Positions 1 through 64,000 of a DNA stretch of 64,000 bases are shown here, piece by piece. A program made the translations under genes and the position numbers. Each line of letters opens with the position of its first letter. The stretch's first letter is position 1. The notes beneath the pieces are model-generated. The model ran no database searches and was not told the origin of the DNA. It worked only from the letters and a program-made list of their open reading frames with translations. The DNA comes from a virus (taxonomy: Duplodnaviria; Heunggongvirae; Uroviricota; Caudoviricetes): the IMG/VR virus record IMGVR_UViG_3300037488_000489, positions 53,712 to 117,711 of that record. One strand, given 5' to 3'.

Positions 1-365
1 AACTTATTGTTTAAGATTTCAAATGCTTGCTCAATAGCTGCAGTTTCAGCTTCTTTTCTAGATGTATAATCATTACTTTCTACATGACCCCCATCAAAAG
101 ACCATCTAAAACAATTGTTCTCAAGATCTACAGTGATTTGGATGTACACCTTATGTGCATCAAATGCATCAAACAACGCTCTAGGCATTGCATCTATCAT
201 TTTAGACACGGTATCATTATCTATACCCTGCTCTTTAGCAAAATCTTTAAAGTTTTCTGGTAGATTCTCTGAATCCTCCATAGACTCTATAAATTTAGCT
301 AAATAAAAATCTTTAACTACATTGGCTGCTTTGCCATAATTCTCTAATAATTCTTGACTACTCAT
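1..365 (-). CDS. hypothetical protein, 3' end beyond window; start ATG at 365
   Basis: Reverse-complement translation from ATG at 363-365 runs without a stop to position 1 (MSSQELLENYGKAANVVKDFYLAKF...). Continues the minus-strand gene array. Not in ORF track because it is open-ended. Confidence 0.45.
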   Translation of the reverse strand, partial: MSSQELLENYGKAANVVKDFYLAKFIESMEDSENLPENFKDFAKEQGIDNDTVSKMIDAMPRALFDAFDAHKVYIQITVDLENNCFRWSFDGGHVESNDYTSRKEAETAAIEQAFEILNNK

Positions 366-582
366 AGTTTATACATTTATTACGTGATTCTAATTTCTTA
401 CCATTTTCTTTCCACCAGTCTCTTTCATAAGACCATTCGTTAGGCTCAGGATAGTGTTGTTTGTTTTTTTCTACACTATCAAAAAGCATACCATTCTTTA
501 CACTCTCCATTTTGCAGAAGAGGATAGTAGCTTCTTCACCAAATTGGTTAACGAGCTTTTCTAATACTTCATGATTATACAT
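358..582 (-). CDS. hypothetical small protein (74 aa)
   Basis: ORF in co-directional tightly packed minus-strand array. Overlaps neighbours by a few nt, typical of phage operons. Confidence 0.45.
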   Translation of the reverse strand: MYNHEVLEKLVNQFGEEATILFCKMESVKNGMLFDSVEKNKQHYPEPNEWSYERDWWKENGKKLESRNKCINYE

Positions 583-1126
583 TTTCTTTAAGTTTATCTA
601 AATTAAGAGTTTCATTTTCTTCAAAGAACCCATCCCAAACTTCATATGAATCATCAAATTCAATATCAAGCTTATCTTCCCAAAATTGTATTAAGTCTTT
701 TGTTTTATTAAATATTCTATATTGAAGACTTACTTCGTCTTTTAATAGACCATTTCTCTTTAGCTTAACAATTTTAGGAAATATTTCTTGAAATTTAGGA
801 GAAGTTTGAGAATATTTACCTTGTTTGATTAGTTCAATATCTTTATCTAATTTAGAATTAAGCTGATACACCACTACAACATAACCATCTTCATAGTCAT
901 AATCATCTATAATAGACTTAGTACGCTCATATTCTTCATCTAGAAATTCTTTAAACTTATCTAGATTCTCTGGTTTAAAAAGAATATAAATAGAATTATC
1001 ATATTGCACTTCTCTTTCACCATCTTTTATATAACCGTTAATAAATCCATTGTCCACCAGCTTTTCTTTTCCAATACTAAGCGTGGGGACAATGAATATA
1101 CTGGTTATGGTCTTTTTTATTTCCAT
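575..1126 (-). CDS. hypothetical protein (183 aa)
   Basis: Intact ORF. Its stop overlaps the start of the upstream nuclease gene. Confidence 0.55.
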   Translation of the reverse strand: MEIKKTITSIFIVPTLSIGKEKLVDNGFINGYIKDGEREVQYDNSIYILFKPENLDKFKEFLDEEYERTKSIIDDYDYEDGYVVVVYQLNSKLDKDIELIKQGKYSQTSPKFQEIFPKIVKLKRNGLLKDEVSLQYRIFNKTKDLIQFWEDKLDIEFDDSYEVWDGFFEENETLNLDKLKENV

Positions 1127-2205
1127 TAACCTAATTTTACTACACCATTATTTAAATAGTTTTCTCTAGACACATTCCATTTGTTATTCTCAACAGCCCA
1201 TTTAAGGTCTTCTATTAAAGATGCAACACCTGGATATTGAGTTCCTTTGTATTCAAATCCATTAGCAGCATCGTTCATGTTTATATCAGACATCTGATAC
1301 ACTAATGGAGCTGTATAGTTTGTAGAGTCACATACAATAAAGGCAGGATACAATGCTACATAACCTTCACGCATTAAATCAGCAAAGGCATGTCTTATAC
1401 CTCTCCAATACAAATATCCTTGGATATAAGCCCTACGATATAAATAGTATTCTTTAAAGAATCCTTCTACAGACCAAGTACACTTCAAGTCATAAACTTG
1501 AATTGTTTTCTTCTCATGATCTATAACTACTTTATCCATCATAGATTTAAACAAATGTTCATCTACACTATATCCTTCAATTTGTATTTGATTATGTACA
1601 TCATATCTAGAACTCTTAACCAAGTTTACAATAGGAGCTGTGAAATCATTAGTCTTTAACTCTTCTACAATCTTTGTAGCATTATCTACTTCCTGCATTG
1701 TAACAACAGTTAATCCTCTACGTCTCACTTCAACCATTTCTTTGAAATACACCTCAGCATCAGTTCCTAAGAATTTACCAAGTACAGCATCTAATTTAAT
1801 CTTGAATCCAGAATCAGCATGTGCATCTCTAGTTAATTCTTCAAATGCTCTTGTAACTACACCATCTTCATTAGTACAAGCAAGTGTGTGTTTACACAAT
1901 GCTTCTACGAAATCTAACATCATAGCTGTTGGAGCATTGCTAACAACTGACATGTGGAAACGACTGTCAAACTCTTCTGGTTCTAACAATAATGTCTCAA
2001 CCACTCTACCTGTAACGGCAGCTTTACTATCTTCATCTTCTACTTGTTCATTAAGAATATACTTTTTGTGGTACTTCTTACGATTCTGAGAGAATTCTTT
2101 TAAGCTTGAACTACTGTCCATCTTAACTGCTCTGTACTGAGCTTCTGTTTTTGTTTGTCCGCTAATCATGCTGATTTTGTTTAAAGTCATTAATAATTTT
2201 TTCAC
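1126..2205 (-). CDS. PD-(D/E)XK family nuclease (RecB/Cas4/YqaJ-like exonuclease)
   Basis: Motif II/III arrangement 'KVVIDHEKKTIQVYDLKCT' (hhD ... hhDhK(T/C)) and C-terminal Q..Y motif 'QGYLYWRGI'. Replication/recombination gene neighbourhood. Confidence 0.55.
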   Translation of the reverse strand: MKKLLMTLNKISMISGQTKTEAQYRAVKMDSSSSLKEFSQNRKKYHKKYILNEQVEDEDSKAAVTGRVVETLLLEPEEFDSRFHMSVVSNAPTAMMLDFVEALCKHTLACTNEDGVVTRAFEELTRDAHADSGFKIKLDAVLGKFLGTDAEVYFKEMVEVRRRGLTVVTMQEVDNATKIVEELKTNDFTAPIVNLVKSSRYDVHNQIQIEGYSVDEHLFKSMMDKVVIDHEKKTIQVYDLKCTWSVEGFFKEYYLYRRAYIQGYLYWRGIRHAFADLMREGYVALYPAFIVCDSTNYTAPLVYQMSDINMNDAANGFEYKGTQYPGVASLIEDLKWAVENNKWNVSRENYLNNGVVKLG

Positions 2206-2404
2206 TCATTGCCCTAATTTCTCTAGGCACTTGTTTAAACCACCACCTTACTTCCATTTCATATTCACGTCCTTGGTCATCAAGTCCCCTAGGATTGATA
2301 AGCCAGAACATGTAATCCTTTCCGTCATGGTTAACAGATCCTTCATACCATATTTCAGTGAAGGATGGTTTTCTGTTAATTTTTACTGTAACTACATTTT
2401 CCAT
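2162..2404 (-). CDS. hypothetical small protein (80 aa)
   Basis: ORF in minus-strand array; no recognizable motif. Confidence 0.4.
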   Translation of the reverse strand: MENVVTVKINRKPSFTEIWYEGSVNHDGKDYMFWLINPRGLDDQGREYEMEVRWWFKQVPREIRAMSEKIINDFKQNQHD

Positions 2405-2405
2405 A

Positions 2406-2720
2406 TTAATAATCTATTTCTTCAGGGTCCCACTTATATCCATATAAGAAATAATCTGGACCACCTATTTTACTTTTATACTTATCTTTTGATGTATAAG
2501 TACGTTTACTAACTAACTCATCTGGTGTCAACACCATAAAGTCAATTCCATATTTAATTTTGATTGGTTCGTTATCATCAATAGACTTCTGTACTTCAAA
2601 GTCACGGAGATGAACTCTTCCCCCAAATTCTGATTTTACTTTAATCTCTTTCATCTTTATCTTTTTTTGTTTTAATGTTATGGCATTCTTCACATAGCAC
2701 TTGTAAGTTTTCTTGTTCAC
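2406..2720 (-). CDS. hypothetical protein (104 aa)
   Basis: ORF in minus-strand array. Confidence 0.45.
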   Translation of the reverse strand: MNKKTYKCYVKNAITLKQKKIKMKEIKVKSEFGGRVHLRDFEVQKSIDDNEPIKIKYGIDFMVLTPDELVSKRTYTSKDKYKSKIGGPDYFLYGYKWDPEEIDY

Positions 2721-3057
2721 AGAACAATCTTTCTACAAATCCTGGAAGGTCTTGTGCAGAATTCAGACTTCCTGCTGGGCAAATATGATCCACGTTGATT
2801 TGTTTCTCTGGAAACCATAATTTACAGCTATTGCATTGATATTCAAACTTTTGTCTCTTGCTGGGACCTTTATAGAGTCTGCGAGCTTTTAATTTACATT
2901 CACTAATAGGTTTCCACCATCTAGATTTCTGTCTCAATCCACTTCTAATGAAACTCCAGAATCCTGACTCTGTCATAGTACCAGCATTCCTAGTTTTAGG
3001 AACTCTTGGTTTTCTAGGAGCAGCAGGCTTTCTTTTGTTTGCTTTTTTCTTTATCAT
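2641..3057 (-). CDS. HNH endonuclease with basic N-terminal tail
   Basis: HNH signature 'CNSCKLWF...VDHICPAG...NLQVLCEECHNIKT' (C..C, DH, N, C..CH). Lys/Arg/Pro-rich N-terminus. Confidence 0.7.
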   Translation of the reverse strand: MIKKKANKRKPAAPRKPRVPKTRNAGTMTESGFWSFIRSGLRQKSRWWKPISECKLKARRLYKGPSKRQKFEYQCNSCKLWFPEKQINVDHICPAGSLNSAQDLPGFVERLFCEQENLQVLCEECHNIKTKKDKDERD

Positions 3058-3107
3058 ACTTTAATTTTAAATAACCCCTGGAGACAAAGTCCCCAGGGAT
3101 TACAAAT

Positions 3108-4679
3108 TTAATCAATTGTAACGATTCTTCCTGAAATTTCTTCTTTAATCTCATCAAGACTTCTAACAATTGTATATACTTCTACAGCTGATAAAGCAGG
3201 TAAATTGAAATCATACTTCTTGGCTTCTGCAGTGAATCCTTCTTTAGCTTTCTCAGCCAAGTTTTGCAATTCGCGAATCGCATAAGACTCATCTAATTGT
3301 AATGTATCAAAGTCTAAGTCATGTAAGATTTCTGTGGCTTCCTCACGTGGCACAGTCATAATTGGTAAATACTCATAGCATCTACCCTTAGACTCACCAA
3401 TACCTACAACCTTCATTGGATTGATTAGTACGAGAACGCTCGTATCACCACAACCTACATAATGAATCTCATCACTGGTAAAGTGTAAACCTTCAGCACC
3501 ACAATCATCAGTATTCCATCTACAGTTTTCCATAGGCATGTTTACTGGTCTACCAATACGGATGTCAAATGTTCTTGTATGAGCATCTGTGAATCTATTC
3601 TCTGCTCTATTAGGCAAATCAAGATATAACTCAGTTAAGTTACCAATCTCTTCACCATATTGAGACTCACAATTCTTGTACACTGTACCAGAACCAGAAC
3701 ACTCTGGACACTCTACATTATCACCATCGTTACAATTAGTATATCCTTCAAACCAATCATCTTCTTCATGATAAGGAACATATCCTGTACCATCACAGAA
3801 TGTACATGGCTCTAGTTCTTCAAATATAGATTTAGCAACCATTTTGTATTCACCGTCCTTTAAGAACACTAAATAATCATCAGGCTTCTTCTTCCATACA
3901 GCTTTCACTTTATTGTAAGCATTACTTACAAAGTGTACAAGCTCAGTAGATCCATGAAGTGTAACAACATTACGAAGAGCTACAAAGAATCCTTGCTTAG
4001 TGATGCTAAAGCTATTCTTCTTTAAGAAGTTATATAACTTATCAGCAACCTCAGCTCTTGGATTCAAGCAACACCACATAAAGAAACGCTTAAGTGCTTG
4101 ATACTCTTCATCTTCTATTACAAGAGCATTCATTTCATCTATATCAGCCATTCCATTAAAAGAATAACTACCAATGATTTCTAAGAACTCTTCTACCATC
4201 AAAGGTGGAATGCTTCTATTGATTCCTTTAAGATATAAACTACCGTGTTTCATCTCAAAATCATCAAACTTAGCTAGGAATTCAGCACCTTTTTGAACAG
4301 CCTTAGCTTTTTCATACTCAGCTTCAGCTTTTCTTCTTGCATCTTTAACTTCCTGCGTACTAACAAGATCAAATAAACAAGCCTCTGTTGTACATCCTCT
4401 AGCAAGATTGAAATCATCAGAAGTTGCTGGAGATTTAGTAATAATGTTACCATCATTCATTACAATAGTCAATGTATCATTAACCATTTTAATGTTTAGA
4501 TAAGGCTTATTTTGTAATGTTGTATTTTCTGTAGTGGTTGAACTCCATTGATAAGGAGAAGAAAGGGTTTGAGCCCCCTCTTCATTATCTAATTCATTGA
4601 ACGCTTGTTCAATTTTGTTTTCTACTACTTTTTCAATTGTGCGTTCTATAGCACTTTTAAACCATTTTAGACTTAACAT
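3108..4679 (-). CDS. hypothetical protein with DnaJ-type CxxCxGxG zinc-finger repeats (523 aa)
   Basis: Two canonical CxxCxGxG motifs 'CTFCDGTGYV' and 'CPECSGSGTV' plus extra Cys pairs. Immediately downstream of the GHKL ATPase gene. Confidence 0.55.
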   Translation of the reverse strand: MLSLKWFKSAIERTIEKVVENKIEQAFNELDNEEGAQTLSSPYQWSSTTTENTTLQNKPYLNIKMVNDTLTIVMNDGNIITKSPATSDDFNLARGCTTEACLFDLVSTQEVKDARRKAEAEYEKAKAVQKGAEFLAKFDDFEMKHGSLYLKGINRSIPPLMVEEFLEIIGSYSFNGMADIDEMNALVIEDEEYQALKRFFMWCCLNPRAEVADKLYNFLKKNSFSITKQGFFVALRNVVTLHGSTELVHFVSNAYNKVKAVWKKKPDDYLVFLKDGEYKMVAKSIFEELEPCTFCDGTGYVPYHEEDDWFEGYTNCNDGDNVECPECSGSGTVYKNCESQYGEEIGNLTELYLDLPNRAENRFTDAHTRTFDIRIGRPVNMPMENCRWNTDDCGAEGLHFTSDEIHYVGCGDTSVLVLINPMKVVGIGESKGRCYEYLPIMTVPREEATEILHDLDFDTLQLDESYAIRELQNLAEKAKEGFTAEAKKYDFNLPALSAVEVYTIVRSLDEIKEEISGRIVTID

Positions 4680-4691
4680 GTTTTTTGTTTT

Positions 4692-7052
4692 TTAAATTGT
4701 TTGTAATTCTTCAATTGTGTCTTCTGTCAATACTTCTTCCAAGGATGCATCCTCATTGAGCTTTATTGTGTAGTGCTCAAGGTTCACCTTGTGTTTATTA
4801 TATTTAAATAGATCAACATACGCTTTTAATAAGTCTTTATCTAATCCACCATAATAAGAACCTACTTGTCCCATTAATGGATTTAAGAACGTGAGCTTTT
4901 TAAATACTTCTTCCACCTGCTTGTACACTACTAGTATCTCCTGATCAAACAAGTTTTGATCTAAAGCTAATTCTAAAATTGCTTCTTTAGTTGTACTGTC
5001 ACAATAAGGTCTAGCATACTTATTACTATATTGTCTTATCACTTCTAACTTATCATAAAGATCTGTAGATATCTGTTTAACAATCTCAGTTCTTCTAAAA
5101 GTTTGACTATAAGTGTTTACCATCTTCTCAACGAGAAGTTGTGTAGCCATTGTTCTAAATGGTCTGTTTTTACCTTCCATAAATTTTTCTAATGTTATCC
5201 AGTTATGTAAATCTGCTTTCTGTAAGTTATCTATTGTAGCTTGTGCAACAATAACAAAGTTTGCTTGGTCACTAAATACAGACCAAAGCTTATCTAGCTT
5301 CTCTCTTTGTTCTTCTTTAGTATATACATGCAGTTTATTAACTTTATGAACATCTTCTAATTTAAATGTTGTAGGAACAAACTTAGAATATCTATCAGAA
5401 TATGTAATCTCTGTCTTGGTACCAACCTTACCAGAGAATTCACCTTTCATTCTAACCTTCTTAATACCATTCACTGTTACAGGATTAGATAACACCTTCA
5501 TTCTTTTAGCTTTCTGAGCATCTATCCATGTCTGTGGAATCTCAATAGCATCTACATCAATAAAATCTTTAGAATATAAACTAATTACATACTGGAATTC
5601 TGTGATGAGTTGTCTCCATTGACTCTTTGGATAGTTCTTAAGACTTAGAATAGAATGATAATACTTATTGTAATCAACAGATTCACCTTTCATTAATTGA
5701 AAAGGTTTTTCTTTTTTTACAAATAAGTGACACTTGCTGCTATCACCAAGTAAGCTTCTCATGTAATCTTGCTTATTCTTAGCAAGTCTATCAGAGAATA
5801 GATAAACATTACCAGCATTGTAAGAACCAATGTCTTGAATTCTTAGGTTACCACCCCAATAATTCTTAGCATTATTGAATCTGTTTCCTTGGTATCTAAA
5901 CTTTATTTGATACTCAGCTAACATGTATTCCTTGTTATGCTCAGCCATTCTCTTAAGATCTAACAACTCTACACCTTCAAGTTTAGGTTGTTTTAAAGGA
6001 ATAGTTGCATACTTAAGAAGCTCGTCAATCTCAATTCTATCTTCTTCTTTTCTATAAAAGCTTGGTAAAGATTTACGTCTATCTCCATAAAAGCTCATAA
6101 TAGAATTAATATCAGCTTTATCAGAAATTGATTCATTGAACTTCTCCATGAATACATCTGCCACCTGAGCTAGCTTTTTAAGAATAACTTGTTTAGCTTC
6201 CTGTGTATATCTGATAGCCTCTCTATTTGGTGTAGGAAACAATCCATCACTAAGACTAAAACGTAAAGCTATTTTGATATTAATCCTTTCAATACCAAGC
6301 TTCTCCCAGTCAATTGGATAGCTAACATTGTCCAAACATAAATGCATGTAATTGTTAGTAGCTATACTAGAGAATTGGAAATGCTCAGCTCTATGAATTG
6401 TGAAATCATTACTAACAGCATAACTGATGCTATTATCTACATCAAAGTATACATTCTCAAAATAAGCTAATTGCTCTTTAATCTTTTGAGTGAAACTGTG
6501 TCTATCATAATAGTTTACAGGTACAATCACCTTAACACCGTTTGGCTCTTCTGTAGCCTTTTCGTACAACAAGTCAATACTATTTGTATCTTCTCCTTCA
6601 TACATCATATACTTGCGTTCCATACCATCTTTTCTAGCTACAAAGTAGAAGCTAGAACTGTAAGCTAGTGGAGCTTTGAAACCTAAGCCCATCATACCTA
6701 ACTCTGTATTGCTATTACGCTTGGTTGATTTACCATACTTACTGATAATGTTAACTACATCATCTGCATCTAAACCAATACCAAAGTCTTCAACAGCAAA
6801 TTCATATGTATCTGCCTGATTATTTCTCTTAAATGAGACAATAATAGGTCTGTCACTCCCAGCTCTTCTGTGACTATCTAGTGCATTGGATGCACATTCT
6901 CTGATAGTAGAGCCTACTGAATCTGAATATAGATTCTTACTTAACATCTGCATCAATACTTGAGCAGAATCTAAGTCTAATGACATTTTCACAGTTTCCT
7001 GTGACTCTCCGTCTTGGAGGATGTGTGCTTCTGTTTGTTTTTCTAAGATCAT
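4692..7052 (-). CDS. GHKL (Bergerat-fold) ATPase, MORC/Hsp90-like, 786 aa
   Basis: N-box 'ECASNALDS', G1 box 'VEDFGIGLDADD', G2 box 'GMMGLGFKA' (GxxGxGFK, MORC/HATPase_c_3-like), all in the N-terminal 130 aa. Confidence 0.65.
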   Translation of the reverse strand: MILEKQTEAHILQDGESQETVKMSLDLDSAQVLMQMLSKNLYSDSVGSTIRECASNALDSHRRAGSDRPIIVSFKRNNQADTYEFAVEDFGIGLDADDVVNIISKYGKSTKRNSNTELGMMGLGFKAPLAYSSSFYFVARKDGMERKYMMYEGEDTNSIDLLYEKATEEPNGVKVIVPVNYYDRHSFTQKIKEQLAYFENVYFDVDNSISYAVSNDFTIHRAEHFQFSSIATNNYMHLCLDNVSYPIDWEKLGIERINIKIALRFSLSDGLFPTPNREAIRYTQEAKQVILKKLAQVADVFMEKFNESISDKADINSIMSFYGDRRKSLPSFYRKEEDRIEIDELLKYATIPLKQPKLEGVELLDLKRMAEHNKEYMLAEYQIKFRYQGNRFNNAKNYWGGNLRIQDIGSYNAGNVYLFSDRLAKNKQDYMRSLLGDSSKCHLFVKKEKPFQLMKGESVDYNKYYHSILSLKNYPKSQWRQLITEFQYVISLYSKDFIDVDAIEIPQTWIDAQKAKRMKVLSNPVTVNGIKKVRMKGEFSGKVGTKTEITYSDRYSKFVPTTFKLEDVHKVNKLHVYTKEEQREKLDKLWSVFSDQANFVIVAQATIDNLQKADLHNWITLEKFMEGKNRPFRTMATQLLVEKMVNTYSQTFRRTEIVKQISTDLYDKLEVIRQYSNKYARPYCDSTTKEAILELALDQNLFDQEILVVYKQVEEVFKKLTFLNPLMGQVGSYYGGLDKDLLKAYVDLFKYNKHKVNLEHYTIKLNEDASLEEVLTEDTIEELQTI

Positions 7053-7054
7053 AA

Positions 7055-7417
7055 TTAAAAGTTTACTTCTATGTTAAATTCTTTAAGGATTTCTTTTGCT
7101 TTAATAATGTTTTCTATGTCTACTTGTTCTGTAATGTTATCTCTATTTAATTTGAGAATTCTTGTGTCCCTTGGTGTATTTACATAACTCTTCCAAATTC
7201 TAGTGAGTTTCCAAGGTTTTTCAAAATCATTATATTGTGCATCTTTATGGGATTTTTCCCACCAGTTTTTAGACTCAACTACTCCTGAAGGTGTAAAGTA
7301 CTGAAATGTACCACCTCTTCCTTGACCATAATATATACCAACACTAAAATCATTACCATTAGCTATGGCTACTAAATCACCTTTGTGGATATCTCCACCT
7401 ACTTTTACGTTATACAT
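7055..7417 (-). CDS. hypothetical protein (120 aa)
   Basis: ORF in minus-strand array; Gly-rich centre. Confidence 0.5.
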   Translation of the reverse strand: MYNVKVGGDIHKGDLVAIANGNDFSVGIYYGQGRGGTFQYFTPSGVVESKNWWEKSHKDAQYNDFEKPWKLTRIWKSYVNTPRDTRILKLNRDNITEQVDIENIIKAKEILKEFNIEVNF

Positions 7418-7429
7418 AATTGTTTTTGT

Positions 7430-8149
7430 TTAAAATGGTGTACCATCTAACCATTCAATTTGAAAATTATTGTTGTCTTTAATCACCTTGTTTACCATTC
7501 TGAATACATCTCCAGATTCCCATTCTGTATTCTTATAGCTAGCTGATGCAGGGTGTGTAGTTGTGAAACTCCATACAAATGGATTTGCATATCTAGCATA
7601 CTGTGCAGCATCTTTACCTAAGAATATATAAGGAACTTGTTGAGGATTTAAAATCTCCTCTATGACATATTTAGTGAATGGTTCCCATAGTTTGATATGA
7701 CTACCTGCTTTGTTAATCTCAGTGGTTAGAGATGCATTAAACATCAATACACCCTGGTGAGCTAGATAGCTTACATCTGGATTAGTCTTGTCACAATAGG
7801 CACATAGTCCATTGTACACTTCTCTTTCAATTGCCCCATAGAACTGCTCTAATGAAGGCTGTAATATACCAGTGGTAGAACAGCCCATTAATAAACCATC
7901 TGCTACAGGAGAACCTTGTTTAAGTGTATGATATGGAGCCATACCCATCATTACAATCTTTAGCTCATCTAGTGGAGTCTCCATAAAACATCTATAGACA
8001 TTAGAAGACAGAGGAGCAATTTTCTTGCCCCTCTGACTCTCTGACTTAAGAAATTTATAGATTTCATCACAAGCTTCGCTCTCAATAAATGGTCTCATCT
8101 TTAAGTGCCAAGACTCATGAAACTGATCTTTAAATTTTTCCCAATTCAT
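7430..8149 (-). CDS. uracil-DNA glycosylase family-1 (UNG) homolog with substituted catalytic aspartate
   Basis: Collinear UNG motifs: 'FHESW' (FGESW), 'GMAPYH' (GQDPYH, Asp to Ala), 'LAHQGVLMFNASLT' (WAKQGVLLLNAVLT), 'GSH', 'WEPFT' (WEQFT), 'IFLGKDAAQYA' (FLLWGSYAQKK), 'THPASASY' (AHPSPLSVY), 'IEWLDG' (IDWKEL). Confidence 0.75.
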   Translation of the reverse strand: MNWEKFKDQFHESWHLKMRPFIESEACDEIYKFLKSESQRGKKIAPLSSNVYRCFMETPLDELKIVMMGMAPYHTLKQGSPVADGLLMGCSTTGILQPSLEQFYGAIEREVYNGLCAYCDKTNPDVSYLAHQGVLMFNASLTTEINKAGSHIKLWEPFTKYVIEEILNPQQVPYIFLGKDAAQYARYANPFVWSFTTTHPASASYKNTEWESGDVFRMVNKVIKDNNNFQIEWLDGTPF

Positions 8150-8150
8150 A

Positions 8151-8915
8151 TTAAAATATTGATAATTGATTAAGTACTATTTCTCCTTGCTCATAATCCA
8201 TTGGTGTTACATCATATGCATAATCATTAAAGAACTTGTGTGCTTTGATGTGACTCTCCATCCATAAACCTGGATGTACTTCCTTCATAGCAAAGGTGGT
8301 GTAGTTATACAACTCCCATAAGCTATCAGGTGCACCATAATCATGTGTAGGATTATTCATCTCTCTGCTGATAATGTTCATCTGTGTAGACTGGATGAAC
8401 TGTTCTTCAATCATCATTCTACCAATCAACTCAGCTTTTGTACGTCTAGTGATTTCCACTTGCTTCATTTGTTCACGTTGAGTTTGCATCAACTTGAATG
8501 AGTCTGCAGCTGTCTTGATATAATCTCCAATAGCCTGTGGTGTGAATGATTGAATTTCACCAACGTGCTTCTTCTTGAATGCACCATAGTCACCTGATAC
8601 ACAACCATTAGAACATACTAATATACGTGTACCAATAGCAAACTTTAATGTAAGTTGCTTGTTATAGCTATTCTGCCAACCAACTTGTAATTGCATTTCA
8701 CTATCTGCTACGTTACTGATAGAGAATCTACCGTTAGCAATTTGTCCATTAGCAGCTGCTGAATATGTTTGTTTATCTAAAATGAAACCAGCTTTGCTAA
8801 TACCATCTAATGTAAGGTCTATTAATTGACCATGTGAAACAGGCTTATAAGTTCTTGTCTGTACAGGAACTGGTGTGTTGAGAATTAACTCTTTTGTTGT
8901 GTTATAAACTTCCAT
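8151..8915 (-). CDS. hypothetical protein (254 aa)
   Basis: ORF in replication module; no motif recognized by eye. Confidence 0.55.
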   Translation of the reverse strand: MEVYNTTKELILNTPVPVQTRTYKPVSHGQLIDLTLDGISKAGFILDKQTYSAAANGQIANGRFSISNVADSEMQLQVGWQNSYNKQLTLKFAIGTRILVCSNGCVSGDYGAFKKKHVGEIQSFTPQAIGDYIKTAADSFKLMQTQREQMKQVEITRRTKAELIGRMMIEEQFIQSTQMNIISREMNNPTHDYGAPDSLWELYNYTTFAMKEVHPGLWMESHIKAHKFFNDYAYDVTPMDYEQGEIVLNQLSIF

Positions 8916-9919
8916 TATAATAACTGTTTAGTTTTTAAATATTTTTCTATTGTTTCTAATCCGTGGACTTTTGCAAGATCTGCCCAATCTTTTATCCCTT
9001 CAGCTAAATACTTACGTGGGACGTTAGCATAACCAAAATCAAACAGTTTTGTAATCTGTTGTGAGTTTGCTACACCTGTGACATCACTGTCAAAACTTAA
9101 TATCTGGCTATCAGAATTAGCTTTTAGGTATTCTACATTCTCTTCTGAGAAACAACCTATACCTTCATTCTGTACAGCACAGCTACATGGAAATATCTTT
9201 TTCATCACCATATAGTCTTTCTTACTCTTATTGATAAATGCTACGCTGCAGTTAATTATATCTTCTTTACCGTCCATTACGGTGATTGGAACATTATTAG
9301 GAATCCATTTGTGTTTCTTGTCTTCAAATGGCCTATATACCTTCCAATATTGTCCTTCATATAGATAACCAAATGTCATTTCTTCATCTTTAAGTGCAAA
9401 CTTGCTCTTATTAAGAAATACATTCTTTATAGCATATACATTATTATCTCTAAGGTCTTGAATGTCTATGTGATATTGATTCCAATACTCAAGTTCTCTT
9501 TTAGTGAACTTCCTGGTACTCACCTGGATGATAGAGTATCTCTTTTCTATCTGAGGCTGCTTGTATTCAGAAACTATCTTCTTATACTCTTCTGTAGATC
9601 TACCATCACTGATGCCCAACCCAAAGTCTTTATCTATAAGCTTTAGTGTGTCTATCATGTTTGGTAGCATAAACAGCTTTTGTACAAAGTTAAAACAGTC
9701 ACCTCGCAAGCTTGTATCAGCAAAGTCTATAAATGATATGTAACCAAGTTTGTTACCAATAACAAATGATGGATTATTCTCTTTCCTAAATGGAGAATAT
9801 GTAACCCTATTAAGTTTCCAATCATGATCTGGCATATAGAATCTAAATATATCATATTCAGATATCTTGCTGAGCACCGCTTCTATAGACAATTTTGTCT
9901 TCTTTACTCCTTTAATCAT
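8915..9919 (-). CDS. putative primase-like protein (DnaG zinc-binding-domain-like N-terminus, degenerate)
   Basis: 'YSPFRKENNPSFVI' resembles DnaG 'CPFHDEKTPSF'. Following 'ISFIDFADTSLRGDCFNFV' resembles 'CFGCG..GD...F'. Zinc ligands mostly lost. Sits between helicase and ATPase genes. Confidence 0.35.
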   Translation of the reverse strand: MIKGVKKTKLSIEAVLSKISEYDIFRFYMPDHDWKLNRVTYSPFRKENNPSFVIGNKLGYISFIDFADTSLRGDCFNFVQKLFMLPNMIDTLKLIDKDFGLGISDGRSTEEYKKIVSEYKQPQIEKRYSIIQVSTRKFTKRELEYWNQYHIDIQDLRDNNVYAIKNVFLNKSKFALKDEEMTFGYLYEGQYWKVYRPFEDKKHKWIPNNVPITVMDGKEDIINCSVAFINKSKKDYMVMKKIFPCSCAVQNEGIGCFSEENVEYLKANSDSQILSFDSDVTGVANSQQITKLFDFGYANVPRKYLAEGIKDWADLAKVHGLETIEKYLKTKQLL

Positions 9920-9979
9920 GATTCATGTTTAATAAAAAAGCCCCACATTTCTGTGAGGCTTTTGTTGAGGATTTATATT

Positions 9980-10855
9980 TTAATAGTCACCATCATCTTC
10001 AGCAATCACCTTATCAGATGCTACCAGATTGTCATCAGAGTTATAGTCTCTCAAGTCTTTTAATGTATAAAAGTCTTTACAACCATACTCGCCTGTAACG
10101 TTAATTACAAAACGCTCGTGAGGTTTCAAATCTTTAGATTTCTTAGCACGTATTGCTTTCAAGTTATCAGAAGCACTATAATCAAGTAATCTGAAGTTCT
10201 TTAATGCATATGCAGGTAAGAATGCTTTATTGAAGATAGTTTGATATTCTTTAGGACCATCTTCTTTCTCTACAGTTTTGATAGCGGCTAATGCAACTAC
10301 GTTTGTAGCGTATTCACCACCCACTTGACTCTTTAAGTCTTTAACATTACCTTTCATTAACTTAGACCACTCAATCTGTAATGTAGATTCAGCATCACGT
10401 AAGTCAAGATTACCTAACCACGTACGTAAGAAGTTATAAAGATCTTCTTCACCTACATAAGCTACACGGTATTCTCTACCTGAGAACCATGTTGGTAAGT
10501 TGTTTACGTCATCAGCCCAAGAACACATACCTACAGCATTAATATACTGCTTCTTAGTAGCATCTTTGTTTTCTTTCTCTTTGTTTTCTAAGAAGAAAGT
10601 CACCTTGAACTTATCTTTGTTCTTAACTTCTTCTAACCAAACATCTACACGTAAAATAGTGTTACCATTTTGGTTCTTACTTAGATACTCAACAGCTTTA
10701 CTGTCTTCTTTCAATTCCATTCCTAGAATGTCCTTGTACTCTTCCATAGTTGGATTGATTGAAACTACTTCAGCTTCAAATAAACCTACTTTTTTCGCAA
10801 ACTCTTTGTTGTCAAACTGTTGCGATTCTCTTTTTTTGCCTCCAATGTTACTCAT
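9980..10855 (-). CDS. hypothetical protein with acidic C-terminal tail (possible SSB-like)
   Basis: 291 aa ending '...VIAEDDGDY'. Acidic tail and position next to a RecA-fold ATPase suggest an ssDNA-binding role. No OB-fold motif verified. Confidence 0.3.
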   Translation of the reverse strand: MSNIGGKKRESQQFDNKEFAKKVGLFEAEVVSINPTMEEYKDILGMELKEDSKAVEYLSKNQNGNTILRVDVWLEEVKNKDKFKVTFFLENKEKENKDATKKQYINAVGMCSWADDVNNLPTWFSGREYRVAYVGEEDLYNFLRTWLGNLDLRDAESTLQIEWSKLMKGNVKDLKSQVGGEYATNVVALAAIKTVEKEDGPKEYQTIFNKAFLPAYALKNFRLLDYSASDNLKAIRAKKSKDLKPHERFVINVTGEYGCKDFYTLKDLRDYNSDDNLVASDKVIAEDDGDY

Positions 10856-10879
10856 TGTTTTCTCTGTTTTTGTTTATGA

Positions 10880-11551
10880 TTAATTATAATACTCGTCTAT
10901 TGCATTTACAACTGATTGTAAATTGTTTGGAATCTTTACTTCTGTAAACATACCATCTGGACTCTTAGCTGGATACTTTCTAAAACGATTAGTTAAGAAG
11001 TTATAGTTAGCTGAGCCATCTTTGTTGTCTTCAACATGTGTGTATAAGCACACAGTTAATAAACCTTCAAGAACAATCTGATTATCAATCAACTTACCTG
11101 CTGTCTTAATCTTGTATCCTATAATCTCACCACCGTCCTCAATAGTCTCAGGGTGTGTAAAATAGAACACTTTTAAGTCATCACGTAAGCGTCTTGCTTC
11201 TCTGAATAATTCCACCATATCTCTAGCCATTAGAGTGAACTTGGTAAAACCAACCTCTGTAGCTTTAGATACAATATTGAATCCCATAATGTAATTAGAG
11301 TCTTCAATAATGATGTTCTTGATGTGAGGAGCTTTATCTGAAATCACTCGTAATAACTTTGTGATTTCAATTGCATCATCTACCTCTTTGTAGTTCTTGT
11401 TCTCCAAATTATACAATTTCTCTGCTCCCTTGAAAGGTAATTCTTTCTTAGCAACGTTGATGATGTACGTTTCTTTTGGATCTAAATGTTTGATTGATGT
11501 GGACTTTCCTGTACCAGTGGCACCCACAATACCAATTAATTTGCTTGACAT
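10880..11551 (-). CDS. P-loop NTPase (possibly Sak4-like RecA-fold ATPase)
   Basis: Walker A 'GIVGATGTGKST', Walker B 'NIIIEDSNY'. About 220 aa, as in phage Sak4-type core recombinases. Confidence 0.5.
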   Translation of the reverse strand: MSSKLIGIVGATGTGKSTSIKHLDPKETYIINVAKKELPFKGAEKLYNLENKNYKEVDDAIEITKLLRVISDKAPHIKNIIIEDSNYIMGFNIVSKATEVGFTKFTLMARDMVELFREARRLRDDLKVFYFTHPETIEDGGEIIGYKIKTAGKLIDNQIVLEGLLTVCLYTHVEDNKDGSANYNFLTNRFRKYPAKSPDGMFTEVKIPNNLQSVVNAIDEYYN

Positions 11552-11554
11552 ATT

Positions 11555-11767
11555 TTAACTGTTTTGTTCGTCCAAAGATACATTAATTTCATCAGTTTTC
11601 AAAATATTTGTTTTAGATTTTAATATTTCTGGATTAGCTATAACTGATAAATAGAAGGCTTCTGCAGTATCTTTATTTGCAAACCATTTAATATTATTAC
11701 CATCAATTTTTACTAAAAACATAGTACCACTTCCTATGGAAGTTTCTTCAATTAATTCTATTTTCAT
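11555..11767 (-). CDS. hypothetical small protein (70 aa)
   Basis: ORF; 4-nt overlap with upstream gene. Confidence 0.4.
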   Translation of the reverse strand: MKIELIEETSIGSGTMFLVKIDGNNIKWFANKDTAEAFYLSVIANPEILKSKTNILKTDEINVSLDEQNS

Positions 11768-12864
11768 ATGTATTTTATTTTGTTTTTGTCAAAGAACTCT
11801 AACGCTTTGTTGAGCCATTTCTTTTCCACTTCTTCCGTGGAACACACTATGTATATGTGTGCTTTTTTGTCTGGTGTATTATACTCCATAGCCATGCATC
11901 TATTAATCTTTTGTGCTAGGTTTTCACCATTGCTATCAAAGTAATTGATAATCACACGGTTAAGTGGTTTATACGTAACACCAGTGTTTCCAATCTTTAC
12001 AACAGCAAGGTGATTACCCTCACCATTAGCAAAGTCTTCAAACACTTCTTTATCTCCTGCTTTACTATGATATACAGGTATACCTAATTCATCAGCTGTT
12101 TTAGTAACACCACAGAATACTAATACACGCTCATCTTTGTGCTTTTGTAGTAGTCTCTGAGTTAAACGAAGCTTTGCTACACTGTTTTGTATGATTCTCA
12201 TTCTGGCTAAACGTAAGAACATAGTTGCCTTACCTTGTCTTTCCATCTGATCTATCACCCAGCCATACGCATCAAATTGCTTCTTTTCAGTTTTCCACTT
12301 ACCTTTGTAGTTGTATTTTATTACATCATCTAAAGGAGTGGTAATTACAGTGATTTCATAGTCTGTTATAACACCTTCTTCAATAGCCTGCTCAATAGGA
12401 TATTCAGCTAATACATTCAGTCCAAGCTCTTCTCTAAGTGTTTTTTCTGTATAGCTAGATAGCGTACCAGTTAAACCAAGCACACTGATGCATTTTAGGT
12501 CCTTTACAGCCTCTATTTGTGCTTCTGACAGCAAATGTATCTCATCTAGTATTACTAGGTCAAATACACCACCTGTGTGCTTTTTAATAGATAAGTGCGT
12601 AGTGTACGTAATATTGGAATTCTTATACTTTCTAGCCTTGAAATCCTCTTCCCAAGATGTTTTAATCTTTAAGTCAGGATAGGCTATTAGTATATTGATA
12701 TCCTTATCTAGTTTTTCCAGGATGTTGATAGTTGTATATATCTTACCAAATCTAGGACATAGATTAAGAATACCAAACTCACCATGCTCTAAGAATATAT
12801 TAGCAAACTCTTGCTGTCTATTATCCCTTAAAGTAGGCTTCTGGTTCTTCTGGAGGGTTGCCAT
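11764..12864 (-). CDS. superfamily-2 helicase-like ATPase (DExH)
   Basis: Motif I-like 'CPRFGKIYT', motif II 'LVILDEIHLL' (DEIH), conserved 'GLTGTLS'. Replication cluster. Confidence 0.5.
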   Translation of the reverse strand: MATLQKNQKPTLRDNRQQEFANIFLEHGEFGILNLCPRFGKIYTTINILEKLDKDINILIAYPDLKIKTSWEEDFKARKYKNSNITYTTHLSIKKHTGGVFDLVILDEIHLLSEAQIEAVKDLKCISVLGLTGTLSSYTEKTLREELGLNVLAEYPIEQAIEEGVITDYEITVITTPLDDVIKYNYKGKWKTEKKQFDAYGWVIDQMERQGKATMFLRLARMRIIQNSVAKLRLTQRLLQKHKDERVLVFCGVTKTADELGIPVYHSKAGDKEVFEDFANGEGNHLAVVKIGNTGVTYKPLNRVIINYFDSNGENLAQKINRCMAMEYNTPDKKAHIYIVCSTEEVEKKWLNKALEFFDKNKIKYI

Positions 12865-13033
12865 GGTTTATAATTATTGTATGTGACCAAAATAACCATT
12901 CAATGTTAATAGCTACATACGGATCAAATTCCTGTATGTTGTTCATAATAGCTACAGTTGGTATCAGGACTACCTGCCACCAATGGCTATCTTTGCTTGG
13001 TAAAGTGTTGTACACTTTGCTTGTTATTCTCAT
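12821..13033 (-). CDS. hypothetical small protein (70 aa)
   Basis: Short ORF between helicase genes, overlapping the downstream gene start. May be non-coding. Confidence 0.25.
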   Translation of the reverse strand: MRITSKVYNTLPSKDSHWWQVVLIPTVAIMNNIQEFDPYVAINIEWLFWSHTIIINHGNPPEEPEAYFKG

Positions 13034-13036
13034 GTT

Positions 13037-14107
13037 TTATTTGTTTAGGAAATACGTTTTATTTAATACAGACTTATAATCATCTTCAGTCATGTCTCTT
13101 TGTCTTGGTAGCTCTTTGAACATACCAATTTGACCTAGAAAACCTAAGCCTATTCTTACATCATCCTCACCATAACTATTCTTAATTAGTCTTAGTGATC
13201 TAAAATACTTGGCACCATAATCATCTGTTAGTCTATTAAGATCATAACCAGATGGGTCTGCCACCTTATATCTCATAGGGTCAAACAATGCTAATACAAC
13301 ATCAGCATCATCCTGTGTAGAACTTGATTCTTTAAAATCTTCTAATCTTGGTTCAACATCACCGTTCTTTAATCTCATTTGATTAGAGATGTCACGATTG
13401 AACTGACTAACAACAACTGGACTATATCCATACATATCTCTAGCATATCTTAGCTCATCAGACATCTTGTCAATAGCTTGCTTCTTTGTAGGCTGGTCTT
13501 TAGTAATCTTTAATAGACCAATATGATCTATAACTACAATAGTCACTTCATTCTCGTTATTAGGAATGTATTTCTTATTATACTGATCAAGTTGTACTAT
13601 CTCACCATTAGCTAAAGCATGAGCTTTTAGCTCTTTAGCAATACCTACAGCATTCTCTGGACCATCAATGATTGTCATCACCTCATTCATCTCTCCCATG
13701 TAATCTTCATACATTAAGAACAGATCATGTTCGTCATGAGTCATCTTATCAGTCCAACCAAGCATTTTATTAACAGGAATGATTATCCCTTGGTCTAAAA
13801 ATATTTTACGAGACACCCATTTAGCAAACTTGTAAGTTCTACTACGCTCCATGGATCTGTATATAATCTTCAGTTTAATATTTGTCTTGTTCTCTTTGCT
13901 TATGTACCAATCAAATGGATTAAGAACATATGCATCATCAATGAATGAAGTCTTACCTGAACCAGTTAAGCCACCCACTAGTGTATACATAGACTTTCTA
14001 ATGCCTATATATCTGTTCAATCTATTAAAGCCCATAGGAATACCGTTATTCCTACCATCCATACCTTCTTGAACTGCTTTCTTTAAATCGTCAAAGCTAT
14101 TGCTCAT
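13037..14107 (-). CDS. DnaB-like replicative helicase (RecA-fold C-terminal domain)
   Basis: Walker A 'GGLTGSGKTSF', Walker B 'TIVVIDHIGLL'. Length and pattern like DnaB/gp4 helicase C-terminal domain. Confidence 0.55.
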   Translation of the reverse strand: MSNSFDDLKKAVQEGMDGRNNGIPMGFNRLNRYIGIRKSMYTLVGGLTGSGKTSFIDDAYVLNPFDWYISKENKTNIKLKIIYRSMERSRTYKFAKWVSRKIFLDQGIIIPVNKMLGWTDKMTHDEHDLFLMYEDYMGEMNEVMTIIDGPENAVGIAKELKAHALANGEIVQLDQYNKKYIPNNENEVTIVVIDHIGLLKITKDQPTKKQAIDKMSDELRYARDMYGYSPVVVSQFNRDISNQMRLKNGDVEPRLEDFKESSSTQDDADVVLALFDPMRYKVADPSGYDLNRLTDDYGAKYFRSLRLIKNSYGEDDVRIGLGFLGQIGMFKELPRQRDMTEDDYKSVLNKTYFLNK

Positions 14108-14295
14108 ATTTTACTTTTTTCAAATTCTTCTTGTGTTGTGAAATTAACGTGTTCTTCGCAATCTTCACACCATCTATCTCCACTATCGTCACTACAGTCA
14201 GCTGCAAACTCACCAGAGTTTACATACTGCCAAACTTTTAATTGGATAGAATCTGCTGATCCACATTTTTCACATACCAAAATTTCATTTTTCAT
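14104..14295 (-). CDS. zinc-ribbon protein (63 aa)
   Basis: 'CEKCGS...CEDCEEH' four-Cys arrangement. Confidence 0.45.
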   Translation of the reverse strand: MKNEILVCEKCGSADSIQLKVWQYVNSGEFAADCSDDSGDRWCEDCEEHVNFTTQEEFEKSKI

Positions 14296-14918
14296 ATATC
14301 TGTGCCTCCTCTTACTATTGGTTCTTCAACCACGGTTTTACCTTCTCTGATTAATTCAATGAAGGGCTCAAATGTTCTTTGATTTAAATACGTAAGACTA
14401 TTCTGCATAAACGTTAACCTATTGGTTTTTGTCTTAACAGAATTCTCTTTTTTCTGAAGCACTTCATATTCTAATGCTGCTATCATTTCCTTGATAGTAT
14501 ATTCACCTTCAGCTAGAATAGCGTAAAGCTTGACTTTACAGTCATCTTTCTTTACACGCATGCTTCTTGTACCTGTGAATGATTGTTTTTTGTGTGTAAA
14601 TGTGTCTGTACCTGGATAAGCTTTCCACCACTCATCAAAATCATTAGCGTCTTTTTTCTGCTTAACGAACTTTGTTTCTGGTGTACCATCTTCATCTAGA
14701 AATCCTAATACAGATTTACCAATGACAGTGAGCTTAAAAGATTCACTAATTAAACCTTTTCTTCTCACTGTCTGGCAAAGCATTTGTAGTTTTGGATCTG
14801 AACACATTTGTTCCACATCAACACCTTCTTCAACAAGTTTAAGGAAATAGATTATATCTAGCGTATAGCCAGCTTTAATAATCTCCTCAAAATGGTAGTG
14901 CGTTACTGTGATGTTCAT
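14292..14918 (-). CDS. hypothetical protein (208 aa)
   Basis: ORF in array. Confidence 0.5.
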   Translation of the reverse strand: MNITVTHYHFEEIIKAGYTLDIIYFLKLVEEGVDVEQMCSDPKLQMLCQTVRRKGLISESFKLTVIGKSVLGFLDEDGTPETKFVKQKKDANDFDEWWKAYPGTDTFTHKKQSFTGTRSMRVKKDDCKVKLYAILAEGEYTIKEMIAALEYEVLQKKENSVKTKTNRLTFMQNSLTYLNQRTFEPFIELIREGKTVVEEPIVRGGTDI

Positions 14919-15123
14919 GTTGTTTGTCTAATATGTTATGTTTGTCAACAACTGTTATTATTGCTGGTTTTCTATGTAATTCTCTATGAATTTCATCAGA
15001 AATCAACTGTTTTTCCTCATGCAAATATATGAAATCTTTCAGAGCTTCACGCTCCCAGTCCTCATTAATTTGTAGGTTTTTTTTCATCTTTTTTATATTT
15101 TTCATTGTTCCAAAAATAACCAC
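14887..15123 (-). CDS. hypothetical small protein
   Basis: ORF; annotated start overlaps upstream ORF by 59 nt, so the real start is probably an internal Met (MKNIKKMKK...). Confidence 0.35.
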   Translation of the reverse strand: MVIFGTMKNIKKMKKNLQINEDWEREALKDFIYLHEEKQLISDEIHRELHRKPAIITVVDKHNILDKQHEHHSNALPF

Positions 15124-15343
15124 AAGACAATGTTACAACACCTAGGCTAGCTATGTGTTCATCTAACATCATGTTCACTTTATATGGAGGTTCTGAAAAA
15201 TAAGATTGACCTAATGGTTCAGCCGTAGCTGTATATCTGTGGCAGCTAAGTCTTAGCATACAACTACCACCTTTGCACATTGAAATATCTGGCATATTAT
15301 TTGGTTTTTGTTTAAAATAAGGAAATTTACCTGTTAGCATCAA
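15065..15343 (-). CDS. hypothetical Cys-rich protein (92 aa)
   Basis: ORF with several Cys (CKGGSC, LSCH, LSCG). Confidence 0.35.
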   Translation of the reverse strand: MMLTGKFPYFKQKPNNMPDISMCKGGSCMLRLSCHRYTATAEPLGQSYFSEPPYKVNMMLDEHIASLGVVTLSCGYFWNNEKYKKDEKKPTN

Positions 15344-15593
15344 TTAAATTTTTTAGTTCTAATTTAGACATAACACCGCTTTGTCTGAATATCTTTTCTT
15401 CACCTTTCATAATAATGATAGTAGGTATACTAGTAATTAAATACTCCTGAGCAAATATTGGTGTATCATCAATATCTATTCTTTGTACATCAATATCATC
15501 ATATTGATCTACCACTTCATTAAATGCTGGTTTAAACACTTTACATGGTCCACACCATGGTGCACTAAAGTACATCACTTTCAAATTGCTCAT
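15327..15593 (-). CDS. trxA: thioredoxin
   Basis: Active site 'WCGPC' at the expected position ('YFSAPWCGPCKVFKP'). 88 aa, thioredoxin-fold spacing. Confidence 0.85.
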   Translation of the reverse strand: MSNLKVMYFSAPWCGPCKVFKPAFNEVVDQYDDIDVQRIDIDDTPIFAQEYLITSIPTIIIMKGEEKIFRQSGVMSKLELKNLIDANR

Positions 15594-15861
15594 CTGCTTT
15601 AGTTTTATTGTTTATGTATAATCTTAATGTTTTGCCTGTATCTTCAAGCATTGCGTAAACCTTATTTCTAGGTCCCCAGTTATAATATTTAACAACACCG
15701 TTCTCAACAACTTCTAATTGTGTAACCAGTGTAGTGTTTAAAATATTTTTACTTATTAGCCTAATACCTTTTATATCTTTTGTTGTTACTTTTCTATTTA
15801 GCATAATATGTTGTTTATTCTGCTGCGTAACCAAAGAACACCCACTCACCATCTCTTTCAT
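15565..15861 (-). CDS. hypothetical protein (98 aa)
   Basis: ORF in array. Confidence 0.4.
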   Translation of the reverse strand: MKEMVSGCSLVTQQNKQHIMLNRKVTTKDIKGIRLISKNILNTTLVTQLEVVENGVVKYYNWGPRNKVYAMLEDTGKTLRLYINNKTKADEQFESDVL

Positions 15862-16375
15862 TGGTGGCTTTCTTATATGTTATTCTAGCTACTGTTTTAT
15901 TACCTTTATCAAGACTCTTTTCCATACATATATATGTAGAACTTTGATGTTTTTCTGTATAAGCTCTAGCTTTTGTTACAGCTTCACCTTTTGTATCACA
16001 AGATGTAATCATTCGTAATCCATCGTCATACACTACATATTTAAGAACCCATTTCTTTGTACCAGGTGTTACAACGTGCTCCACTTGTGACTTGGTCTTG
16101 TTTTTATTACCAACAGGTTGTCTAAGACATATAGCTGAACAATCACGTTTGCTCATACTATGACTATCAAATCTATTATATATGTAAGCAGATACATCAT
16201 TAAACTTACTTTTCTTATATTCTTCTGTTTCATCTCTGAATCCACTTGTAGTACTAATAGTACCATTGTATCCTTCTTGATGACCATATTCATCTTCAGC
16301 TATTTCACATGCTTTTCTATATGCTGCTTCTGCTGTTTTACCAGTACTTCTTGTTTTAAATTGTGTTGCTCCCAT
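15815..16375 (-). CDS. hypothetical protein (186 aa)
   Basis: ORF in array. Confidence 0.5.
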   Translation of the reverse strand: MGATQFKTRSTGKTAEAAYRKACEIAEDEYGHQEGYNGTISTTSGFRDETEEYKKSKFNDVSAYIYNRFDSHSMSKRDCSAICLRQPVGNKNKTKSQVEHVVTPGTKKWVLKYVVYDDGLRMITSCDTKGEAVTKARAYTEKHQSSTYICMEKSLDKGNKTVARITYKKATNERDGEWVFFGYAAE

Positions 16376-16386
16376 AATTAACTGTT

Positions 16387-16641
16387 TTAGTTTTTAATAC
16401 GTAATCCAAATTGTAAATCCCACCATTGAAAGGTACTTTCAGCTCTTGATTTATTACATTTAAACACCTTTTTAATTAGTGGTAATGCATAAGCTTTGAA
16501 TGCTTCATGTTGTTCTTCTGTCATGGTCCATTTGCTGTACCATTCTTTTGTCATGTGAGCTTCCTGGATAGACTTACCAACCATTTCTAGTTGATAGTCT
16601 ACCAAATGCTCACCAATGTTTTCTCTATTTATCTTTGCCAT
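16387..16641 (-). CDS. hypothetical protein (84 aa)
   Basis: ORF in array. Confidence 0.45.
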   Translation of the reverse strand: MAKINRENIGEHLVDYQLEMVGKSIQEAHMTKEWYSKWTMTEEQHEAFKAYALPLIKKVFKCNKSRAESTFQWWDLQFGLRIKN

Positions 16642-16952
16642 TAGAATGTATCTATTTGTTTAATTATTTCATCATAGTCATAGATGTCTTCTTCTTGATC
16701 TGCTTTCATTAATAGTTTTGCAGCTACTTTAGCACATTTCTTAGCTGTATCTATACCTGTATATGGATCTTGTCCTATAATTGGTAGGAATTCCATTACT
16801 AGTTCTGCTGCTTTGTGTTTGTTGTCCATGTTATAATTGTTTAGCTTTTTCAATGAAGAATTTAATAGTGGCAAGCTCTGCATCTTCATAGCTTGCATTG
16901 TTTTGCAATAACTGTGTTGTATGATAGTCATTGACAGGTGTGTGACATACAA
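16641..16952 (-). CDS. hypothetical protein (103 aa)
   Basis: ORF. Overlaps 16831..17193 out of frame; one of the two may be mis-started. Confidence 0.35.
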   Translation of the reverse strand: MYVTHLSMTIIQHSYCKTMQAMKMQSLPLLNSSLKKLNNYNMDNKHKAAELVMEFLPIIGQDPYTGIDTAKKCAKVAAKLLMKADQEEDIYDYDEIIKQIDTF

Positions 16953-17193
16953 CTATGTTTGTACTACCTATTGAATATCTAAGATCGTACTTCTCTCTGA
17001 AAAATCTAAATGCCTGTCTATATGTAGGAGCGTGGATTAGATTGGTCATATTAATAGACATGTTTCTATATATATTCCATTTTAATTCTAAATCCTCATC
17101 TTTCTCTCCTAAATAATGTGCAGCACATTTTTCATTAAAGCCTAACTCTTTAAGGTCTTTTGATTCTTGATATGGTAAAAATTCTTTTTCCAT
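16831..17193 (-). CDS. hypothetical protein (120 aa)
   Basis: ORF directly downstream of the polymerase gene (1-nt overlap). Confidence 0.4.
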   Translation of the reverse strand: MEKEFLPYQESKDLKELGFNEKCAAHYLGEKDEDLELKWNIYRNMSINMTNLIHAPTYRQAFRFFREKYDLRYSIGSTNIVVCHTPVNDYHTTQLLQNNASYEDAELATIKFFIEKAKQL

Positions 17194-19145
17194 TAGAATA
17201 ATGTCATTTGATTGGGATTAATAATAATTTTTCTTTTTTTACCTTCTAATTGTATCTTATGTACAATACGCTCAGCACGCTCTATATAATATGCGTGATT
17301 AATGTTATCCAGAGGATGGTCTTTGGTTAATTTATTACAAACTGTCATTAGCCATTCACCTGCTTCTACTTGACTCACATCTGCTGCATTAGTTGTACAA
17401 TCAGGATTTTTTATCTTTAAGAGTTTCTCTCCTGTATTAGATACATAATAACGAATCAACTTGTTGTACACTGTTCTTTTAGCACCAGCTACACCTTCAT
17501 AATGAAAGTCTTTACTAGCCTTCTGCCTTAATGCAAAATCATATATATTATTATGATTGGTGATAGTGTCAGCAATAGGTATATTGTGAACAAAATACTG
17601 TTCAAGAGCCATAGGAATAACACGACCAGACTTATTTTTATGTAGCTCAAAATCTGTGAGGAAATCTCCTTTCTTTTTAATTTCTCCATTTGTTTTAATT
17701 GCTAAATAGTCATTTACTGTTGAGAATATAATCTTAGCATAGTCTGTACGCTCTAGTTCATATGTAGTTAAATCCATCCACCACTTATTAAGCTCATGCA
17801 TCTTATCAATCTTGTTCTTATCAATCTGAATTGTAACACCATCTGTGTTAGCTGATATAACATGTATACCATTCAATTCATACTGTTCAATCAACATTAA
17901 TAGACTCAATTCACCTGTAATAGTAGTGAACATAGTTAGTTGTCTATCATAGATCCAGTTCTGCATATCAGAGCTTTTACCATACACAGAGTTAACTGCT
18001 AACTTCAATGCTCCAACAATACCTGCTATCTTCTTATCCTTCTTAGCTAAAGGTTTGAGTTCTAGTCTCTTCTCAAACATCTGTTTGTATCCTCTAAGAA
18101 ACTCTTTACCTAAATGCTGTGGATATTTACCATTGTTAATGATAATAGCTGGATAGTATGAACTAACATCCCAATCAATGATTTCTACATCTTCATCAGC
18201 CTCAAATATCTTGGGCTTGTTTTCTGTATGTAAACCACCCTTGGCAAATGTATATGTATTATTATAGAACACTAATGACTCTTTAAAATCATCAGTCATT
18301 GTAAAGATTTGTTTCTTTACATGCTTTAAGAATGCTTGCAGCTCTGGTGTCTGGAATGTTACATAATCAGCAATACAATTTCTAGCTTTAACATCTTTAC
18401 GAAAGTATCCTTTCTTTGGTAGATCGCTGTATTGTATACCTTTCTCTGAACAATAATACTTCTTAATCATTTCGTCACCAATCTTACTATCAGAATAGTT
18501 AAGACATGGTATACCAAACTCTTCTTCAATATCTTGTCTGAGCTCTATTTGATTATTACCCTTATATAATGGATGTTCAGTGTTACCTGTTGTTACCAAA
18601 TAGAATTCATAAGTGGCATATATATCATTGCGACAGTAATCAATAGTTAGTTCTATTTCATCATCAGTCATGTTAGTCTTTGTGTGATGGATAGGCATCT
18701 CTTCAATGTTCTCTAGATCCATCTCAAACTCTAATCGTTTCAATGATACACGTCTGTTCTTATTATCATAATGATTAACTCTAAACAAATCTATTTGCTT
18801 ATTAGATAACCATTCTTCCCTATATTCTGGGAATACATCATAGTTTGCATCATGTATTATGTCTGCAGCCTTCTGAGCTATCAATGCACATACATCTAGT
18901 GCACCTATCTCATGCCAGTTCTGATGATTGCGTATGATCCACTCAACTACTTGACTGTCAAAGCGTAGATTGTTATAACCTACCCAATAGAAGTCTTTAT
19001 AGTCTTCTGTGAATCTAACAAACGCATCAATCTGGTTTGTATTTTTACTCACCTGGAATTCATGCCATTGCTGTGTTTCAGGATTATATATACAAACTAG
19101 AAACAGCTCCTGCATGGTTTCTATGTCATAGATGAGTACGTTCAT
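17193..19145 (-). CDS. family-B DNA polymerase (compact, 650 aa) with 3'-5' exonuclease domain
   Basis: Exo I 'LIYDIET', Exo II 'YNNLRFDSQ', Exo III 'YCRNDIYATYE', motif A 'DWDVSSYYPAII' (DxxSLYP), motif B 'KLAVNSVYGK' (Kx3NSxYG), motif C 'ISANTDGV' (NTDG in place of DTDS). Confidence 0.85.
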   Translation of the reverse strand: MNVLIYDIETMQELFLVCIYNPETQQWHEFQVSKNTNQIDAFVRFTEDYKDFYWVGYNNLRFDSQVVEWIIRNHQNWHEIGALDVCALIAQKAADIIHDANYDVFPEYREEWLSNKQIDLFRVNHYDNKNRRVSLKRLEFEMDLENIEEMPIHHTKTNMTDDEIELTIDYCRNDIYATYEFYLVTTGNTEHPLYKGNNQIELRQDIEEEFGIPCLNYSDSKIGDEMIKKYYCSEKGIQYSDLPKKGYFRKDVKARNCIADYVTFQTPELQAFLKHVKKQIFTMTDDFKESLVFYNNTYTFAKGGLHTENKPKIFEADEDVEIIDWDVSSYYPAIIINNGKYPQHLGKEFLRGYKQMFEKRLELKPLAKKDKKIAGIVGALKLAVNSVYGKSSDMQNWIYDRQLTMFTTITGELSLLMLIEQYELNGIHVISANTDGVTIQIDKNKIDKMHELNKWWMDLTTYELERTDYAKIIFSTVNDYLAIKTNGEIKKKGDFLTDFELHKNKSGRVIPMALEQYFVHNIPIADTITNHNNIYDFALRQKASKDFHYEGVAGAKRTVYNKLIRYYVSNTGEKLLKIKNPDCTTNAADVSQVEAGEWLMTVCNKLTKDHPLDNINHAYYIERAERIVHKIQLEGKKRKIIINPNQMTLF

Positions 19146-19268
19146 ATAATTTTATTAATTGTTCAACTTTTAAATATACAGTGGGAAATTGTGATGGTTT
19201 ATACCATTTATCATCCTTATACCTAACATAATTGTTTTTTGTTATCCATTCTAATAAATCTAACATAA

Positions 19269-19484
19269 TTAAAATTGTATTGAAGGTGTAACGAATCCAA
19301 ATTTTATAGGCTCACCTAATTCATAAATTTCAAGCTTACCATCAGCATCTAAATATGTATCAGGATTTTCATTGAAATCATCAATGATATCTTGTTTTGT
19401 ACCTACTACCCATGCTTCTGTATTTTCATATATTACAACATATTGCTTTTGTTTAGCTGGTTGAACTACTTTTTTCTTTTTCAT
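19269..19484 (-). CDS. hypothetical small protein (71 aa)
   Basis: ORF. Confidence 0.4.
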   Translation of the reverse strand: MKKKKVVQPAKQKQYVVIYENTEAWVVGTKQDIIDDFNENPDTYLDADGKLEIYELGEPIKFGFVTPSIQF

Positions 19485-19486
19485 AA

Positions 19487-19648
19487 TTAGTTTCGTTTAT
19501 TTCGTTTAGATTGATACACTGCTCTTACTTCATCTAATTTCTTTAAGAATTCTCTGTTCTCAGAGCGTTCATTGTCCCACAACGTGGATACATTAAACTT
19601 GCGTGCCCAATCATTAAATGTTATTTGTTGTTCTATTTTAGTTGCCAT
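19487..19648 (-). CDS. hypothetical small protein (53 aa), paralog of 22241..22429
   Basis: Manual translation MATKIEQQITFNDWARKFNVSTLWDNERSENREFLKKLDEVRAVYQSKRNKRN. Shares the 'F(N/T)DWA(R/K)' motif with the 62-aa protein at 22241..22429. Below the ORF-track size cutoff. Confidence 0.3.
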   Translation of the reverse strand: MATKIEQQITFNDWARKFNVSTLWDNERSENREFLKKLDEVRAVYQSKRNKRN

Positions 19649-19887
19649 TATTCTGTTTCGTTAGTATGTATATTCTTAAACTTATCTGCAGCTATGCTGT
19701 CTTGTTCTTCTAATAGCTCTAATGCTATTTCATATCTGGTAAGGTTTACATTACTAATATATAGTTCGTCATATATTGAGTCTACTCTGTTCTGTAGAAT
19801 AGTATTCTCTCTCTTTAAGCTTGCTGTTTCATAACCAGCTGCAAATAACACAATTGCTGCTATTGCAAGTAATATTGCTGTTTTCAT
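19648..19887 (-). CDS. small membrane-anchored/secreted protein (79 aa)
   Basis: N-terminal hydrophobic segment 'MKTAILLAIAAIVLFAAG', then a charged helical region. Confidence 0.45.
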   Translation of the reverse strand: MKTAILLAIAAIVLFAAGYETASLKRENTILQNRVDSIYDELYISNVNLTRYEIALELLEEQDSIAADKFKNIHTNETE

Positions 19888-20041
19888 AGGTTATTTGTAT
19901 GTTTTAATATATTCTTTAATGCACCATTTAATCATGTCCCAGATGTAATATCTTTGCTTAGATTTAGTTAGTTTGTGTAAACCCTCATAATATGTAAAAT
20001 ATTTATTCATAATATGTAATTTATTGCACTAAATTAGAAAT

Positions 20042-20314
20042 TTATTTCTTTTTTGCTGCTTTTTTCACTGTTTTAGGCACTATATTGCTCTTTTTAGAAC
20101 TATATTTCTCTTTTCCTTCAAGAGTTGTTAGTAATGCAGCACTAATTATTTTAAGCAATTCTTCATCTTGTTCCATTGCACTTGCAAATGCAGCACCAAG
20201 ACCAGCACCATTATTCATATCATCACTATATATAACGTCTACATGATTACCATTTACGTTCATAAAGAAATGAGCACTAATGTCTTTTACTTTTAAGGTT
20301 TTACTTTTTGCCAT
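20042..20314 (-). CDS. hypothetical protein with Lys-rich C-terminus (90 aa)
   Basis: ORF ending '...TVKKAAKKK'. Confidence 0.45.
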   Translation of the reverse strand: MAKSKTLKVKDISAHFFMNVNGNHVDVIYSDDMNNGAGLGAAFASAMEQDEELLKIISAALLTTLEGKEKYSSKKSNIVPKTVKKAAKKK

Positions 20315-20347
20315 GTTTGTGTTTGTTTAATTGTTAATGTTTAATTG

Positions 20348-20758
20348 TGGAGGTGAGGGGAGTTGAACCCCTGTCCAGACAAGTGATAATAATACCATTC
20401 TTACATGCTTAGATCTGAAGCTGTTCATGTACATTTACTTAGAGCAATTACAATGTATTACTACATAGTCCTAAGCACTTCTAATCAGTAGTTGGGATCG
20501 CAGGTCTTGCTATCTACCACCACTCTATTTTGACATAATAGAGAAAACGCTTGTAACTTTCTGTTGCCAGGTTGTTACCACCCCGTTGACTAAGCTGCTA
20601 ATGCATACTCAGTAGCGAAGATAGAAGCTAAGATAGCTTCACCTTCTGCAACACGCTCAGATTGACTCTTTACGGTTATTGTTTAGAACTTGTTTACCTG
20701 TTCCAAGGCTTGCATGTGATACTACCAGCCTCATGTCTGTCAAAGCCAGTACACCCCC
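20348..20758 (-). ncRNA. ssrA: tmRNA (ssrA), phage-encoded
   Basis: Minus strand 5' end GGGGGUGUACUGGCUUUGACAG (consensus GGGGcUGauucUGGaUUcGAC). 3' end GGACAGGGGUUCAACUCCCCUCACCUCCA has a T-arm and 7-bp acceptor with G3:U70. Internal tag frame GCA GAA GGU GAA GCU AUC UUA GCU UCU AUC UUC GCU ACU GAG UAU GCA UUA GCA GCU UAG ends ...ATEYALAA-stop. Confidence 0.8.
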
Positions 20759-20759
20759 A

Positions 20760-20957
20760 TTATATATGTCTATCTAAAGATATATTCTTACAGAATCTGA
20801 TTTCTTTATTGCTCAATGTCCATATCTCACCATTATCCATGGCACATGTAAATAAAAGATTATGCTCTTGGCTATAGTCTATAACCAAGAAAGCATAACC
20901 TTCCATTTCATCAGAATATCTCATGATAGGTATCATTGGATTCAGTTGGAGAATCAT
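20760..20957 (-). CDS. hypothetical small protein (65 aa)
   Basis: ORF ending 2 nt from the tmRNA 5' end; coding status uncertain. Confidence 0.3.
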   Translation of the reverse strand: MILQLNPMIPIMRYSDEMEGYAFLVIDYSQEHNLLFTCAMDNGEIWTLSNKEIRFCKNISLDRHI

Positions 20958-21068
20958 TCTTTTTCTTTTTAATTATGTTACCATTCTTATCCATGAATGG
21001 AGCCCTATGAAATTCATAGGACATCCATACAAAGATAGCTAGTAACACAAATATAACGATATATACCA

Positions 21069-21287
21069 TTATTTGTAGAATTTAGCTCTGATAAATTTAG
21101 ACTTTTCTTGTGTATACTCATTTGTAGGTGTATACATATATCTACCATTCTTAATCTGTAATCTATTAGCAGCTGTTTTAGCTGCAGCATTACGATAGAT
21201 GGATTCAATTAAGTTATCTGCACTTGGTACGTAACTTAGCACTTGTATATGTGCATAGTCTTTACTAGATCCAATTAATGTTGCCAT
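21069..21287 (-). CDS. hypothetical small protein (72 aa)
   Basis: ORF downstream of the ParB-like gene. Confidence 0.35.
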   Translation of the reverse strand: MATLIGSSKDYAHIQVLSYVPSADNLIESIYRNAAAKTAANRLQIKNGRYMYTPTNEYTQEKSKFIRAKFYK

Positions 21288-21292
21288 GATTG

Positions 21293-22099
21293 TTATTTTA
21301 ATTTTGTGAATAATTCAACCAATTTACCATCTTCTTGTGTAGCTAATACAAACTCTTTCTTGTTTTTCTTAAGGTTTTCTAAGAACTTAGGATGATTATA
21401 TTTGCTTGTACCTCTTACAAATTTAACGTATTCTCTACATAAATATTTGTTTTCAAATCTATTCATTCTAGGAACAACCTTCAATACATCTGTTAAATTG
21501 TTTAATATGTTGATATTCTTTGCCTCATCAACTATTTTAAACTCTCCACATTTGATTCTTCTAGTGATATTACCACCATCTGATACATTATTACATAATA
21601 TAGAAGATAATACACCCATGTCAAAATCATATACTTGGTAGTAATGATTAAGCTTTACATAATCAGGAACTAATGAGCTCCATGCTGTAATGTAATCAGT
21701 TAGAGCCCAGTTCTTAGATGATGCATTCAATAATGCAATCTTCTCTACTAGTTCTACCTTGTCTTTTACAGTGATTATTACATATGGAATGTCCATGTTG
21801 TTTCTAATCAACGCATTAAACAAATGCTGACCATCAATGATGTAAGTTTTCTTTTTACCATCAATAAATGCTATTTCAGCTGCTACAACAGGTCTAATAA
21901 TACCCATTCTGTTTACTGAATTTGCTAATTTAGTCACCTGAGCTGGATTAATAGCTCTGTTAATACCTGCTAGGTAATAAAATGACTGTTTACTGTCTTT
22001 TTTCAATGTTGAGATTTTCATGTTTTCTGTGTTTATTTTTAGATTTTTTATAATGTCTACTAGCTTGTTGTTGTCTAAGTACTTGCTTAGGTGTGTCAT
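21293..22099 (-). CDS. ParB-like nuclease domain protein
   Basis: ParB/Srx N-terminal domain pattern 'IRPVVAAE...YIIDGQHLFNAL' (DGxH(R)xxA). Confidence 0.55.
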   Translation of the reverse strand: MTHLSKYLDNNKLVDIIKNLKINTENMKISTLKKDSKQSFYYLAGINRAINPAQVTKLANSVNRMGIIRPVVAAEIAFIDGKKKTYIIDGQHLFNALIRNNMDIPYVIITVKDKVELVEKIALLNASSKNWALTDYITAWSSLVPDYVKLNHYYQVYDFDMGVLSSILCNNVSDGGNITRRIKCGEFKIVDEAKNINILNNLTDVLKVVPRMNRFENKYLCREYVKFVRGTSKYNHPKFLENLKKNKKEFVLATQEDGKLVELFTKLK

Positions 22100-22241
22100 C
22101 CATTGTTAGTTGTATTACCTGGGATCGTGGTTTAAGTGGTAATGGTATACTAAGAAAGCTCATTGCTCCCTTATCTACATTATCTTTATATCTACCATCT
22201 ATAAACTTACGTTCACCTGGTTTAGCATCTATCCTTTTCAT
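21990..22241 (-). CDS. hypothetical basic protein (83 aa)
   Basis: ORF overlapping the ParB-like gene start by about 110 nt; may be mis-started or non-coding. Confidence 0.25.
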   Translation of the reverse strand: MKRIDAKPGERKFIDGRYKDNVDKGAMSFLSIPLPLKPRSQVIQLTMDDTPKQVLRQQQASRHYKKSKNKHRKHENLNIEKRQ

Positions 22242-22429
22242 TACGCAAGAGTTAGTTGTTTTAGATATTTTACTTGTCTTTCTCTATCCCATAAATTCAT
22301 CATGTCTTGAGCCTTATCTGTTAGTTTGGATCTGTTATATGCAATACCAACTCTAAGTTCTTTAGCCCAATCAGTAAATGATAATTGTTTGTCAGGATAG
22401 ACAGTTGATTGTGTTTTAATGTTCTCCAT
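22241..22429 (-). CDS. hypothetical small protein (62 aa), paralog of 19487..19648
   Basis: Shares 'SFTDWAKE' and 'WDRERQ' with 'TFNDWARK' and 'WDNERS' of the other copy. Confidence 0.4.
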   Translation of the reverse strand: MENIKTQSTVYPDKQLSFTDWAKELRVGIAYNRSKLTDKAQDMMNLWDRERQVKYLKQLTLA

Positions 22430-22456
22430 AATTAAATTGATTAATAATTAAATAAA

Positions 22457-23062
22457 TTAGTCTTCTGGTTCATCATCTGGATTATCATCCATTTCATCCC
22501 AATCTTCTTCAGGATAGTCATCTTGCTCATACAAATAGTCATCCTCATCCCATAATAGTCTAAGTGTTGCCTTATCCATGTATAGAATTGGAACAGCTAA
22601 GCCATCTTCAAAGGCTAAGTCTTCTATTTCTATCTCAAGCTCACCATTATAATCTGATAGTATGAGATTGATATCTTTGAGCTCTATGTCTCTAAGTTCA
22701 TCTGTACCTGGTCCTTCATCCCACCAACCTATTTGATCAGGTGATGCTAATACATCAGCTTTAATATCAGGATTGGCTGTGAATGATACAACCACAGGCA
22801 TAACAGGACAACCATTTAGTTGTACATAAGCTTCCTGATCTTCTGGTGTATGACCTAATAGAAACAGTCTATCATATGTATATCTTTTACCATATATGAC
22901 ATCTGTAATTGTTTGTTTGAACCACATGCCTGGTTTTAGTTTTTCAGGCATATATGAGTCAAACGTTAGTTTTGCTTTTATGTACATAATTTGTTTATTT
23001 AATGATGAAATAAATAAGGACCCAGCTAGGGGAAGCTGAGCCCTATATTTACCAACACACAC
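22457..23062 (-). CDS. hypothetical protein with poly-acidic C-terminus (201 aa)
   Basis: ORF ending 'EDWDEMDDNPDDEPED'. Confidence 0.5.
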   Translation of the reverse strand: MCVGKYRAQLPLAGSLFISSLNKQIMYIKAKLTFDSYMPEKLKPGMWFKQTITDVIYGKRYTYDRLFLLGHTPEDQEAYVQLNGCPVMPVVVSFTANPDIKADVLASPDQIGWWDEGPGTDELRDIELKDINLILSDYNGELEIEIEDLAFEDGLAVPILYMDKATLRLLWDEDDYLYEQDDYPEEDWDEMDDNPDDEPED

Positions 23063-23217
23063 ATCTAAAATCCTAATAGCTCTAAATCTTGTGCATTAGC
23101 CTCAATTGAGACTACGGTGTGTTTAATACTTTCTATTCTATATTTAAACTTTGCTATCATCTTAAATATATAGAACTCCTGAGGTGTTAACTGTATTGTT
23201 TTCATCTTATTGCTATA

Positions 23218-23487
23218 TTAATGTGAGTTTTTAGATAGGTTAAATCTAACCTTTGTGTCTTTAATTTGATCTAAACATTCATCATAACCCTTAAAATAGT
23301 AATATGTTTCCAATCTACATATATAACTATCAATAAGTAAATAACCTCCAACATATCCAATAGCGGACATTAGAGAAATTAAAGCAAGCTTCTCATTGCT
23401 GTATTCAACAGCTAATGGAAAGAGTATGATTAAAACTGTGGTAATAATCATCATGGTGATACCAAGGTACAATTCAAATTTTTTCAT
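23218..23487 (-). CDS. small membrane protein (89 aa, about 2 TM)
   Basis: Hydrophobic segments 'ITMMIITTVLIILFPLAV' and 'LISLMSAIGYVGGYLLI'. Confidence 0.45.
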   Translation of the reverse strand: MKKFELYLGITMMIITTVLIILFPLAVEYSNEKLALISLMSAIGYVGGYLLIDSYICRLETYYYFKGYDECLDQIKDTKVRFNLSKNSH

Positions 23488-23683
23488 AAATAATGTGCGT
23501 TAAATGATTTATTTTGATGTATTGTTTAATAACTATTGCAATGAGTATAAAGATAAACAATGGTATAGCGATGTAAAACACTATTATATTGATTTCTCTA
23601 TATGTAAACCCTGTCATATGAGCTAGATAGAATAATCCATCTACACTGATGTCATACAACCAATCTGTAAGTGATTTAGACAT
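23474..23683 (-). CDS. small membrane protein (69 aa)
   Basis: Hydrophobic segment 'IIVFYIAIPLFIFILIAIVI'. Confidence 0.45.
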   Translation of the reverse strand: MSKSLTDWLYDISVDGLFYLAHMTGFTYREINIIVFYIAIPLFIFILIAIVIKQYIKINHLTHIIYEKI

Positions 23684-23689
23684 AATGTA

Positions 23690-23968
23690 TTAGTTGTCTA
23701 TGTATTCAAATACAAACTTATTGTAAGTTGTGTCATATATAACCATCATCATTGTAGGATTTGTTCTATCCTTAGATGTGGTCTCTATGTTAAACTCTTC
23801 AGGCATGTCATAGAAGCTTCTGTCTTGAGCCATATGACTAATCTTGTACTCATCATACACTACACATATAGTGAGCAGTATGATAATAATTAAATATAAT
23901 CTTTTCATAATGTGTGTTAATTGATTGATTAATAATGTGTTGTAAAAAATATAGATTTTGTGCCTCAA
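23690..23968 (-). CDS. small membrane/secreted protein (92 aa)
   Basis: Signal-anchor-like 'MKRLYLIIIILLTICVV' after a possible internal start. Confidence 0.45.
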   Translation of the reverse strand: MRHKIYIFYNTLLINQLTHIMKRLYLIIIILLTICVVYDEYKISHMAQDRSFYDMPEEFNIETTSKDRTNPTMMMVIYDTTYNKFVFEYIDN

Positions 23969-24066
23969 TCTACAAAGCCTCTGATCAATGAAGTAGAACA
24001 GATAAACTCCTATAATATATGTAATCTTACCTTTGGTACGCTAAAGGCTAATAACGAAAGAATACA

Positions 24067-24381
24067 TTAACGCTTGTAATAATATGGTTTAACGTGCTGT
24101 TGCTTGTAGAAATATTGTTGATCATTAGAAGGACATGTCTGTCTAATAGTTGTACATGACACTAATGATAACATTGCTGCTACAAATGCAAATGTTTTAA
24201 AACTCTTCCAGAAATCTATTTCTTGTCTAAGGTCCTTAATAATAACAAACAATAGACATACAATAGCTGAAAGGATAAATATAACACCTAACATCAAATG
24301 TGATGGTGTTGGTGCTGTAAGTAATAAATAACTACCTGCTGATGAGCTAATAATAGTCATTGATGCGAATACAAATTTCAT
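24067..24381 (-). CDS. small membrane protein (104 aa, about 3 TM)
   Basis: Three hydrophobic stretches and a basic C-terminus. Confidence 0.45.
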   Translation of the reverse strand: MKFVFASMTIISSSAGSYLLLTAPTPSHLMLGVIFILSAIVCLLFVIIKDLRQEIDFWKSFKTFAFVAAMLSLVSCTTIRQTCPSNDQQYFYKQQHVKPYYYKR

Positions 24382-24383
24382 AA

Positions 24384-24611
24384 CTAATTGGTTTTAAATA
24401 ATTTAATAGATTCAAAGTCTTTATCATCCCCAGACATATATATAATAGACATCATCATAAAGTAGAATGCGTAACATATAATGTAAGGAGTGGAAGTAAT
24501 AGCATCTTGGTATACAAATGCAAATCCTGTAACTAATAAGAAGAATAAGACTATAATATAAGGTATAGTCCATAGAGCTAATAAGTTAGCAATGTGTTTG
24601 ATTAAGTTCAT
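24384..24611 (-). CDS. small membrane protein (75 aa, about 2 TM)
   Basis: Hydrophobic segments 'LLALWTIPYIIVLFFLLVTGFAFV' and 'YIICYAFYFMMMSIIYM'. Confidence 0.45.
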   Translation of the reverse strand: MNLIKHIANLLALWTIPYIIVLFFLLVTGFAFVYQDAITSTPYIICYAFYFMMMSIIYMSGDDKDFESIKLFKTN

Positions 24612-24619
24612 GTGTTGTG

Positions 24620-24988
24620 TTATTTAGCTGTGATTGTTAATGTGTTATATCCTAATTCAAGTTCAAATGTAGCATGATAGCAATTAAAGCCCTCTACATC
24701 CTTAATAGTCTCCATAGAAAATGTCTTACCTTGAAACATAAGATGATCATGACCAGTAGTAATAAGATTATCATCTTTATCATAGACACTAATCTTACAC
24801 CATTTATATTCATCATCCCATATCTCATTAGTATGAACTATTCTAATAGAGTCAAATGTTTTTGTTTCTCTCATATAATTGTTATTTAATGCTATATATA
24901 TTGTATTGTATAGCATGATTGATGAATAGTTATTTGGTATACATAAACCATGTGAGGGTGACACACCTATTCTCACATTCACAAACAA
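24620..24988 (-). CDS. hypothetical protein (122 aa)
   Basis: ORF preceded upstream by tandem CCCA(A)CCCTAT(A/G)TA repeats at 25030..25075. Confidence 0.45.
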   Translation of the reverse strand: MFVNVRIGVSPSHGLCIPNNYSSIMLYNTIYIALNNNYMRETKTFDSIRIVHTNEIWDDEYKWCKISVYDKDDNLITTGHDHLMFQGKTFSMETIKDVEGFNCYHATFELELGYNTLTITAK

Positions 24989-25109
24989 ATTGTAAATAGT
25001 GAGAGAGTTTTGTTGTTTTACAAGCCCAACCCTATATAATGTGCCATTATGCCCACCCTATGTATAAAAACAAGAGGACAATCAATTGATTATCCCCTTG
25101 TTAATTAAA

Positions 25110-25550
25110 TTACAATGCAATTAGGTCTTGATGATTAACTGCTTTGGTGCTCACTGCCACGGTCTTTAATTCAGATGCGTTGAATTTAACAACACCTGTT
25201 CCTGGCATACTGATGTAATTGATTCCATTCTGATCTTCAAGGATAGAATAGTCTGCTAACTCAGATAATGTGATGTTCTTAGCTCTAAGGTCTCTACTAA
25301 CAGACTCAGAACAGCTGATGCTAATAGACTCTGGTTGTCCATTCTCAGCAATCTTGCCATTGTACACTAATACTAAGACACGATTGTAAACCATTTCGCC
25401 CTTAGCATTGAGTTTAGTCTCACGCTTTAAGTTAGACGGAATCAAACCTAATGCACCCTTCTCAGTCATAAGGTCTCTAACACTACCGTTGTTAACTAAT
25501 GTAGTTGCTGTTGCAGAAGCTTGGTAAGCTTGGAAAATTGGTAAAGCCAT
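25110..25550 (-). CDS. hypothetical early protein (146 aa)
   Basis: Second ORF of the leftward early operon. Preceded by a terminator and AGGWGGKGTATC repeats. Confidence 0.5.
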   Translation of the reverse strand: MALPIFQAYQASATATTLVNNGSVRDLMTEKGALGLIPSNLKRETKLNAKGEMVYNRVLVLVYNGKIAENGQPESISISCSESVSRDLRAKNITLSELADYSILEDQNGINYISMPGTGVVKFNASELKTVAVSTKAVNHQDLIAL

Positions 25551-25621
25551 AATACTTGGTTGGTTGACCTACACACCATAAGGTTTTTGATTGTTTATTG
25601 TTATGTTAAAATACTCAGGTT

Positions 25622-25647
25622 GCAGGAGGGGTATCAGGTGGTGTATC
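25622..25647. repeat. tandem 12-mer repeat GGAGGGGTATC/AGGTGGTGTATC (AGGWGGKGTATC family)
   Basis: Two adjacent copies. Same family as the two copies at 26232..26274. Confidence 0.6.
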
Positions 25648-25655
25648 TATAAGTT

Positions 25656-25687
25656 GGTGGAAAAAGAGAGAGCTGTTACACTCTCTC
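25656..25687 (-). terminator. rho-independent terminator after first early gene (minus strand)
   Basis: Minus strand reads GAGAGAG-TGTAACAG-CTCTCTC then TTTTT. Lies 6 nt downstream of the stop of 25694..26107. Confidence 0.5.
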
Positions 25688-25693
25688 TTAATT

Positions 25694-26107
25694 CTACAAC
25701 CAAATGTTTTCCTCTTTGACAATAGACTTAACTATTTCAGTCATTCTCAACTCAAACTCATCACTATTCTTACGAGGTTTAGATCCTAATACTGTATTAA
25801 TCCTAATGGTGTTCTTCTTACTATCGTGCTTGTTAAAGTAGATTGTAAGACCATTAGTCTTAATTTTACCATTGCGACCATTATCATCTAATGTCACAAC
25901 AGCCTTGTCCAAACCTAATGCTTCCATTGGTAGCGTTAAGATTGGTAAATTCTCATCAAGGCTTAGTTGATCAGGATAACAGCATTCATCAAGCTTTAAT
26001 TGTTTAAAGCCATCAATCATTCTTGGATTAACAAAGAAATGAGTAATGCCATCTAATGGATTAGTTACCATCATCTTCTTGAAATCATAATAGAACTGCA
26101 TAATCAA
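25694..26107 (-). CDS. hypothetical immediate-early protein (137 aa)
   Basis: First ORF leftward of the divergent control region. Flanked by CAGGTGGGGTATC-type repeats and followed by its own terminator. Confidence 0.5.
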   Translation of the reverse strand: MIMQFYYDFKKMMVTNPLDGITHFFVNPRMIDGFKQLKLDECCYPDQLSLDENLPILTLPMEALGLDKAVVTLDDNGRNGKIKTNGLTIYFNKHDSKKNTIRINTVLGSKPRKNSDEFELRMTEIVKSIVKEENIWL

Positions 26108-26231
26108 AAGTTTTAAAGATTAATAAATTTAGCAAAGTTGTTTTTATCATAAAACTCATCAACCTTGCTAAGGGGCTGATTAAAAAAAAGGTCAATCTTG
26201 CTATTTTAAAGCAGTGTTTGATACTAATGAT

Positions 26232-26274
26232 CAGGTGGGGTATCCCCAACCTCTCAATTCACAGGTGGGGTATC
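26232..26274. repeat. two direct copies of CAGGTGGGGTATC spaced 30 bp apart
   Basis: Exact 13-mer at 26232..26244 and 26262..26274. GC-rich motif in an AT-rich genome. Confidence 0.7.
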
Positions 26275-26988
26275 AAGCAGTAGTACCCTCTCCTCCCTTG
26301 GACAAGGGGGGTTGTTAAGTTGGAAAAAAAATTTTGTAAAATGTTCCACAAGGAACGTTGGGTATAATCATCTGAGGACCAATGGGTTAACATGCCCCTG
26401 TGTTAAATGTTTGCATGAATTTTTCCAAATGTTGCATGCACATTGTGTCACACTTTTTCAAATATTTGTGACATTCTTGTAACATATTTATAGTACTATT
26501 TGTTACAGACTTCCAGGTTTGGCAGTCTTTCACTTCCTAGATTGTCAAGTTTTTGGATCAGGAAACTTGACACATTTGTCCAGTTTTATCAATCAAAATC
26601 TGGACATTTGTCAATCAATAGCTTTACTTTAGTTTACGTTTTGTCAAGCAATTGCTTTACATAATGTGTCTTATAAGGGACATGCTCAGCTTAACAATGT
26701 TGCTTTTATAACACATTAAGATATGTTATGGTATGTAGTGATGGAATGTTGCACCAAAATTATAAACTCTTGTAGTATCAAAATTAGAAAATTCTGCAAG
26801 TTTTGATAATAGCCAAAAATAAATTTGGTGGTTACAAAAAAGTCTTCGTAACTTTGGGGGGGATTTAGGGGGGGCCCTAAGTACATCTAATCAGCTAATA
26901 CACTATCTACAATTTATTGGTAGAATATAATGGATTATAAAAATAGTGCATAATATAGCATTCCTATTCCAGATAACTAAAATAGTTA

Positions 26989-27019
26989 TTTGACAATCAA
27001 AGGAATATACATACCTTTG
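26989..27019 (+). promoter_or_regulatory. Bacteroidetes-type sigma-A promoter (-33 TTG / -7 TACCTTTG) for rightward module
   Basis: TTG at 26989-91, 19-nt spacer, TACCTTTG at 27012-19. Matches the Bacteroidetes consensus TTG-N19-TAnnTTTG. First gene ATG at 27032. Confidence 0.5.
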
Positions 27020-27031
27020 CTTTAACTAATT

Positions 27032-27394
27032 ATGGAACCAACAGACAACAAGAAGCTAATTGTTCAGAAAATGAAGAGACCAGTGGGGGATTCCTACGCT
27101 GTGGCTGAGAAGTATTACAATATACTGTCAGCTGTGAATGGTCTTGGATTGACAGAACGTGAGGTGCAATTGATCGCTTTCACAGCCATCAAGGGTAACA
27201 TCTCCTATGCCAATGTCCGTCAAGAGTTCTGTGAGAAGTACAAAAGTTCGCCTCCAACCATCAACAACATCATCTCCAAGCTTAAACGTATTGGTGTATT
27301 TGTCAAGGACGGTACCAAGGTGAAGGTCAACCCAGTCATCATCCTAGACTTTGAGAAAGACATTGTCTTACAAATAACCGTAAGTCATGGATAA
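27032..27394 (+). CDS. hypothetical protein (120 aa), first gene of rightward module
   Basis: ORF directly downstream of the predicted promoter. Confidence 0.5.
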   Translation: MEPTDNKKLIVQKMKRPVGDSYAVAEKYYNILSAVNGLGLTEREVQLIAFTAIKGNISYANVRQEFCEKYKSSPPTINNIISKLKRIGVFVKDGTKVKVNPVIILDFEKDIVLQITVSHG

Positions 27395-27740
27395 GCCAAT
27401 CTCAATGTCAGTGAAGGATTATCTAGTCAGGACACTAGCTGTTAAGATGATGGTTTCAGAGAAGACAATTGAGACAGTGGTCAATCATCAGTTCCAATCA
27501 GCCAATGAGGCAATGGACTTAAATGACAGCATAGAAATTTCTGGATTTGGAAAGCTCTTCTTTAATAGAAAGAAGGCAGGAAAAAAGGTGGAGAAGCTGA
27601 ATGCTAAAAAGCTAGCCATGGAACGTATTATTGATGATGTTAATACGTCTGAACAAAAGAGAAAGTCTTCTATTGTCACATTAGAGAAGACAATAGTGCA
27701 AATAAACCAACTTAAACCAAGAACTACATATGAAGATTAA
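27387..27740 (+). CDS. HU/IHF-like DNA-binding protein
   Basis: HU pattern: helical N-terminus then 'IEISGFGKLFFNRKKAGKKV' (cf. [20 protein letters not shown]). Confidence 0.5.
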   Translation: MDKPISMSVKDYLVRTLAVKMMVSEKTIETVVNHQFQSANEAMDLNDSIEISGFGKLFFNRKKAGKKVEKLNAKKLAMERIIDDVNTSEQKRKSSIVTLEKTIVQINQLKPRTTYED

Positions 27741-28026
27741 CTTCTCCCAGATATATGAGGGTTGGAAAAATAACCTTTTCCCAGCTGAGAATATGAGAGC
27801 TCACATTCAACAAGTGAGTGATGAAAGAATGGCTATATGTGAGGAGTGTGATCTCATATCAACAAAACATAAAACTGTAAGACTTGATGTACATTGCACA
27901 GATTGTGGATGTATGCTAATTGCTAAAACAAAATGTTTATCATGCGACTGTCCTCTTAAGAAATGGGAAGCTGTTCTAGCTAATGTAGAAGAGGAGGAAG
28001 CATTAAAAAAAGAAGTTCATGGATAA
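27730..28026 (+). CDS. Cys-rich zinc-binding protein (98 aa)
   Basis: 'CEECDL...HCTDCGC...CLSCDC' cysteine clusters. Confidence 0.5.
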   Translation: MKINFSQIYEGWKNNLFPAENMRAHIQQVSDERMAICEECDLISTKHKTVRLDVHCTDCGCMLIAKTKCLSCDCPLKKWEAVLANVEEEEALKKEVHG

Positions 28027-28285
28027 TAATACAGTGCAAATCAAGAAGATCCATTTGGATGGATTTATAGAAATCTTAGTAGAGCTCTATAATAAAGGTG
28101 TGGATTATATTGATATTACAGGTGTTCCAGATGGTGATCAAGATAGAATGGCAATATCATTTACAACAGATTACATGATGGAAGGGGCTGAAGACAACTT
28201 TAAAGATGTTCCTGTACAAGGAATGGATATAAATAAGCTTCTAAGTCAAAAACTGTCTGATAAAGACTTGAATGATTTAATATGA
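28019..28285 (+). CDS. hypothetical acidic protein (88 aa)
   Basis: ORF; overlapping start/stop with neighbours. Confidence 0.45.
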   Translation: MDNNTVQIKKIHLDGFIEILVELYNKGVDYIDITGVPDGDQDRMAISFTTDYMMEGAEDNFKDVPVQGMDINKLLSQKLSDKDLNDLI

Positions 28286-28566
28286 GTAAAAAGAACAACT
28301 ACGAAAAGGCTCTTTATATATTAGAAGAACTACATAAAGACTTTCCTACATACAACTTAGGAAGGCATCTTGCTACAGCTCTTAGTGATTATGGAGATAT
28401 ATGGGGGATGACAGACAAAGAATTAGTCTTTGCTTTGGAAAAATATAAGACAGAGATTGAAATGGATATTCCACATACAGATGAGTCTGAGCTTGAAAAA
28501 ATAATTAAAGAGGGTATGGACCTTGATAATATACTAAAAGAAGAAGAAGAAGATGGCGACTATTAA
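28282..28566 (+). CDS. hypothetical acidic protein (94 aa) ending EEEEDGDY
   Basis: ORF; C-terminal acidic tail similar to that of 9980..10855 (..DDGDY). Confidence 0.45.
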   Translation: MSKKNNYEKALYILEELHKDFPTYNLGRHLATALSDYGDIWGMTDKELVFALEKYKTEIEMDIPHTDESELEKIIKEGMDLDNILKEEEEDGDY

Positions 28567-28885
28567 AAAAACTACATATATAAATACAGAGCTTGAATGG
28601 GCAGAAGCACAACTTCTTTCCTGGAAAGCTTATGTAAATGCAAACCCACTACATGAATTGAAAGATAGGATTGAGTGGAAACCTACAGCTAAAGGAGGCA
28701 TGTTACCTATGGTAATAGCTAGTATTGAAGCTCAAGGTAAGTTTGTACAGGAGACAATGAAGAACTACCTAGCTTTAGTAGAAGTGGTAGATAAGCTAAG
28801 AAACATGGAAGAAGCTAAGGTGGAAGTGAGAGGGAAAGGTGAGTTGTCAGGGGCTGCTGCTGAGTTTTTAGCAAATAGAAAATAA
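28553..28885 (+). CDS. hypothetical protein (110 aa)
   Basis: ORF immediately upstream of the large terminase gene; small-terminase position, but no motif support. Confidence 0.4.
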   Translation: MATIKKTTYINTELEWAEAQLLSWKAYVNANPLHELKDRIEWKPTAKGGMLPMVIASIEAQGKFVQETMKNYLALVEVVDKLRNMEEAKVEVRGKGELSGAAAEFLANRK

Positions 28886-30927
28886 TGATTGAACTACAGA
28901 ACATAGATTATAAAGATTGGTTTATAAATCAGAAACGTATTCCTGATAAGGACTCTGCTGAATGTAAGCCATTTTTTGACTTTCATAGAGAGCTATGTTT
29001 AAATGGTGCCATGATGGGGGGTGTGTATATCAACCCCTTTTTATATTGGCACCTAAACATCTGGCACACTGAGGTGGATGTTATAGATGAAAGAGGTAGA
29101 ATTGCACAAAAATATGCTAATCCGTTTTTAAGAGATAATGAGTGGCTGGTAACAAACGAAATTGATAGAGCCCAACAGGAAAAAAAGGGCTTGGTTATTC
29201 TAGGTATTAGACGTTTTGCTAAATCCGTTCTTGAAGCATCCTATATTGCATGGGGTGCAACATTTGATGAGAACTCCCAGAATATTATTGCTGGTTTGAA
29301 TGCACCAGATATAAAACTTATTACGGATAAAATAGATAAAGGATTAAACTTTATCCCTGAGTATTGGAGATGGCAGAGAATTGAGGATAACTGGAAAAAC
29401 CAGGTTACATTAGGTATTAAAACCAAATCTGGTGAACGTATCCCATTCTCTTCCATTCTGATACGTAACCTTGATGAAGGTAATAATGAAGAAGCAATTG
29501 CAGGTACAAAACCACGTAAATTAATTATAGATGAGATTGGTAAAGGAAATTTTCTTAGAGGTTTACAGGCGGCTATACCAGGTTTCACTACACCCTATGG
29601 TTGGGGATGTTCTCCAATTCTCACAGGCACTGGTGGTGATATGAAGAAATTTCAGGATGCAAAATCCCTGATGTTTGACGTAGACAATTTTAATTTCCTT
29701 ACATATAATAATGCAAAAGATGATAAGCGTGTACATGGCTTATTCATCCCAGCTAAATATAGAATGGAAGCTAAAGAGAAATCTACATTAGGAGCTTTCT
29801 TAAATGAGCCTGCTGGTTCAGACCTATTTAATGTTGAAATGTTGGTGGGTGATGAGGAAAGAGCTAAAGAGATTACAGAAAAGAATCTAGAAAGACTTAA
29901 GAAAGCTGGAGATAGAATAGCTTATTTAAAAGAGAAGATGTACTACCCAATGGAGGTGGATGATATATTCCTGAATGAGGATACAAATATCTTTGATATT
30001 GAATCAGCTAAGAGACAGAAAACTAGGTTATTACAACAAGAAAGAACAGGAACTCCTGTTATATTGTTCTCTGGAGAAAATGGTATTGAGCATGAGTTTA
30101 CAGACAAGCTTCCTATATCTAACTTCCCATTAAAGAACAGTGATACAAAAGATGCTCCTATAGTTATATATGAATTTCCTGTAGAAAACCCTCCTTATGG
30201 ATTGTACGTAGCAGGAGTAGATCCATATAGACAAGGTAAATCTGCATATTCAAGTTCACTTGGTTCTGTATTCATATATAAAAGAATGCATGAAATTAGT
30301 GGTGAGAAGTATCAAGATATGTTCGTAGCTTCGTACTGTGCAAGACCTGATAAGAAAGAAATTTGGGAAGAACAAGCTAGACTTCTTATTAAGTATTACA
30401 ATGCCAGAACACTGTGTGAGAATGATGATATATCATTTATAGAATATATGAAGGCCAAAGGGGATGCTCACTATTTAGAGAAGCAACCTGAATGGCTTAA
30501 AGAAATTGTTCCAAACACAACAGTTAAAAGAGATTATGGAATTCATCGTTCAAGTGACAAAATAATTGAGTATCTTCACACCTGCTTAAAGAAGTATATG
30601 GAGTCTGTGATATTCAAAGAAACAAATGAGGCTGGTGATACTATAAGAGAAGTGCTAGGGGTGAGTAAGATATTTGATCCTGTATTGCTTGAAGAGATTA
30701 TACAATACAATGACTCAGGTAACTTTGATAGAATTATTGCTGCAGAGTTAGCTATTGCACAGGCATTAAAGATGGACCCTATTATGGGTAAGATTGGTGG
30801 AACATCTGATGATAGAGTGAAGGCAATGTTTAGTAAGAAGAAAGGAAATGTACTGTTTACAGAATCAAGAGGTGGAATGTTTGGTACCTCTCATAATAAA
30901 TATAAAAGAAATAAATTGTTTACATAA
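28885..30927 (+). CDS. terL: terminase large subunit
   Basis: ATPase Walker A-like 'LGIRRFAKS', Walker B 'KLIIDEIG', C-terminal nuclease-like 'YVAGVDPYRQG'. 680 aa. Sits at the head of the structural module. Confidence 0.8.
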   Translation: MIELQNIDYKDWFINQKRIPDKDSAECKPFFDFHRELCLNGAMMGGVYINPFLYWHLNIWHTEVDVIDERGRIAQKYANPFLRDNEWLVTNEIDRAQQEKKGLVILGIRRFAKSVLEASYIAWGATFDENSQNIIAGLNAPDIKLITDKIDKGLNFIPEYWRWQRIEDNWKNQVTLGIKTKSGERIPFSSILIRNLDEGNNEEAIAGTKPRKLIIDEIGKGNFLRGLQAAIPGFTTPYGWGCSPILTGTGGDMKKFQDAKSLMFDVDNFNFLTYNNAKDDKRVHGLFIPAKYRMEAKEKSTLGAFLNEPAGSDLFNVEMLVGDEERAKEITEKNLERLKKAGDRIAYLKEKMYYPMEVDDIFLNEDTNIFDIESAKRQKTRLLQQERTGTPVILFSGENGIEHEFTDKLPISNFPLKNSDTKDAPIVIYEFPVENPPYGLYVAGVDPYRQGKSAYSSSLGSVFIYKRMHEISGEKYQDMFVASYCARPDKKEIWEEQARLLIKYYNARTLCENDDISFIEYMKAKGDAHYLEKQPEWLKEIVPNTTVKRDYGIHRSSDKIIEYLHTCLKKYMESVIFKETNEAGDTIREVLGVSKIFDPVLLEEIIQYNDSGNFDRIIAAELAIAQALKMDPIMGKIGGTSDDRVKAMFSKKKGNVLFTESRGGMFGTSHNKYKRNKLFT

Positions 30928-33509
30928 TGGCAATTATAAGATATACAAAAGACGCAACAATCAGGTATGCCTATTTAAACATCTTCCCTGATCAGTTTAA
31001 AACTGAGAAGGAAAAGATGGATGAGAGTTGGATCAAGAACACTATGGACTACTTTGCAAACAAAGCATATGCTGAGTATGTAAAGAACCGTGATACGTTT
31101 GTGAAGAACTATGATTTAGTGAAGGGTATTTTAAGACATGAGGATTTCTATCAAGAACCTGAGGTGAGAAGTTTTACAGATATGCTAACAGCTGATTTAC
31201 AGCTTCCTGCATATGTAAAACATTATTCTATAATGACAACACCTATCAATGAATTAGTAGGTGAGATTTCTAAACGTCCAGATGCTTTCCGTGTGAAAGC
31301 TTTTGATGATGATAGTAAAGCAGAAGAGTTAGAATTTAAGACAGGTATATTACAAGAATATGTAATTAGTCAAGCTAAAGCTAAGGTGCAAGAACAAGCT
31401 GCTCAAAGAGGAGAAGAGATTGCTGACGAAGATTTACAAAAAATGACAATGGATCAAGTGCAGGATCAACTTGATTCTTATACATCTGTTGCAGAGAAGT
31501 GGGCTAACCACGTACTAACAGCTCAGAAAGCTGAGTTCATAATGAAAGAAAAGAGCGAGGACGCTTTTAGAGATTTATTAATTTCTTCTAGAGAGTTCTA
31601 TCACATTTACGAAGATAACTCAAAGGTTGGATTTAATATAGAAGTGTCTAACCCTAAAAATACATTCTTCTTAACTACGCCAGATAGAAAATATATTTCA
31701 GATCCTTCAGGACGTGCACAGGGAGCTTATGCTGCTGGTACAGTTATGGTGATGGAACTATCTGAGATTATTGAAACATTCCCTGATATAACTAAAGAAG
31801 AGATAGATCACTTACGTAGTTCATTGCAAGACTATGGTTTAATTAACGTACGTGAATCTAATTTAGGTAACCCTAATGCTATTCCAGGTATTGATTCAGT
31901 ACAATATGATACATATGATCCATTGGTGCTACAAACAAGAATGGTAATTGAGTCTGAAATGAAAGAAAACAATGATGGCTTACAAGACTTCTTAGGTCTT
32001 ACATCTAATGTTAGTTCATTTGGTTACAAGTATGTTGTCGTACGTACATATTGGATTTCTAAGAAAAAGATTGGTAAGTTAATTTATATAGATGAAATGG
32101 GTAATGAGCAATCTATGCTTGTTGATGAAACCTATAAATCAGGAACTATTCCTACAGAAGAATCTTTAGAATGGGGTTGGATTAACCAGTGGTATCAAGG
32201 TGTTAAGATTGGTCCAGACATCTATCACATTAAACCTTATAAGTTATTAAACTATTGTCCTATTATTGGATTAGTTCATGAGGTTAAGAATACAGAAGCT
32301 AGAAGTTTGGTAGATATGATGAAACCATTCCAAGTTTTATATAACGTTTGTATGAATCAATTATACAAGCTATTAGAAAAAGAAGTTGGTAAGGTGTATT
32401 TAACATCTATTAGACACATTCCTATTCCTAAAGATGGAGATGCACAAGATGCTCTTGATGTATGGGAAATGGAAGCACGTAACCGTGGTGTAATGTTTAT
32501 TGATGACTCTCCAGAGAATTTGAAGAGCCCATCATCATTTAACCAGTTCCGTGATATTGACCTTACACGTACGCAAGAGATTCAATCTAGATATACACTA
32601 GCTCAACAATTAAAGAATGAGTGTTGGGAATTGATAGGTATGTCTAGACAACGTATGGGATCTGTTTCAGCTAGTGAGTCAGCTACAGGTACTAACACTG
32701 CTATTACACAATCATACTCTCAAACTGAGCCTATATTTGTTGCTCATGAATATGTATTAGGTCAGCTTTATCAAGCTATCATTGATGCATCATTGTACAC
32801 AGAGGCTAAGAAGCCTGAATCAACTATTTCTTATATTACTAATGAAGGAGAATCTGCATTTGTGCAGGTGAATGGTAACGATCTTAAGTTCCGTGATCTT
32901 AAAGTGTATTTAACTAATAGACCAGAAGATCAAAAAATGTTTAATGAAATCAGAGGCTTATCTCAAGCTGTTCTTCAAAATGGTGGTTCATTACACGACA
33001 TCATTGAACTTTACAGTACTAACTCTGTACGTCAAATGAAGAAAGTGTTTAAAACACTTAAAGATAGACAAGAGCAACTGCAAGATCAACAAGTACAACA
33101 GCAACAACAACAAATGGAGCAGCAAAAACAAATTGCTGATCAACAAATTGCTGCTGCACAACAACAAGCTGCTGAGAAAATGGCTCATGATGATTATCAA
33201 AATGAGTTGGATAGAATCAATAAGAAAGAGATTGCAATCATTGCTGCTGAAGCTAAAGGTGGATTACCAGATGCAGACATGAATAATGTTCCTGATGCAT
33301 TAGAAATTGATAAGTTAATGAATGATCAATCTAAAGCTGCAAATGACTACCAAGCAAAGATGGCAGACATCCAAGCTAAGAATTCATTGGCTGCACAAAA
33401 GATTGCATTAGAAAAAGAAAAATTAAAGGTTGAAAGAGAGAATCAAGTTAATGACTTAAAGATTGCTCAAACAAATGCTAAGAATAGAGCTAGCAAGAAA
33501 ACTAAATAA
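30927..33509 (+). CDS. putative portal protein (860 aa) with Gln-rich coiled-coil C-terminus
   Basis: Position directly after terL with overlapping stop/start. C-terminal 'QEQLQDQQVQQQQQQMEQQKQIADQQ'. No portal motif verified. Confidence 0.45.
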   Translation: MAIIRYTKDATIRYAYLNIFPDQFKTEKEKMDESWIKNTMDYFANKAYAEYVKNRDTFVKNYDLVKGILRHEDFYQEPEVRSFTDMLTADLQLPAYVKHYSIMTTPINELVGEISKRPDAFRVKAFDDDSKAEELEFKTGILQEYVISQAKAKVQEQAAQRGEEIADEDLQKMTMDQVQDQLDSYTSVAEKWANHVLTAQKAEFIMKEKSEDAFRDLLISSREFYHIYEDNSKVGFNIEVSNPKNTFFLTTPDRKYISDPSGRAQGAYAAGTVMVMELSEIIETFPDITKEEIDHLRSSLQDYGLINVRESNLGNPNAIPGIDSVQYDTYDPLVLQTRMVIESEMKENNDGLQDFLGLTSNVSSFGYKYVVVRTYWISKKKIGKLIYIDEMGNEQSMLVDETYKSGTIPTEESLEWGWINQWYQGVKIGPDIYHIKPYKLLNYCPIIGLVHEVKNTEARSLVDMMKPFQVLYNVCMNQLYKLLEKEVGKVYLTSIRHIPIPKDGDAQDALDVWEMEARNRGVMFIDDSPENLKSPSSFNQFRDIDLTRTQEIQSRYTLAQQLKNECWELIGMSRQRMGSVSASESATGTNTAITQSYSQTEPIFVAHEYVLGQLYQAIIDASLYTEAKKPESTISYITNEGESAFVQVNGNDLKFRDLKVYLTNRPEDQKMFNEIRGLSQAVLQNGGSLHDIIELYSTNSVRQMKKVFKTLKDRQEQLQDQQVQQQQQQMEQQKQIADQQIAAAQQQAAEKMAHDDYQNELDRINKKEIAIIAAEAKGGLPDADMNNVPDALEIDKLMNDQSKAANDYQAKMADIQAKNSLAAQKIALEKEKLKVERENQVNDLKIAQTNAKNRASKKTK

Positions 33510-33511
33510 TT

Positions 33512-34042
33512 ATGTTTGATAAACTCATTGAGATTATATCTAATTGGTGGTTACAACTAACCCCAATAATTATAATAAGAGATTACGAAAAAGCTGTATT
33601 ACTTAGGTTTGGAAAATTTAAAAAAGTTCTTGAGCCTGGAATACATTTCAAAATCCCAATGTTTGATGAGGTGATTGACCAGCATGTTGTCACTACAACA
33701 TTAAGTCTTGATGCACAATCTTTGTATACAGCAGATAAACAAAACATTGTTGTGAAAGGATTGGTTAAATATAAGATAGCTGATGTTAAAATATTCTTAT
33801 TAGAAGTTTGGGATGCTCAAGATGCTATATCAGATATGTCACAAGCCATAATTAAAAATGTCATTATGTCTATGACATTAGATGAGTGTACAGATTCTGA
33901 ACTTGATAACACTCTTACTAAGAAAGTGAGGGTGGAAGCTAAGAAGTGGGGGGTTGAGGTTCAACAAGTTACACTCACTGACCTAGCTCCAATAAGAAGT
34001 ATTAGACTTATAAATGACAACTTTATTAATAAATTAGATTAG
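33512..34042 (+). CDS. SPFH/band-7 (stomatin/prohibitin/HflK-like) domain protein
   Basis: N-terminal hydrophobic segment, then 'IIRDYEKAVLLRFGKFKKVLEPGIHFKIPMFDEV' matching the SPFH core (v.e.e.av..rfGk....l.pGlhf.iP). Confidence 0.5.
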   Translation: MFDKLIEIISNWWLQLTPIIIIRDYEKAVLLRFGKFKKVLEPGIHFKIPMFDEVIDQHVVTTTLSLDAQSLYTADKQNIVVKGLVKYKIADVKIFLLEVWDAQDAISDMSQAIIKNVIMSMTLDECTDSELDNTLTKKVRVEAKKWGVEVQQVTLTDLAPIRSIRLINDNFINKLD

Positions 34043-34162
34043 AGTAAAAAATATTAATGCTATATTATCTTAAATAATGATCTATATAGAGCTTCATCTC
34101 TTTGATATTAATTTACTATAGTATACTTTTACATTACAAAACCAATTAAAACTCAACTACAT

Positions 34163-35443
34163 ATGGCTGAAAATCTAGATAATCCAGGTTTTGGGAACTT
34201 TAGTATCCAAGATACAATGGAAATGGGAATGGGCAACGCTGAATTGTTAAGCGATTTAATGGGCCCTGATAGTGCTACATCTAATCCTGATGACATTCAG
34301 GATATCAATAACACTCCCCCTCCTGCTCCTGAGAAAAAAACTACTTCTGCAAATTCTGGTAAAAAACCTGTTGCAGATAATTCTAGTGATGACACTTCTG
34401 ATAAAAAACCTGATGAAAAGAAATCTTTAACAGACTTCTTATCAGGTATAGATGATGAAGAAGATGGTGATGATTCAGAAGATACTGATAATCAACCAGT
34501 TGCAAAAACTAGTAAACAAGATAGTAAAGAAGATGAAGCTGATGAAGAGGGAGATGATGCTCCTGAATCAACATTTTCATCTTTATCTAAAGACCTTTTC
34601 AAATTGGGTGTATTCACCCAAGAAGATGATGAAGAAGAACAAATTTCAACTCCAGAACAATTCTTAGAGAAATTTAATGCTGAGAAAAAGAAAGGAGCTA
34701 TTGAAGTGGTTGATAACTTCTTAGGTCAATTTGGAGAAGATTATCGTAATGCATTTGATGCCATATTTGTAAAAGGAGTAGATCCTAAAGATTACTTTGG
34801 TGCATATAACCAAATTCAATCTTTTGCTGAAATGGATCTTGCACAAGAAGCAAATCAGGTTTCTATAATTAAACAAGCTTTAGCTGATCAAGGACTTGAT
34901 CCTGAAGATGTTACCTCTGAAGTTGAAAGACTAAAGAACTACGGAGATCTAGAAAGTGTTGCTACAAAGCACCACAAGGTCTTAGTAAAGAAAGAAGCTG
35001 CAAAGCTTCAACAAATGGAACAAGAGAAAGAAATACAATTACAACAACAAGCTCAATATAAACATCAATATGCTCAGAATGTAACAGCAGTGTTACAAGA
35101 CAAGCTAAAAGCAAAAGAGTTTGATGGTATTCCTCTTAATCCAAAATTAGCTGGTGAACTACAAGATTTCTTAGTAACAGATAAGTATAAGACAAGTTCT
35201 GGTGAAACATTAACAGACTTTGATCGTACTATTCTAGAACTTAAACGTCCTGAGAATCATGAAAGAAAAGTGAAAGTTGCTCTTTTACTTAAGATCTTAG
35301 AAAAAGATCCTACACTTTCTACGATTCAAAAGAATGGTGTCACCAAAAAGTCAAATGAATTGTTTGGTGAGGTAGCCAGACAGGTTAGTAAAAGTGCTGT
35401 GAAATCTAAACAACCAGTTAAATCTACCTCATGGTTTCAATAA
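34163..35443 (+). CDS. acidic, low-complexity protein, putative scaffolding protein
   Basis: Asp/Glu/Ser-rich N-terminal half, predicted helical C-terminal half, immediately upstream of the capsid-candidate gene. Confidence 0.4.
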   Translation: MAENLDNPGFGNFSIQDTMEMGMGNAELLSDLMGPDSATSNPDDIQDINNTPPPAPEKKTTSANSGKKPVADNSSDDTSDKKPDEKKSLTDFLSGIDDEEDGDDSEDTDNQPVAKTSKQDSKEDEADEEGDDAPESTFSSLSKDLFKLGVFTQEDDEEEQISTPEQFLEKFNAEKKKGAIEVVDNFLGQFGEDYRNAFDAIFVKGVDPKDYFGAYNQIQSFAEMDLAQEANQVSIIKQALADQGLDPEDVTSEVERLKNYGDLESVATKHHKVLVKKEAAKLQQMEQEKEIQLQQQAQYKHQYAQNVTAVLQDKLKAKEFDGIPLNPKLAGELQDFLVTDKYKTSSGETLTDFDRTILELKRPENHERKVKVALLLKILEKDPTLSTIQKNGVTKKSNELFGEVARQVSKSAVKSKQPVKSTSWFQ

Positions 35444-35479
35444 ACAATTTCAATAAACATTAATTAAAAAAATAACAAA

Positions 35480-37033
35480 ATGGCAATTCAAACAATTCCA
35501 GGTTTAACTGGTTTTACTTACGCAAGAGTAGCTTCTATGGACAAGCGTGCTGTAGGTAAATTGACAGATGCGAACCACTTGGAAAGCTTTCACTCTACAG
35601 AGCCAGCAGATTATGATAAAAAAATCATAAGTTTGTATACTCAGAGCTCTCTTTACAGTAACGATTTCTTGGACATGATTAACAAGAGCACTCCTTACTA
35701 TATTGATAATAACAGTGATGCTTGGAAGTGGCAAGTACAAGTTCCTTACAAGTTCCCTAAAATCATTGACGTTCCAACAAGTACTTTAGAGCTGAGCAAG
35801 CCAGGTATTGATGGTCAAGAATTTCAATTAGTAATTGATACTAATGAGTTCTCTAAGAACGCAATTGTATCTGTAGGTACTCGTCAGTACGGTCCTCGTT
35901 TCTATGTAATCAAAGATCCAGTAAACTGGAACATGGGTTACTTATACACTTTTACTTTAGTTACAGACAATCCAACTGTAGATTTCGTTAGTCCTAACTT
36001 CTTAAGAGTTGGTATTGAATTGGAATTAGTTGATGCTGCAATTGGTGAATTTGACCAAGACTTATTAGGTCTTCCTCGTTTAGGTGAGCAAATCACAATG
36101 TTTGAATCTTTAGGTTCTGCATATGGTTATGAGCACAAGATCACTGAGTGGGCTGATGATAAGATGATGGTTGATGCTTCTGGTAAAGCTTTAGATATCT
36201 TGGTTTATGCTCCACAAAGACGTAACCAATTACCTTTAACTCGTAATGATGTTAAGTGGGAACCATTTATTGAGTTCTGGATGCGTAAGTCTATGTTAGA
36301 ATTAAAAGTTAAGCGTATGATCTGGGCTAAGCCTGGTACCGTGAAGACTAATGGTTCTAAGCAAGAATTAAAGCGTACATCTGCTGGTGTTTACCACAGA
36401 ATGCGTAATAACGGTAACTTAGTTCAATACAACCGTGGTGAGTTCACTGCAAACTTGATTCGTTCAGTGTTTGGTGATTTATTCTACAGACGTGTTGATG
36501 TTAAGGATCGTAGAGTTAAAATGTACACTAACGAAGCTGGTTTTGACGTGTTCCAACAAGCTTTAAAGAATGATGCATTAAACTCTGGTTTAACTTTCAT
36601 GGCTGATTCTGGTAATCGCTACATGCAAGGAGAAGGTCAACACATTACTTACAACTTTGCATTTGATGCAATGGTTACACGTGAGACTGGTCGTGTTGAG
36701 TTAATTCACTTGAAAGAGTTAGATCTTCCTCAAACAAACTTAGAATTTGGACAAAACAAGAAGTCAACTCCAGTATTTATGGTGTTTGATGTATCTCCAA
36801 TGTCTGATGGTTCTATGATCAACAACATTCGTGAAGTACGTATGAAGGGTGCTCCTTCTATGACTTGGGGTTATATTGATGGTACTCGTCACCACTTAGG
36901 TTTTGCTAAGTCTCAAGGTATGAGTTCTGCAAATAAATTCCCAGGATACGAAATCTGGATGAAAGATCGTTGTGATGTATTCATTGAAGATTTATCTAGA
37001 ACAGTATTGATTGAAGAAATTCCTCAATTCTAA
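35480..37033 (+). CDS. putative major capsid protein (517 aa)
   Basis: Position after the scaffold-like gene in a terL-portal-scaffold-capsid order. No fold-level evidence available by eye. Confidence 0.35.
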   Translation: MAIQTIPGLTGFTYARVASMDKRAVGKLTDANHLESFHSTEPADYDKKIISLYTQSSLYSNDFLDMINKSTPYYIDNNSDAWKWQVQVPYKFPKIIDVPTSTLELSKPGIDGQEFQLVIDTNEFSKNAIVSVGTRQYGPRFYVIKDPVNWNMGYLYTFTLVTDNPTVDFVSPNFLRVGIELELVDAAIGEFDQDLLGLPRLGEQITMFESLGSAYGYEHKITEWADDKMMVDASGKALDILVYAPQRRNQLPLTRNDVKWEPFIEFWMRKSMLELKVKRMIWAKPGTVKTNGSKQELKRTSAGVYHRMRNNGNLVQYNRGEFTANLIRSVFGDLFYRRVDVKDRRVKMYTNEAGFDVFQQALKNDALNSGLTFMADSGNRYMQGEGQHITYNFAFDAMVTRETGRVELIHLKELDLPQTNLEFGQNKKSTPVFMVFDVSPMSDGSMINNIREVRMKGAPSMTWGYIDGTRHHLGFAKSQGMSSANKFPGYEIWMKDRCDVFIEDLSRTVLIEEIPQF

Positions 37034-37202
37034 TAAAAGAGTTAAGGGTTAAAATCCTTAAAACTACACAGAGAAGATGTTCCCCCCTCCCTCAACGAGG
37101 GGGAATCTTCTCACACAGATGGATGGGTTTGGGCTCAATGCCCCACCGCATTCCCTTCAATGGGAACCATCTGCAAATAAACCAAATAAAAAACAACTAC
37201 AT

Positions 37203-38171
37203 ATGGGTAAGATAGGAAAAATCTCTACTTTAAAAAAAGAGTATAACAATTCTCAGTTACAAACAATGCAGGCTGGTCTTGCACAAAAAGGTTTAACAAG
37301 AATTCCTGGTACAGGTGTTTTCAAGTATCCTTACAAAGAACTTGATGGTCAGTACAGAACAGGTCTTGATCCAAATGCTGCTTACATTAGACGCATTAGT
37401 GATAATCTTGAAAGAGAGTTAGAAATTGAAAGAGTTACAGCATTACGTGCAAAACTTGAAGCTGCTTTAGGTGATATTGACTTAGGTCCTCGTTCTAAAT
37501 TTTGGAACTATGGATTGTCTACATCTACAGATGATGTACTACATGTACAAGCTGTTAAGTTAATGGATGGTGATAACTTCTTTGATTTTAGTAATCCATC
37601 TCAAGAGTTAGCTTTTGCGTGGTTAAGAGTTCATCCAACAATTGCTTCTAGCTATCAAGCATGGGAGCGTGGTGAATATTCAGCAGATATACAATTTTAT
37701 GTTGCAGATGATGAGATTGAAAACCAAGTGATTTTCAAGAAGAAACAATTGATCAACAAGGCTATTGTTAAGTTTGATGCAATGACTCCTGAAAAGAAAC
37801 GTAAAGTAGCAAGATTATTAGGTTTACCAGTTAGTGAAGATTCTAAAGAAGAGTCTGTATATAACCAAGTAGACAACCTATTAAAACAAACTGAATTCAA
37901 AAATGGTAAACACGCTGGTTTAAATCCTGTAGAAGTGTTTAACAGATTTGCAGACATGAGTGAAAACTTACTCCATATTAAAGATTTAGTAAAACAAGCA
38001 GTTGCACATTCTATTTATAGAATTAAAGCAAATGACAAAGTATATGAAGGTGAACATGCTATTGCAAAAGATGAAGATGATTTAATCAGATTCTTAGCAG
38101 ATGAAGATAATCAAGATGCATTAATCACTTTGGAACAAAAATTGAAACTTAAAAAACTAGCCTCTGTATGA
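37203..38171 (+). CDS. hypothetical structural protein (start revised from ORF-track 37077)
   Basis: ATG at 37203 is preceded by 'CAACTACATATG', identical to the context of the 34163 start. The 37077..37202 stretch is GC-rich, Pro/Gly-codon-biased and unlike the rest. Confidence 0.45.
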   Translation: MGKIGKISTLKKEYNNSQLQTMQAGLAQKGLTRIPGTGVFKYPYKELDGQYRTGLDPNAAYIRRISDNLERELEIERVTALRAKLEAALGDIDLGPRSKFWNYGLSTSTDDVLHVQAVKLMDGDNFFDFSNPSQELAFAWLRVHPTIASSYQAWERGEYSADIQFYVADDEIENQVIFKKKQLINKAIVKFDAMTPEKKRKVARLLGLPVSEDSKEESVYNQVDNLLKQTEFKNGKHAGLNPVEVFNRFADMSENLLHIKDLVKQAVAHSIYRIKANDKVYEGEHAIAKDEDDLIRFLADEDNQDALITLEQKLKLKKLASV

Positions 38172-38899
38172 TCCCTGTAGATAGTTTATTATATAAGATA
38201 GACCAGAAACTAAATAAACTATCAACTAACGAGCATCAACAAATTAATCTAGAAGACAAAATTTTAGCTTTAAATGAAGCTCAGATAAAGCTTATAAAGC
38301 AAAAGGTTGATGGATTTAGTACAGTTTCAGGTATGGGCTTTGACTCTTTTAAAAAGCGTTACGAAGACCTACAAAGATTGGTAGTGAACTATATTGATGG
38401 TGAACTATCTCTAACTTTAAAAAACACAGAGTTGAATCAATGGTCTGCTGATTTAGATTTGTTAGTTCCTAAATATATGTTCTATGTAGATTCATATGTT
38501 TTAGCTAGCAAAGGAAGATGTACTGATAGAAAGATTTGGATTAATAAGGATTTGGCAAAGCATGGTGACTTATCTGTGCTTTTAAACAATACTCATTATA
38601 GACCTTCTTTTGAATATCAAGAGACATTCAACTTTATATCTTCTGATGAGATTTCTATATTTACAGATGGTACATTTACACCAAGTAAAATGTACATCTC
38701 TTATATGAGATACCCAGTGTATATTGATTCAGTAGGATATACTAACTTTGATGGACAACCATCAATTAATCAAAATTGCGAACTTGAATTATACTTAGAA
38801 GATGAATTAGTAGATTTAACAGTTCAAAGTTTAGCAATGTACACAGAAAACCTGTCTGCAGTTCAAACAGCTCAGATGAGAATTCAAACAAACGAGTAA
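38168..38899 (+). CDS. hypothetical structural protein (243 aa)
   Basis: ORF with 4-nt overlap to the upstream gene. Confidence 0.5.
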   Translation: MIPVDSLLYKIDQKLNKLSTNEHQQINLEDKILALNEAQIKLIKQKVDGFSTVSGMGFDSFKKRYEDLQRLVVNYIDGELSLTLKNTELNQWSADLDLLVPKYMFYVDSYVLASKGRCTDRKIWINKDLAKHGDLSVLLNNTHYRPSFEYQETFNFISSDEISIFTDGTFTPSKMYISYMRYPVYIDSVGYTNFDGQPSINQNCELELYLEDELVDLTVQSLAMYTENLSAVQTAQMRIQTNE

Positions 38900-38925
38900 T
38901 TTTTCATAATTTAAAATAAAACAAA

Positions 38926-40065
38926 ATGGCGGATTTTTCATTAACCTCCCTCTTTGTTGTACCAGTAGGAAATACATTACCTAGCTCTGGATCAACACAA
39001 GACTTAACAGCTGGTCAAGTTGGTATTTTTACTAACACCTATGCTGTAGCAACTGCAGGTAACATTGCGGCTGCCCCTTATTTTTACGTAGCTCAAGGTA
39101 GAGTAAACACTTACCTACAAGGTTCTAAGCGTTCTGACAAGATTTCTGCAAACAATGTATCTGAGTGGTACAAAGTTACAGGTAATCCAGTTGCTGCTAA
39201 CCAAGTAACAGAAGTTGGTGATTTCACTGTAAAACCAGGTGAAGTTGTAACTTTAACATTGCGTGCTTTCTCTAGCTACATTAACACATTGTATTTCAAC
39301 GGTTTCACTCGCAGTGTAACTGTAAATGCTCCATGTTTAGCATGTGGTGCAGATCCTTGTACAGATGTTGATGTACCTGCTTTAATTGATGATTTAATTT
39401 ATCACTTAGAGTTAAAAGCTCCAGGTAACAACCCTGACAACATTTCTTTCAGCACTTTCTATCAATTCCAAAGAATTGGTAATGATCAAGATGCTAAGTT
39501 AGTTATTAGTGGTAAACCTTTAACTCAGTATGGACAACCATGTGATGTTGCTGCATTCCCTTGGGAATACGATCGTATGTACTTCCGTACATTCATCTTC
39601 TCTGGTCCAGCTACAACTGCTGACTTTATTGTTGCTGATCCTTGTAACCAAGTAGCTCAAGCTGTAATTACTCAACGTAGTTCTTATGTTTCTGGTACTT
39701 CTGCAGAGGTTCAACAATTAGAAAAGAATTTCTATAGCTACCAAGCTGGTTATTTGAAGCACTTATACCGTATGGTTGGGTACAACGAAAACTTTGAAAG
39801 CTGGGTATCTGATGGTACTGTTTATGATACTCTTTACATCAAGTTTAACGAGTATGATAAATCAGCTTACAAATGGGGTGATTATATCATTGAAGATTCT
39901 CAAGTAATTCTTGCAATTCCTCAAGCTTTAACTGCTGGCTTCTTAGCTGTCTTAAATCCAGCATTAGGTGCTCCAGTTGATGAAAGCGGTGATATCACTT
40001 CTACAACTAGTACTACAACTACTATTTGGCCTAGTACTTCAACAACAACTACTTTGATTCCTTAA
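38926..40065 (+). CDS. abundant virion protein candidate (major structural protein) with C-terminal poly-Thr tail
   Basis: Followed by the strongest intrinsic terminator in the window. Ends 'TSTTSTTTTIWPSTSTTTTLIP'. Confidence 0.45.
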   Translation: MADFSLTSLFVVPVGNTLPSSGSTQDLTAGQVGIFTNTYAVATAGNIAAAPYFYVAQGRVNTYLQGSKRSDKISANNVSEWYKVTGNPVAANQVTEVGDFTVKPGEVVTLTLRAFSSYINTLYFNGFTRSVTVNAPCLACGADPCTDVDVPALIDDLIYHLELKAPGNNPDNISFSTFYQFQRIGNDQDAKLVISGKPLTQYGQPCDVAAFPWEYDRMYFRTFIFSGPATTADFIVADPCNQVAQAVITQRSSYVSGTSAEVQQLEKNFYSYQAGYLKHLYRMVGYNENFESWVSDGTVYDTLYIKFNEYDKSAYKWGDYIIEDSQVILAIPQALTAGFLAVLNPALGAPVDESGDITSTTSTTTTIWPSTSTTTTLIP

Positions 40066-40092
40066 GAATAAAAGTAGAATCATATTAACCTA

Positions 40093-40140
40093 TGCCAGAG
40101 GGTGAGAGGATAATCTCAAGTCCTCTGGCATTTTTATTTT
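40093..40140 (+). terminator. rho-independent terminator
   Basis: 9-bp perfect stem TGCCAGAGG ... CCTCTGGCA followed by TTTTTATTTT. Confidence 0.7.
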
Positions 40141-40146
40141 AAAGAC

Positions 40147-40707
40147 ATGACTCTAGATTTTTTAGTAATAAATACTTTCAATACAAAAACACTAGGTGTT
40201 GCTGATATATCAGTTTATGATACACAGCCCCCTAATGTTGTTGCTCCAACTATGGAGATTACTATTCCTGGATATACTGTTCCTGTGTCTATTCCTTTTA
40301 TACCTCAAGATTTTAATGTTTATAATTCTATTATATTAGGACTTAATAATCTTGCAGGAGGTATGCAACCTCTTCCAGATGGTGTATACTTTATGAAATA
40401 TTCTGTTGCTCCTGCGTATTTAAATTTTGTAGAAAAGAACATAATGCGTACTGAAAGAATTCAAGAAAAATTTGACAATGCTTTCATGAAGCTTGATATG
40501 ATGGAATGTGATAGTGCAATTAGGACACAAGCAAAAGTGAATCTAAATAGTATATATTATATGATTCAAGGCTCTATTGCTGCTGCTAATAACTGTGCTA
40601 TAGATACAGCTAACAAATTATATGTACAGGCAGATAGACAATTAGATAATTTTATTAGGAACAACTGTGGTTGTTCTGGAAACAACTATATAAATAACTT
40701 CTATTGA
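40147..40707 (+). CDS. hypothetical structural protein (186 aa)
   Basis: ORF after the terminator. Confidence 0.5.
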   Translation: MTLDFLVINTFNTKTLGVADISVYDTQPPNVVAPTMEITIPGYTVPVSIPFIPQDFNVYNSIILGLNNLAGGMQPLPDGVYFMKYSVAPAYLNFVEKNIMRTERIQEKFDNAFMKLDMMECDSAIRTQAKVNLNSIYYMIQGSIAAANNCAIDTANKLYVQADRQLDNFIRNNCGCSGNNYINNFY

Positions 40708-40820
40708 TATGGCAAACTGTAGAGATTGTGGCCTTAAAGTAGGCTGCGGATGTCAATTAATTAATGGCTTGTGTTCAGCATGTAATAACAAGTTGAAACA
40801 AATTAATCAAAGAATAAGAA

Positions 40821-41087
40821 ATGTTATCACCAAGATTAACGGACTGTATTGAGTGTGCTAGCATACCTGCACTATTAACTGATATTGATCTTAGACTAAC
40901 TGCGTTAGCTAATGATCAGTATAATAATATTGTATACTCCTTGAATTATTTTATTCCAGGACAGGTAATTGGTGACTTACTGCACTATAAACAAATATTA
41001 ACTTACAAACTTTGTAATCCAGAATACTGTGCACCTTTTACAGTGGACATGATTGCAAGCAGAGTAATAGTGTTAATTAATAAATAA
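40821..41087 (+). CDS. hypothetical protein (88 aa)
   Basis: ORF; overlaps out of frame an alternative 47-aa Cys-rich ORF at 40708..40851. Confidence 0.3.
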   Translation: MLSPRLTDCIECASIPALLTDIDLRLTALANDQYNNIVYSLNYFIPGQVIGDLLHYKQILTYKLCNPEYCAPFTVDMIASRVIVLINK

Positions 41088-41095
41088 ATTATAAA

Positions 41096-42199
41096 ATGTC
41101 TTGTACAAGTTGTTTTAATGGATGTGTTGAGACTGTATCTGATCAATGTGTTAGATATACAGGTCCAACTATTCCTGCTCTAAATATTACTACAGGAGAT
41201 ACATTGCTTCATGTAGAAGAAATGATTACAACTAAACTTGTTCCATTATTAACTGGTACAGGTGATGTTATAACTATTGCTTCTGGTGATAAGTGTGCTC
41301 TTATAAATGGATTCTTAATAGGAATCACTTCTCCTAATTCTACTCAGTTATTCACAGCATTAGTTAAATCTGTTTGTAGTTTACAAGCTCAGGTGACTGC
41401 CGTTGCTGCTGATATTGCTGTATTAAATGCAGATTATACAATAGGTTGTCTTACAGGTGTAACAGCCTCTTCTGACACACATGCTATCTTACAAGCTGTT
41501 ATTACAAGACTTTGTGTTGTAGTAGCAGATTTAGCAGCATTAAGTTTAGATGTAAGTACAAACTATGTAAAACTATCTGAATTAGATTCATTAATAGCTG
41601 CATATATAGCTGGTCAATCAGGTAATGTAACTCAGAACTATTTAAAGATGGTTCCTTTTACAGTGGTTGAATACTATGGTCCTCTTACAAACTTTGATGG
41701 TACAGGTGCTGGTGTAGGAACATTAGGATGGGACAAAATCTATTTATGTAATGGCTCTAACGGCACTCCTGATAAAAGAGGTAGAGTTGGTGTAGGAGCT
41801 ATTCTTAATGTTCCTGGCGGACCATTAAATGCTGCTGTAGATCCTGTTTATACTGGTAATCCAAATTATGATCTTGAAGATATTGCTGGTGCAAACACAG
41901 TGGCTATAAATGTTAATCAACTTCCTAGTCATACACATGGTGCAACAGCAAGTGCTACATCTATTGTAACAGACCCTGGTCATAGTCACTTTGTAGGTAA
42001 CACTCCTGAAGGTTGGGATAGTGCAGGTAACATTGGTATTGTAAATAGAACACCAAAAAATGTTCAAACTACAACTTCTACAACAGGTATCACTGTAGCA
42101 ACAACCGTAAACGTAAGTAATACAAATACTGGAGCAAATCAAGGTCATCCAAACATTCAACCTGTACTTGCTGCTTACTACATCATGTATATTCCTTAA
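41096..42199 (+). CDS. tail fiber protein with phage tail-collar domain
   Basis: C-terminal 'NQLPSHTHGATASATS...GHSHF...HPNIQPVLAAYYIMYIP' resembles the tail-collar (PF07484-like) His-rich signature. Cys-rich 'MSC' N-terminus shared with the next fiber. Confidence 0.55.
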   Translation: MSCTSCFNGCVETVSDQCVRYTGPTIPALNITTGDTLLHVEEMITTKLVPLLTGTGDVITIASGDKCALINGFLIGITSPNSTQLFTALVKSVCSLQAQVTAVAADIAVLNADYTIGCLTGVTASSDTHAILQAVITRLCVVVADLAALSLDVSTNYVKLSELDSLIAAYIAGQSGNVTQNYLKMVPFTVVEYYGPLTNFDGTGAGVGTLGWDKIYLCNGSNGTPDKRGRVGVGAILNVPGGPLNAAVDPVYTGNPNYDLEDIAGANTVAINVNQLPSHTHGATASATSIVTDPGHSHFVGNTPEGWDSAGNIGIVNRTPKNVQTTTSTTGITVATTVNVSNTNTGANQGHPNIQPVLAAYYIMYIP

Positions 42200-42218
42200 T
42201 ATTCTAAATCAACTATAA

Positions 42219-44015
42219 ATGTCTTGTTTACCTGGTACACCTTGCTATGACGCTTATTATCATCCTAGTGAAAACTGTGGATGTGCTGAGTGCATTAGTA
42301 ATTCAAATAATGTAATATATGTTGGTCCTAATTTACCAAACTCAGGAGTTCAAAACGGAGACTGCCTAACTCTTACTATAGAAAAATTAGATGATTCTAT
42401 TGGTACAGGTGGTGGAGGAACAGGTACTTCAGGTACGTCTGGTTCTTCTGGCACTCGTGGCACTAGTGGTACATCAGGAACTTCAGGTATCAACGGTACA
42501 CCAGGAGCTGCTGGTACGTCTGGTACGTCTGGTGTTAATGGTACATCTGGTGGTAACGGTACCTCAGGTACTTCTGGTGTAAGTGGTACAAACGGTGCTT
42601 CAGGAACCAGTGGAACATCTGGTGGAAGAGGTGCTGATGGAACAAGTGGTATTAATGGAACAAGTGGTGCAAATGGCACAAGTGGTCTTACAGGAAGTTC
42701 AGGAACTGATGGTTCTTCAGGAACCTCTGGTATAGATGGAACTTCTGGAACAAGTGCCATAGATGGAACTTCTGGCTCAGCTGGAACTTCTGGAATAGAT
42801 GGCACCTCTGGTAGTTCAGGAACTACTGGAACTTCAGGAACCACTGGAACTTCAGGTACATCAGGCTTTGAAGGAGGTCTTGCACAATGGAGATATAATC
42901 CTAGTACAAACACAAACGTTAATCCTGGTGTTACATACTTCACTTTAAATGATGCAAGTTGGTTAGCGTCTGCTTCTCAAATTGCAATCAGTGATTTATC
43001 ATATAATCCTAGTGCTGACTTCTCAGCATATCTAGATGCATTAAACCCTTTCTCAGCACTTAAGCTAGTTAGTACAGTTGATTCTTCTAGATTTAAAATA
43101 TTAGAAATTGTATCTACTTCTCCTTTTGAAGTGGGTTTTGAAAGATTTATAGTTACTCAAACTGCAGCTCAGGGTACGAATCCTGTAAGTGGTGAAACAT
43201 TTATGATAGTTCCTGTAGGTGCTGCTGGTAGTTCAGGCACATCTGGAACAGCTGGTTCTAGCGGTACTACTGGTACATCAGGCACATCTGGAACCACTGG
43301 TACTTCTGGTACAAGTGGAACGTCAGGGACTTCTGGTTCTTCAGGATCTAGTGGTTCTTCAGGATCTAGTGGTACAACAGGCACATCAGGTACAACAGGC
43401 ACATCAGGTACTACTGGTACTAGTGGAACAACTGGTACATCTGGAACCACAGGAACTTCAGGAACCACTGGTACTAGTGGCTCATCTGGTTCTTCAGGAG
43501 CTAGTACAGGCGGAACTAGTGGAACTAGTGGAACTAGTGGCAATAGTGGTAGTTCTGGTACAACAGGTACCTCTGGTAATAGCGGATCTTCAGGAACATC
43601 TGGAACTAGTGGAGCTAATGGAGCAGGATTTAATTCTATTTCTCCTACAACAGCTGGTTATGTACTTACAGCTAATGGAACATCAAATAGTGCAACAGCA
43701 AATTCAGGAGTTACTATTAGTGGTTCTCAATTAAATGCTGGTTCATTTTATGAAACTTCAGATATAAGATTTAAAAATGTATTAGAAACTAATCCATCTA
43801 TAGATTTACCATTAGATGTAATTAAGTTTACAAGAACAGATGAAGAATCTAATCAAGTTAGATATGGTTACTCAGCACAGCAAGTACAATCAGTGCTTCC
43901 AGATTTAGTATCTGGTGATGAGAAACTAGTGGTTAATTATTCAGATGTACATACATTAAAAATAGCAGCCTTAGAAAAACGCATAGCAGAATTAGAAGCT
44001 AAATTAAACCAATAA
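42219..44015 (+). CDS. collagen-like tail fiber with C-terminal intramolecular-chaperone (peptidase S74-like) domain
   Basis: Two blocks of Gly-X-Y triplets (GTSGTSGSSGTRGTS..., about 50 and 45 triplets). C-terminus 'SDIRFKNV...VRYGYSAQQVQSVLPDLV' matches the SD(I/V)R(L/F)K autoprocessing motif. Confidence 0.75.
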   Translation: MSCLPGTPCYDAYYHPSENCGCAECISNSNNVIYVGPNLPNSGVQNGDCLTLTIEKLDDSIGTGGGGTGTSGTSGSSGTRGTSGTSGTSGINGTPGAAGTSGTSGVNGTSGGNGTSGTSGVSGTNGASGTSGTSGGRGADGTSGINGTSGANGTSGLTGSSGTDGSSGTSGIDGTSGTSAIDGTSGSAGTSGIDGTSGSSGTTGTSGTTGTSGTSGFEGGLAQWRYNPSTNTNVNPGVTYFTLNDASWLASASQIAISDLSYNPSADFSAYLDALNPFSALKLVSTVDSSRFKILEIVSTSPFEVGFERFIVTQTAAQGTNPVSGETFMIVPVGAAGSSGTSGTAGSSGTTGTSGTSGTTGTSGTSGTSGTSGSSGSSGSSGSSGTTGTSGTTGTSGTTGTSGTTGTSGTTGTSGTTGTSGSSGSSGASTGGTSGTSGTSGNSGSSGTTGTSGNSGSSGTSGTSGANGAGFNSISPTTAGYVLTANGTSNSATANSGVTISGSQLNAGSFYETSDIRFKNVLETNPSIDLPLDVIKFTRTDEESNQVRYGYSAQQVQSVLPDLVSGDEKLVVNYSDVHTLKIAALEKRIAELEAKLNQ

Positions 44016-44887
44016 TGAAAGTTAATAATTACTTAGTAACAGGAGCCAATCTTGCTACAATGGGATATATACAGAAGCCTGGGACAACTCCTCCTCTTGA
44101 TGGCAGCATTATGAGTAAAGGAGAAGCTGATGCTAATTATTATATAGATGGTACAGTTAGTCCTTGGTCTACCTATCCTAATACAAGAGCTCCTAAATAT
44201 CAAGACTACCCATGTCCTTGTGTACAAGGTATTGAAGTATATAATCAAATGGAGGATGGATTTAGTCAAACTATATCATATCAAGACTGTTCTGGAAATA
44301 CATATTATTATTATCTTCCTTACGGTGGGGCTATAGGAATTATTGGATGTTCATCTGGAGGAGAAGGTGGACCTGTAACAGGTTGTGGAATTTTAAGAGG
44401 AAGTGTTGAAGGAGTTAACTTAAGCGAAATAACTTATGGAGGATGCTGTTATGCAAACTATCCATGTACTACAACTAGTACAACCACTCTACCTCAATGC
44501 AATTACAATGGACTCACTGTAGTTTGCAACGCTCCTTCAGGATATGCTATTTTAGAATGGACTTTTAGTGAAACAGGTGGACCTGCTGGAGAAATGGTAT
44601 TATATGTAAATGGCAATCCAATTGAAACAAGAACTTCAACTTCAAATGGAACATATAATGTTTATCCAGGTGATACAATTTATGTAGAATTAAATATATA
44701 TGTTCCATGTGGACCGCCTGATACATATGCAAATGTTTATACAAGTGGTAACATTTCTAATGATGCAAATTGTGCTAATAATGCAGGAGTATCTTTAACC
44801 ACATCAACATATACAGTAGTAAGTGGTGATATAGGAAGTTATCTTGTGTTGAATACATTTGCAGGGTGTGATGGTGCATGTATATAA
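44015..44887 (+). CDS. Cys-rich tail-associated protein (290 aa)
   Basis: ORF with many Cys pairs and a poly-Thr segment 'CTTTSTTTLPQC'. Confidence 0.5.
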   Translation: MKVNNYLVTGANLATMGYIQKPGTTPPLDGSIMSKGEADANYYIDGTVSPWSTYPNTRAPKYQDYPCPCVQGIEVYNQMEDGFSQTISYQDCSGNTYYYYLPYGGAIGIIGCSSGGEGGPVTGCGILRGSVEGVNLSEITYGGCCYANYPCTTTSTTTLPQCNYNGLTVVCNAPSGYAILEWTFSETGGPAGEMVLYVNGNPIETRTSTSNGTYNVYPGDTIYVELNIYVPCGPPDTYANVYTSGNISNDANCANNAGVSLTTSTYTVVSGDIGSYLVLNTFAGCDGACI

Positions 44888-44899
44888 ATAAAATAAAAA

Positions 44900-46153
44900 A
44901 TGGCAATAAATATAACATTAACATTAGGAGCTGGGTTAGGTGCTAACTTAGGACCAAACTTTAATCTTACAGCAGATGTTGGTAGTGTAAGTCCATCAAC
45001 TGCCACAAAAGCAGAATTGCTTGCAGGTAAAACTGTTGATGTAGATAACTCTGCTAGCCAAGTTACAGTAACATCTACTGGAGCTTGTACAAATGCAATA
45101 GCACAAGCTATTCCATGTGCTAGCACTACAACTACAACCACCACAATTAATCCAACTAACAATCTTAGTTTTTTTAATGTTGCTGTAAGTAGAGATGATG
45201 TTACCACTTCAAATGATGGTAAATATGTAGCTGCAATATGTACAACAAATAATAAGTTATATCTCTCTAATGACTATGGAATTACCTACAGATCAATCAC
45301 TGTATCTGGAACAAATTTAATTAAACGAGTTGCAATAAGTGGAACAGGTCAATATATATATTGCACTGCACAACAAACAGGACAGCCAGCATTTATTGTA
45401 AGATCTACAGACTATGGTTTTAATTGGAACACTACAGGTAGTGTAACAGGATCATACTATTCAATTACTACAAATAGAACAGGACAGTATGTAATAATTG
45501 GAGCAATGAATCAGGGTGAAGCATTGAACTCTCCATATTTAAGTCAAATATGGAGATCTTCAGATTATGGAATATCTTTCACAAGAATACTATTTGAGGA
45601 TGTTGGTTATCCTCAGTTAGCGTATGATGTTACGGTAGATAGTTCAGGTGATCGTCAATATGCTGCTGCTATTAATCTTTCTATGGCACCAATTGATGCT
45701 CAAATAGGAAGAACAACAAGTGCTTCAGGTATTTTTAATGCTGGTTATGCAAGAACAAATGATGAAACATATTTTGCAGTGAGCACAAACGCAGATGGAT
45801 CAAAAGTGGTTCTTGCTAATCAAGGTGGGTTTTATGGATATAGTCCTGGAAATGTTCAATTGAAAAGAAGTATAGACTATGGACAAACATACGCAACTTT
45901 TGGTGGTGTTTCTACTCAATGGTACGATGTAACTATTGATGGAAGCGGTACAAATATAATAGCTGTTCCAGGTACTTCAGGAGCAAGCACTTTATATAGA
46001 TCAGTTTCATTTGGCACTCTTTCTTCAGTGGCAAGTTCTAAACTTTGGAATGGTGTTTCAATTTCTTATAATTCATATGTAGCAATTGCTTCAGAAACAA
46101 CTGGACTTTGGAGATCTACAAATGGTGGATCTGATTGGATAAAATTACCTTAA
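44900..46153 (+). CDS. BNR/Asp-box repeat beta-propeller protein (sialidase-like fold) with type-A N-terminal anchor module
   Basis: Five Asp-box-like motifs (SNDYGITY, STDYGFNW, SSDYGISF, SIDYGQTY, STNGGSDW). N-terminal about 65 aa about 80% identical in DNA to 55562..55960. Confidence 0.65.
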   Translation: MAINITLTLGAGLGANLGPNFNLTADVGSVSPSTATKAELLAGKTVDVDNSASQVTVTSTGACTNAIAQAIPCASTTTTTTTINPTNNLSFFNVAVSRDDVTTSNDGKYVAAICTTNNKLYLSNDYGITYRSITVSGTNLIKRVAISGTGQYIYCTAQQTGQPAFIVRSTDYGFNWNTTGSVTGSYYSITTNRTGQYVIIGAMNQGEALNSPYLSQIWRSSDYGISFTRILFEDVGYPQLAYDVTVDSSGDRQYAAAINLSMAPIDAQIGRTTSASGIFNAGYARTNDETYFAVSTNADGSKVVLANQGGFYGYSPGNVQLKRSIDYGQTYATFGGVSTQWYDVTIDGSGTNIIAVPGTSGASTLYRSVSFGTLSSVASSKLWNGVSISYNSYVAIASETTGLWRSTNGGSDWIKLP

Positions 46154-46167
46154 TTAAATAAACCAAC

Positions 46168-46650
46168 ATGACAGTATTAATAACTTTAACAACAGCTGGA
46201 TCTGATACAGGACCTTTCAATATTTACTCAAATGCAAATGGGTTTTCAACAATAATCATCTCTGGTGTATCTAGAGCATCTCTGGTAGCTGGCTATAATG
46301 CAACTGTTCCTGATGGAACAACAGAGGTTTTAGTTAGGTCTACAGGAGCTTGTCAAAGAGATCTTTATTTAGATGTGTCAGGAGCTCCTGCTACAACAAC
46401 TAGTACAACTAGTACAACAAGTTCAAGTACGACTTTAATACCTCCTGTTGAATGTTATGGTTATGAGGTTTGTGCAGATGATGGCACAGGAGATAGAGAT
46501 GCTTTTCCTTTCACTTACATAAGTTGTAATGGAACATCTATAGAATCAAGTGTGGTGAACACACAATGTAGAGAAATTTGTGCTGCAAGAGATTCTGTAG
46601 ATTCAATTTCTGGAGCTATTTTTATAACAGAAATTGGACCTTGTTTATAA
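46168..46650 (+). CDS. tail appendage protein with type-B N-terminal anchor module (160 aa)
   Basis: N-terminus 'TAGSDTGPFNIYSN...LVAGYNATVPDGTTEVLVRSTGAC' shared with 54911.. and 55969..; then a poly-Thr/Ser linker. Confidence 0.5.
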   Translation: MTVLITLTTAGSDTGPFNIYSNANGFSTIIISGVSRASLVAGYNATVPDGTTEVLVRSTGACQRDLYLDVSGAPATTTSTTSTTSSSTTLIPPVECYGYEVCADDGTGDRDAFPFTYISCNGTSIESSVVNTQCREICAARDSVDSISGAIFITEIGPCL

Positions 46651-46664
46651 TAAATTATTAAAAA

Positions 46665-46723
46665 CCCTGTTTGTTGGTTTACAGGGCATCCCCTGGCCTT
46701 TCTAGGCTGGGGGTTTTTTTTTT
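46665..46723 (+). terminator. tandem-hairpin rho-independent terminator
   Basis: Hairpin 1 CCCTGT-(loop)-ACAGGG. Hairpin 2 CCCCTGGCCT-TTC-AGGCTGGGGG, followed by T10. Confidence 0.7.
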
Positions 46724-46773
46724 AAACTCTAATCAAATTGATTAAACTATATAATTAAATTAGTTAACTAAAT

Positions 46774-46805
46774 TTGGAAAATATCAAAAAAGTTTCATAC
46801 CTTTA
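46774..46805 (+). promoter_or_regulatory. Bacteroidetes-type promoter (TTG ... TACCTTTA) upstream of 46835 gene
   Basis: TTG at 46774-76, about 21-nt spacer, TACCTTTA at 46798-805. Surrounding 'CATACCTTTnCTTTAA' is near-identical to the 27012 promoter. Confidence 0.45.
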
Positions 46806-46834
46806 CTTTAATTTTAACCAAACTTAAAACTTAT

Positions 46835-48076
46835 ATGTCTGGAAACCAACCCCTTTTGGAGCAGCTACAGCAGATGTTACACTGGAAAAAATCAAAGAAA
46901 TATTACGCTGACAAGCTAGGAGTGACAGAATTAGAGATTGATGAGTTATTAACAGATATTAGAAAGAGAGAAGAGGAAGCCATCACTGGCAATTATATAT
47001 CTGATCTAGAAGACACTGTAGTTAAGTTTACAGAAGATCTAGTAAAAGGAACTGGAGAGATTGTAGCCAATGTCTCAGAAGAGATTAAAAGCCTTGATGA
47101 GCTTATTGAGAAGTGTAAGATAGACACAGATAAGTGGGAGATAACTAAATACGTACAAAACTATTGGGGAAACGGAGATAGTCCACACTGGCAAGTAAAA
47201 GCCTGGTTAGGAAAGAAGTCTGCAGAGCAAGTGTTTCAAGATAGCTTTGTGGACTTTTTAGCTTCATATAAGCCTGTGAGTCAAGAGGTTATGATTCCTA
47301 AGTTCTCTGAGCACAAGTTTCCTGCTATGCTGGTTATTAACAAACAGGATTCTCATTTAAACAAATATGATATTGATGGTAATAATAACATCACTGATAG
47401 ACTAGCTTCTATTATGTACAAGGTGGAACTTATTGCTAATCAAGCACAGCTTTCAAATAACCTAGAACAAATTACATATATCATTGGTTCTGATGAATTC
47501 AATAGTGAATTTACAGGAACTACAACTAAAGGTACTCCTCAAACAAACACCCATACATATCAAGATTCATTTAGTTTTATATGTGACCATGAGGTGTTAA
47601 TGATTACAATGTTATTACAATATGCTGAAAGTGTAAATGTAATCTATGTAGCAGGTAATCATGATGAGTTTGTAGGATGGCATTTAGTTACTTGGTTACA
47701 ATCTTATTTCAGAAATACAACTAGACTTACATTTGATGTTAGTCCTAAGTATAGAAAGTATATAAGTTATGGTGGTTCAGCATTAATGTTTAACCATGGA
47801 GATGCAATTAAGCCTGCTAAGTTAGCAGCATTATTCCCAATAGAATATAGAGAAGGATGGTCTTTCCATAACAACTTCTACATATTCACAGGAGACAAAC
47901 ACCATGAAGTAAGTCACGACTTTAATGGTATTAAATTTTACCAAATACCAGCATTTTCTAATGCTAAAAGCCTTTGGGATGATAAGAACGGTCACACAAT
48001 GTCTAAAGCAGAAGTGACTGGATTCTTAATAGAACAAGGGTCAGGAATGACAAATATATTTAAACAGTATTTATAA
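46835..48076 (+). CDS. calcineurin-like metallophosphatase domain protein
   Basis: C-terminal half carries 'VIYVAGNHDEF' (GNHD/E motif) and 'LMFNHGD'. Own promoter and upstream terminator. Confidence 0.5.
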   Translation: MSGNQPLLEQLQQMLHWKKSKKYYADKLGVTELEIDELLTDIRKREEEAITGNYISDLEDTVVKFTEDLVKGTGEIVANVSEEIKSLDELIEKCKIDTDKWEITKYVQNYWGNGDSPHWQVKAWLGKKSAEQVFQDSFVDFLASYKPVSQEVMIPKFSEHKFPAMLVINKQDSHLNKYDIDGNNNITDRLASIMYKVELIANQAQLSNNLEQITYIIGSDEFNSEFTGTTTKGTPQTNTHTYQDSFSFICDHEVLMITMLLQYAESVNVIYVAGNHDEFVGWHLVTWLQSYFRNTTRLTFDVSPKYRKYISYGGSALMFNHGDAIKPAKLAALFPIEYREGWSFHNNFYIFTGDKHHEVSHDFNGIKFYQIPAFSNAKSLWDDKNGHTMSKAEVTGFLIEQGSGMTNIFKQYL

Positions 48077-48810
48077 TGGCAACATTACGTAAGTTAGTTT
48101 CAGATGTGCGTGGAATGCATAAGCTTATATCCACAGATAACGTTATCACAGATAGAGTTATTGCATCAGAGATTAGAAACAACACACAGTTATTAGTTAA
48201 ACGTGAGACAAACCTCAGAAAGCTTTGGGCTACTGATACTGTCTTTAATACCATCCAATGTTTGGAAATGGTAGAAGTTCCTATTTCTGACTGTTGTAAT
48301 TACGTAGACCCATGCACTGTTTCTAGAAGTAAGTACAAGCTTCCTAGGATTACAGAAGGAAATTATCAATATTTGATACAAGGTGTTTATTCTATAAATG
48401 CTATGGGAGGAATGGGTACAAAGTTTAAAGAGATTACTATCAATAGATATTTAAATTTATTAGGACTTCCTATTATTAAAAAACAAACATACTATTGGAT
48501 AGCAAACGAAGGTTACTTATATTTGAGTAATCCAAATTTAAAATCAGTTAGGATATCAGCATTCTTTGAAGAAGATATTCCTAATGATATTGCATATCCA
48601 GAGTGCGGATGTGGAACTGGTCCTGAGGTTACTGATGAAGAATACTGCAAAAATCCTTTGGATAAAGAATATGGTTGTCCAGGATATCTTGAGAAACAAG
48701 TATTAGAGCTTACGTCTCAAAAATTATTATCTACATATTTTAGTATTAAAACAGATATGGCAGATAACGGTGTTGATGGGCAAGCTCCTAATGCACAACC
48801 AACCCAGTAA
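48076..48810 (+). CDS. hypothetical structural protein (244 aa)
   Basis: ORF, start overlaps upstream stop. Confidence 0.5.
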   Translation: MATLRKLVSDVRGMHKLISTDNVITDRVIASEIRNNTQLLVKRETNLRKLWATDTVFNTIQCLEMVEVPISDCCNYVDPCTVSRSKYKLPRITEGNYQYLIQGVYSINAMGGMGTKFKEITINRYLNLLGLPIIKKQTYYWIANEGYLYLSNPNLKSVRISAFFEEDIPNDIAYPECGCGTGPEVTDEEYCKNPLDKEYGCPGYLEKQVLELTSQKLLSTYFSIKTDMADNGVDGQAPNAQPTQ

Positions 48811-49286
48811 TGAGGACAAAAATTGATTGGAGAAGCTCCAGTAAAGAAAACTACAATAACTTTTGCAAAAAGCATCCCACAATTAAAATTACATTTGATG
48901 AGTGGAGAAACATTTTATATTCTTACAATGAGAATTTTAAAAGTTATATATTAGAAACTGGAGAAAAAGCAAAGCTACCTTTTGGATTTGGTGAGTTTTC
49001 AATCAATAAAAAGAAAAGAAAGAAGGTTAAAGATATCAACGGTAAGGAGTACATTAACTTACCAGTAGACTGGCAAAAGTCTAAAGAGAAAGGAAAAATT
49101 ATATACAACTTTAATTATCACACAGAGGGTTATTTTTTTGGCTGGGTATGGTTTAAAGAAACTGCCAGACTAAGAAACATAGACTTGTGGTATTTTAAAC
49201 CTTCAAGAGTCACATCAAGATTGCTCTCACATTATATAAAAACAAACGATACGTATCAACACATCTATCGTGAGTGGAAAAAATAA
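48810..49286 (+). CDS. hypothetical protein (158 aa)
   Basis: ORF; basic, Trp-rich. Confidence 0.45.
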   Translation: MRTKIDWRSSSKENYNNFCKKHPTIKITFDEWRNILYSYNENFKSYILETGEKAKLPFGFGEFSINKKKRKKVKDINGKEYINLPVDWQKSKEKGKIIYNFNYHTEGYFFGWVWFKETARLRNIDLWYFKPSRVTSRLLSHYIKTNDTYQHIYREWKK

Positions 49287-49289
49287 ATT

Positions 49290-50258
49290 ATGTCATACTA
49301 TTATAAGTACAGATTTGTATCTCCTGAACCAGTTTATGCAACTGTTAAAGAAGAATTAAAAAGCTATTTTGACACAGGAGCTGTGGATGATTTGCTTTTC
49401 CCTACTTATTTAAACAAGTGTTTAAACAAGTTAGGTAGGACAACTTATGCTATTGCTGAGCAAGTTCTTTATATTGAAGACTTCCAGGCTAGACTTCCTG
49501 ATAACTTTTTTGCCGCTAGAGAAGCTTGGATGTGTACAGAGATACCAGGTTATCCTTATCAATCAGCTAATTCATTTTATTCTCAAGCTGCCTCTCAAAC
49601 AACTATTCAAATAGCACCTATCATTAGTGGAACAGTACCTTGTACCAATCCTCAATGTACAACAGGTTGCCCTACATGTATGCCTGAGCTTATACAAGCT
49701 GTGTACAAAACAAACAATGCAATAGCTAGATCTTATAGACAAGAATATTTATTAAAACCAGGTAACATTTCTGCAAGAAACAACTGTGAAGTTGAATACA
49801 GTAATGCTTGGGAGTTTTATGCTCCACCTCCAACAGTACATGAGTTTACTCCTGGTTCTGCTGGTTATGATTCATTTGACATTAGAGATAACAAATTTGT
49901 TACTAACTTCAGAAATGGTGTAGTACATTTATTATTTTATGCTACAGAGTATGATAATATAGGCAATCAATTAATTCCTGATAACTATCGTATTAGAGAA
50001 TTTATAGAAGCATTCATTAAATATAAAGTGTTTGAAACTCTTTCAAATCAAATTAATGATGAGACCTTCCAACAAATACAACAAAAGCTTGCTTATTACA
50101 AACAGTTACATGATGAAGCATTTATCATGGCTGATATTGAAATCAAGAAACAAACTCCTTGGGAGAAGCAAAGAAGAATTAAAAATGACTTGAACAGATT
50201 CCAAATGTATGAGTTACCTAATAGAACTAACAGATACGGCAGGAGAAGAAATAATTAA
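49290..50258 (+). CDS. hypothetical structural protein (322 aa)
   Basis: ORF; Cys cluster 'CTNPQCTTGCPTC'. Confidence 0.5.
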   Translation: MSYYYKYRFVSPEPVYATVKEELKSYFDTGAVDDLLFPTYLNKCLNKLGRTTYAIAEQVLYIEDFQARLPDNFFAAREAWMCTEIPGYPYQSANSFYSQAASQTTIQIAPIISGTVPCTNPQCTTGCPTCMPELIQAVYKTNNAIARSYRQEYLLKPGNISARNNCEVEYSNAWEFYAPPPTVHEFTPGSAGYDSFDIRDNKFVTNFRNGVVHLLFYATEYDNIGNQLIPDNYRIREFIEAFIKYKVFETLSNQINDETFQQIQQKLAYYKQLHDEAFIMADIEIKKQTPWEKQRRIKNDLNRFQMYELPNRTNRYGRRRNN

Positions 50259-50263
50259 TAATT

Positions 50264-53200
50264 ATGGCAGAGCAAGAACAAGGAAATATTAGACAGGAAT
50301 TTAGTCTAGGTAGAACTGGACTAAACATGGACTCATCTGTAAATCAGGTTGAGAAGGGTAAGCTTACGTATGCCTTAAATGCATCTGTTGAGAATTTTAG
50401 TGCTACTGCTGTAAACTATCAAAATGAACCAGGTAATGAGTTATGTCTAAACTTTCCTGAGAATTTTCATCTTATTGGAACACATTTTATTCAAGAGAAG
50501 AATCAACATATATTCTTTTTAACTAATCCTGAAACTGGGGCTTCTCAGATTGGATACATGGATAACAACGATTGTATCTATCACATGTACGTAGAAGGAC
50601 TTTGTTTAAACTTTAATATTAACTATCCAATACAAAAAGCTGTACACAAGATTTCAAATTGCAGTACAGAGATTTATTGGACAGATGGATTAAACCCTAG
50701 AAGATATTTAGATCTTGATAACATTCCATATATTACAACTTTTCCAGATGGTGTTATTTGTGATCCTATTGTAACACCAATACTTGATTGTAATAAATTA
50801 AAGATACAACCTAATTTTAGTATTCCAGATTTAGAAGTTGTTGATGTTATTAATGGTGGAGATTTAAAAGCTGGTACATATCAATTTGCTATTCAATATT
50901 GTAGTGCCCAAGGAGATGCATACACTTCTTACTATTCAGTAACTAATCCAACTCCTATTGCTAATCCAAAATTAACCACAGCTAACTTTGATTACGCTGT
51001 AGGTAGATCTATTGTAATTGATATAAGCAATATTGATTTAACAGGATACTTTGAATATTACAATCTAGCTGTAATTAAAACAATAAATGATATCACCTCT
51101 GTTCAATTAGTAGGTACATATTTTATTGATGGTGCTACAAATCAAATTACTTATACAGGACAAGATGTAACAGCTATTAGTTTAGCAATTGCTGATATAT
51201 TTGAAAAGTTTCCGTACTATGAGATTGCACAAGATTTAACAGCTGTACAAGATATTCTTGTATGGGATCAACTTACATCTATTGATAAAATTAATTATCA
51301 AAGTATTGCTAGTAAAATTGATCTTCAATGGCAAACTTACAAAATTCCAGCTGGAGAAACTTACGCTGATGAACTGAATGCTACTAATTTACGTGGATAT
51401 CTACGTGATGAAATATATGCATTTGAAATTGTTTTCTTATTAAGAAATGGTAAGCAAACAGATGGTTTTCATATTCCTGGTAGGGCTGCTACAGCTGATG
51501 ATTTAGTAATTGTTAATAAATCTACAAATGCTGATTTTATTGGTACAGGAACAACTGCTCCTTATTGGAAGATTTATAATACAGCTTCTGTAGTAGGAAC
51601 TGCTATTGGTCCTAATATTGGAAGTGCTACACCTTATGAGTTTGGTAATTTTGCATATTGGGAATCTAATGAGGAATATCCATGTAACACTTTTTTATAT
51701 GGAGATTTAGCTGGACAAAAGATTCGTCATCATAAATTTCCTGATATTCTAGTTAGTCCAATGTTTGAGTCACAAGCTCCAAACTATAATTTTCCAGAAC
51801 TTCAAAAAGCAAATGCTTTATATCCTATTGGTGTTAAAATAAATACACAACAGGTAACATCGTTAATTGATAACTCTAATCTAACAGCTGATCAAAAAGC
51901 TGATATAGTTGCATATAAAATTGTAAGAGGTGATAGGGCTACAAACAAATCTATTGTAGCAAAAGGTATGTTAAGAAATGTTGGTACTTACGAAAGAGAA
52001 GGTACACAATATTACTATCCTAACTATCCTTATAATGACATTAAGACTGATCCATTTTTATTAAAAGATAATAATGCTTATAACGCTCAATGTCAAACAT
52101 TTAAAGTTGTAGTTGCTACAGTTGGTACAATGCAAATAACTGATTGTTATACAGGAGAAGTTACTGCTGTTGCTATGCCTTTAGGAATGACTAGCATATG
52201 TTCTATTACAGTTCCTTTAGTAATTACAGGATCTGCTACATTTACTAATGTTACAGCTGTATCTTATACATTAACTTCTTATCTATCAATTCCTTCAACA
52301 TCTACTACATTTATATATACTGATCCAGTTACACTAGTGAGTGTTAATGTAACTGTTCCAATAAATACTTCAATTACTGTTAGTTCTACAACTGTTCCTA
52401 GTCGTGTAAGTGGATCTCCTAGATATACAATATTAGAGACTACTAATAATAAAAATACAAATTGTTATCCAGTTAATTTAAGTGGATTTGATAATAGTTC
52501 TAAATATAGAATGGTGTTTAATTCACCAGAGACTTCTTTTGGGCAACCTTATTTAGGCAATGTGCTTAAGTTAGAAAGTGCTATGTTTGGAGGGGGTAGA
52601 GCACACTTTGTACAAGTTAAAAATCATGCATTATATAAGTTAATTACTAAACAAGCACAAGTAGATGCTTTAACCTCAAGTTATAATATTGCTAATATAA
52701 CAGCTCCATTTAATGCTACTGCAATGTTCACTGCTTACCAAGCGTATTTAACAATTTATATTAATGGTATTAGCAGAAGAAACTTTACATATTCATTTAA
52801 TTCCACTGCTCAATATGATTATAATGCAGATGTTCAAAACGCTGCTCCTGATGCATTTGGTAACATAGGTGTTAAACAAAGGGAACTTGATTTATATCAA
52901 TATCTTATTCCTGGTTTTCAATCTGTTGGTGATGTTTATAATGTAAATAACTTTCAAAGAGAATCTTCTGTTTATTTAAAAACATTAGATGCTATAACTC
53001 CATTGCCATTTGCTGAACAAACTCCATCTTTAGTGGTTGCTGGAAACAGTTTAATTACTGATGATTCAAGATTTACAATTTCTTCAAGAGATAATTGTGC
53101 TTCTCCAGAGATGCAAGAACCTATTAAAGTGGTATCTTATTATGGGTCTATCAAGAACATAAATATTAATCAGTGGGGACAACTATATTCATATCAAACA

Positions 53201-54895
53201 ATTGATACAGGTTTTCAAAAACATTTGTCTGATGTAGCAGGAGTTGATACTGTATTTGGTGGAGATACATTTATTGGTAGATTTGCTTATAAAACTAAAC
53301 TTCCTTTCTTTATTGATAATAGAGTGGGGGCTCCTGATGATAGTGATATTTTTTATGATGAATTAGGTAATGTTGCCTACCCACAATACTGGTACTCAGC
53401 TAGATCTATACTAAGCAATTATAAAGCTGGTGCAACAATAATGAAAAATATTATATCTATTAAGGCACATTATCTTGATTGCCCTAATGATTATACTTTT
53501 ATAAGTAATACTACTACTACTACTTCTACTACAGCTGCTCCAGGTAGTACATCTTTGAGTGATGCAACCTATTCATATGACGGTAAGATGTATCTATTTG
53601 CTTATGGTATTCCTTATTACTATGTAGAAAGTTCTATAAATGTAGACTTGCGTCAAGCATTTAATAACTTAGAAGGTGATTACTATCCACACGTGAGCTC
53701 AGGTATTCCTGATAACTGGTTACAACAATCTGTTGTTCCAATTCAGTTTGACAATACATATACATATAATGTAACGTATTCAAAACAGAATAAAGAAAAC
53801 TTCTTCTCTCACTTACCTGTAGATTTTGATGACGACCAATGTTATACAAGCTTTCCATTCAGAGCAGTTTATTCTGAGGCACAAGCAGATAATCCAAGCG
53901 TAAGAGTAAATAGTTGGTTAAATTATAAACCTGTAGCATTCTTTGATTTTCCTCAAAACTATGGCAAGTTAACATCACTAGATGGTATTCAAAATAAAGC
54001 TGTGTTAGCTAGATTTGAGAATAAGTCATTGTTATACAACACGTTGTTAACAATGAATACAAGTAATCCTCAAGCTGCTTATTTAGGCAATCCTTCTTTA
54101 TTTAGATCTGCTCCTCCAATTGATTTTGCTGAGACAGACCTTGGATATGTAGGAAGTCAAAATAAGTTCTTATTAAAGATTCCTAATGGACAAGTGACTA
54201 TAGATGCCAAGAGAGGACAAGTATTTCTTATTAATGGAATGGGTGGTCAAATACAAGACTTATCTGCATTTGGTTCAGGACTTAATAAGTTCTTTACAGA
54301 CCATCTAGCATTTGAAATCTTACGTTACTATCCTAATGCTGATACAGATAATCATTTTAATGCTTGTGGTTTACATGGTGTATATGATAGTAAGTATGAT
54401 AGAATCATTATTTCTAAACTTGATTATATTCCTCAACCAGCATATGCAAGTGTTATTAAATATGATGAGTTGACAGGTGAATATTATATTGATAAAGCTT
54501 ATGGTGATTTATCTTTAAGAAAGGTAGTTAGTTTAACAGACAGACAATACTTCTGTAATAAGTCGTGGACTTTATCATACAGTGTAAATATACAAAGCTG
54601 GGTTAGTTTTCATAGTTATATTCCTAACTGGTACATAGCAGAAAATAACTTCTTCTACTCAGGACTGAATGAAGGATGTGACTTAGAAGCTATTGCTGTT
54701 ATGGAGATTCCTAGCCCAACTACTACAACTACAACAACGATAGTATTAAATTGTAATTTAGATGGTACAGCAGTATATGGTACAACAACTACTACAACAA
54801 CTCCTACTCCTCCTAATTGTACATTAACTGCAGGAAGTGCTGTTGTAGTAACAAGTGATTGTACATTAACTGCTGGAACAGCTATTCTCCAATAA
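50264..54895 (+). CDS. giant virion protein (1543 aa), probable tail/baseplate host-recognition protein with poly-Thr linkers
   Basis: Single uninterrupted ORF. Several poly-Thr linkers ('TTTTSTTAAPGST', 'SPTTTTTTTIVLNCN', 'TTTTTTTPTPPNCTL'). C-terminal duplicated 'CTLTAG(S/T)A' motif. Confidence 0.55.
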   Translation: MAEQEQGNIRQEFSLGRTGLNMDSSVNQVEKGKLTYALNASVENFSATAVNYQNEPGNELCLNFPENFHLIGTHFIQEKNQHIFFLTNPETGASQIGYMDNNDCIYHMYVEGLCLNFNINYPIQKAVHKISNCSTEIYWTDGLNPRRYLDLDNIPYITTFPDGVICDPIVTPILDCNKLKIQPNFSIPDLEVVDVINGGDLKAGTYQFAIQYCSAQGDAYTSYYSVTNPTPIANPKLTTANFDYAVGRSIVIDISNIDLTGYFEYYNLAVIKTINDITSVQLVGTYFIDGATNQITYTGQDVTAISLAIADIFEKFPYYEIAQDLTAVQDILVWDQLTSIDKINYQSIASKIDLQWQTYKIPAGETYADELNATNLRGYLRDEIYAFEIVFLLRNGKQTDGFHIPGRAATADDLVIVNKSTNADFIGTGTTAPYWKIYNTASVVGTAIGPNIGSATPYEFGNFAYWESNEEYPCNTFLYGDLAGQKIRHHKFPDILVSPMFESQAPNYNFPELQKANALYPIGVKINTQQVTSLIDNSNLTADQKADIVAYKIVRGDRATNKSIVAKGMLRNVGTYEREGTQYYYPNYPYNDIKTDPFLLKDNNAYNAQCQTFKVVVATVGTMQITDCYTGEVTAVAMPLGMTSICSITVPLVITGSATFTNVTAVSYTLTSYLSIPSTSTTFIYTDPVTLVSVNVTVPINTSITVSSTTVPSRVSGSPRYTILETTNNKNTNCYPVNLSGFDNSSKYRMVFNSPETSFGQPYLGNVLKLESAMFGGGRAHFVQVKNHALYKLITKQAQVDALTSSYNIANITAPFNATAMFTAYQAYLTIYINGISRRNFTYSFNSTAQYDYNADVQNAAPDAFGNIGVKQRELDLYQYLIPGFQSVGDVYNVNNFQRESSVYLKTLDAITPLPFAEQTPSLVVAGNSLITDDSRFTISSRDNCASPEMQEPIKVVSYYGSIKNININQWGQLYSYQTIDTGFQKHLSDVAGVDTVFGGDTFIGRFAYKTKLPFFIDNRVGAPDDSDIFYDELGNVAYPQYWYSARSILSNYKAGATIMKNIISIKAHYLDCPNDYTFISNTTTTTSTTAAPGSTSLSDATYSYDGKMYLFAYGIPYYYVESSINVDLRQAFNNLEGDYYPHVSSGIPDNWLQQSVVPIQFDNTYTYNVTYSKQNKENFFSHLPVDFDDDQCYTSFPFRAVYSEAQADNPSVRVNSWLNYKPVAFFDFPQNYGKLTSLDGIQNKAVLARFENKSLLYNTLLTMNTSNPQAAYLGNPSLFRSAPPIDFAETDLGYVGSQNKFLLKIPNGQVTIDAKRGQVFLINGMGGQIQDLSAFGSGLNKFFTDHLAFEILRYYPNADTDNHFNACGLHGVYDSKYDRIIISKLDYIPQPAYASVIKYDELTGEYYIDKAYGDLSLRKVVSLTDRQYFCNKSWTLSYSVNIQSWVSFHSYIPNWYIAENNFFYSGLNEGCDLEAIAVMEIPSPTTTTTTTIVLNCNLDGTAVYGTTTTTTTPTPPNCTLTAGSAVVVTSDCTLTAGTAILQ

Positions 54896-54910
54896 ATAAA
54901 TTAAAAATAT

Positions 54911-55540
54911 ATGTCACAAACAGTAATTATAACAATCGCAGCAGCAGGAACTGATACAGGTCCATTTAATATTTTTTCTAATTTAGATTATGTTACTCCG
55001 TTTGCTACAGGAATAGCAAAATCAGCTTTATTAGCTGGTTACACTTCAACTGTAGTACCTGATGGAGCTACGTCAGTTAGAGTAAAATCAAATAGTGCTA
55101 GTTGTACAAATTATGTAGATATGTCAATAACAGGTGGACCAACAGCTCAATGTAGTTTTGCTGGAGGTCTCACTGAAATATATTCTCTTTTAACTAATAA
55201 TGGGCAAAAAACTGTTGTGGCTATTATGAGAAAAAATAATGGTAGTAATATTACAGCAACAACTGTTGCTTATAATTCTACTGGAAGAGCATTTTTAAGT
55301 GGTACTACATGGACTGATTCTGATACTTTAGAAATAATTTTAAATGATACAGTAAGTGGTCAACCTATGACTATTGTAAATCCAACATTATTTCCTAATG
55401 GAAGTGTGGCATTTTCTCCATCAAACATTGCAGGTCAAGGTACATCAACGGTAACATTGACTTTTAATGGTGATGGTAGTGGATGGGGATTAGGTCGTAG
55501 TATGTTTTGGTTTAACTTCACATTTTCAGCAAACGCTTAA
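54911..55540 (+). CDS. tail appendage protein with type-B N-terminal anchor module (209 aa)
   Basis: N-terminus 'AAGTDTGPFNIFSN...LLAGYTSTVVPDGATSVRVKS' paralogous to 46168.. and 55969.. Confidence 0.5.
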   Translation: MSQTVIITIAAAGTDTGPFNIFSNLDYVTPFATGIAKSALLAGYTSTVVPDGATSVRVKSNSASCTNYVDMSITGGPTAQCSFAGGLTEIYSLLTNNGQKTVVAIMRKNNGSNITATTVAYNSTGRAFLSGTTWTDSDTLEIILNDTVSGQPMTIVNPTLFPNGSVAFSPSNIAGQGTSTVTLTFNGDGSGWGLGRSMFWFNFTFSANA

Positions 55541-55561
55541 TAAATATAAAATTAAAATAAT

Positions 55562-55960
55562 ATGAACTTGTTAGTAACGTTAAATTCATCACTAGGGGCA
55601 GATTTAGGACCTAATTTTAATCTCACAGCAGACGTAGGAAGTGTTGGACCATCAACAGCTACTAGATCAGAATTACTTGTTGGTAAATCAGTATCAGTAT
55701 CTGATACAGCTACACAATTAAATATAACATCAACAGGTGCTTGTACCAACTCTTTAGATTTATTAATAGACGTTCCACCTTCTTGTACATGTAGACAAGG
55801 TACAATAACAAATAATAATGCATTCTCATATACAGATTGTTCTGGGGTATTATTCTCAGGAGGAGCAGAACAAGGTTCAGAAGTTTGTGTAAACATTGAT
55901 CTTCCTTACAGTGCAAATATTGGTAATTTAACTACTTCTGTAATCTGTAATTGTAATTAA
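55562..55960 (+). CDS. short tail appendage protein with type-A N-terminal anchor module (132 aa)
   Basis: N-terminus 'LGADLGPNFNLTADVGSVGPSTATRSELLVGKSV...TSTGACTNS' paralogous to the N-terminus of 44900..46153. Confidence 0.5.
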   Translation: MNLLVTLNSSLGADLGPNFNLTADVGSVGPSTATRSELLVGKSVSVSDTATQLNITSTGACTNSLDLLIDVPPSCTCRQGTITNNNAFSYTDCSGVLFSGGAEQGSEVCVNIDLPYSANIGNLTTSVICNCN

Positions 55961-55968
55961 TAAAAAAA

Positions 55969-56835
55969 ATGTCTAAAACAGTAATAATAAAATTAACAGG
56001 AGCTGGAAACAGAACAGGACCATTCAACATCTATGATGATTTGGGTAATGTTTTGGGCACAGCTGTGTCCAAAGATAATATTATTGATGGATACACAGTG
56101 AGCGTTGCTGATGCAGTTACTGCAATTATTATAGAATCTATAGGCAAATGTACTACTAGTATAGAAGTGAATATTACAACAATGACTGTTGAACAAATAG
56201 CTGCTGTTGTATACACTCCAATCAATACACCTTCTTTATGGAGACATCTTACTAATACAACTATTTATAATAAATATTATGATGTTGTAGAGCCTTATAT
56301 TATTGAATATCCATTCTCATATCAATCATATGATGAGATACTTCAGAATGTAAAAGACTATACAAAAGCTTATAAATATCTACCTATTCCAGATGGTGTA
56401 TTTAATGATAATGCTCAGATAGAAACAGATAACCATTGGTTCAATAAAGCAGTATTATATAACGGTCAACAGTCTACAGGTGTATTAGAATTGGTACCAA
56501 AACCAATTAACAACCTAAAAGCCTATTTACAATATCCTTTATATAATGCTGAGAGTAAAACTATCATGTATACTAAATCTGATAATTTTTATCAGTATAA
56601 TACTTTTTGGAGTTTAGTTAAAAATAAAGCCGTACCTTTGTTTACGGTGAGCTGTGAGTCATTATCAATAGACAAGATTGTAAATCAAGCTAATATGGAT
56701 TACGGAAAAAGATCATATAAAAAAGAACCTTTAAGAGCTAAAGAACTTAAGGTGAGACACATTCTTGATAATACATCAGAGGCTCAATTAGTATCTCAAT
56801 TCATTATTACACCATCTCAAATCTCGTTCAAATAA
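55969..56835 (+). CDS. tail appendage protein with type-B N-terminal anchor module (288 aa)
   Basis: N-terminus 'LTGAGNRTGPFNIYDD...' is the third member of the type-B family. Confidence 0.5.
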   Translation: MSKTVIIKLTGAGNRTGPFNIYDDLGNVLGTAVSKDNIIDGYTVSVADAVTAIIIESIGKCTTSIEVNITTMTVEQIAAVVYTPINTPSLWRHLTNTTIYNKYYDVVEPYIIEYPFSYQSYDEILQNVKDYTKAYKYLPIPDGVFNDNAQIETDNHWFNKAVLYNGQQSTGVLELVPKPINNLKAYLQYPLYNAESKTIMYTKSDNFYQYNTFWSLVKNKAVPLFTVSCESLSIDKIVNQANMDYGKRSYKKEPLRAKELKVRHILDNTSEAQLVSQFIITPSQISFK

Positions 56836-59800
56836 TGGCTAAGTGGTTAGATAAATATGAACAAGGAGGCTTGGTTCTAAAGAAAAAGACCAAGGATAAC
56901 TTTGACTTAAAAGCTAATCCTAATGATGTAAAAGCATCCGTAGGTCCTGGTTACGTAGGAGATGGTTATGATACAACAGGTAGAAACTATTCTCCTGCAT
57001 GGGGGGGTCAGTTTCAGGATGGTGGTGCACTTCCTGAGGTGACAGTATATGGACATAGAAATCCAAGTGCAAAAGCTTACTTTGACAGATGGAGAAAAGA
57101 AGCTGAATCATGGCAAGATCGTGAGTCACCTGTAAATAGTCCTATGTCTTCCTATCTTGCAGGAGAACAGATGTATACTAAATATAAAGGTCATGATATA
57201 AAAATGCTTGATGAACAAGATAGACCTATGCTTAGCGTTACTCCTTTTGGTGATACTTTACAAATACATAATCCAGAAAGTGATTATCGTGGTGATTCAC
57301 TTATTAGTGAACTAGCTCATAAAGTACAATTAAATAAAAAAGGTAATCTAGGATTTATTAAATCACATATTGGTAATGATTACTTAAACACATTAAAGAA
57401 CATGAGTTTAAGTGATATATTTAATGCAGACTCATGGAAAAGTGCATATGATAAAAACTATTATGCTCCAGGTACTCAAGAATATGAAGCTCATTCTATT
57501 ATTGAACCTAAGTTGAGAGAAGAGTTTAAAGTATTAGCTGATAAAGAATATGAGAAGCTCACTCCTAGTAAAAAGAAAGCTATGGGTGGAAATATTCCAG
57601 GTACTGTAGGATTCACATACGCACGCACAGCTGGCTCAGCTCCTGCTAATGGTAAGTATACTAAGAAGACTAAAGCAAGTGCTCAGAATGGAAAGAAGTT
57701 GTATGGTGCAACTGATGAAGAAGAAGAGAGTGTTAAAAACTTTGCAAAAAATTATTATGCATCTGACAGATTTAAAGAAAATCTTTATGATAAAGGAAAT
57801 TTTGGAATTAAAGATAGATCAGCTCAAGTTAGTAAAGATGCAATTAATAAAATTAATAATTTAAGTTATACTTACAAACCACTTGATCGTACAGGATTTG
57901 ATAAAGGAAACATAATAAATATGGGTAATCCTAATGAGTATTTAAATGCACCTAAGGATTTGGCATTTGCTCATGAGATGTTTCATCCAATGGAAACTGA
58001 AATATTATCATCACAGCCTAGAAATGTGATGGTGATGTTAAACCATAACGCTTTGAAAAATAGAAAGGGAGATGCAAATGCTTTATATCAAGATATGGTA
58101 GATCCTCTACCAACATATATAGGTGGTGTTGCTCATTATCTTCCAGTTGGTGATAAGATACAACATGAAATAAAAGATTTTGCTACTAACGAACAAAGCC
58201 TTTCTAGTACGTCAATGCATGATGATTTAATTGGAGAAGTTAGAGCAGACATAATGGCTCTTAGATATTTGGCAAACAAGAAAGGAATATGGGATGTAAC
58301 TAAATCAGGAGTTAAAGATATGACTCCTGAGATGTTAAATGAATTATATAAATCTCCAGAGTTAAATAAACAGATGTATAAATCAAGTTCATCTGGAAAA
58401 ACAACATATCTACCATCTAAAAAAGCTAAAGAACCAGGAAGTTTAAAAGCAGTTGATCCTCCTAAAAATCCAGGATTAATGCTAGATAGACTTAGACAAA
58501 GATATTCTGATGCAGACTTATTATATTTAATGAATAAGCTTGCTTATGAAAGTAACAATCAAGATCAAACAATTGCTCAGAATGGTAAAGAAATGGCTTT
58601 CTACCAAAATGGATTAGATTTTAAACCTAAGAGCATTAGTCAAAATGGTGTAAAGAAAAGCAAGAAGTCTGAGCCTGAAGTTTCACCATATAAACCAGTA
58701 GATGCAAGCAATGCTAATACAATTAGATCTCTTATTCCAGCACCTTTAAATATTTCTCAAGCACTAGCTAAAACTATTGCTAGTGAAGCAAGGTTAAATG
58801 AGACATCATTAGATGATGATCAGAAATTAATACTATGGAATACAATACAGAATGCTAGAAAAAGATCTGGTAAACAAACTGGTGGTGGAACACAGTATTC
58901 TGATTATGGTGATCAAGGATACGGAACAGGTGAAGACTTTGATAATTGGTTTAATCGTGGAAAGATAGGAGCATTAAGTGGTGTATATAATAGTTTAACA
59001 AATCCAGGATTTGTAATGGCTAGTACTGTTGGTAGAGGACGTTATTGGACAGATCCAGAAAATCCAGATGATATAAACTATACAGATGTATATGACTGGA
59101 ATACTAGTGAGAAGAATTATAAAGGTGGTAATGCTTATCAGAAGATAAGAAATCTAGTAAGGTCAAATGAAGATAAGAGTTTGAATAAAACTAAGAATGA
59201 TAAGACCAGAATGAATATTCATCTTACTAAGAAAGAGATTGATGATATAAAAGCAAGAAAAGAAATGAAACTTAGTAGTCTTATTGCTTTTGATGAAGGT
59301 GGTGTAATAAAAGATGACATGGGTCAATGGGCTCATCCAGGTGAGATAACAGAGATAGGTTCTAATAACATTACTATGCAGGGAGTTGACTATCCTGTTC
59401 TTGGTGTATCTGATACAGGTGATACGCAAATGATGTATCCTGGAGAAGATTACAACTTTGATGGTAACAAGGTTACAGAGTTTCCTATGATGGAGAAAGG
59501 TGGATGGTTAGATAAATACAAAGCTCAAAGTGGTGAAACAGTAGCACCATATGGTAGTCTTCAAGGAGATTTACCACCAGTGACAGTTACTTCTAGTAAA
59601 CCATCTAAGTGGGGCAGTATGAAGTTTGCTCCATATGATCCTAGTAATCAACCTACTATTTCTCAATGGAATCCTAAACCAGGAGAAATAGAAGCAATGG
59701 CTGCTGCAGAACAAGCTAGAAGAGATGAAGAGAATAGTTTTTATAATAATAAACATATCAAAGCTCTTCGTAATAGTGCATTTGCTGATTGGAGGCCTTA

Positions 59801-61394
59801 CGCTGTTGCTGGTGGATTAACAGCTCTTCCAGCTATAGGTAGTGCTTTAGGTTTAGGATCTACTGGTGCTGCAATGTCTACTCCTATTGCAGCAGGAATA
59901 ACAGCTAATCATTTGTTAGGTGCAGCTGCTGTTACTCATGGAATTAATAAACTTCCTGAAACATCACAGTCAGTAAAAACAGCTTATAACAATCCTACTT
60001 CTGAAAATATAATAAATGCTATAAATGATGTTGGTTGGAATGCACTTGATCTTGCACCAGCTGTTCCAACATTATCAAAGATTGGTACAGAAGCTAAAGG
60101 TGTATATAATACAATAGCTACAGGTGAGTCAGCTTTACCTATTGCTTGGAAAAGTCCAGCTGTAGGTTTAACTCAAGAAGCTAGTGCAGATATGTTTAAA
60201 GGGATAGCTAATGCAAATAAACTATCAGATGCTGATAGAGCTTTGCTATTAGAATATCAATATGATAGTAAACCTTTTACAGGAAGAGTATATGGTGCTG
60301 GTGTACCTAATATTGATCAAGCTAAAAGACAAGCTTTAAATAATATTATTAAGAATAACGAATTAAACTTTAATAATGATGCTGTTCTTACAAGAAAATT
60401 TAATCCTGATAATAAATCATTAGGAGCAGAATTTACAAATGGTAGATTAAATTTAGGAGATCGTCCAACATCTTTCTCAGCTGGTGTTGGAAATTCTAGT
60501 TATGGTAGTGGTTCTGTGGATAGAGTAGTTGTACCAAAAAGATATTCTAAAAAGATGGGTGATAAGTTTTTAGCAAACGAATACGGAATCCCATCAGATA
60601 AAACTTTTGATTTACTTAGTGGGGAAGCTAAAAACTTTGCTGCAGCTAGAGGTGTAATGCCTGATGATATAATTAACGTAGAAAGAGAACTTATTGGAAC
60701 AGGATTAGATTTTAAAAGAATTGGTAAAGTGAAAAATGATATAGGTGGTTATGATTATATTGTAAGACCAAAAGATGCAACTTTTGCAAAGTACCTTACA
60801 GAAGAAACACCTTTAAAGAATGCTTATAAGTTAAATCCTTATGCATTTAAACCTACAGAGGGAATGATGTATAGAGGGATTGGTAAAGAAGGAATGGAAG
60901 ATGCACTACAGAGTGGTCTGTTTAGAGCTAAACAAGATGTAACTCCTACTAGTATAGGTAACTTTAATACTACTAGACAATTTAGTAAAGCTTATTATAG
61001 TCCTAGATTTGATATAGCAGATCAGTATGGACAAGGTTTTATTGCTGAGGTACCAAGAGAAGCTTCTGGATGGGGTAAAAGATATGGTACTAAAGAATGG
61101 AGTCAAATAGCTCAAAAAGATATACCTATAACTGAAGGTAAAGTTTTACAGAAAGATTGGTTAAAAAGATATAAAGAAGTTCCTAAACCAACTAATACAC
61201 AAAGAGTTACAAGAGGTCCTATTAATTGGTGGGATGAACCTAAATATAAAAAACAAAATCCAAATTTTGATCCTCAGACATATTTAAATAATCCTGTAGG
61301 TAATCAGTTCTATTCAAGAGATATTCCTGAAGGAATGGAACCTAGATATTTTGAAGACAATAAAAATGGTGGCTGGCTAAATAAATATAAATAA
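56835..61394 (+). CDS. giant virion protein (1519 aa) with three GGWL(D/N)KYK repeats
   Basis: Motif at N-terminus (AKWLDKYEQGG), middle (EKGGWLDKYKAQSG) and extreme C-terminus (NGGWLNKYK-stop). Structural-module position. Confidence 0.55.
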   Translation: MAKWLDKYEQGGLVLKKKTKDNFDLKANPNDVKASVGPGYVGDGYDTTGRNYSPAWGGQFQDGGALPEVTVYGHRNPSAKAYFDRWRKEAESWQDRESPVNSPMSSYLAGEQMYTKYKGHDIKMLDEQDRPMLSVTPFGDTLQIHNPESDYRGDSLISELAHKVQLNKKGNLGFIKSHIGNDYLNTLKNMSLSDIFNADSWKSAYDKNYYAPGTQEYEAHSIIEPKLREEFKVLADKEYEKLTPSKKKAMGGNIPGTVGFTYARTAGSAPANGKYTKKTKASAQNGKKLYGATDEEEESVKNFAKNYYASDRFKENLYDKGNFGIKDRSAQVSKDAINKINNLSYTYKPLDRTGFDKGNIINMGNPNEYLNAPKDLAFAHEMFHPMETEILSSQPRNVMVMLNHNALKNRKGDANALYQDMVDPLPTYIGGVAHYLPVGDKIQHEIKDFATNEQSLSSTSMHDDLIGEVRADIMALRYLANKKGIWDVTKSGVKDMTPEMLNELYKSPELNKQMYKSSSSGKTTYLPSKKAKEPGSLKAVDPPKNPGLMLDRLRQRYSDADLLYLMNKLAYESNNQDQTIAQNGKEMAFYQNGLDFKPKSISQNGVKKSKKSEPEVSPYKPVDASNANTIRSLIPAPLNISQALAKTIASEARLNETSLDDDQKLILWNTIQNARKRSGKQTGGGTQYSDYGDQGYGTGEDFDNWFNRGKIGALSGVYNSLTNPGFVMASTVGRGRYWTDPENPDDINYTDVYDWNTSEKNYKGGNAYQKIRNLVRSNEDKSLNKTKNDKTRMNIHLTKKEIDDIKARKEMKLSSLIAFDEGGVIKDDMGQWAHPGEITEIGSNNITMQGVDYPVLGVSDTGDTQMMYPGEDYNFDGNKVTEFPMMEKGGWLDKYKAQSGETVAPYGSLQGDLPPVTVTSSKPSKWGSMKFAPYDPSNQPTISQWNPKPGEIEAMAAAEQARRDEENSFYNNKHIKALRNSAFADWRPYAVAGGLTALPAIGSALGLGSTGAAMSTPIAAGITANHLLGAAAVTHGINKLPETSQSVKTAYNNPTSENIINAINDVGWNALDLAPAVPTLSKIGTEAKGVYNTIATGESALPIAWKSPAVGLTQEASADMFKGIANANKLSDADRALLLEYQYDSKPFTGRVYGAGVPNIDQAKRQALNNIIKNNELNFNNDAVLTRKFNPDNKSLGAEFTNGRLNLGDRPTSFSAGVGNSSYGSGSVDRVVVPKRYSKKMGDKFLANEYGIPSDKTFDLLSGEAKNFAAARGVMPDDIINVERELIGTGLDFKRIGKVKNDIGGYDYIVRPKDATFAKYLTEETPLKNAYKLNPYAFKPTEGMMYRGIGKEGMEDALQSGLFRAKQDVTPTSIGNFNTTRQFSKAYYSPRFDIADQYGQGFIAEVPREASGWGKRYGTKEWSQIAQKDIPITEGKVLQKDWLKRYKEVPKPTNTQRVTRGPINWWDEPKYKKQNPNFDPQTYLNNPVGNQFYSRDIPEGMEPRYFEDNKNGGWLNKYK

Positions 61395-61412
61395 ATCATA
61401 CAAAAGTTCAAT

Positions 61413-64000
61413 ATGAAAGACCAAATATTAAAGATTGCTAAAGTAAAATCTGAGAAGGAATTCTACAAGAAGTATCCTACAGAAGAAGCATTTATGGCTA
61501 AACATGGTAAGCAATTAAAAAAAGCTGCTATGGGAACCCAGATGGTTCAAACACAGTTAAAACAATTGACTGACTTTGGCAATCCTCCTATAGCCCAAAA
61601 TGGTATAGGAATTATTCCTTTTGAGCAAGAGAGAATTAAAGCTAGAGCTACCATAATGGGTATAACTCCTGAGGAATTAATGAAACAAGAAGCAGCTCAA
61701 GCTGCTCAAGCTTCTGGTGGTGGTGGAGGTGGTATACTTGGTGATATAATTGGTCAAGCAGCATCTTTTATCAGTCCTGACATGATAAAAGGTCTTATTG
61801 CAGAGAATGGTGATAGTCTTCCAAAAGCTTATGGTGGTGATGAAATTGGTGGTATTCCTAGTTGGTTAACCTTAGGAAATAATAATCCTTTAACTGCTCC
61901 TGCTACATATAACAAATGGACAGGTCTTGTTAATGGATCAAAGAATGCTGCTGGACAACAAGTTGTTACACAAGCAGCTACAGATAAAGCATTTGGTGCA
62001 GGTCAACTTCCAGCAGGTGCTGGTGGTGGTGGTATGAACGCAAGTTTAAAGACAGCAGGAATGTCTGCACTTTCTGCACTTCCTTCACTTATTGGTAGTG
62101 TACAAGCTATAGGACAAAGAAGTAAAAATAAAGGTAAATTAAAAGTGGGTGTAAAGGTAAGTGACCTTGTAAAAAGAGCTGCTGAATCAAGACCTGTATA
62201 TCAACCTAATCAACAAATATGGCATCCTTGGGATAAACCAGCACAACCTGGAGAATTAAGTAATTCTTATGGTCAAAATACAAACTATTTAAGTGCTGCT
62301 AATGGTACACAGATTCAAAATACTTATGCTCCTACAAATACATTATATGATGATCTTGGATATGAACCATTAAATGAAAGTGATGTTAAACAATATCAAA
62401 ATGGTGGTAAGGCTAAAAAAGTTAAGTTTGATCCAAGCACTTATAAAAGTAGACCTGAGGCAGAGTCATCTGCTATAAAATCTGTAACTAATTCATTATT
62501 ATCAGCTGGAGCTGGAGGAGCTGACTCAAATGATTTTAGTAACTATTCTACAACTATTAATAAATATGCTAATATGGGGAATGATACCTCATACATGTAT
62601 ACACGTAATACTCCTATAGGAACTGAAGAGTTTTTCCATAATACAAACCAAGGAAATCCTATTTCTCAATTACGTAGAGGTAAAGAATTTATTAACTTAA
62701 GCCCTGATCAAGTAAATGCATATAAGCAAAAAGTATTAACAGGAACAGGTGGATTTGAACAAGGTGGTAAAGTAGATAAAGCTCAATTTGGTATAGAGAT
62801 GCTTTCAGGTCCTGCAGGAAGTATTGGTGGTGGAATAGGTAGTTTAATAGGTGGTGGAGATTTTGAAGGAAGTCCTGAAGGAGATATTGGTTCCACCTTA
62901 GGATCAATTGCTGGTTCATTCATTCTTCCTGGTGTAGGAACTGTAATTGGTGGAGCACTTGGAGGACTTATAGGTGGTATATTTGGAGGAGATGAACAGA
63001 GACAAATAAAAGAGCTTCAAACTAAATTAAATGAAAATACAGATCTTGCAGCAGGACAATCAACAATACAGGGTATAGATCAACAATATAGTGCAAATAG
63101 AAAAGATGGTGGATGGGTAAGTCATGATTGGCAGCCACAAGTAATTACCAAGTTTGGTGATTATGATGTTAAAGATTTGTTAAAGCCTCCTCATGATGCA
63201 GATATGTTAAGAGCTGGTGGCACTGTTGGATTTGAACATTATACACCTCCTAGTGCAGAAGCATTACAAACATATGAATATGGTGGACAGATGGCTATGG
63301 GAGGCGATTTACAGGTACATCAGGGTAAAGCTGATACAATCTCTTATAATCCATTCTTACCTAAGGGTGGGGAGACAGTGATGTTTAAAGGCCCTTCTCA
63401 TGCTAATGGTGGTATGGATATTTCTTATGGACAGAATGGTGTAGAGGTGGAAGGTGGTGAACCAGGAGTTATATTAAAAGATGGTGGCAATGTACAAAAA
63501 GATGAAAATCTTGTGATATATGGTAATATTAAATTTGATGAACTTGGTGCAAAACAATTAGGTGATCCAAAGGCTGAGGGTAAAAAAATTAAAAACTATA
63601 TGAATGATGTAAGTAAAGATGAGACTAAACAAAATAAGCTTAGACAAAAAGGTCTTGAATTAATAGATGAAACTGATCTATTAAGAATGGGAACTGTACA
63701 AGCTATAGATTTAGGAACAACTGCAAAGCTTAAACTTGCTGCTCAAAGAAAGATAGATGGTGCTGCTATACAAGAAGCTTATAATAAGACTGCTAAAGAG
63801 TATGGATATAAAGATGCAGGGAAGTTTATAGATGATGTTCGTAAAGGATCTGTTAAACAACTTGAACCCATTGATGATTCAGAAACAGCTCAAAATGGTG
63901 TAGGTCTTCCAAATAATTACAATCCAGAATTATTACAGAAATTAATGTATAATGGTATTCAACAAAATCCTATTGTTACACCATTTACAAAAGAAAATAC
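61413..64000 (+). CDS. large Gly-rich virion protein, 3' end beyond window (candidate tape-measure/ejection protein)
   Basis: Manual translation from ATG 61413 (MKDQILKIAKVKSEKEFYKK...) is stop-free to the window end (over 860 aa). Contains glycine-zipper hydrophobic stretches (GSIGGGIGSLIGGG, GVGTVIGGALGGLIGGIFGG). Confidence 0.55.
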   Translation, partial: MKDQILKIAKVKSEKEFYKKYPTEEAFMAKHGKQLKKAAMGTQMVQTQLKQLTDFGNPPIAQNGIGIIPFEQERIKARATIMGITPEELMKQEAAQAAQASGGGGGGILGDIIGQAASFISPDMIKGLIAENGDSLPKAYGGDEIGGIPSWLTLGNNNPLTAPATYNKWTGLVNGSKNAAGQQVVTQAATDKAFGAGQLPAGAGGGGMNASLKTAGMSALSALPSLIGSVQAIGQRSKNKGKLKVGVKVSDLVKRAAESRPVYQPNQQIWHPWDKPAQPGELSNSYGQNTNYLSAANGTQIQNTYAPTNTLYDDLGYEPLNESDVKQYQNGGKAKKVKFDPSTYKSRPEAESSAIKSVTNSLLSAGAGGADSNDFSNYSTTINKYANMGNDTSYMYTRNTPIGTEEFFHNTNQGNPISQLRRGKEFINLSPDQVNAYKQKVLTGTGGFEQGGKVDKAQFGIEMLSGPAGSIGGGIGSLIGGGDFEGSPEGDIGSTLGSIAGSFILPGVGTVIGGALGGLIGGIFGGDEQRQIKELQTKLNENTDLAAGQSTIQGIDQQYSANRKDGGWVSHDWQPQVITKFGDYDVKDLLKPPHDADMLRAGGTVGFEHYTPPSAEALQTYEYGGQMAMGGDLQVHQGKADTISYNPFLPKGGETVMFKGPSHANGGMDISYGQNGVEVEGGEPGVILKDGGNVQKDENLVIYGNIKFDELGAKQLGDPKAEGKKIKNYMNDVSKDETKQNKLRQKGLELIDETDLLRMGTVQAIDLGTTAKLKLAAQRKIDGAAIQEAYNKTAKEYGYKDAGKFIDDVRKGSVKQLEPIDDSETAQNGVGLPNNYNPELLQKLMYNGIQQNPIVTPFTKEN

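Follow-up and report, generated by a model that had tools for sequence, protein, structure and literature searches.

Why five proteins encoded at two loci in the tail region of one phage should begin alike and then differ was investigated in a 64 kb stretch of DNA, referred to here as the window. The window has matches to Crass_capsid, a P22-type portal, CrAss_Ring_1, CrAss_Ring_2 and crAss_MUZ in the crassvirus gene order, and its source is an uncultured, freshwater-type crAss-like phage. The five open reading frames located by a first-pass annotation were confirmed, all on the + strand and all within a co-directional block of structural genes. Their products, named here by length, have in common an N-terminal domain of ∼70 aa (termed DOM), which occurs as subtypes A and B and is followed by unrelated sequence.

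Locus 1 comprises p417 (417 aa, 44900..46153, +), in which a subtype A DOM (residues 1–72, nt 44900-45115) is followed by a poly-Thr linker and a BNR/Asp-box beta-propeller-like C-terminal part, and p160 (160 aa, 46168..46650, +), with a subtype B DOM (nt 46168-46383), a Thr/Ser linker and a small Cys-rich C-terminal module. The latter is the final gene of the locus, directly 5' of an exonuclease-like gene. Locus 2 comprises p209 (209 aa, 54911..55540, +), the variable gene of the locus, with a subtype B DOM (nt 54911-55135) and a 134 aa distal module; p132 (132 aa, 55562..55960, +), with a subtype A DOM (nt 55562-55774) and a 60 aa Cys-rich C-terminal module, to which P0001 on a JGI contig is near-identical; and p288 (288 aa, 55969..56835, +), with a subtype B DOM (residues 1–71, nt 55969-56181), a conserved 17 aa linker and a muzzle C-terminal domain (residues 89–288, nt 56233-56832). 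Between the loci lies the gene for a protein of 1543 aa (50264..54895, +), preceded by Ring2 (48076-48810) and, directly upstream, Ring1 (49290-50258). The two loci had been described as flanking this gene; locus 2 does adjoin its stop codon, but locus 1 is 3.6–5.4 kb upstream with four genes between. An adjacent A–B arrangement had also been reported at both loci and is present in p417-p160 and p132-p288, but the order at locus 2 is B-A-B, with p209 first.

DOM is a single, previously undescribed domain family

The similarity of the five N-termini was significant on formal alignment, both by BLASTP among the window proteins and by profile search. By BLASTP, the DOMs of p132 and p417 are 62% identical over 69 aa (E 2e-25) and those of p160, p209 and p288 are 37–45% identical (E 4e-10 to 1e-15). 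Pairs across the subtypes were also significant (p132/p160 5e-7, p132/p288 8e-7, p288/p417 2e-5), and G14, G18, P19, F21, N22, G43, V48, S59 and C63 (417-aa protein numbering) are invariant throughout; types A and B, previously taken for two families, are thus, by sequence, subtypes of one. The C-terminal parts gave no significant similarity between any of the five in the same BLASTP comparison, as the annotation had held. The nucleotide identity of the A pair had been put at ∼80%, but was found to be 65% over the 207 bases aligned; it rises to 70% within the core and drops to only 42% when third codon positions alone are compared. Judged from this divergence, p132 and p417 are old paralogues whose likeness has been kept by selection on the protein, and not products of a recent duplication or gene conversion.

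A DOM profile was built from 124 family members, the five window copies among them, and searched against the six-frame translation of the 64 kb. Exactly five matches were obtained, with scores of 77–102 bits (E 4e-23 to 6e-31; p417, 84; p160, 98; p209, 102; p132, about 90), which are partly high by construction because the window copies are in the training set; the pairwise BLAST results are independent of that training. The next best match in the window scored 7.7 bits, a level comparable to that of shuffled controls, which peaked at 6.0 bits. A word-indexed search gave 274 DOM matches, many of them free-standing proteins of 70–75 aa, and an exhaustive search of public data gave 2,220 DOM clusters at E≤1e-3. 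DOM was N-terminal in every match with a position listed or tested, starting at residues 1–8 in 149 of the 150 best matches and at residue 23 in the other.

AlphaFold2 (AF2) predicted a small six-strand beta-sandwich for the p209 DOM (pLDDT 83), and the p288 DOM was modelled at pLDDT about 90. The fold similarity found was to generic beta-sandwiches only. DOM had no match among Pfam or PHROG families, no sequence or specific fold homology to described anchor-domain families (e.g. the T7 tail-fibre N-terminal and P22 head-binding domains), and no place in described Ig-like sequence families (Big_2, I-set, fn3 and similar). A search of the INPHARED cultured phages with the subtype B consensus gave no match, and the literature searched mentions neither DOM nor the split muzzle described below. 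All but one of 107 unique DOMs contain cysteine, and 88 of those 106 have exactly one. DOM is therefore a new, previously undescribed family in which a single cysteine is nearly invariant.

The muzzle gene is split and p288 is its C-terminal fragment

The crassvirus muzzle is gp44 of crAss001 (Bayfield et al., 2023, PMC10172136), represented in Pfam by PF25731 (crAss_MUZ) and PF25729 (crAss_MUZ_C). Its length varies through insertions that alter surface properties, and its distal domain has been proposed to contact the cell (PMC10172136). Like the crAss001 muzzle, the 1543-aa protein matches crAss_MUZ in the ring-joining/propeller region at its N-terminal end (profile positions 9–290, E 1.8e-39) and over the last 260 positions (residues 1101–1479, profile positions 961–1220 of 1224), and it is encoded after Ring2 and Ring1, preserving synteny with the tail ring protein genes. 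Unlike in crAss001, the gene is split, and the MUZ_C-equivalent region is on a separate, DOM-headed open reading frame, p288, and not on the polypeptide of the MUZ body.

Two unsplit homologues establish the relationship. Flavobacterium phage Fpv1 gp30 (1783 aa, annotated as a virion structural protein) and a 1654-aa protein of Leptolyngbya phage Lbo-JY46 are single polypeptides, each collinear with the muzzle fragment followed by residues 89–288 of p288. Residues 869–1470 of the fragment align with residues 895–1457 of the Lbo-JY46 protein; by BLASTP, p288 residues 89–288 continue the alignment at 1462–1654, and residues 89–286 align with Fpv1 gp30 1589–1781. The tblastn matches of p288 (Lbo-JY46, E 8e-18; Fpv1 gp30, E 2e-10) were both at the extreme C-terminus. 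PF25729 matches the p288-equivalent region of Fpv1 gp30 and gave no direct match to p288, so that the MUZ_C homology of p288 is transitive via the two unsplit proteins. The break point is the PF25731/PF25729 boundary, and locus 2 sits exactly in it. These alignments show, at the level of the encoded proteins, that the muzzle gene is split and that p288 is its C-terminal fragment, which is the main new result of the analysis. No DOM was found anywhere in the 18.6-kb tail regions examined in Fpv1 and Lbo-JY46, and searches of window sequences against the PDB did not reach the crAss001 chains.

The core of the N-terminal fragment extends to about residue 1470 (nt 54673). The remainder (54674..54892, +) is an added C-terminal tail with poly-Thr linkers and, by sequence reading, three CxLxGxA mini-repeats; in the window genome it has no globular end domain. 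The docking of one DOM per CxLxGxA repeat was considered and rejected, as the motif counts (0–8) do not track the DOM counts (2–5).

The C-terminal part of p288 had been read as a swappable distal domain, which was wrong: it is the conserved muzzle C-terminal domain, and DOM is the added piece. Homologues of p288 number 2,656, the best 120 of them being 286–289 aa, and DOM heads every orthologue examined, including 56 of 56 unique sequences in one set. Between the window and one relative (L007) the p288 DOM is 81% identical and the C-terminal domain 96%. With the C-terminal domain as its muzzle-integral part, p288 has no need of DOM as an anchor. In a second lineage (L001, L173–L191) the split lies about 35 residues further upstream, with 0–2 DOM genes in the break; the C-terminal muzzle fragment there has no DOM, yet DOM proteins are encoded at the break. 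In many genomes of this lineage the muzzle is split and the 8-kb flanks examined contain no DOM gene, which indicates that DOM is optional there and does not hold the fragments together.

Distal modules are replaced while DOM is conserved

In 80 related IMG/VR contigs, every DOM was encoded on the + strand, as the N-terminal part of an open reading frame, in one of the two slots. A neighbour-joining tree of 107 unique DOMs grouped them by gene slot and not by genome; in it the p132 DOM clusters with free-standing DOM proteins of 70–72 aa (L001, L030). The p160 slot holds a DOM-headed gene of 75–832 aa in most, not all, related contigs, and most genomes of the window lineage have no A-type DOM. 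All contigs fully covering both loci encode p288 and at least one other DOM protein. An A-type gene is immediately followed by a B-type gene in the window and in L030, as well as in the second-lineage contigs L177 and L187. With p288 excluded, 62 of 77 unique DOM proteins have a Thr/Ser run of at least five within 45 residues after DOM, and coding repeats of the Thr-linker recur across structural genes. Free-standing, cargo-less proteins make up 9 of the 77 unique DOM proteins, which is odd for a pure anchor.

C-terminal shuffling was checked among phages that are near-identical overall, and DOM was 85–99% identical against 6–35% for the C-terminal part. In contigs with a Ring1 98% identical to that of the window, the variable protein of locus 2 has a DOM 85–88% identical and a C-terminal part 6–24% identical; for the final gene of locus 1, the corresponding values between the window and L012 are 99% and 35%. 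In other contigs the BNR propeller of p417 is joined to another N-terminal module (propeller 74% identical in L048). The same modules are found fused to the muzzle itself: in relatives the tail of the muzzle fragment is 40–526 aa and frequently terminates in globular modules that are homologues of DOM-protein C-terminal parts, identities between such C-terminal parts and muzzle-tail modules of other phages being 46–85%. In L001, the protein that is probably the muzzle N-fragment ends in a match to the distal module of p209 (50% identity over 132 aa, E 3e-38). A variable locus 2 gene was absent beside all eight unique muzzle tails longer than 350 aa and present beside 14 of 23 shorter ones, these cases not being phylogenetically independent. 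DOM clades that follow slot, DOM kept while the C-terminal part is replaced, and outer modules fused elsewhere to the muzzle tail together make module swapping on a conserved handle well supported from comparison of the genomes. The proposal of a conserved N-terminal module with swappable distal domains accordingly stands for four of the proteins and fails for p288. The outer modules on these four are unrelated to one another, and through them the phage can probably change its attachment target.

A depolymerase cassette had also been proposed, and a depolymerase role of the DOM proteins has no support. The C-terminal part of p417 gave one marginal BNR_6 match (28.6 bits, cut-off 27) and contains several motifs of the SxDxGxx[WFY] type, with no sequence match in the PDB; this Asp-box match apart, neither Pfam nor the PDB gave a sequence match for the distal parts. 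These are mostly small modules, rich in Cys and preceded by poly-Thr linkers, and from their composition they look more like binding modules than enzymes.

A putative display site at the tail tip

We think it somewhat probable that the split muzzle, together with the site at locus 1, serves to display variable modules on DOM handles. The muzzle break and the end of the tail-fibre gene block would be the display site for variable surface modules, with DOM as the conserved virion-proximal handle, followed by a poly-Thr/Ser linker and the variable distal module. The C-terminal tail of the muzzle N-fragment has the same kind of linker and modules, and this likeness suggests that a distal module may be presented in two ways, in cis when fused to the muzzle tail and in trans when carried by a DOM handle. 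Recombination would exchange modules between phages, probably at the handle and linker sequences, and host surface glycans would be the most likely ligands of the distal modules, which would set the host range or broaden it. Gene position and architecture point to DOM as the virion-attaching part, and the DOM proteins would be present in the virion, attached at the muzzle, with DOM docking on or next to it, the site being the surface of the muzzle or the DOM that p288 carries. The conserved cysteine may form an intermolecular disulfide, and the distal modules may bind receptors. A more specific version, that DOM is a new self-docking plug-in with which environmental crAss-like phages attach tip adhesins to the muzzle in trans, perhaps locked by a disulfide through the single conserved cysteine, a route interchangeable with cis fusion to the split-muzzle tail, is put forward tentatively. 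If this version is true, it would define a receptor-binding apparatus for the first time in this abundant group of uncultured phages, and would amount to a natural split-and-display system at the tail tip.

The orientation could be reversed, with DOM an exposed Ig-like adhesion or decoration domain, of the sort often found on structural proteins of phages, that binds surface glycans weakly, and the C-terminal parts or other elements attaching to the particle. The existence of free-standing DOM proteins fits such a role, as do two features of p288, where the C-terminal part is a virion-integral piece, so that DOM is displayed, and where DOM evolves faster than the C-terminal domain. However, DOM is N-terminal and conserved while the C-terminal parts are replaced wholesale in near-identical phages, the opposite of what is expected of anchoring parts; the muzzle tail carries the same C-terminal modules behind flexible poly-Thr linkers, a distal position; and DOM clades track gene slot and not any host-related pattern. 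We regard this reversal as unlikely. Still less probable is that the DOM proteins are not virion components at all and that DOM is an assembly, folding or targeting module of late accessory proteins. AF2 left the C-terminal part of p288, modelled alone, unstructured (pLDDT below 50), so that no structural tie of the whole protein to the tail was obtained directly; yet all the DOM genes are in the co-directional structural block, one is fused to a domain of other phages' muzzle protein, the muzzle tail and the DOM proteins have distal modules in common, and poly-Thr linkers with Cys-rich modules are an architecture of extracellular display. This possibility appears very remote.

The display model has a sub-variant with a specific partner, in which DOM is a pairing module and the p288 DOM a platform, the other proteins attaching through DOM–DOM contacts (e.g. 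A:B heterodimers) and not to the muzzle body; six p288 copies per tail would be assumed by analogy with the crAss001 muzzle hexamer. It would account for the universality of DOM-headed p288 in the window lineage, for its company of at least one other DOM protein in every fully covered contig and for the A-type genes directly upstream of B-type genes in the window, L030, L177 and L187, and the single conserved cysteine could form an inter-domain disulfide. We nevertheless consider it improbable, as the A-type DOM is absent from most genomes of the lineage and the second lineage encodes DOM proteins at the break although its C-terminal muzzle fragment has no DOM.

Comparison with known systems

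Modular phage receptor-binding proteins combine a conserved N-terminal anchor or adaptor with an exchangeable C-terminal domain. Examples are found in T7 (gp17, whose N-terminal domain attaches to the tail), in Klebsiella podoviruses of the KP32/KP34 type (anchor-branch pairs) and in CBA120-like Ackermannviridae (the branched tailspike complex TSP1-4). As in these systems, DOM is common to several proteins of one genome, the genes are clustered in the tail module, and unrelated C-terminal parts are replaced between close relatives. Unlike their anchors, to which a Pfam scan gave no sequence match, DOM is a far smaller domain (∼70 aa) with poly-Thr linkers behind it, and it is also found free-standing; its cargo consists of small modules and not beta-helix depolymerases, and in one instance it stands at the head of a piece of the tail-tip protein. 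The arrangement differs from the crAss001 muzzle in that the N-fragment has gained a poly-Thr tail and variable modules, and up to two extra DOM genes lie in the break.

The crAss001 head-fibre proteins gp21 and gp29 consist of a short anchoring segment and a small beta-sandwich/phi29 gp8.5-like domain (PMC10172136). Both they and the DOM proteins are small crassvirus proteins with an Ig-like domain, and gp21 and gp29 are on the virion surface, where they are proposed to bind external molecules. In gp21 and gp29, however, it is the N-terminal part that binds the capsid, and the Ig-like domain forms the distal C-terminal part, whereas the DOM beta-sandwich is N-terminal and conserved; their genes are in the head module and DOM genes in the tail module, and there is no sequence similarity. 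DOM also resembles Ig-like/FN3 decoration domains in being a predicted beta-sandwich.

Virus NIOZ-UU157, an unclassified marine metagenomic virus (UniProt/BFVD), encodes five uncharacterised proteins of 417, 77, 77, 939 and 287 aa for which no annotation or publication was found. Their predicted structures match the DOM model at TM 0.80–0.88 with 26–39% identity; they belong to the same family as DOM and form a similar set of protein sizes.

A shared N-terminal domain in five tail-region proteins

From ~28.9 kb onwards the + strand of the window (GC ~33%) carries a co-directional structural gene block of a crAss-like phage. This encodes a P22-type portal (30927-33509, +), the Crass_capsid major capsid protein (35480-37033, +), two tail fibres 3' of the capsid gene, one of them collagen-like with an S74 chaperone end, CrAss_Ring_2 (48076-48810, +), CrAss_Ring_1 (49290-50258, +) and a 1543-aa protein (50264-54895, +) matching the Crassvirus muzzle protein PF25731 (E 1.8e-39). 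No near-identical DNA was found in cultured phages; close relatives are common in IMG/VR, on contigs of up to ~116 kb, and some were binned with Sediminibacterium, Cytophagales and Kapaibacterium MAGs. The binning suggests that the hosts are Sediminibacterium or other Bacteroidota.

The five ORFs described in the first-pass annotation were present, p417 and p160 at locus 1 (44900-46650) and p209, p132 and p288 at locus 2 (54911-56835). Pairwise BLASTP confirmed that their N-termini are similar, p132 and p417 (type A) sharing 62% across 69 aa (E 2e-25) and the type B trio 37-45% (E 4e-10 to 1e-15), and that their C-terminal parts differ, no matches being found among them. A and B had been taken for two families. 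However, A-versus-B pairs were also significant (5e-7 to 2e-5), nine positions were invariant in an alignment of the five N-termini, and a family profile run against the six-frame translation of the window recovered only these five (77-102 bits; next-best match 7.7 bits, best shuffled control 6.0 bits). Together these comparisons indicate that A and B are subtypes of one domain of ~70 aa, here called DOM. The A pair, previously put at ~80% DNA identity, was 65% identical (core 70%, third positions 42%), a divergence which marks p417 and p132 as old paralogues by sequence; the third-position value rules out recent duplication or gene conversion. The adjacent A-B order reported for both loci was found at locus 1, while locus 2 is arranged B-A-B (p209, p132, p288). 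Nothing supported the suggested depolymerase role, and no recognisable family was found for the distal modules.

The DOM family

Searching a word-indexed database with the DOM profile identified 274 proteins, many of them free-standing (70-75 aa) and none with a Pfam domain. An exhaustive search yielded 2,220 clusters with a cut-off of E<=1e-3, or 1,600 with E<=1e-10; of the 150 best matches, 149 have DOM beginning within residues 1-8 and one has it beginning at residue 23. No Pfam or PHROG family was found for DOM, even when 124 aligned members were scanned singly, and the cultured-phage collection gave no match to the subtype B consensus, B being the only subtype used in that search. With the 124-member alignment AlphaFold2 predicted a beta-sandwich of six strands plus one short helix (pLDDT 83), and the DOM of p288 was modelled at pLDDT ~90. 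Foldseek against viral models matched DOM to five proteins of Virus NIOZ-UU157, a metagenomic virus; these are uncharacterised, and no literature on them was found. A cysteine lies near the end of DOM in 106 of 107 unique copies, 88 of these 106 containing exactly one cysteine, and a poly-Thr/Ser stretch follows DOM in 62 of 77 unique DOM proteins.

Evidence for a split muzzle gene

PHROG 15100 matches the N-terminal part of the 1543-aa protein, and its last 190 positions match residues 89-286 of p288. By tblastn, p288 aligned with the very C-terminus of single large proteins, gp30 of Flavobacterium phage Fpv1 (1783 aa; annotation: virion structural protein) and the homologue from Leptolyngbya phage Lbo-JY46 (1654 aa). 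BLASTP matches were collinear, window muzzle residues 869-1470 corresponding to Lbo-JY46 895-1457 and p288 residues 89-288 to 1462-1654. Muzzle residues 1101-1479 match positions 961-1220 of the 1224 in the crAss_MUZ profile, and PF25729 (crAss_MUZ_C) matches gp30 in its p288-aligned portion. The collinearity and the reach of the two profiles indicate a split in the muzzle gene where MUZ meets MUZ_C. The break is filled by a tail added to the muzzle N-fragment (residues 1471-1543, made up of poly-Thr and three copies of CxLxGxA), by p209 and p132, and by the DOM and linker of p288. PDB sequence and profile searches, performed to place the split on the solved crAss001 muzzle, did not reach the muzzle, and DOM was not found in the tail regions of Fpv1 and Lbo-JY46, the two phages with an unsplit muzzle. 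The p288 C-terminal part alone was modelled by AlphaFold2 at pLDDT below 50 with no autonomous fold, which fits a fragment of a larger fold and proves nothing.

In a second lineage, made up of L001 together with 19 related contigs (phage contigs up to ~67 kb), the muzzle split lies ~35 residues further upstream. Here a fragment of 180-184 aa without DOM matches crAss_MUZ 1190-1223 and MUZ_C 2-82, both matches being below threshold and collinear; the 1317-aa protein upstream in L001 is assigned as muzzle by position and weak similarity only. Between the fragments lie 0, 1 or 2 DOM genes (71-280 aa, mostly A type).

Variation among related contigs

Across 80 contigs whose Ring1 shares 76-99% identity with that of the window, DOM occurred on the + strand only, at ORF N-termini only and in two slots only, one just 5' of an exonuclease-like gene (0-4 genes, 75-832 aa) and the other bounded by the muzzle gene and the gene for the 1519-aa protein (1-3 genes). 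Every contig covering the second slot encoded a DOM-bearing p288 orthologue, as did 56 of 56 unique orthologues in a second sample, 14 of which had one extra DOM gene upstream. The p288 family gave 2,656 matches, the best 120 all being 286-289 aa. A neighbour-joining tree of 107 unique DOMs resolved four clades by slot, corresponding to the A type, p288, the last locus-1 gene and the variable locus-2 gene.

The proposal that a conserved N-terminal module carries exchanged C-terminal parts was borne out for the variable locus-2 protein (DOM 85-88% versus C-part 6-24% when the window is compared with contigs at 98% Ring1 identity) and for the last locus-1 gene (DOM 99% versus C-part 35% against L012, Ring1 again 98% identical). 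It did not extend to p288, where the pattern was reversed (DOM 81%, C-part 96%, 98% identical Ring1). The BNR propeller of p417 was found in L048 (74% identical) and L030 mounted on a different N-terminal module of ~70 aa.

The muzzle C-tail was hypervariable, whole proteins ranging from 1497 to 2084 aa and tails from 40 to 526 aa; the tails consist of poly-Thr and CxLxGxA repeats, often with globular end modules. Modules in these tails were homologous to C-terminal parts of DOM proteins from other phages, with 68% over 116 aa (L021/L066), 85% over 71 aa (L007/L063) and 46% over 87 aa (L039/L064); in L001 the probable muzzle N-fragment ends in a stretch that is 50% identical to p209 across 132 aa (E 3e-38). 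The variable locus-2 gene accompanied none of eight unique tails longer than 350 aa and 14 of 23 shorter ones, cases that are not phylogenetically independent.

A second family of N-terminal handles of ~70 aa ('MSWxxxANNQ...') heads proteins of 226-561 aa in relatives at locus 1, where some genomes have two such proteins. It was present in 31 ORFs of related loci (for example L048 4476-5156 and 5189-6703, and L030 5640-6758), is the module that bears the p417-type BNR propeller in L048, and was not detected in the window by BLAST. Some relatives also carry extra non-DOM genes in or beside the muzzle break, the muzzle-p288 gap reaching 4.3 kb in L033, 1.7 kb in L039 and 0.85 kb in L082, and in L004 a NUMOD4 homing-endonuclease-like gene (19704-20255) directly follows p288. 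These additional genes suggest a general hot spot for insertions at the break.

Proposed role of DOM

That receptor-binding parts are exchangeable on N-terminal anchors is a familiar principle. The most economical reading of these data is a handle-linker-cargo system, in which DOM would be the conserved proximal handle, the poly-Thr/Ser stretch a flexible linker and the C-terminal part a replaceable distal module; the same distal modules could instead be fused to the muzzle tail. The presence of DOM genes in the muzzle break of two lineages, together with the fusion of DOM to the muzzle C-domain, points to the muzzle as the docking region.

Other roles for DOM and its surroundings were considered. 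Stop-codon readthrough or frameshifting could join the muzzle to the next DOM gene, and in the window the two do share a frame, but further in-frame stops follow, as at most in-frame junctions of relatives, and the frame offsets over 33 unique junctions were 7, 15 and 11; this candidate was rejected. DOM might also act as glue between the two muzzle fragments, yet 9 of 19 second-lineage contigs have a split muzzle and no DOM gene. As that lineage combines a split muzzle with 0-2 DOM genes and a fragment free of DOM, its gene content shows DOM genes to be optional cassettes at the break, not needed to join the fragments.

The CxLxGxA repeats occur in 1-8 poly-Thr-separated copies at the end of the muzzle N-fragment (window 54674-54892; tails of L004-L082; L001 ~9480-9600). 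One such motif, with its cysteine, might dock each DOM; on contigs covering both loci, however, 0-8 repeats do not track 2-5 DOM genes. Since the counts do not correspond and the motif also starts distal modules within DOM proteins, a place in the junction between linker and module is the better reading. The repeats may form a structural cap or disulfide ring, or may be a recombination junction.

The crAss001 muzzle is a tail-tip hexamer, the distal domain of which probably contacts the cell; tail assemblies of this phage are disulfide-stabilised (PMC10172136). In crAss001, the only solved crassvirus, the tail fibres were poorly resolved. By analogy with these assemblies, a disulfide role for the single DOM cysteine is plausible, as pure inference. 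Muzzle Cys 1475 (window 54686-54688) lies in the motif LNEGC, and an equivalent cysteine stands 4-5 residues past the break in every parsable split muzzle tail, whereas the unsplit muzzles of Fpv1 and Lbo-JY46 lack cysteine at this position. The post-break cysteine is a candidate partner for the conserved DOM cysteine.

To our knowledge host recognition by crAss-like phages is largely uncharacterised. The new elements here are the DOM family, the split muzzle and module movement between muzzle tail and handle proteins, no description of which was found in a literature search. The split at the display site, a common handle family of 2,220 clusters and modules moving between tail and handle would make a concrete, testable host-range apparatus, in a lineage very abundant in freshwater metagenomes (p288 alone has >2,600 homologues). 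For annotation this adds a domain and a gene model (muzzle N-fragment plus DOM-MUZ_C), both of them new; for structural biology it defines a complex that can be modelled or imaged, and for ecology it supplies a marker of host specificity that is hypervariable. Should the handle prove to dock autonomously, foreign modules could be displayed on phage tails.

Other features of the gene block

Poly-Thr/Ser linkers encoded by ACWAC-type repeats recur in several further structural proteins, for example at the C-terminal end of a 379-aa protein (38926-40065) and within a 290-aa protein (44015-44887). Such Thr-linker coding repeats are found across many structural genes and could, by inference, serve as recombination joints. 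The 367-aa and 598-aa tail-fibre proteins, the latter collagen-like with the S74 end, have a common Cys-rich N-terminal stretch (41096-41305 and 42219-42428, +; 38% identity over 37 aa, pairwise E 1e-5), which on this alignment is a third shared N-terminal module of the gene block.

The exonuclease-like gene (413 aa, 46835-48076, +; phrog_704, E 3e-43) lies within the tail module, after locus 1 and before Ring2. Its position is kept in all relatives, and at the corresponding place in Fpv1 an 'exonuclease' gene lies 5' of a virion structural gene. The gene for an SPFH/Band 7 domain protein (33512-34042, +; E 6e-27) lies between those for portal and capsid. Gene orientation flips from the - to the + strand at ~24-27 kb, close to a sign change in GC skew. 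The early/replication half of the phage genome contains a complete tmRNA gene (20345-20758, -), matching the full-length Rfam model RF00023 (87 bits, E 2e-32), for which ARAGORN predicted a tag peptide ending in ALAA.
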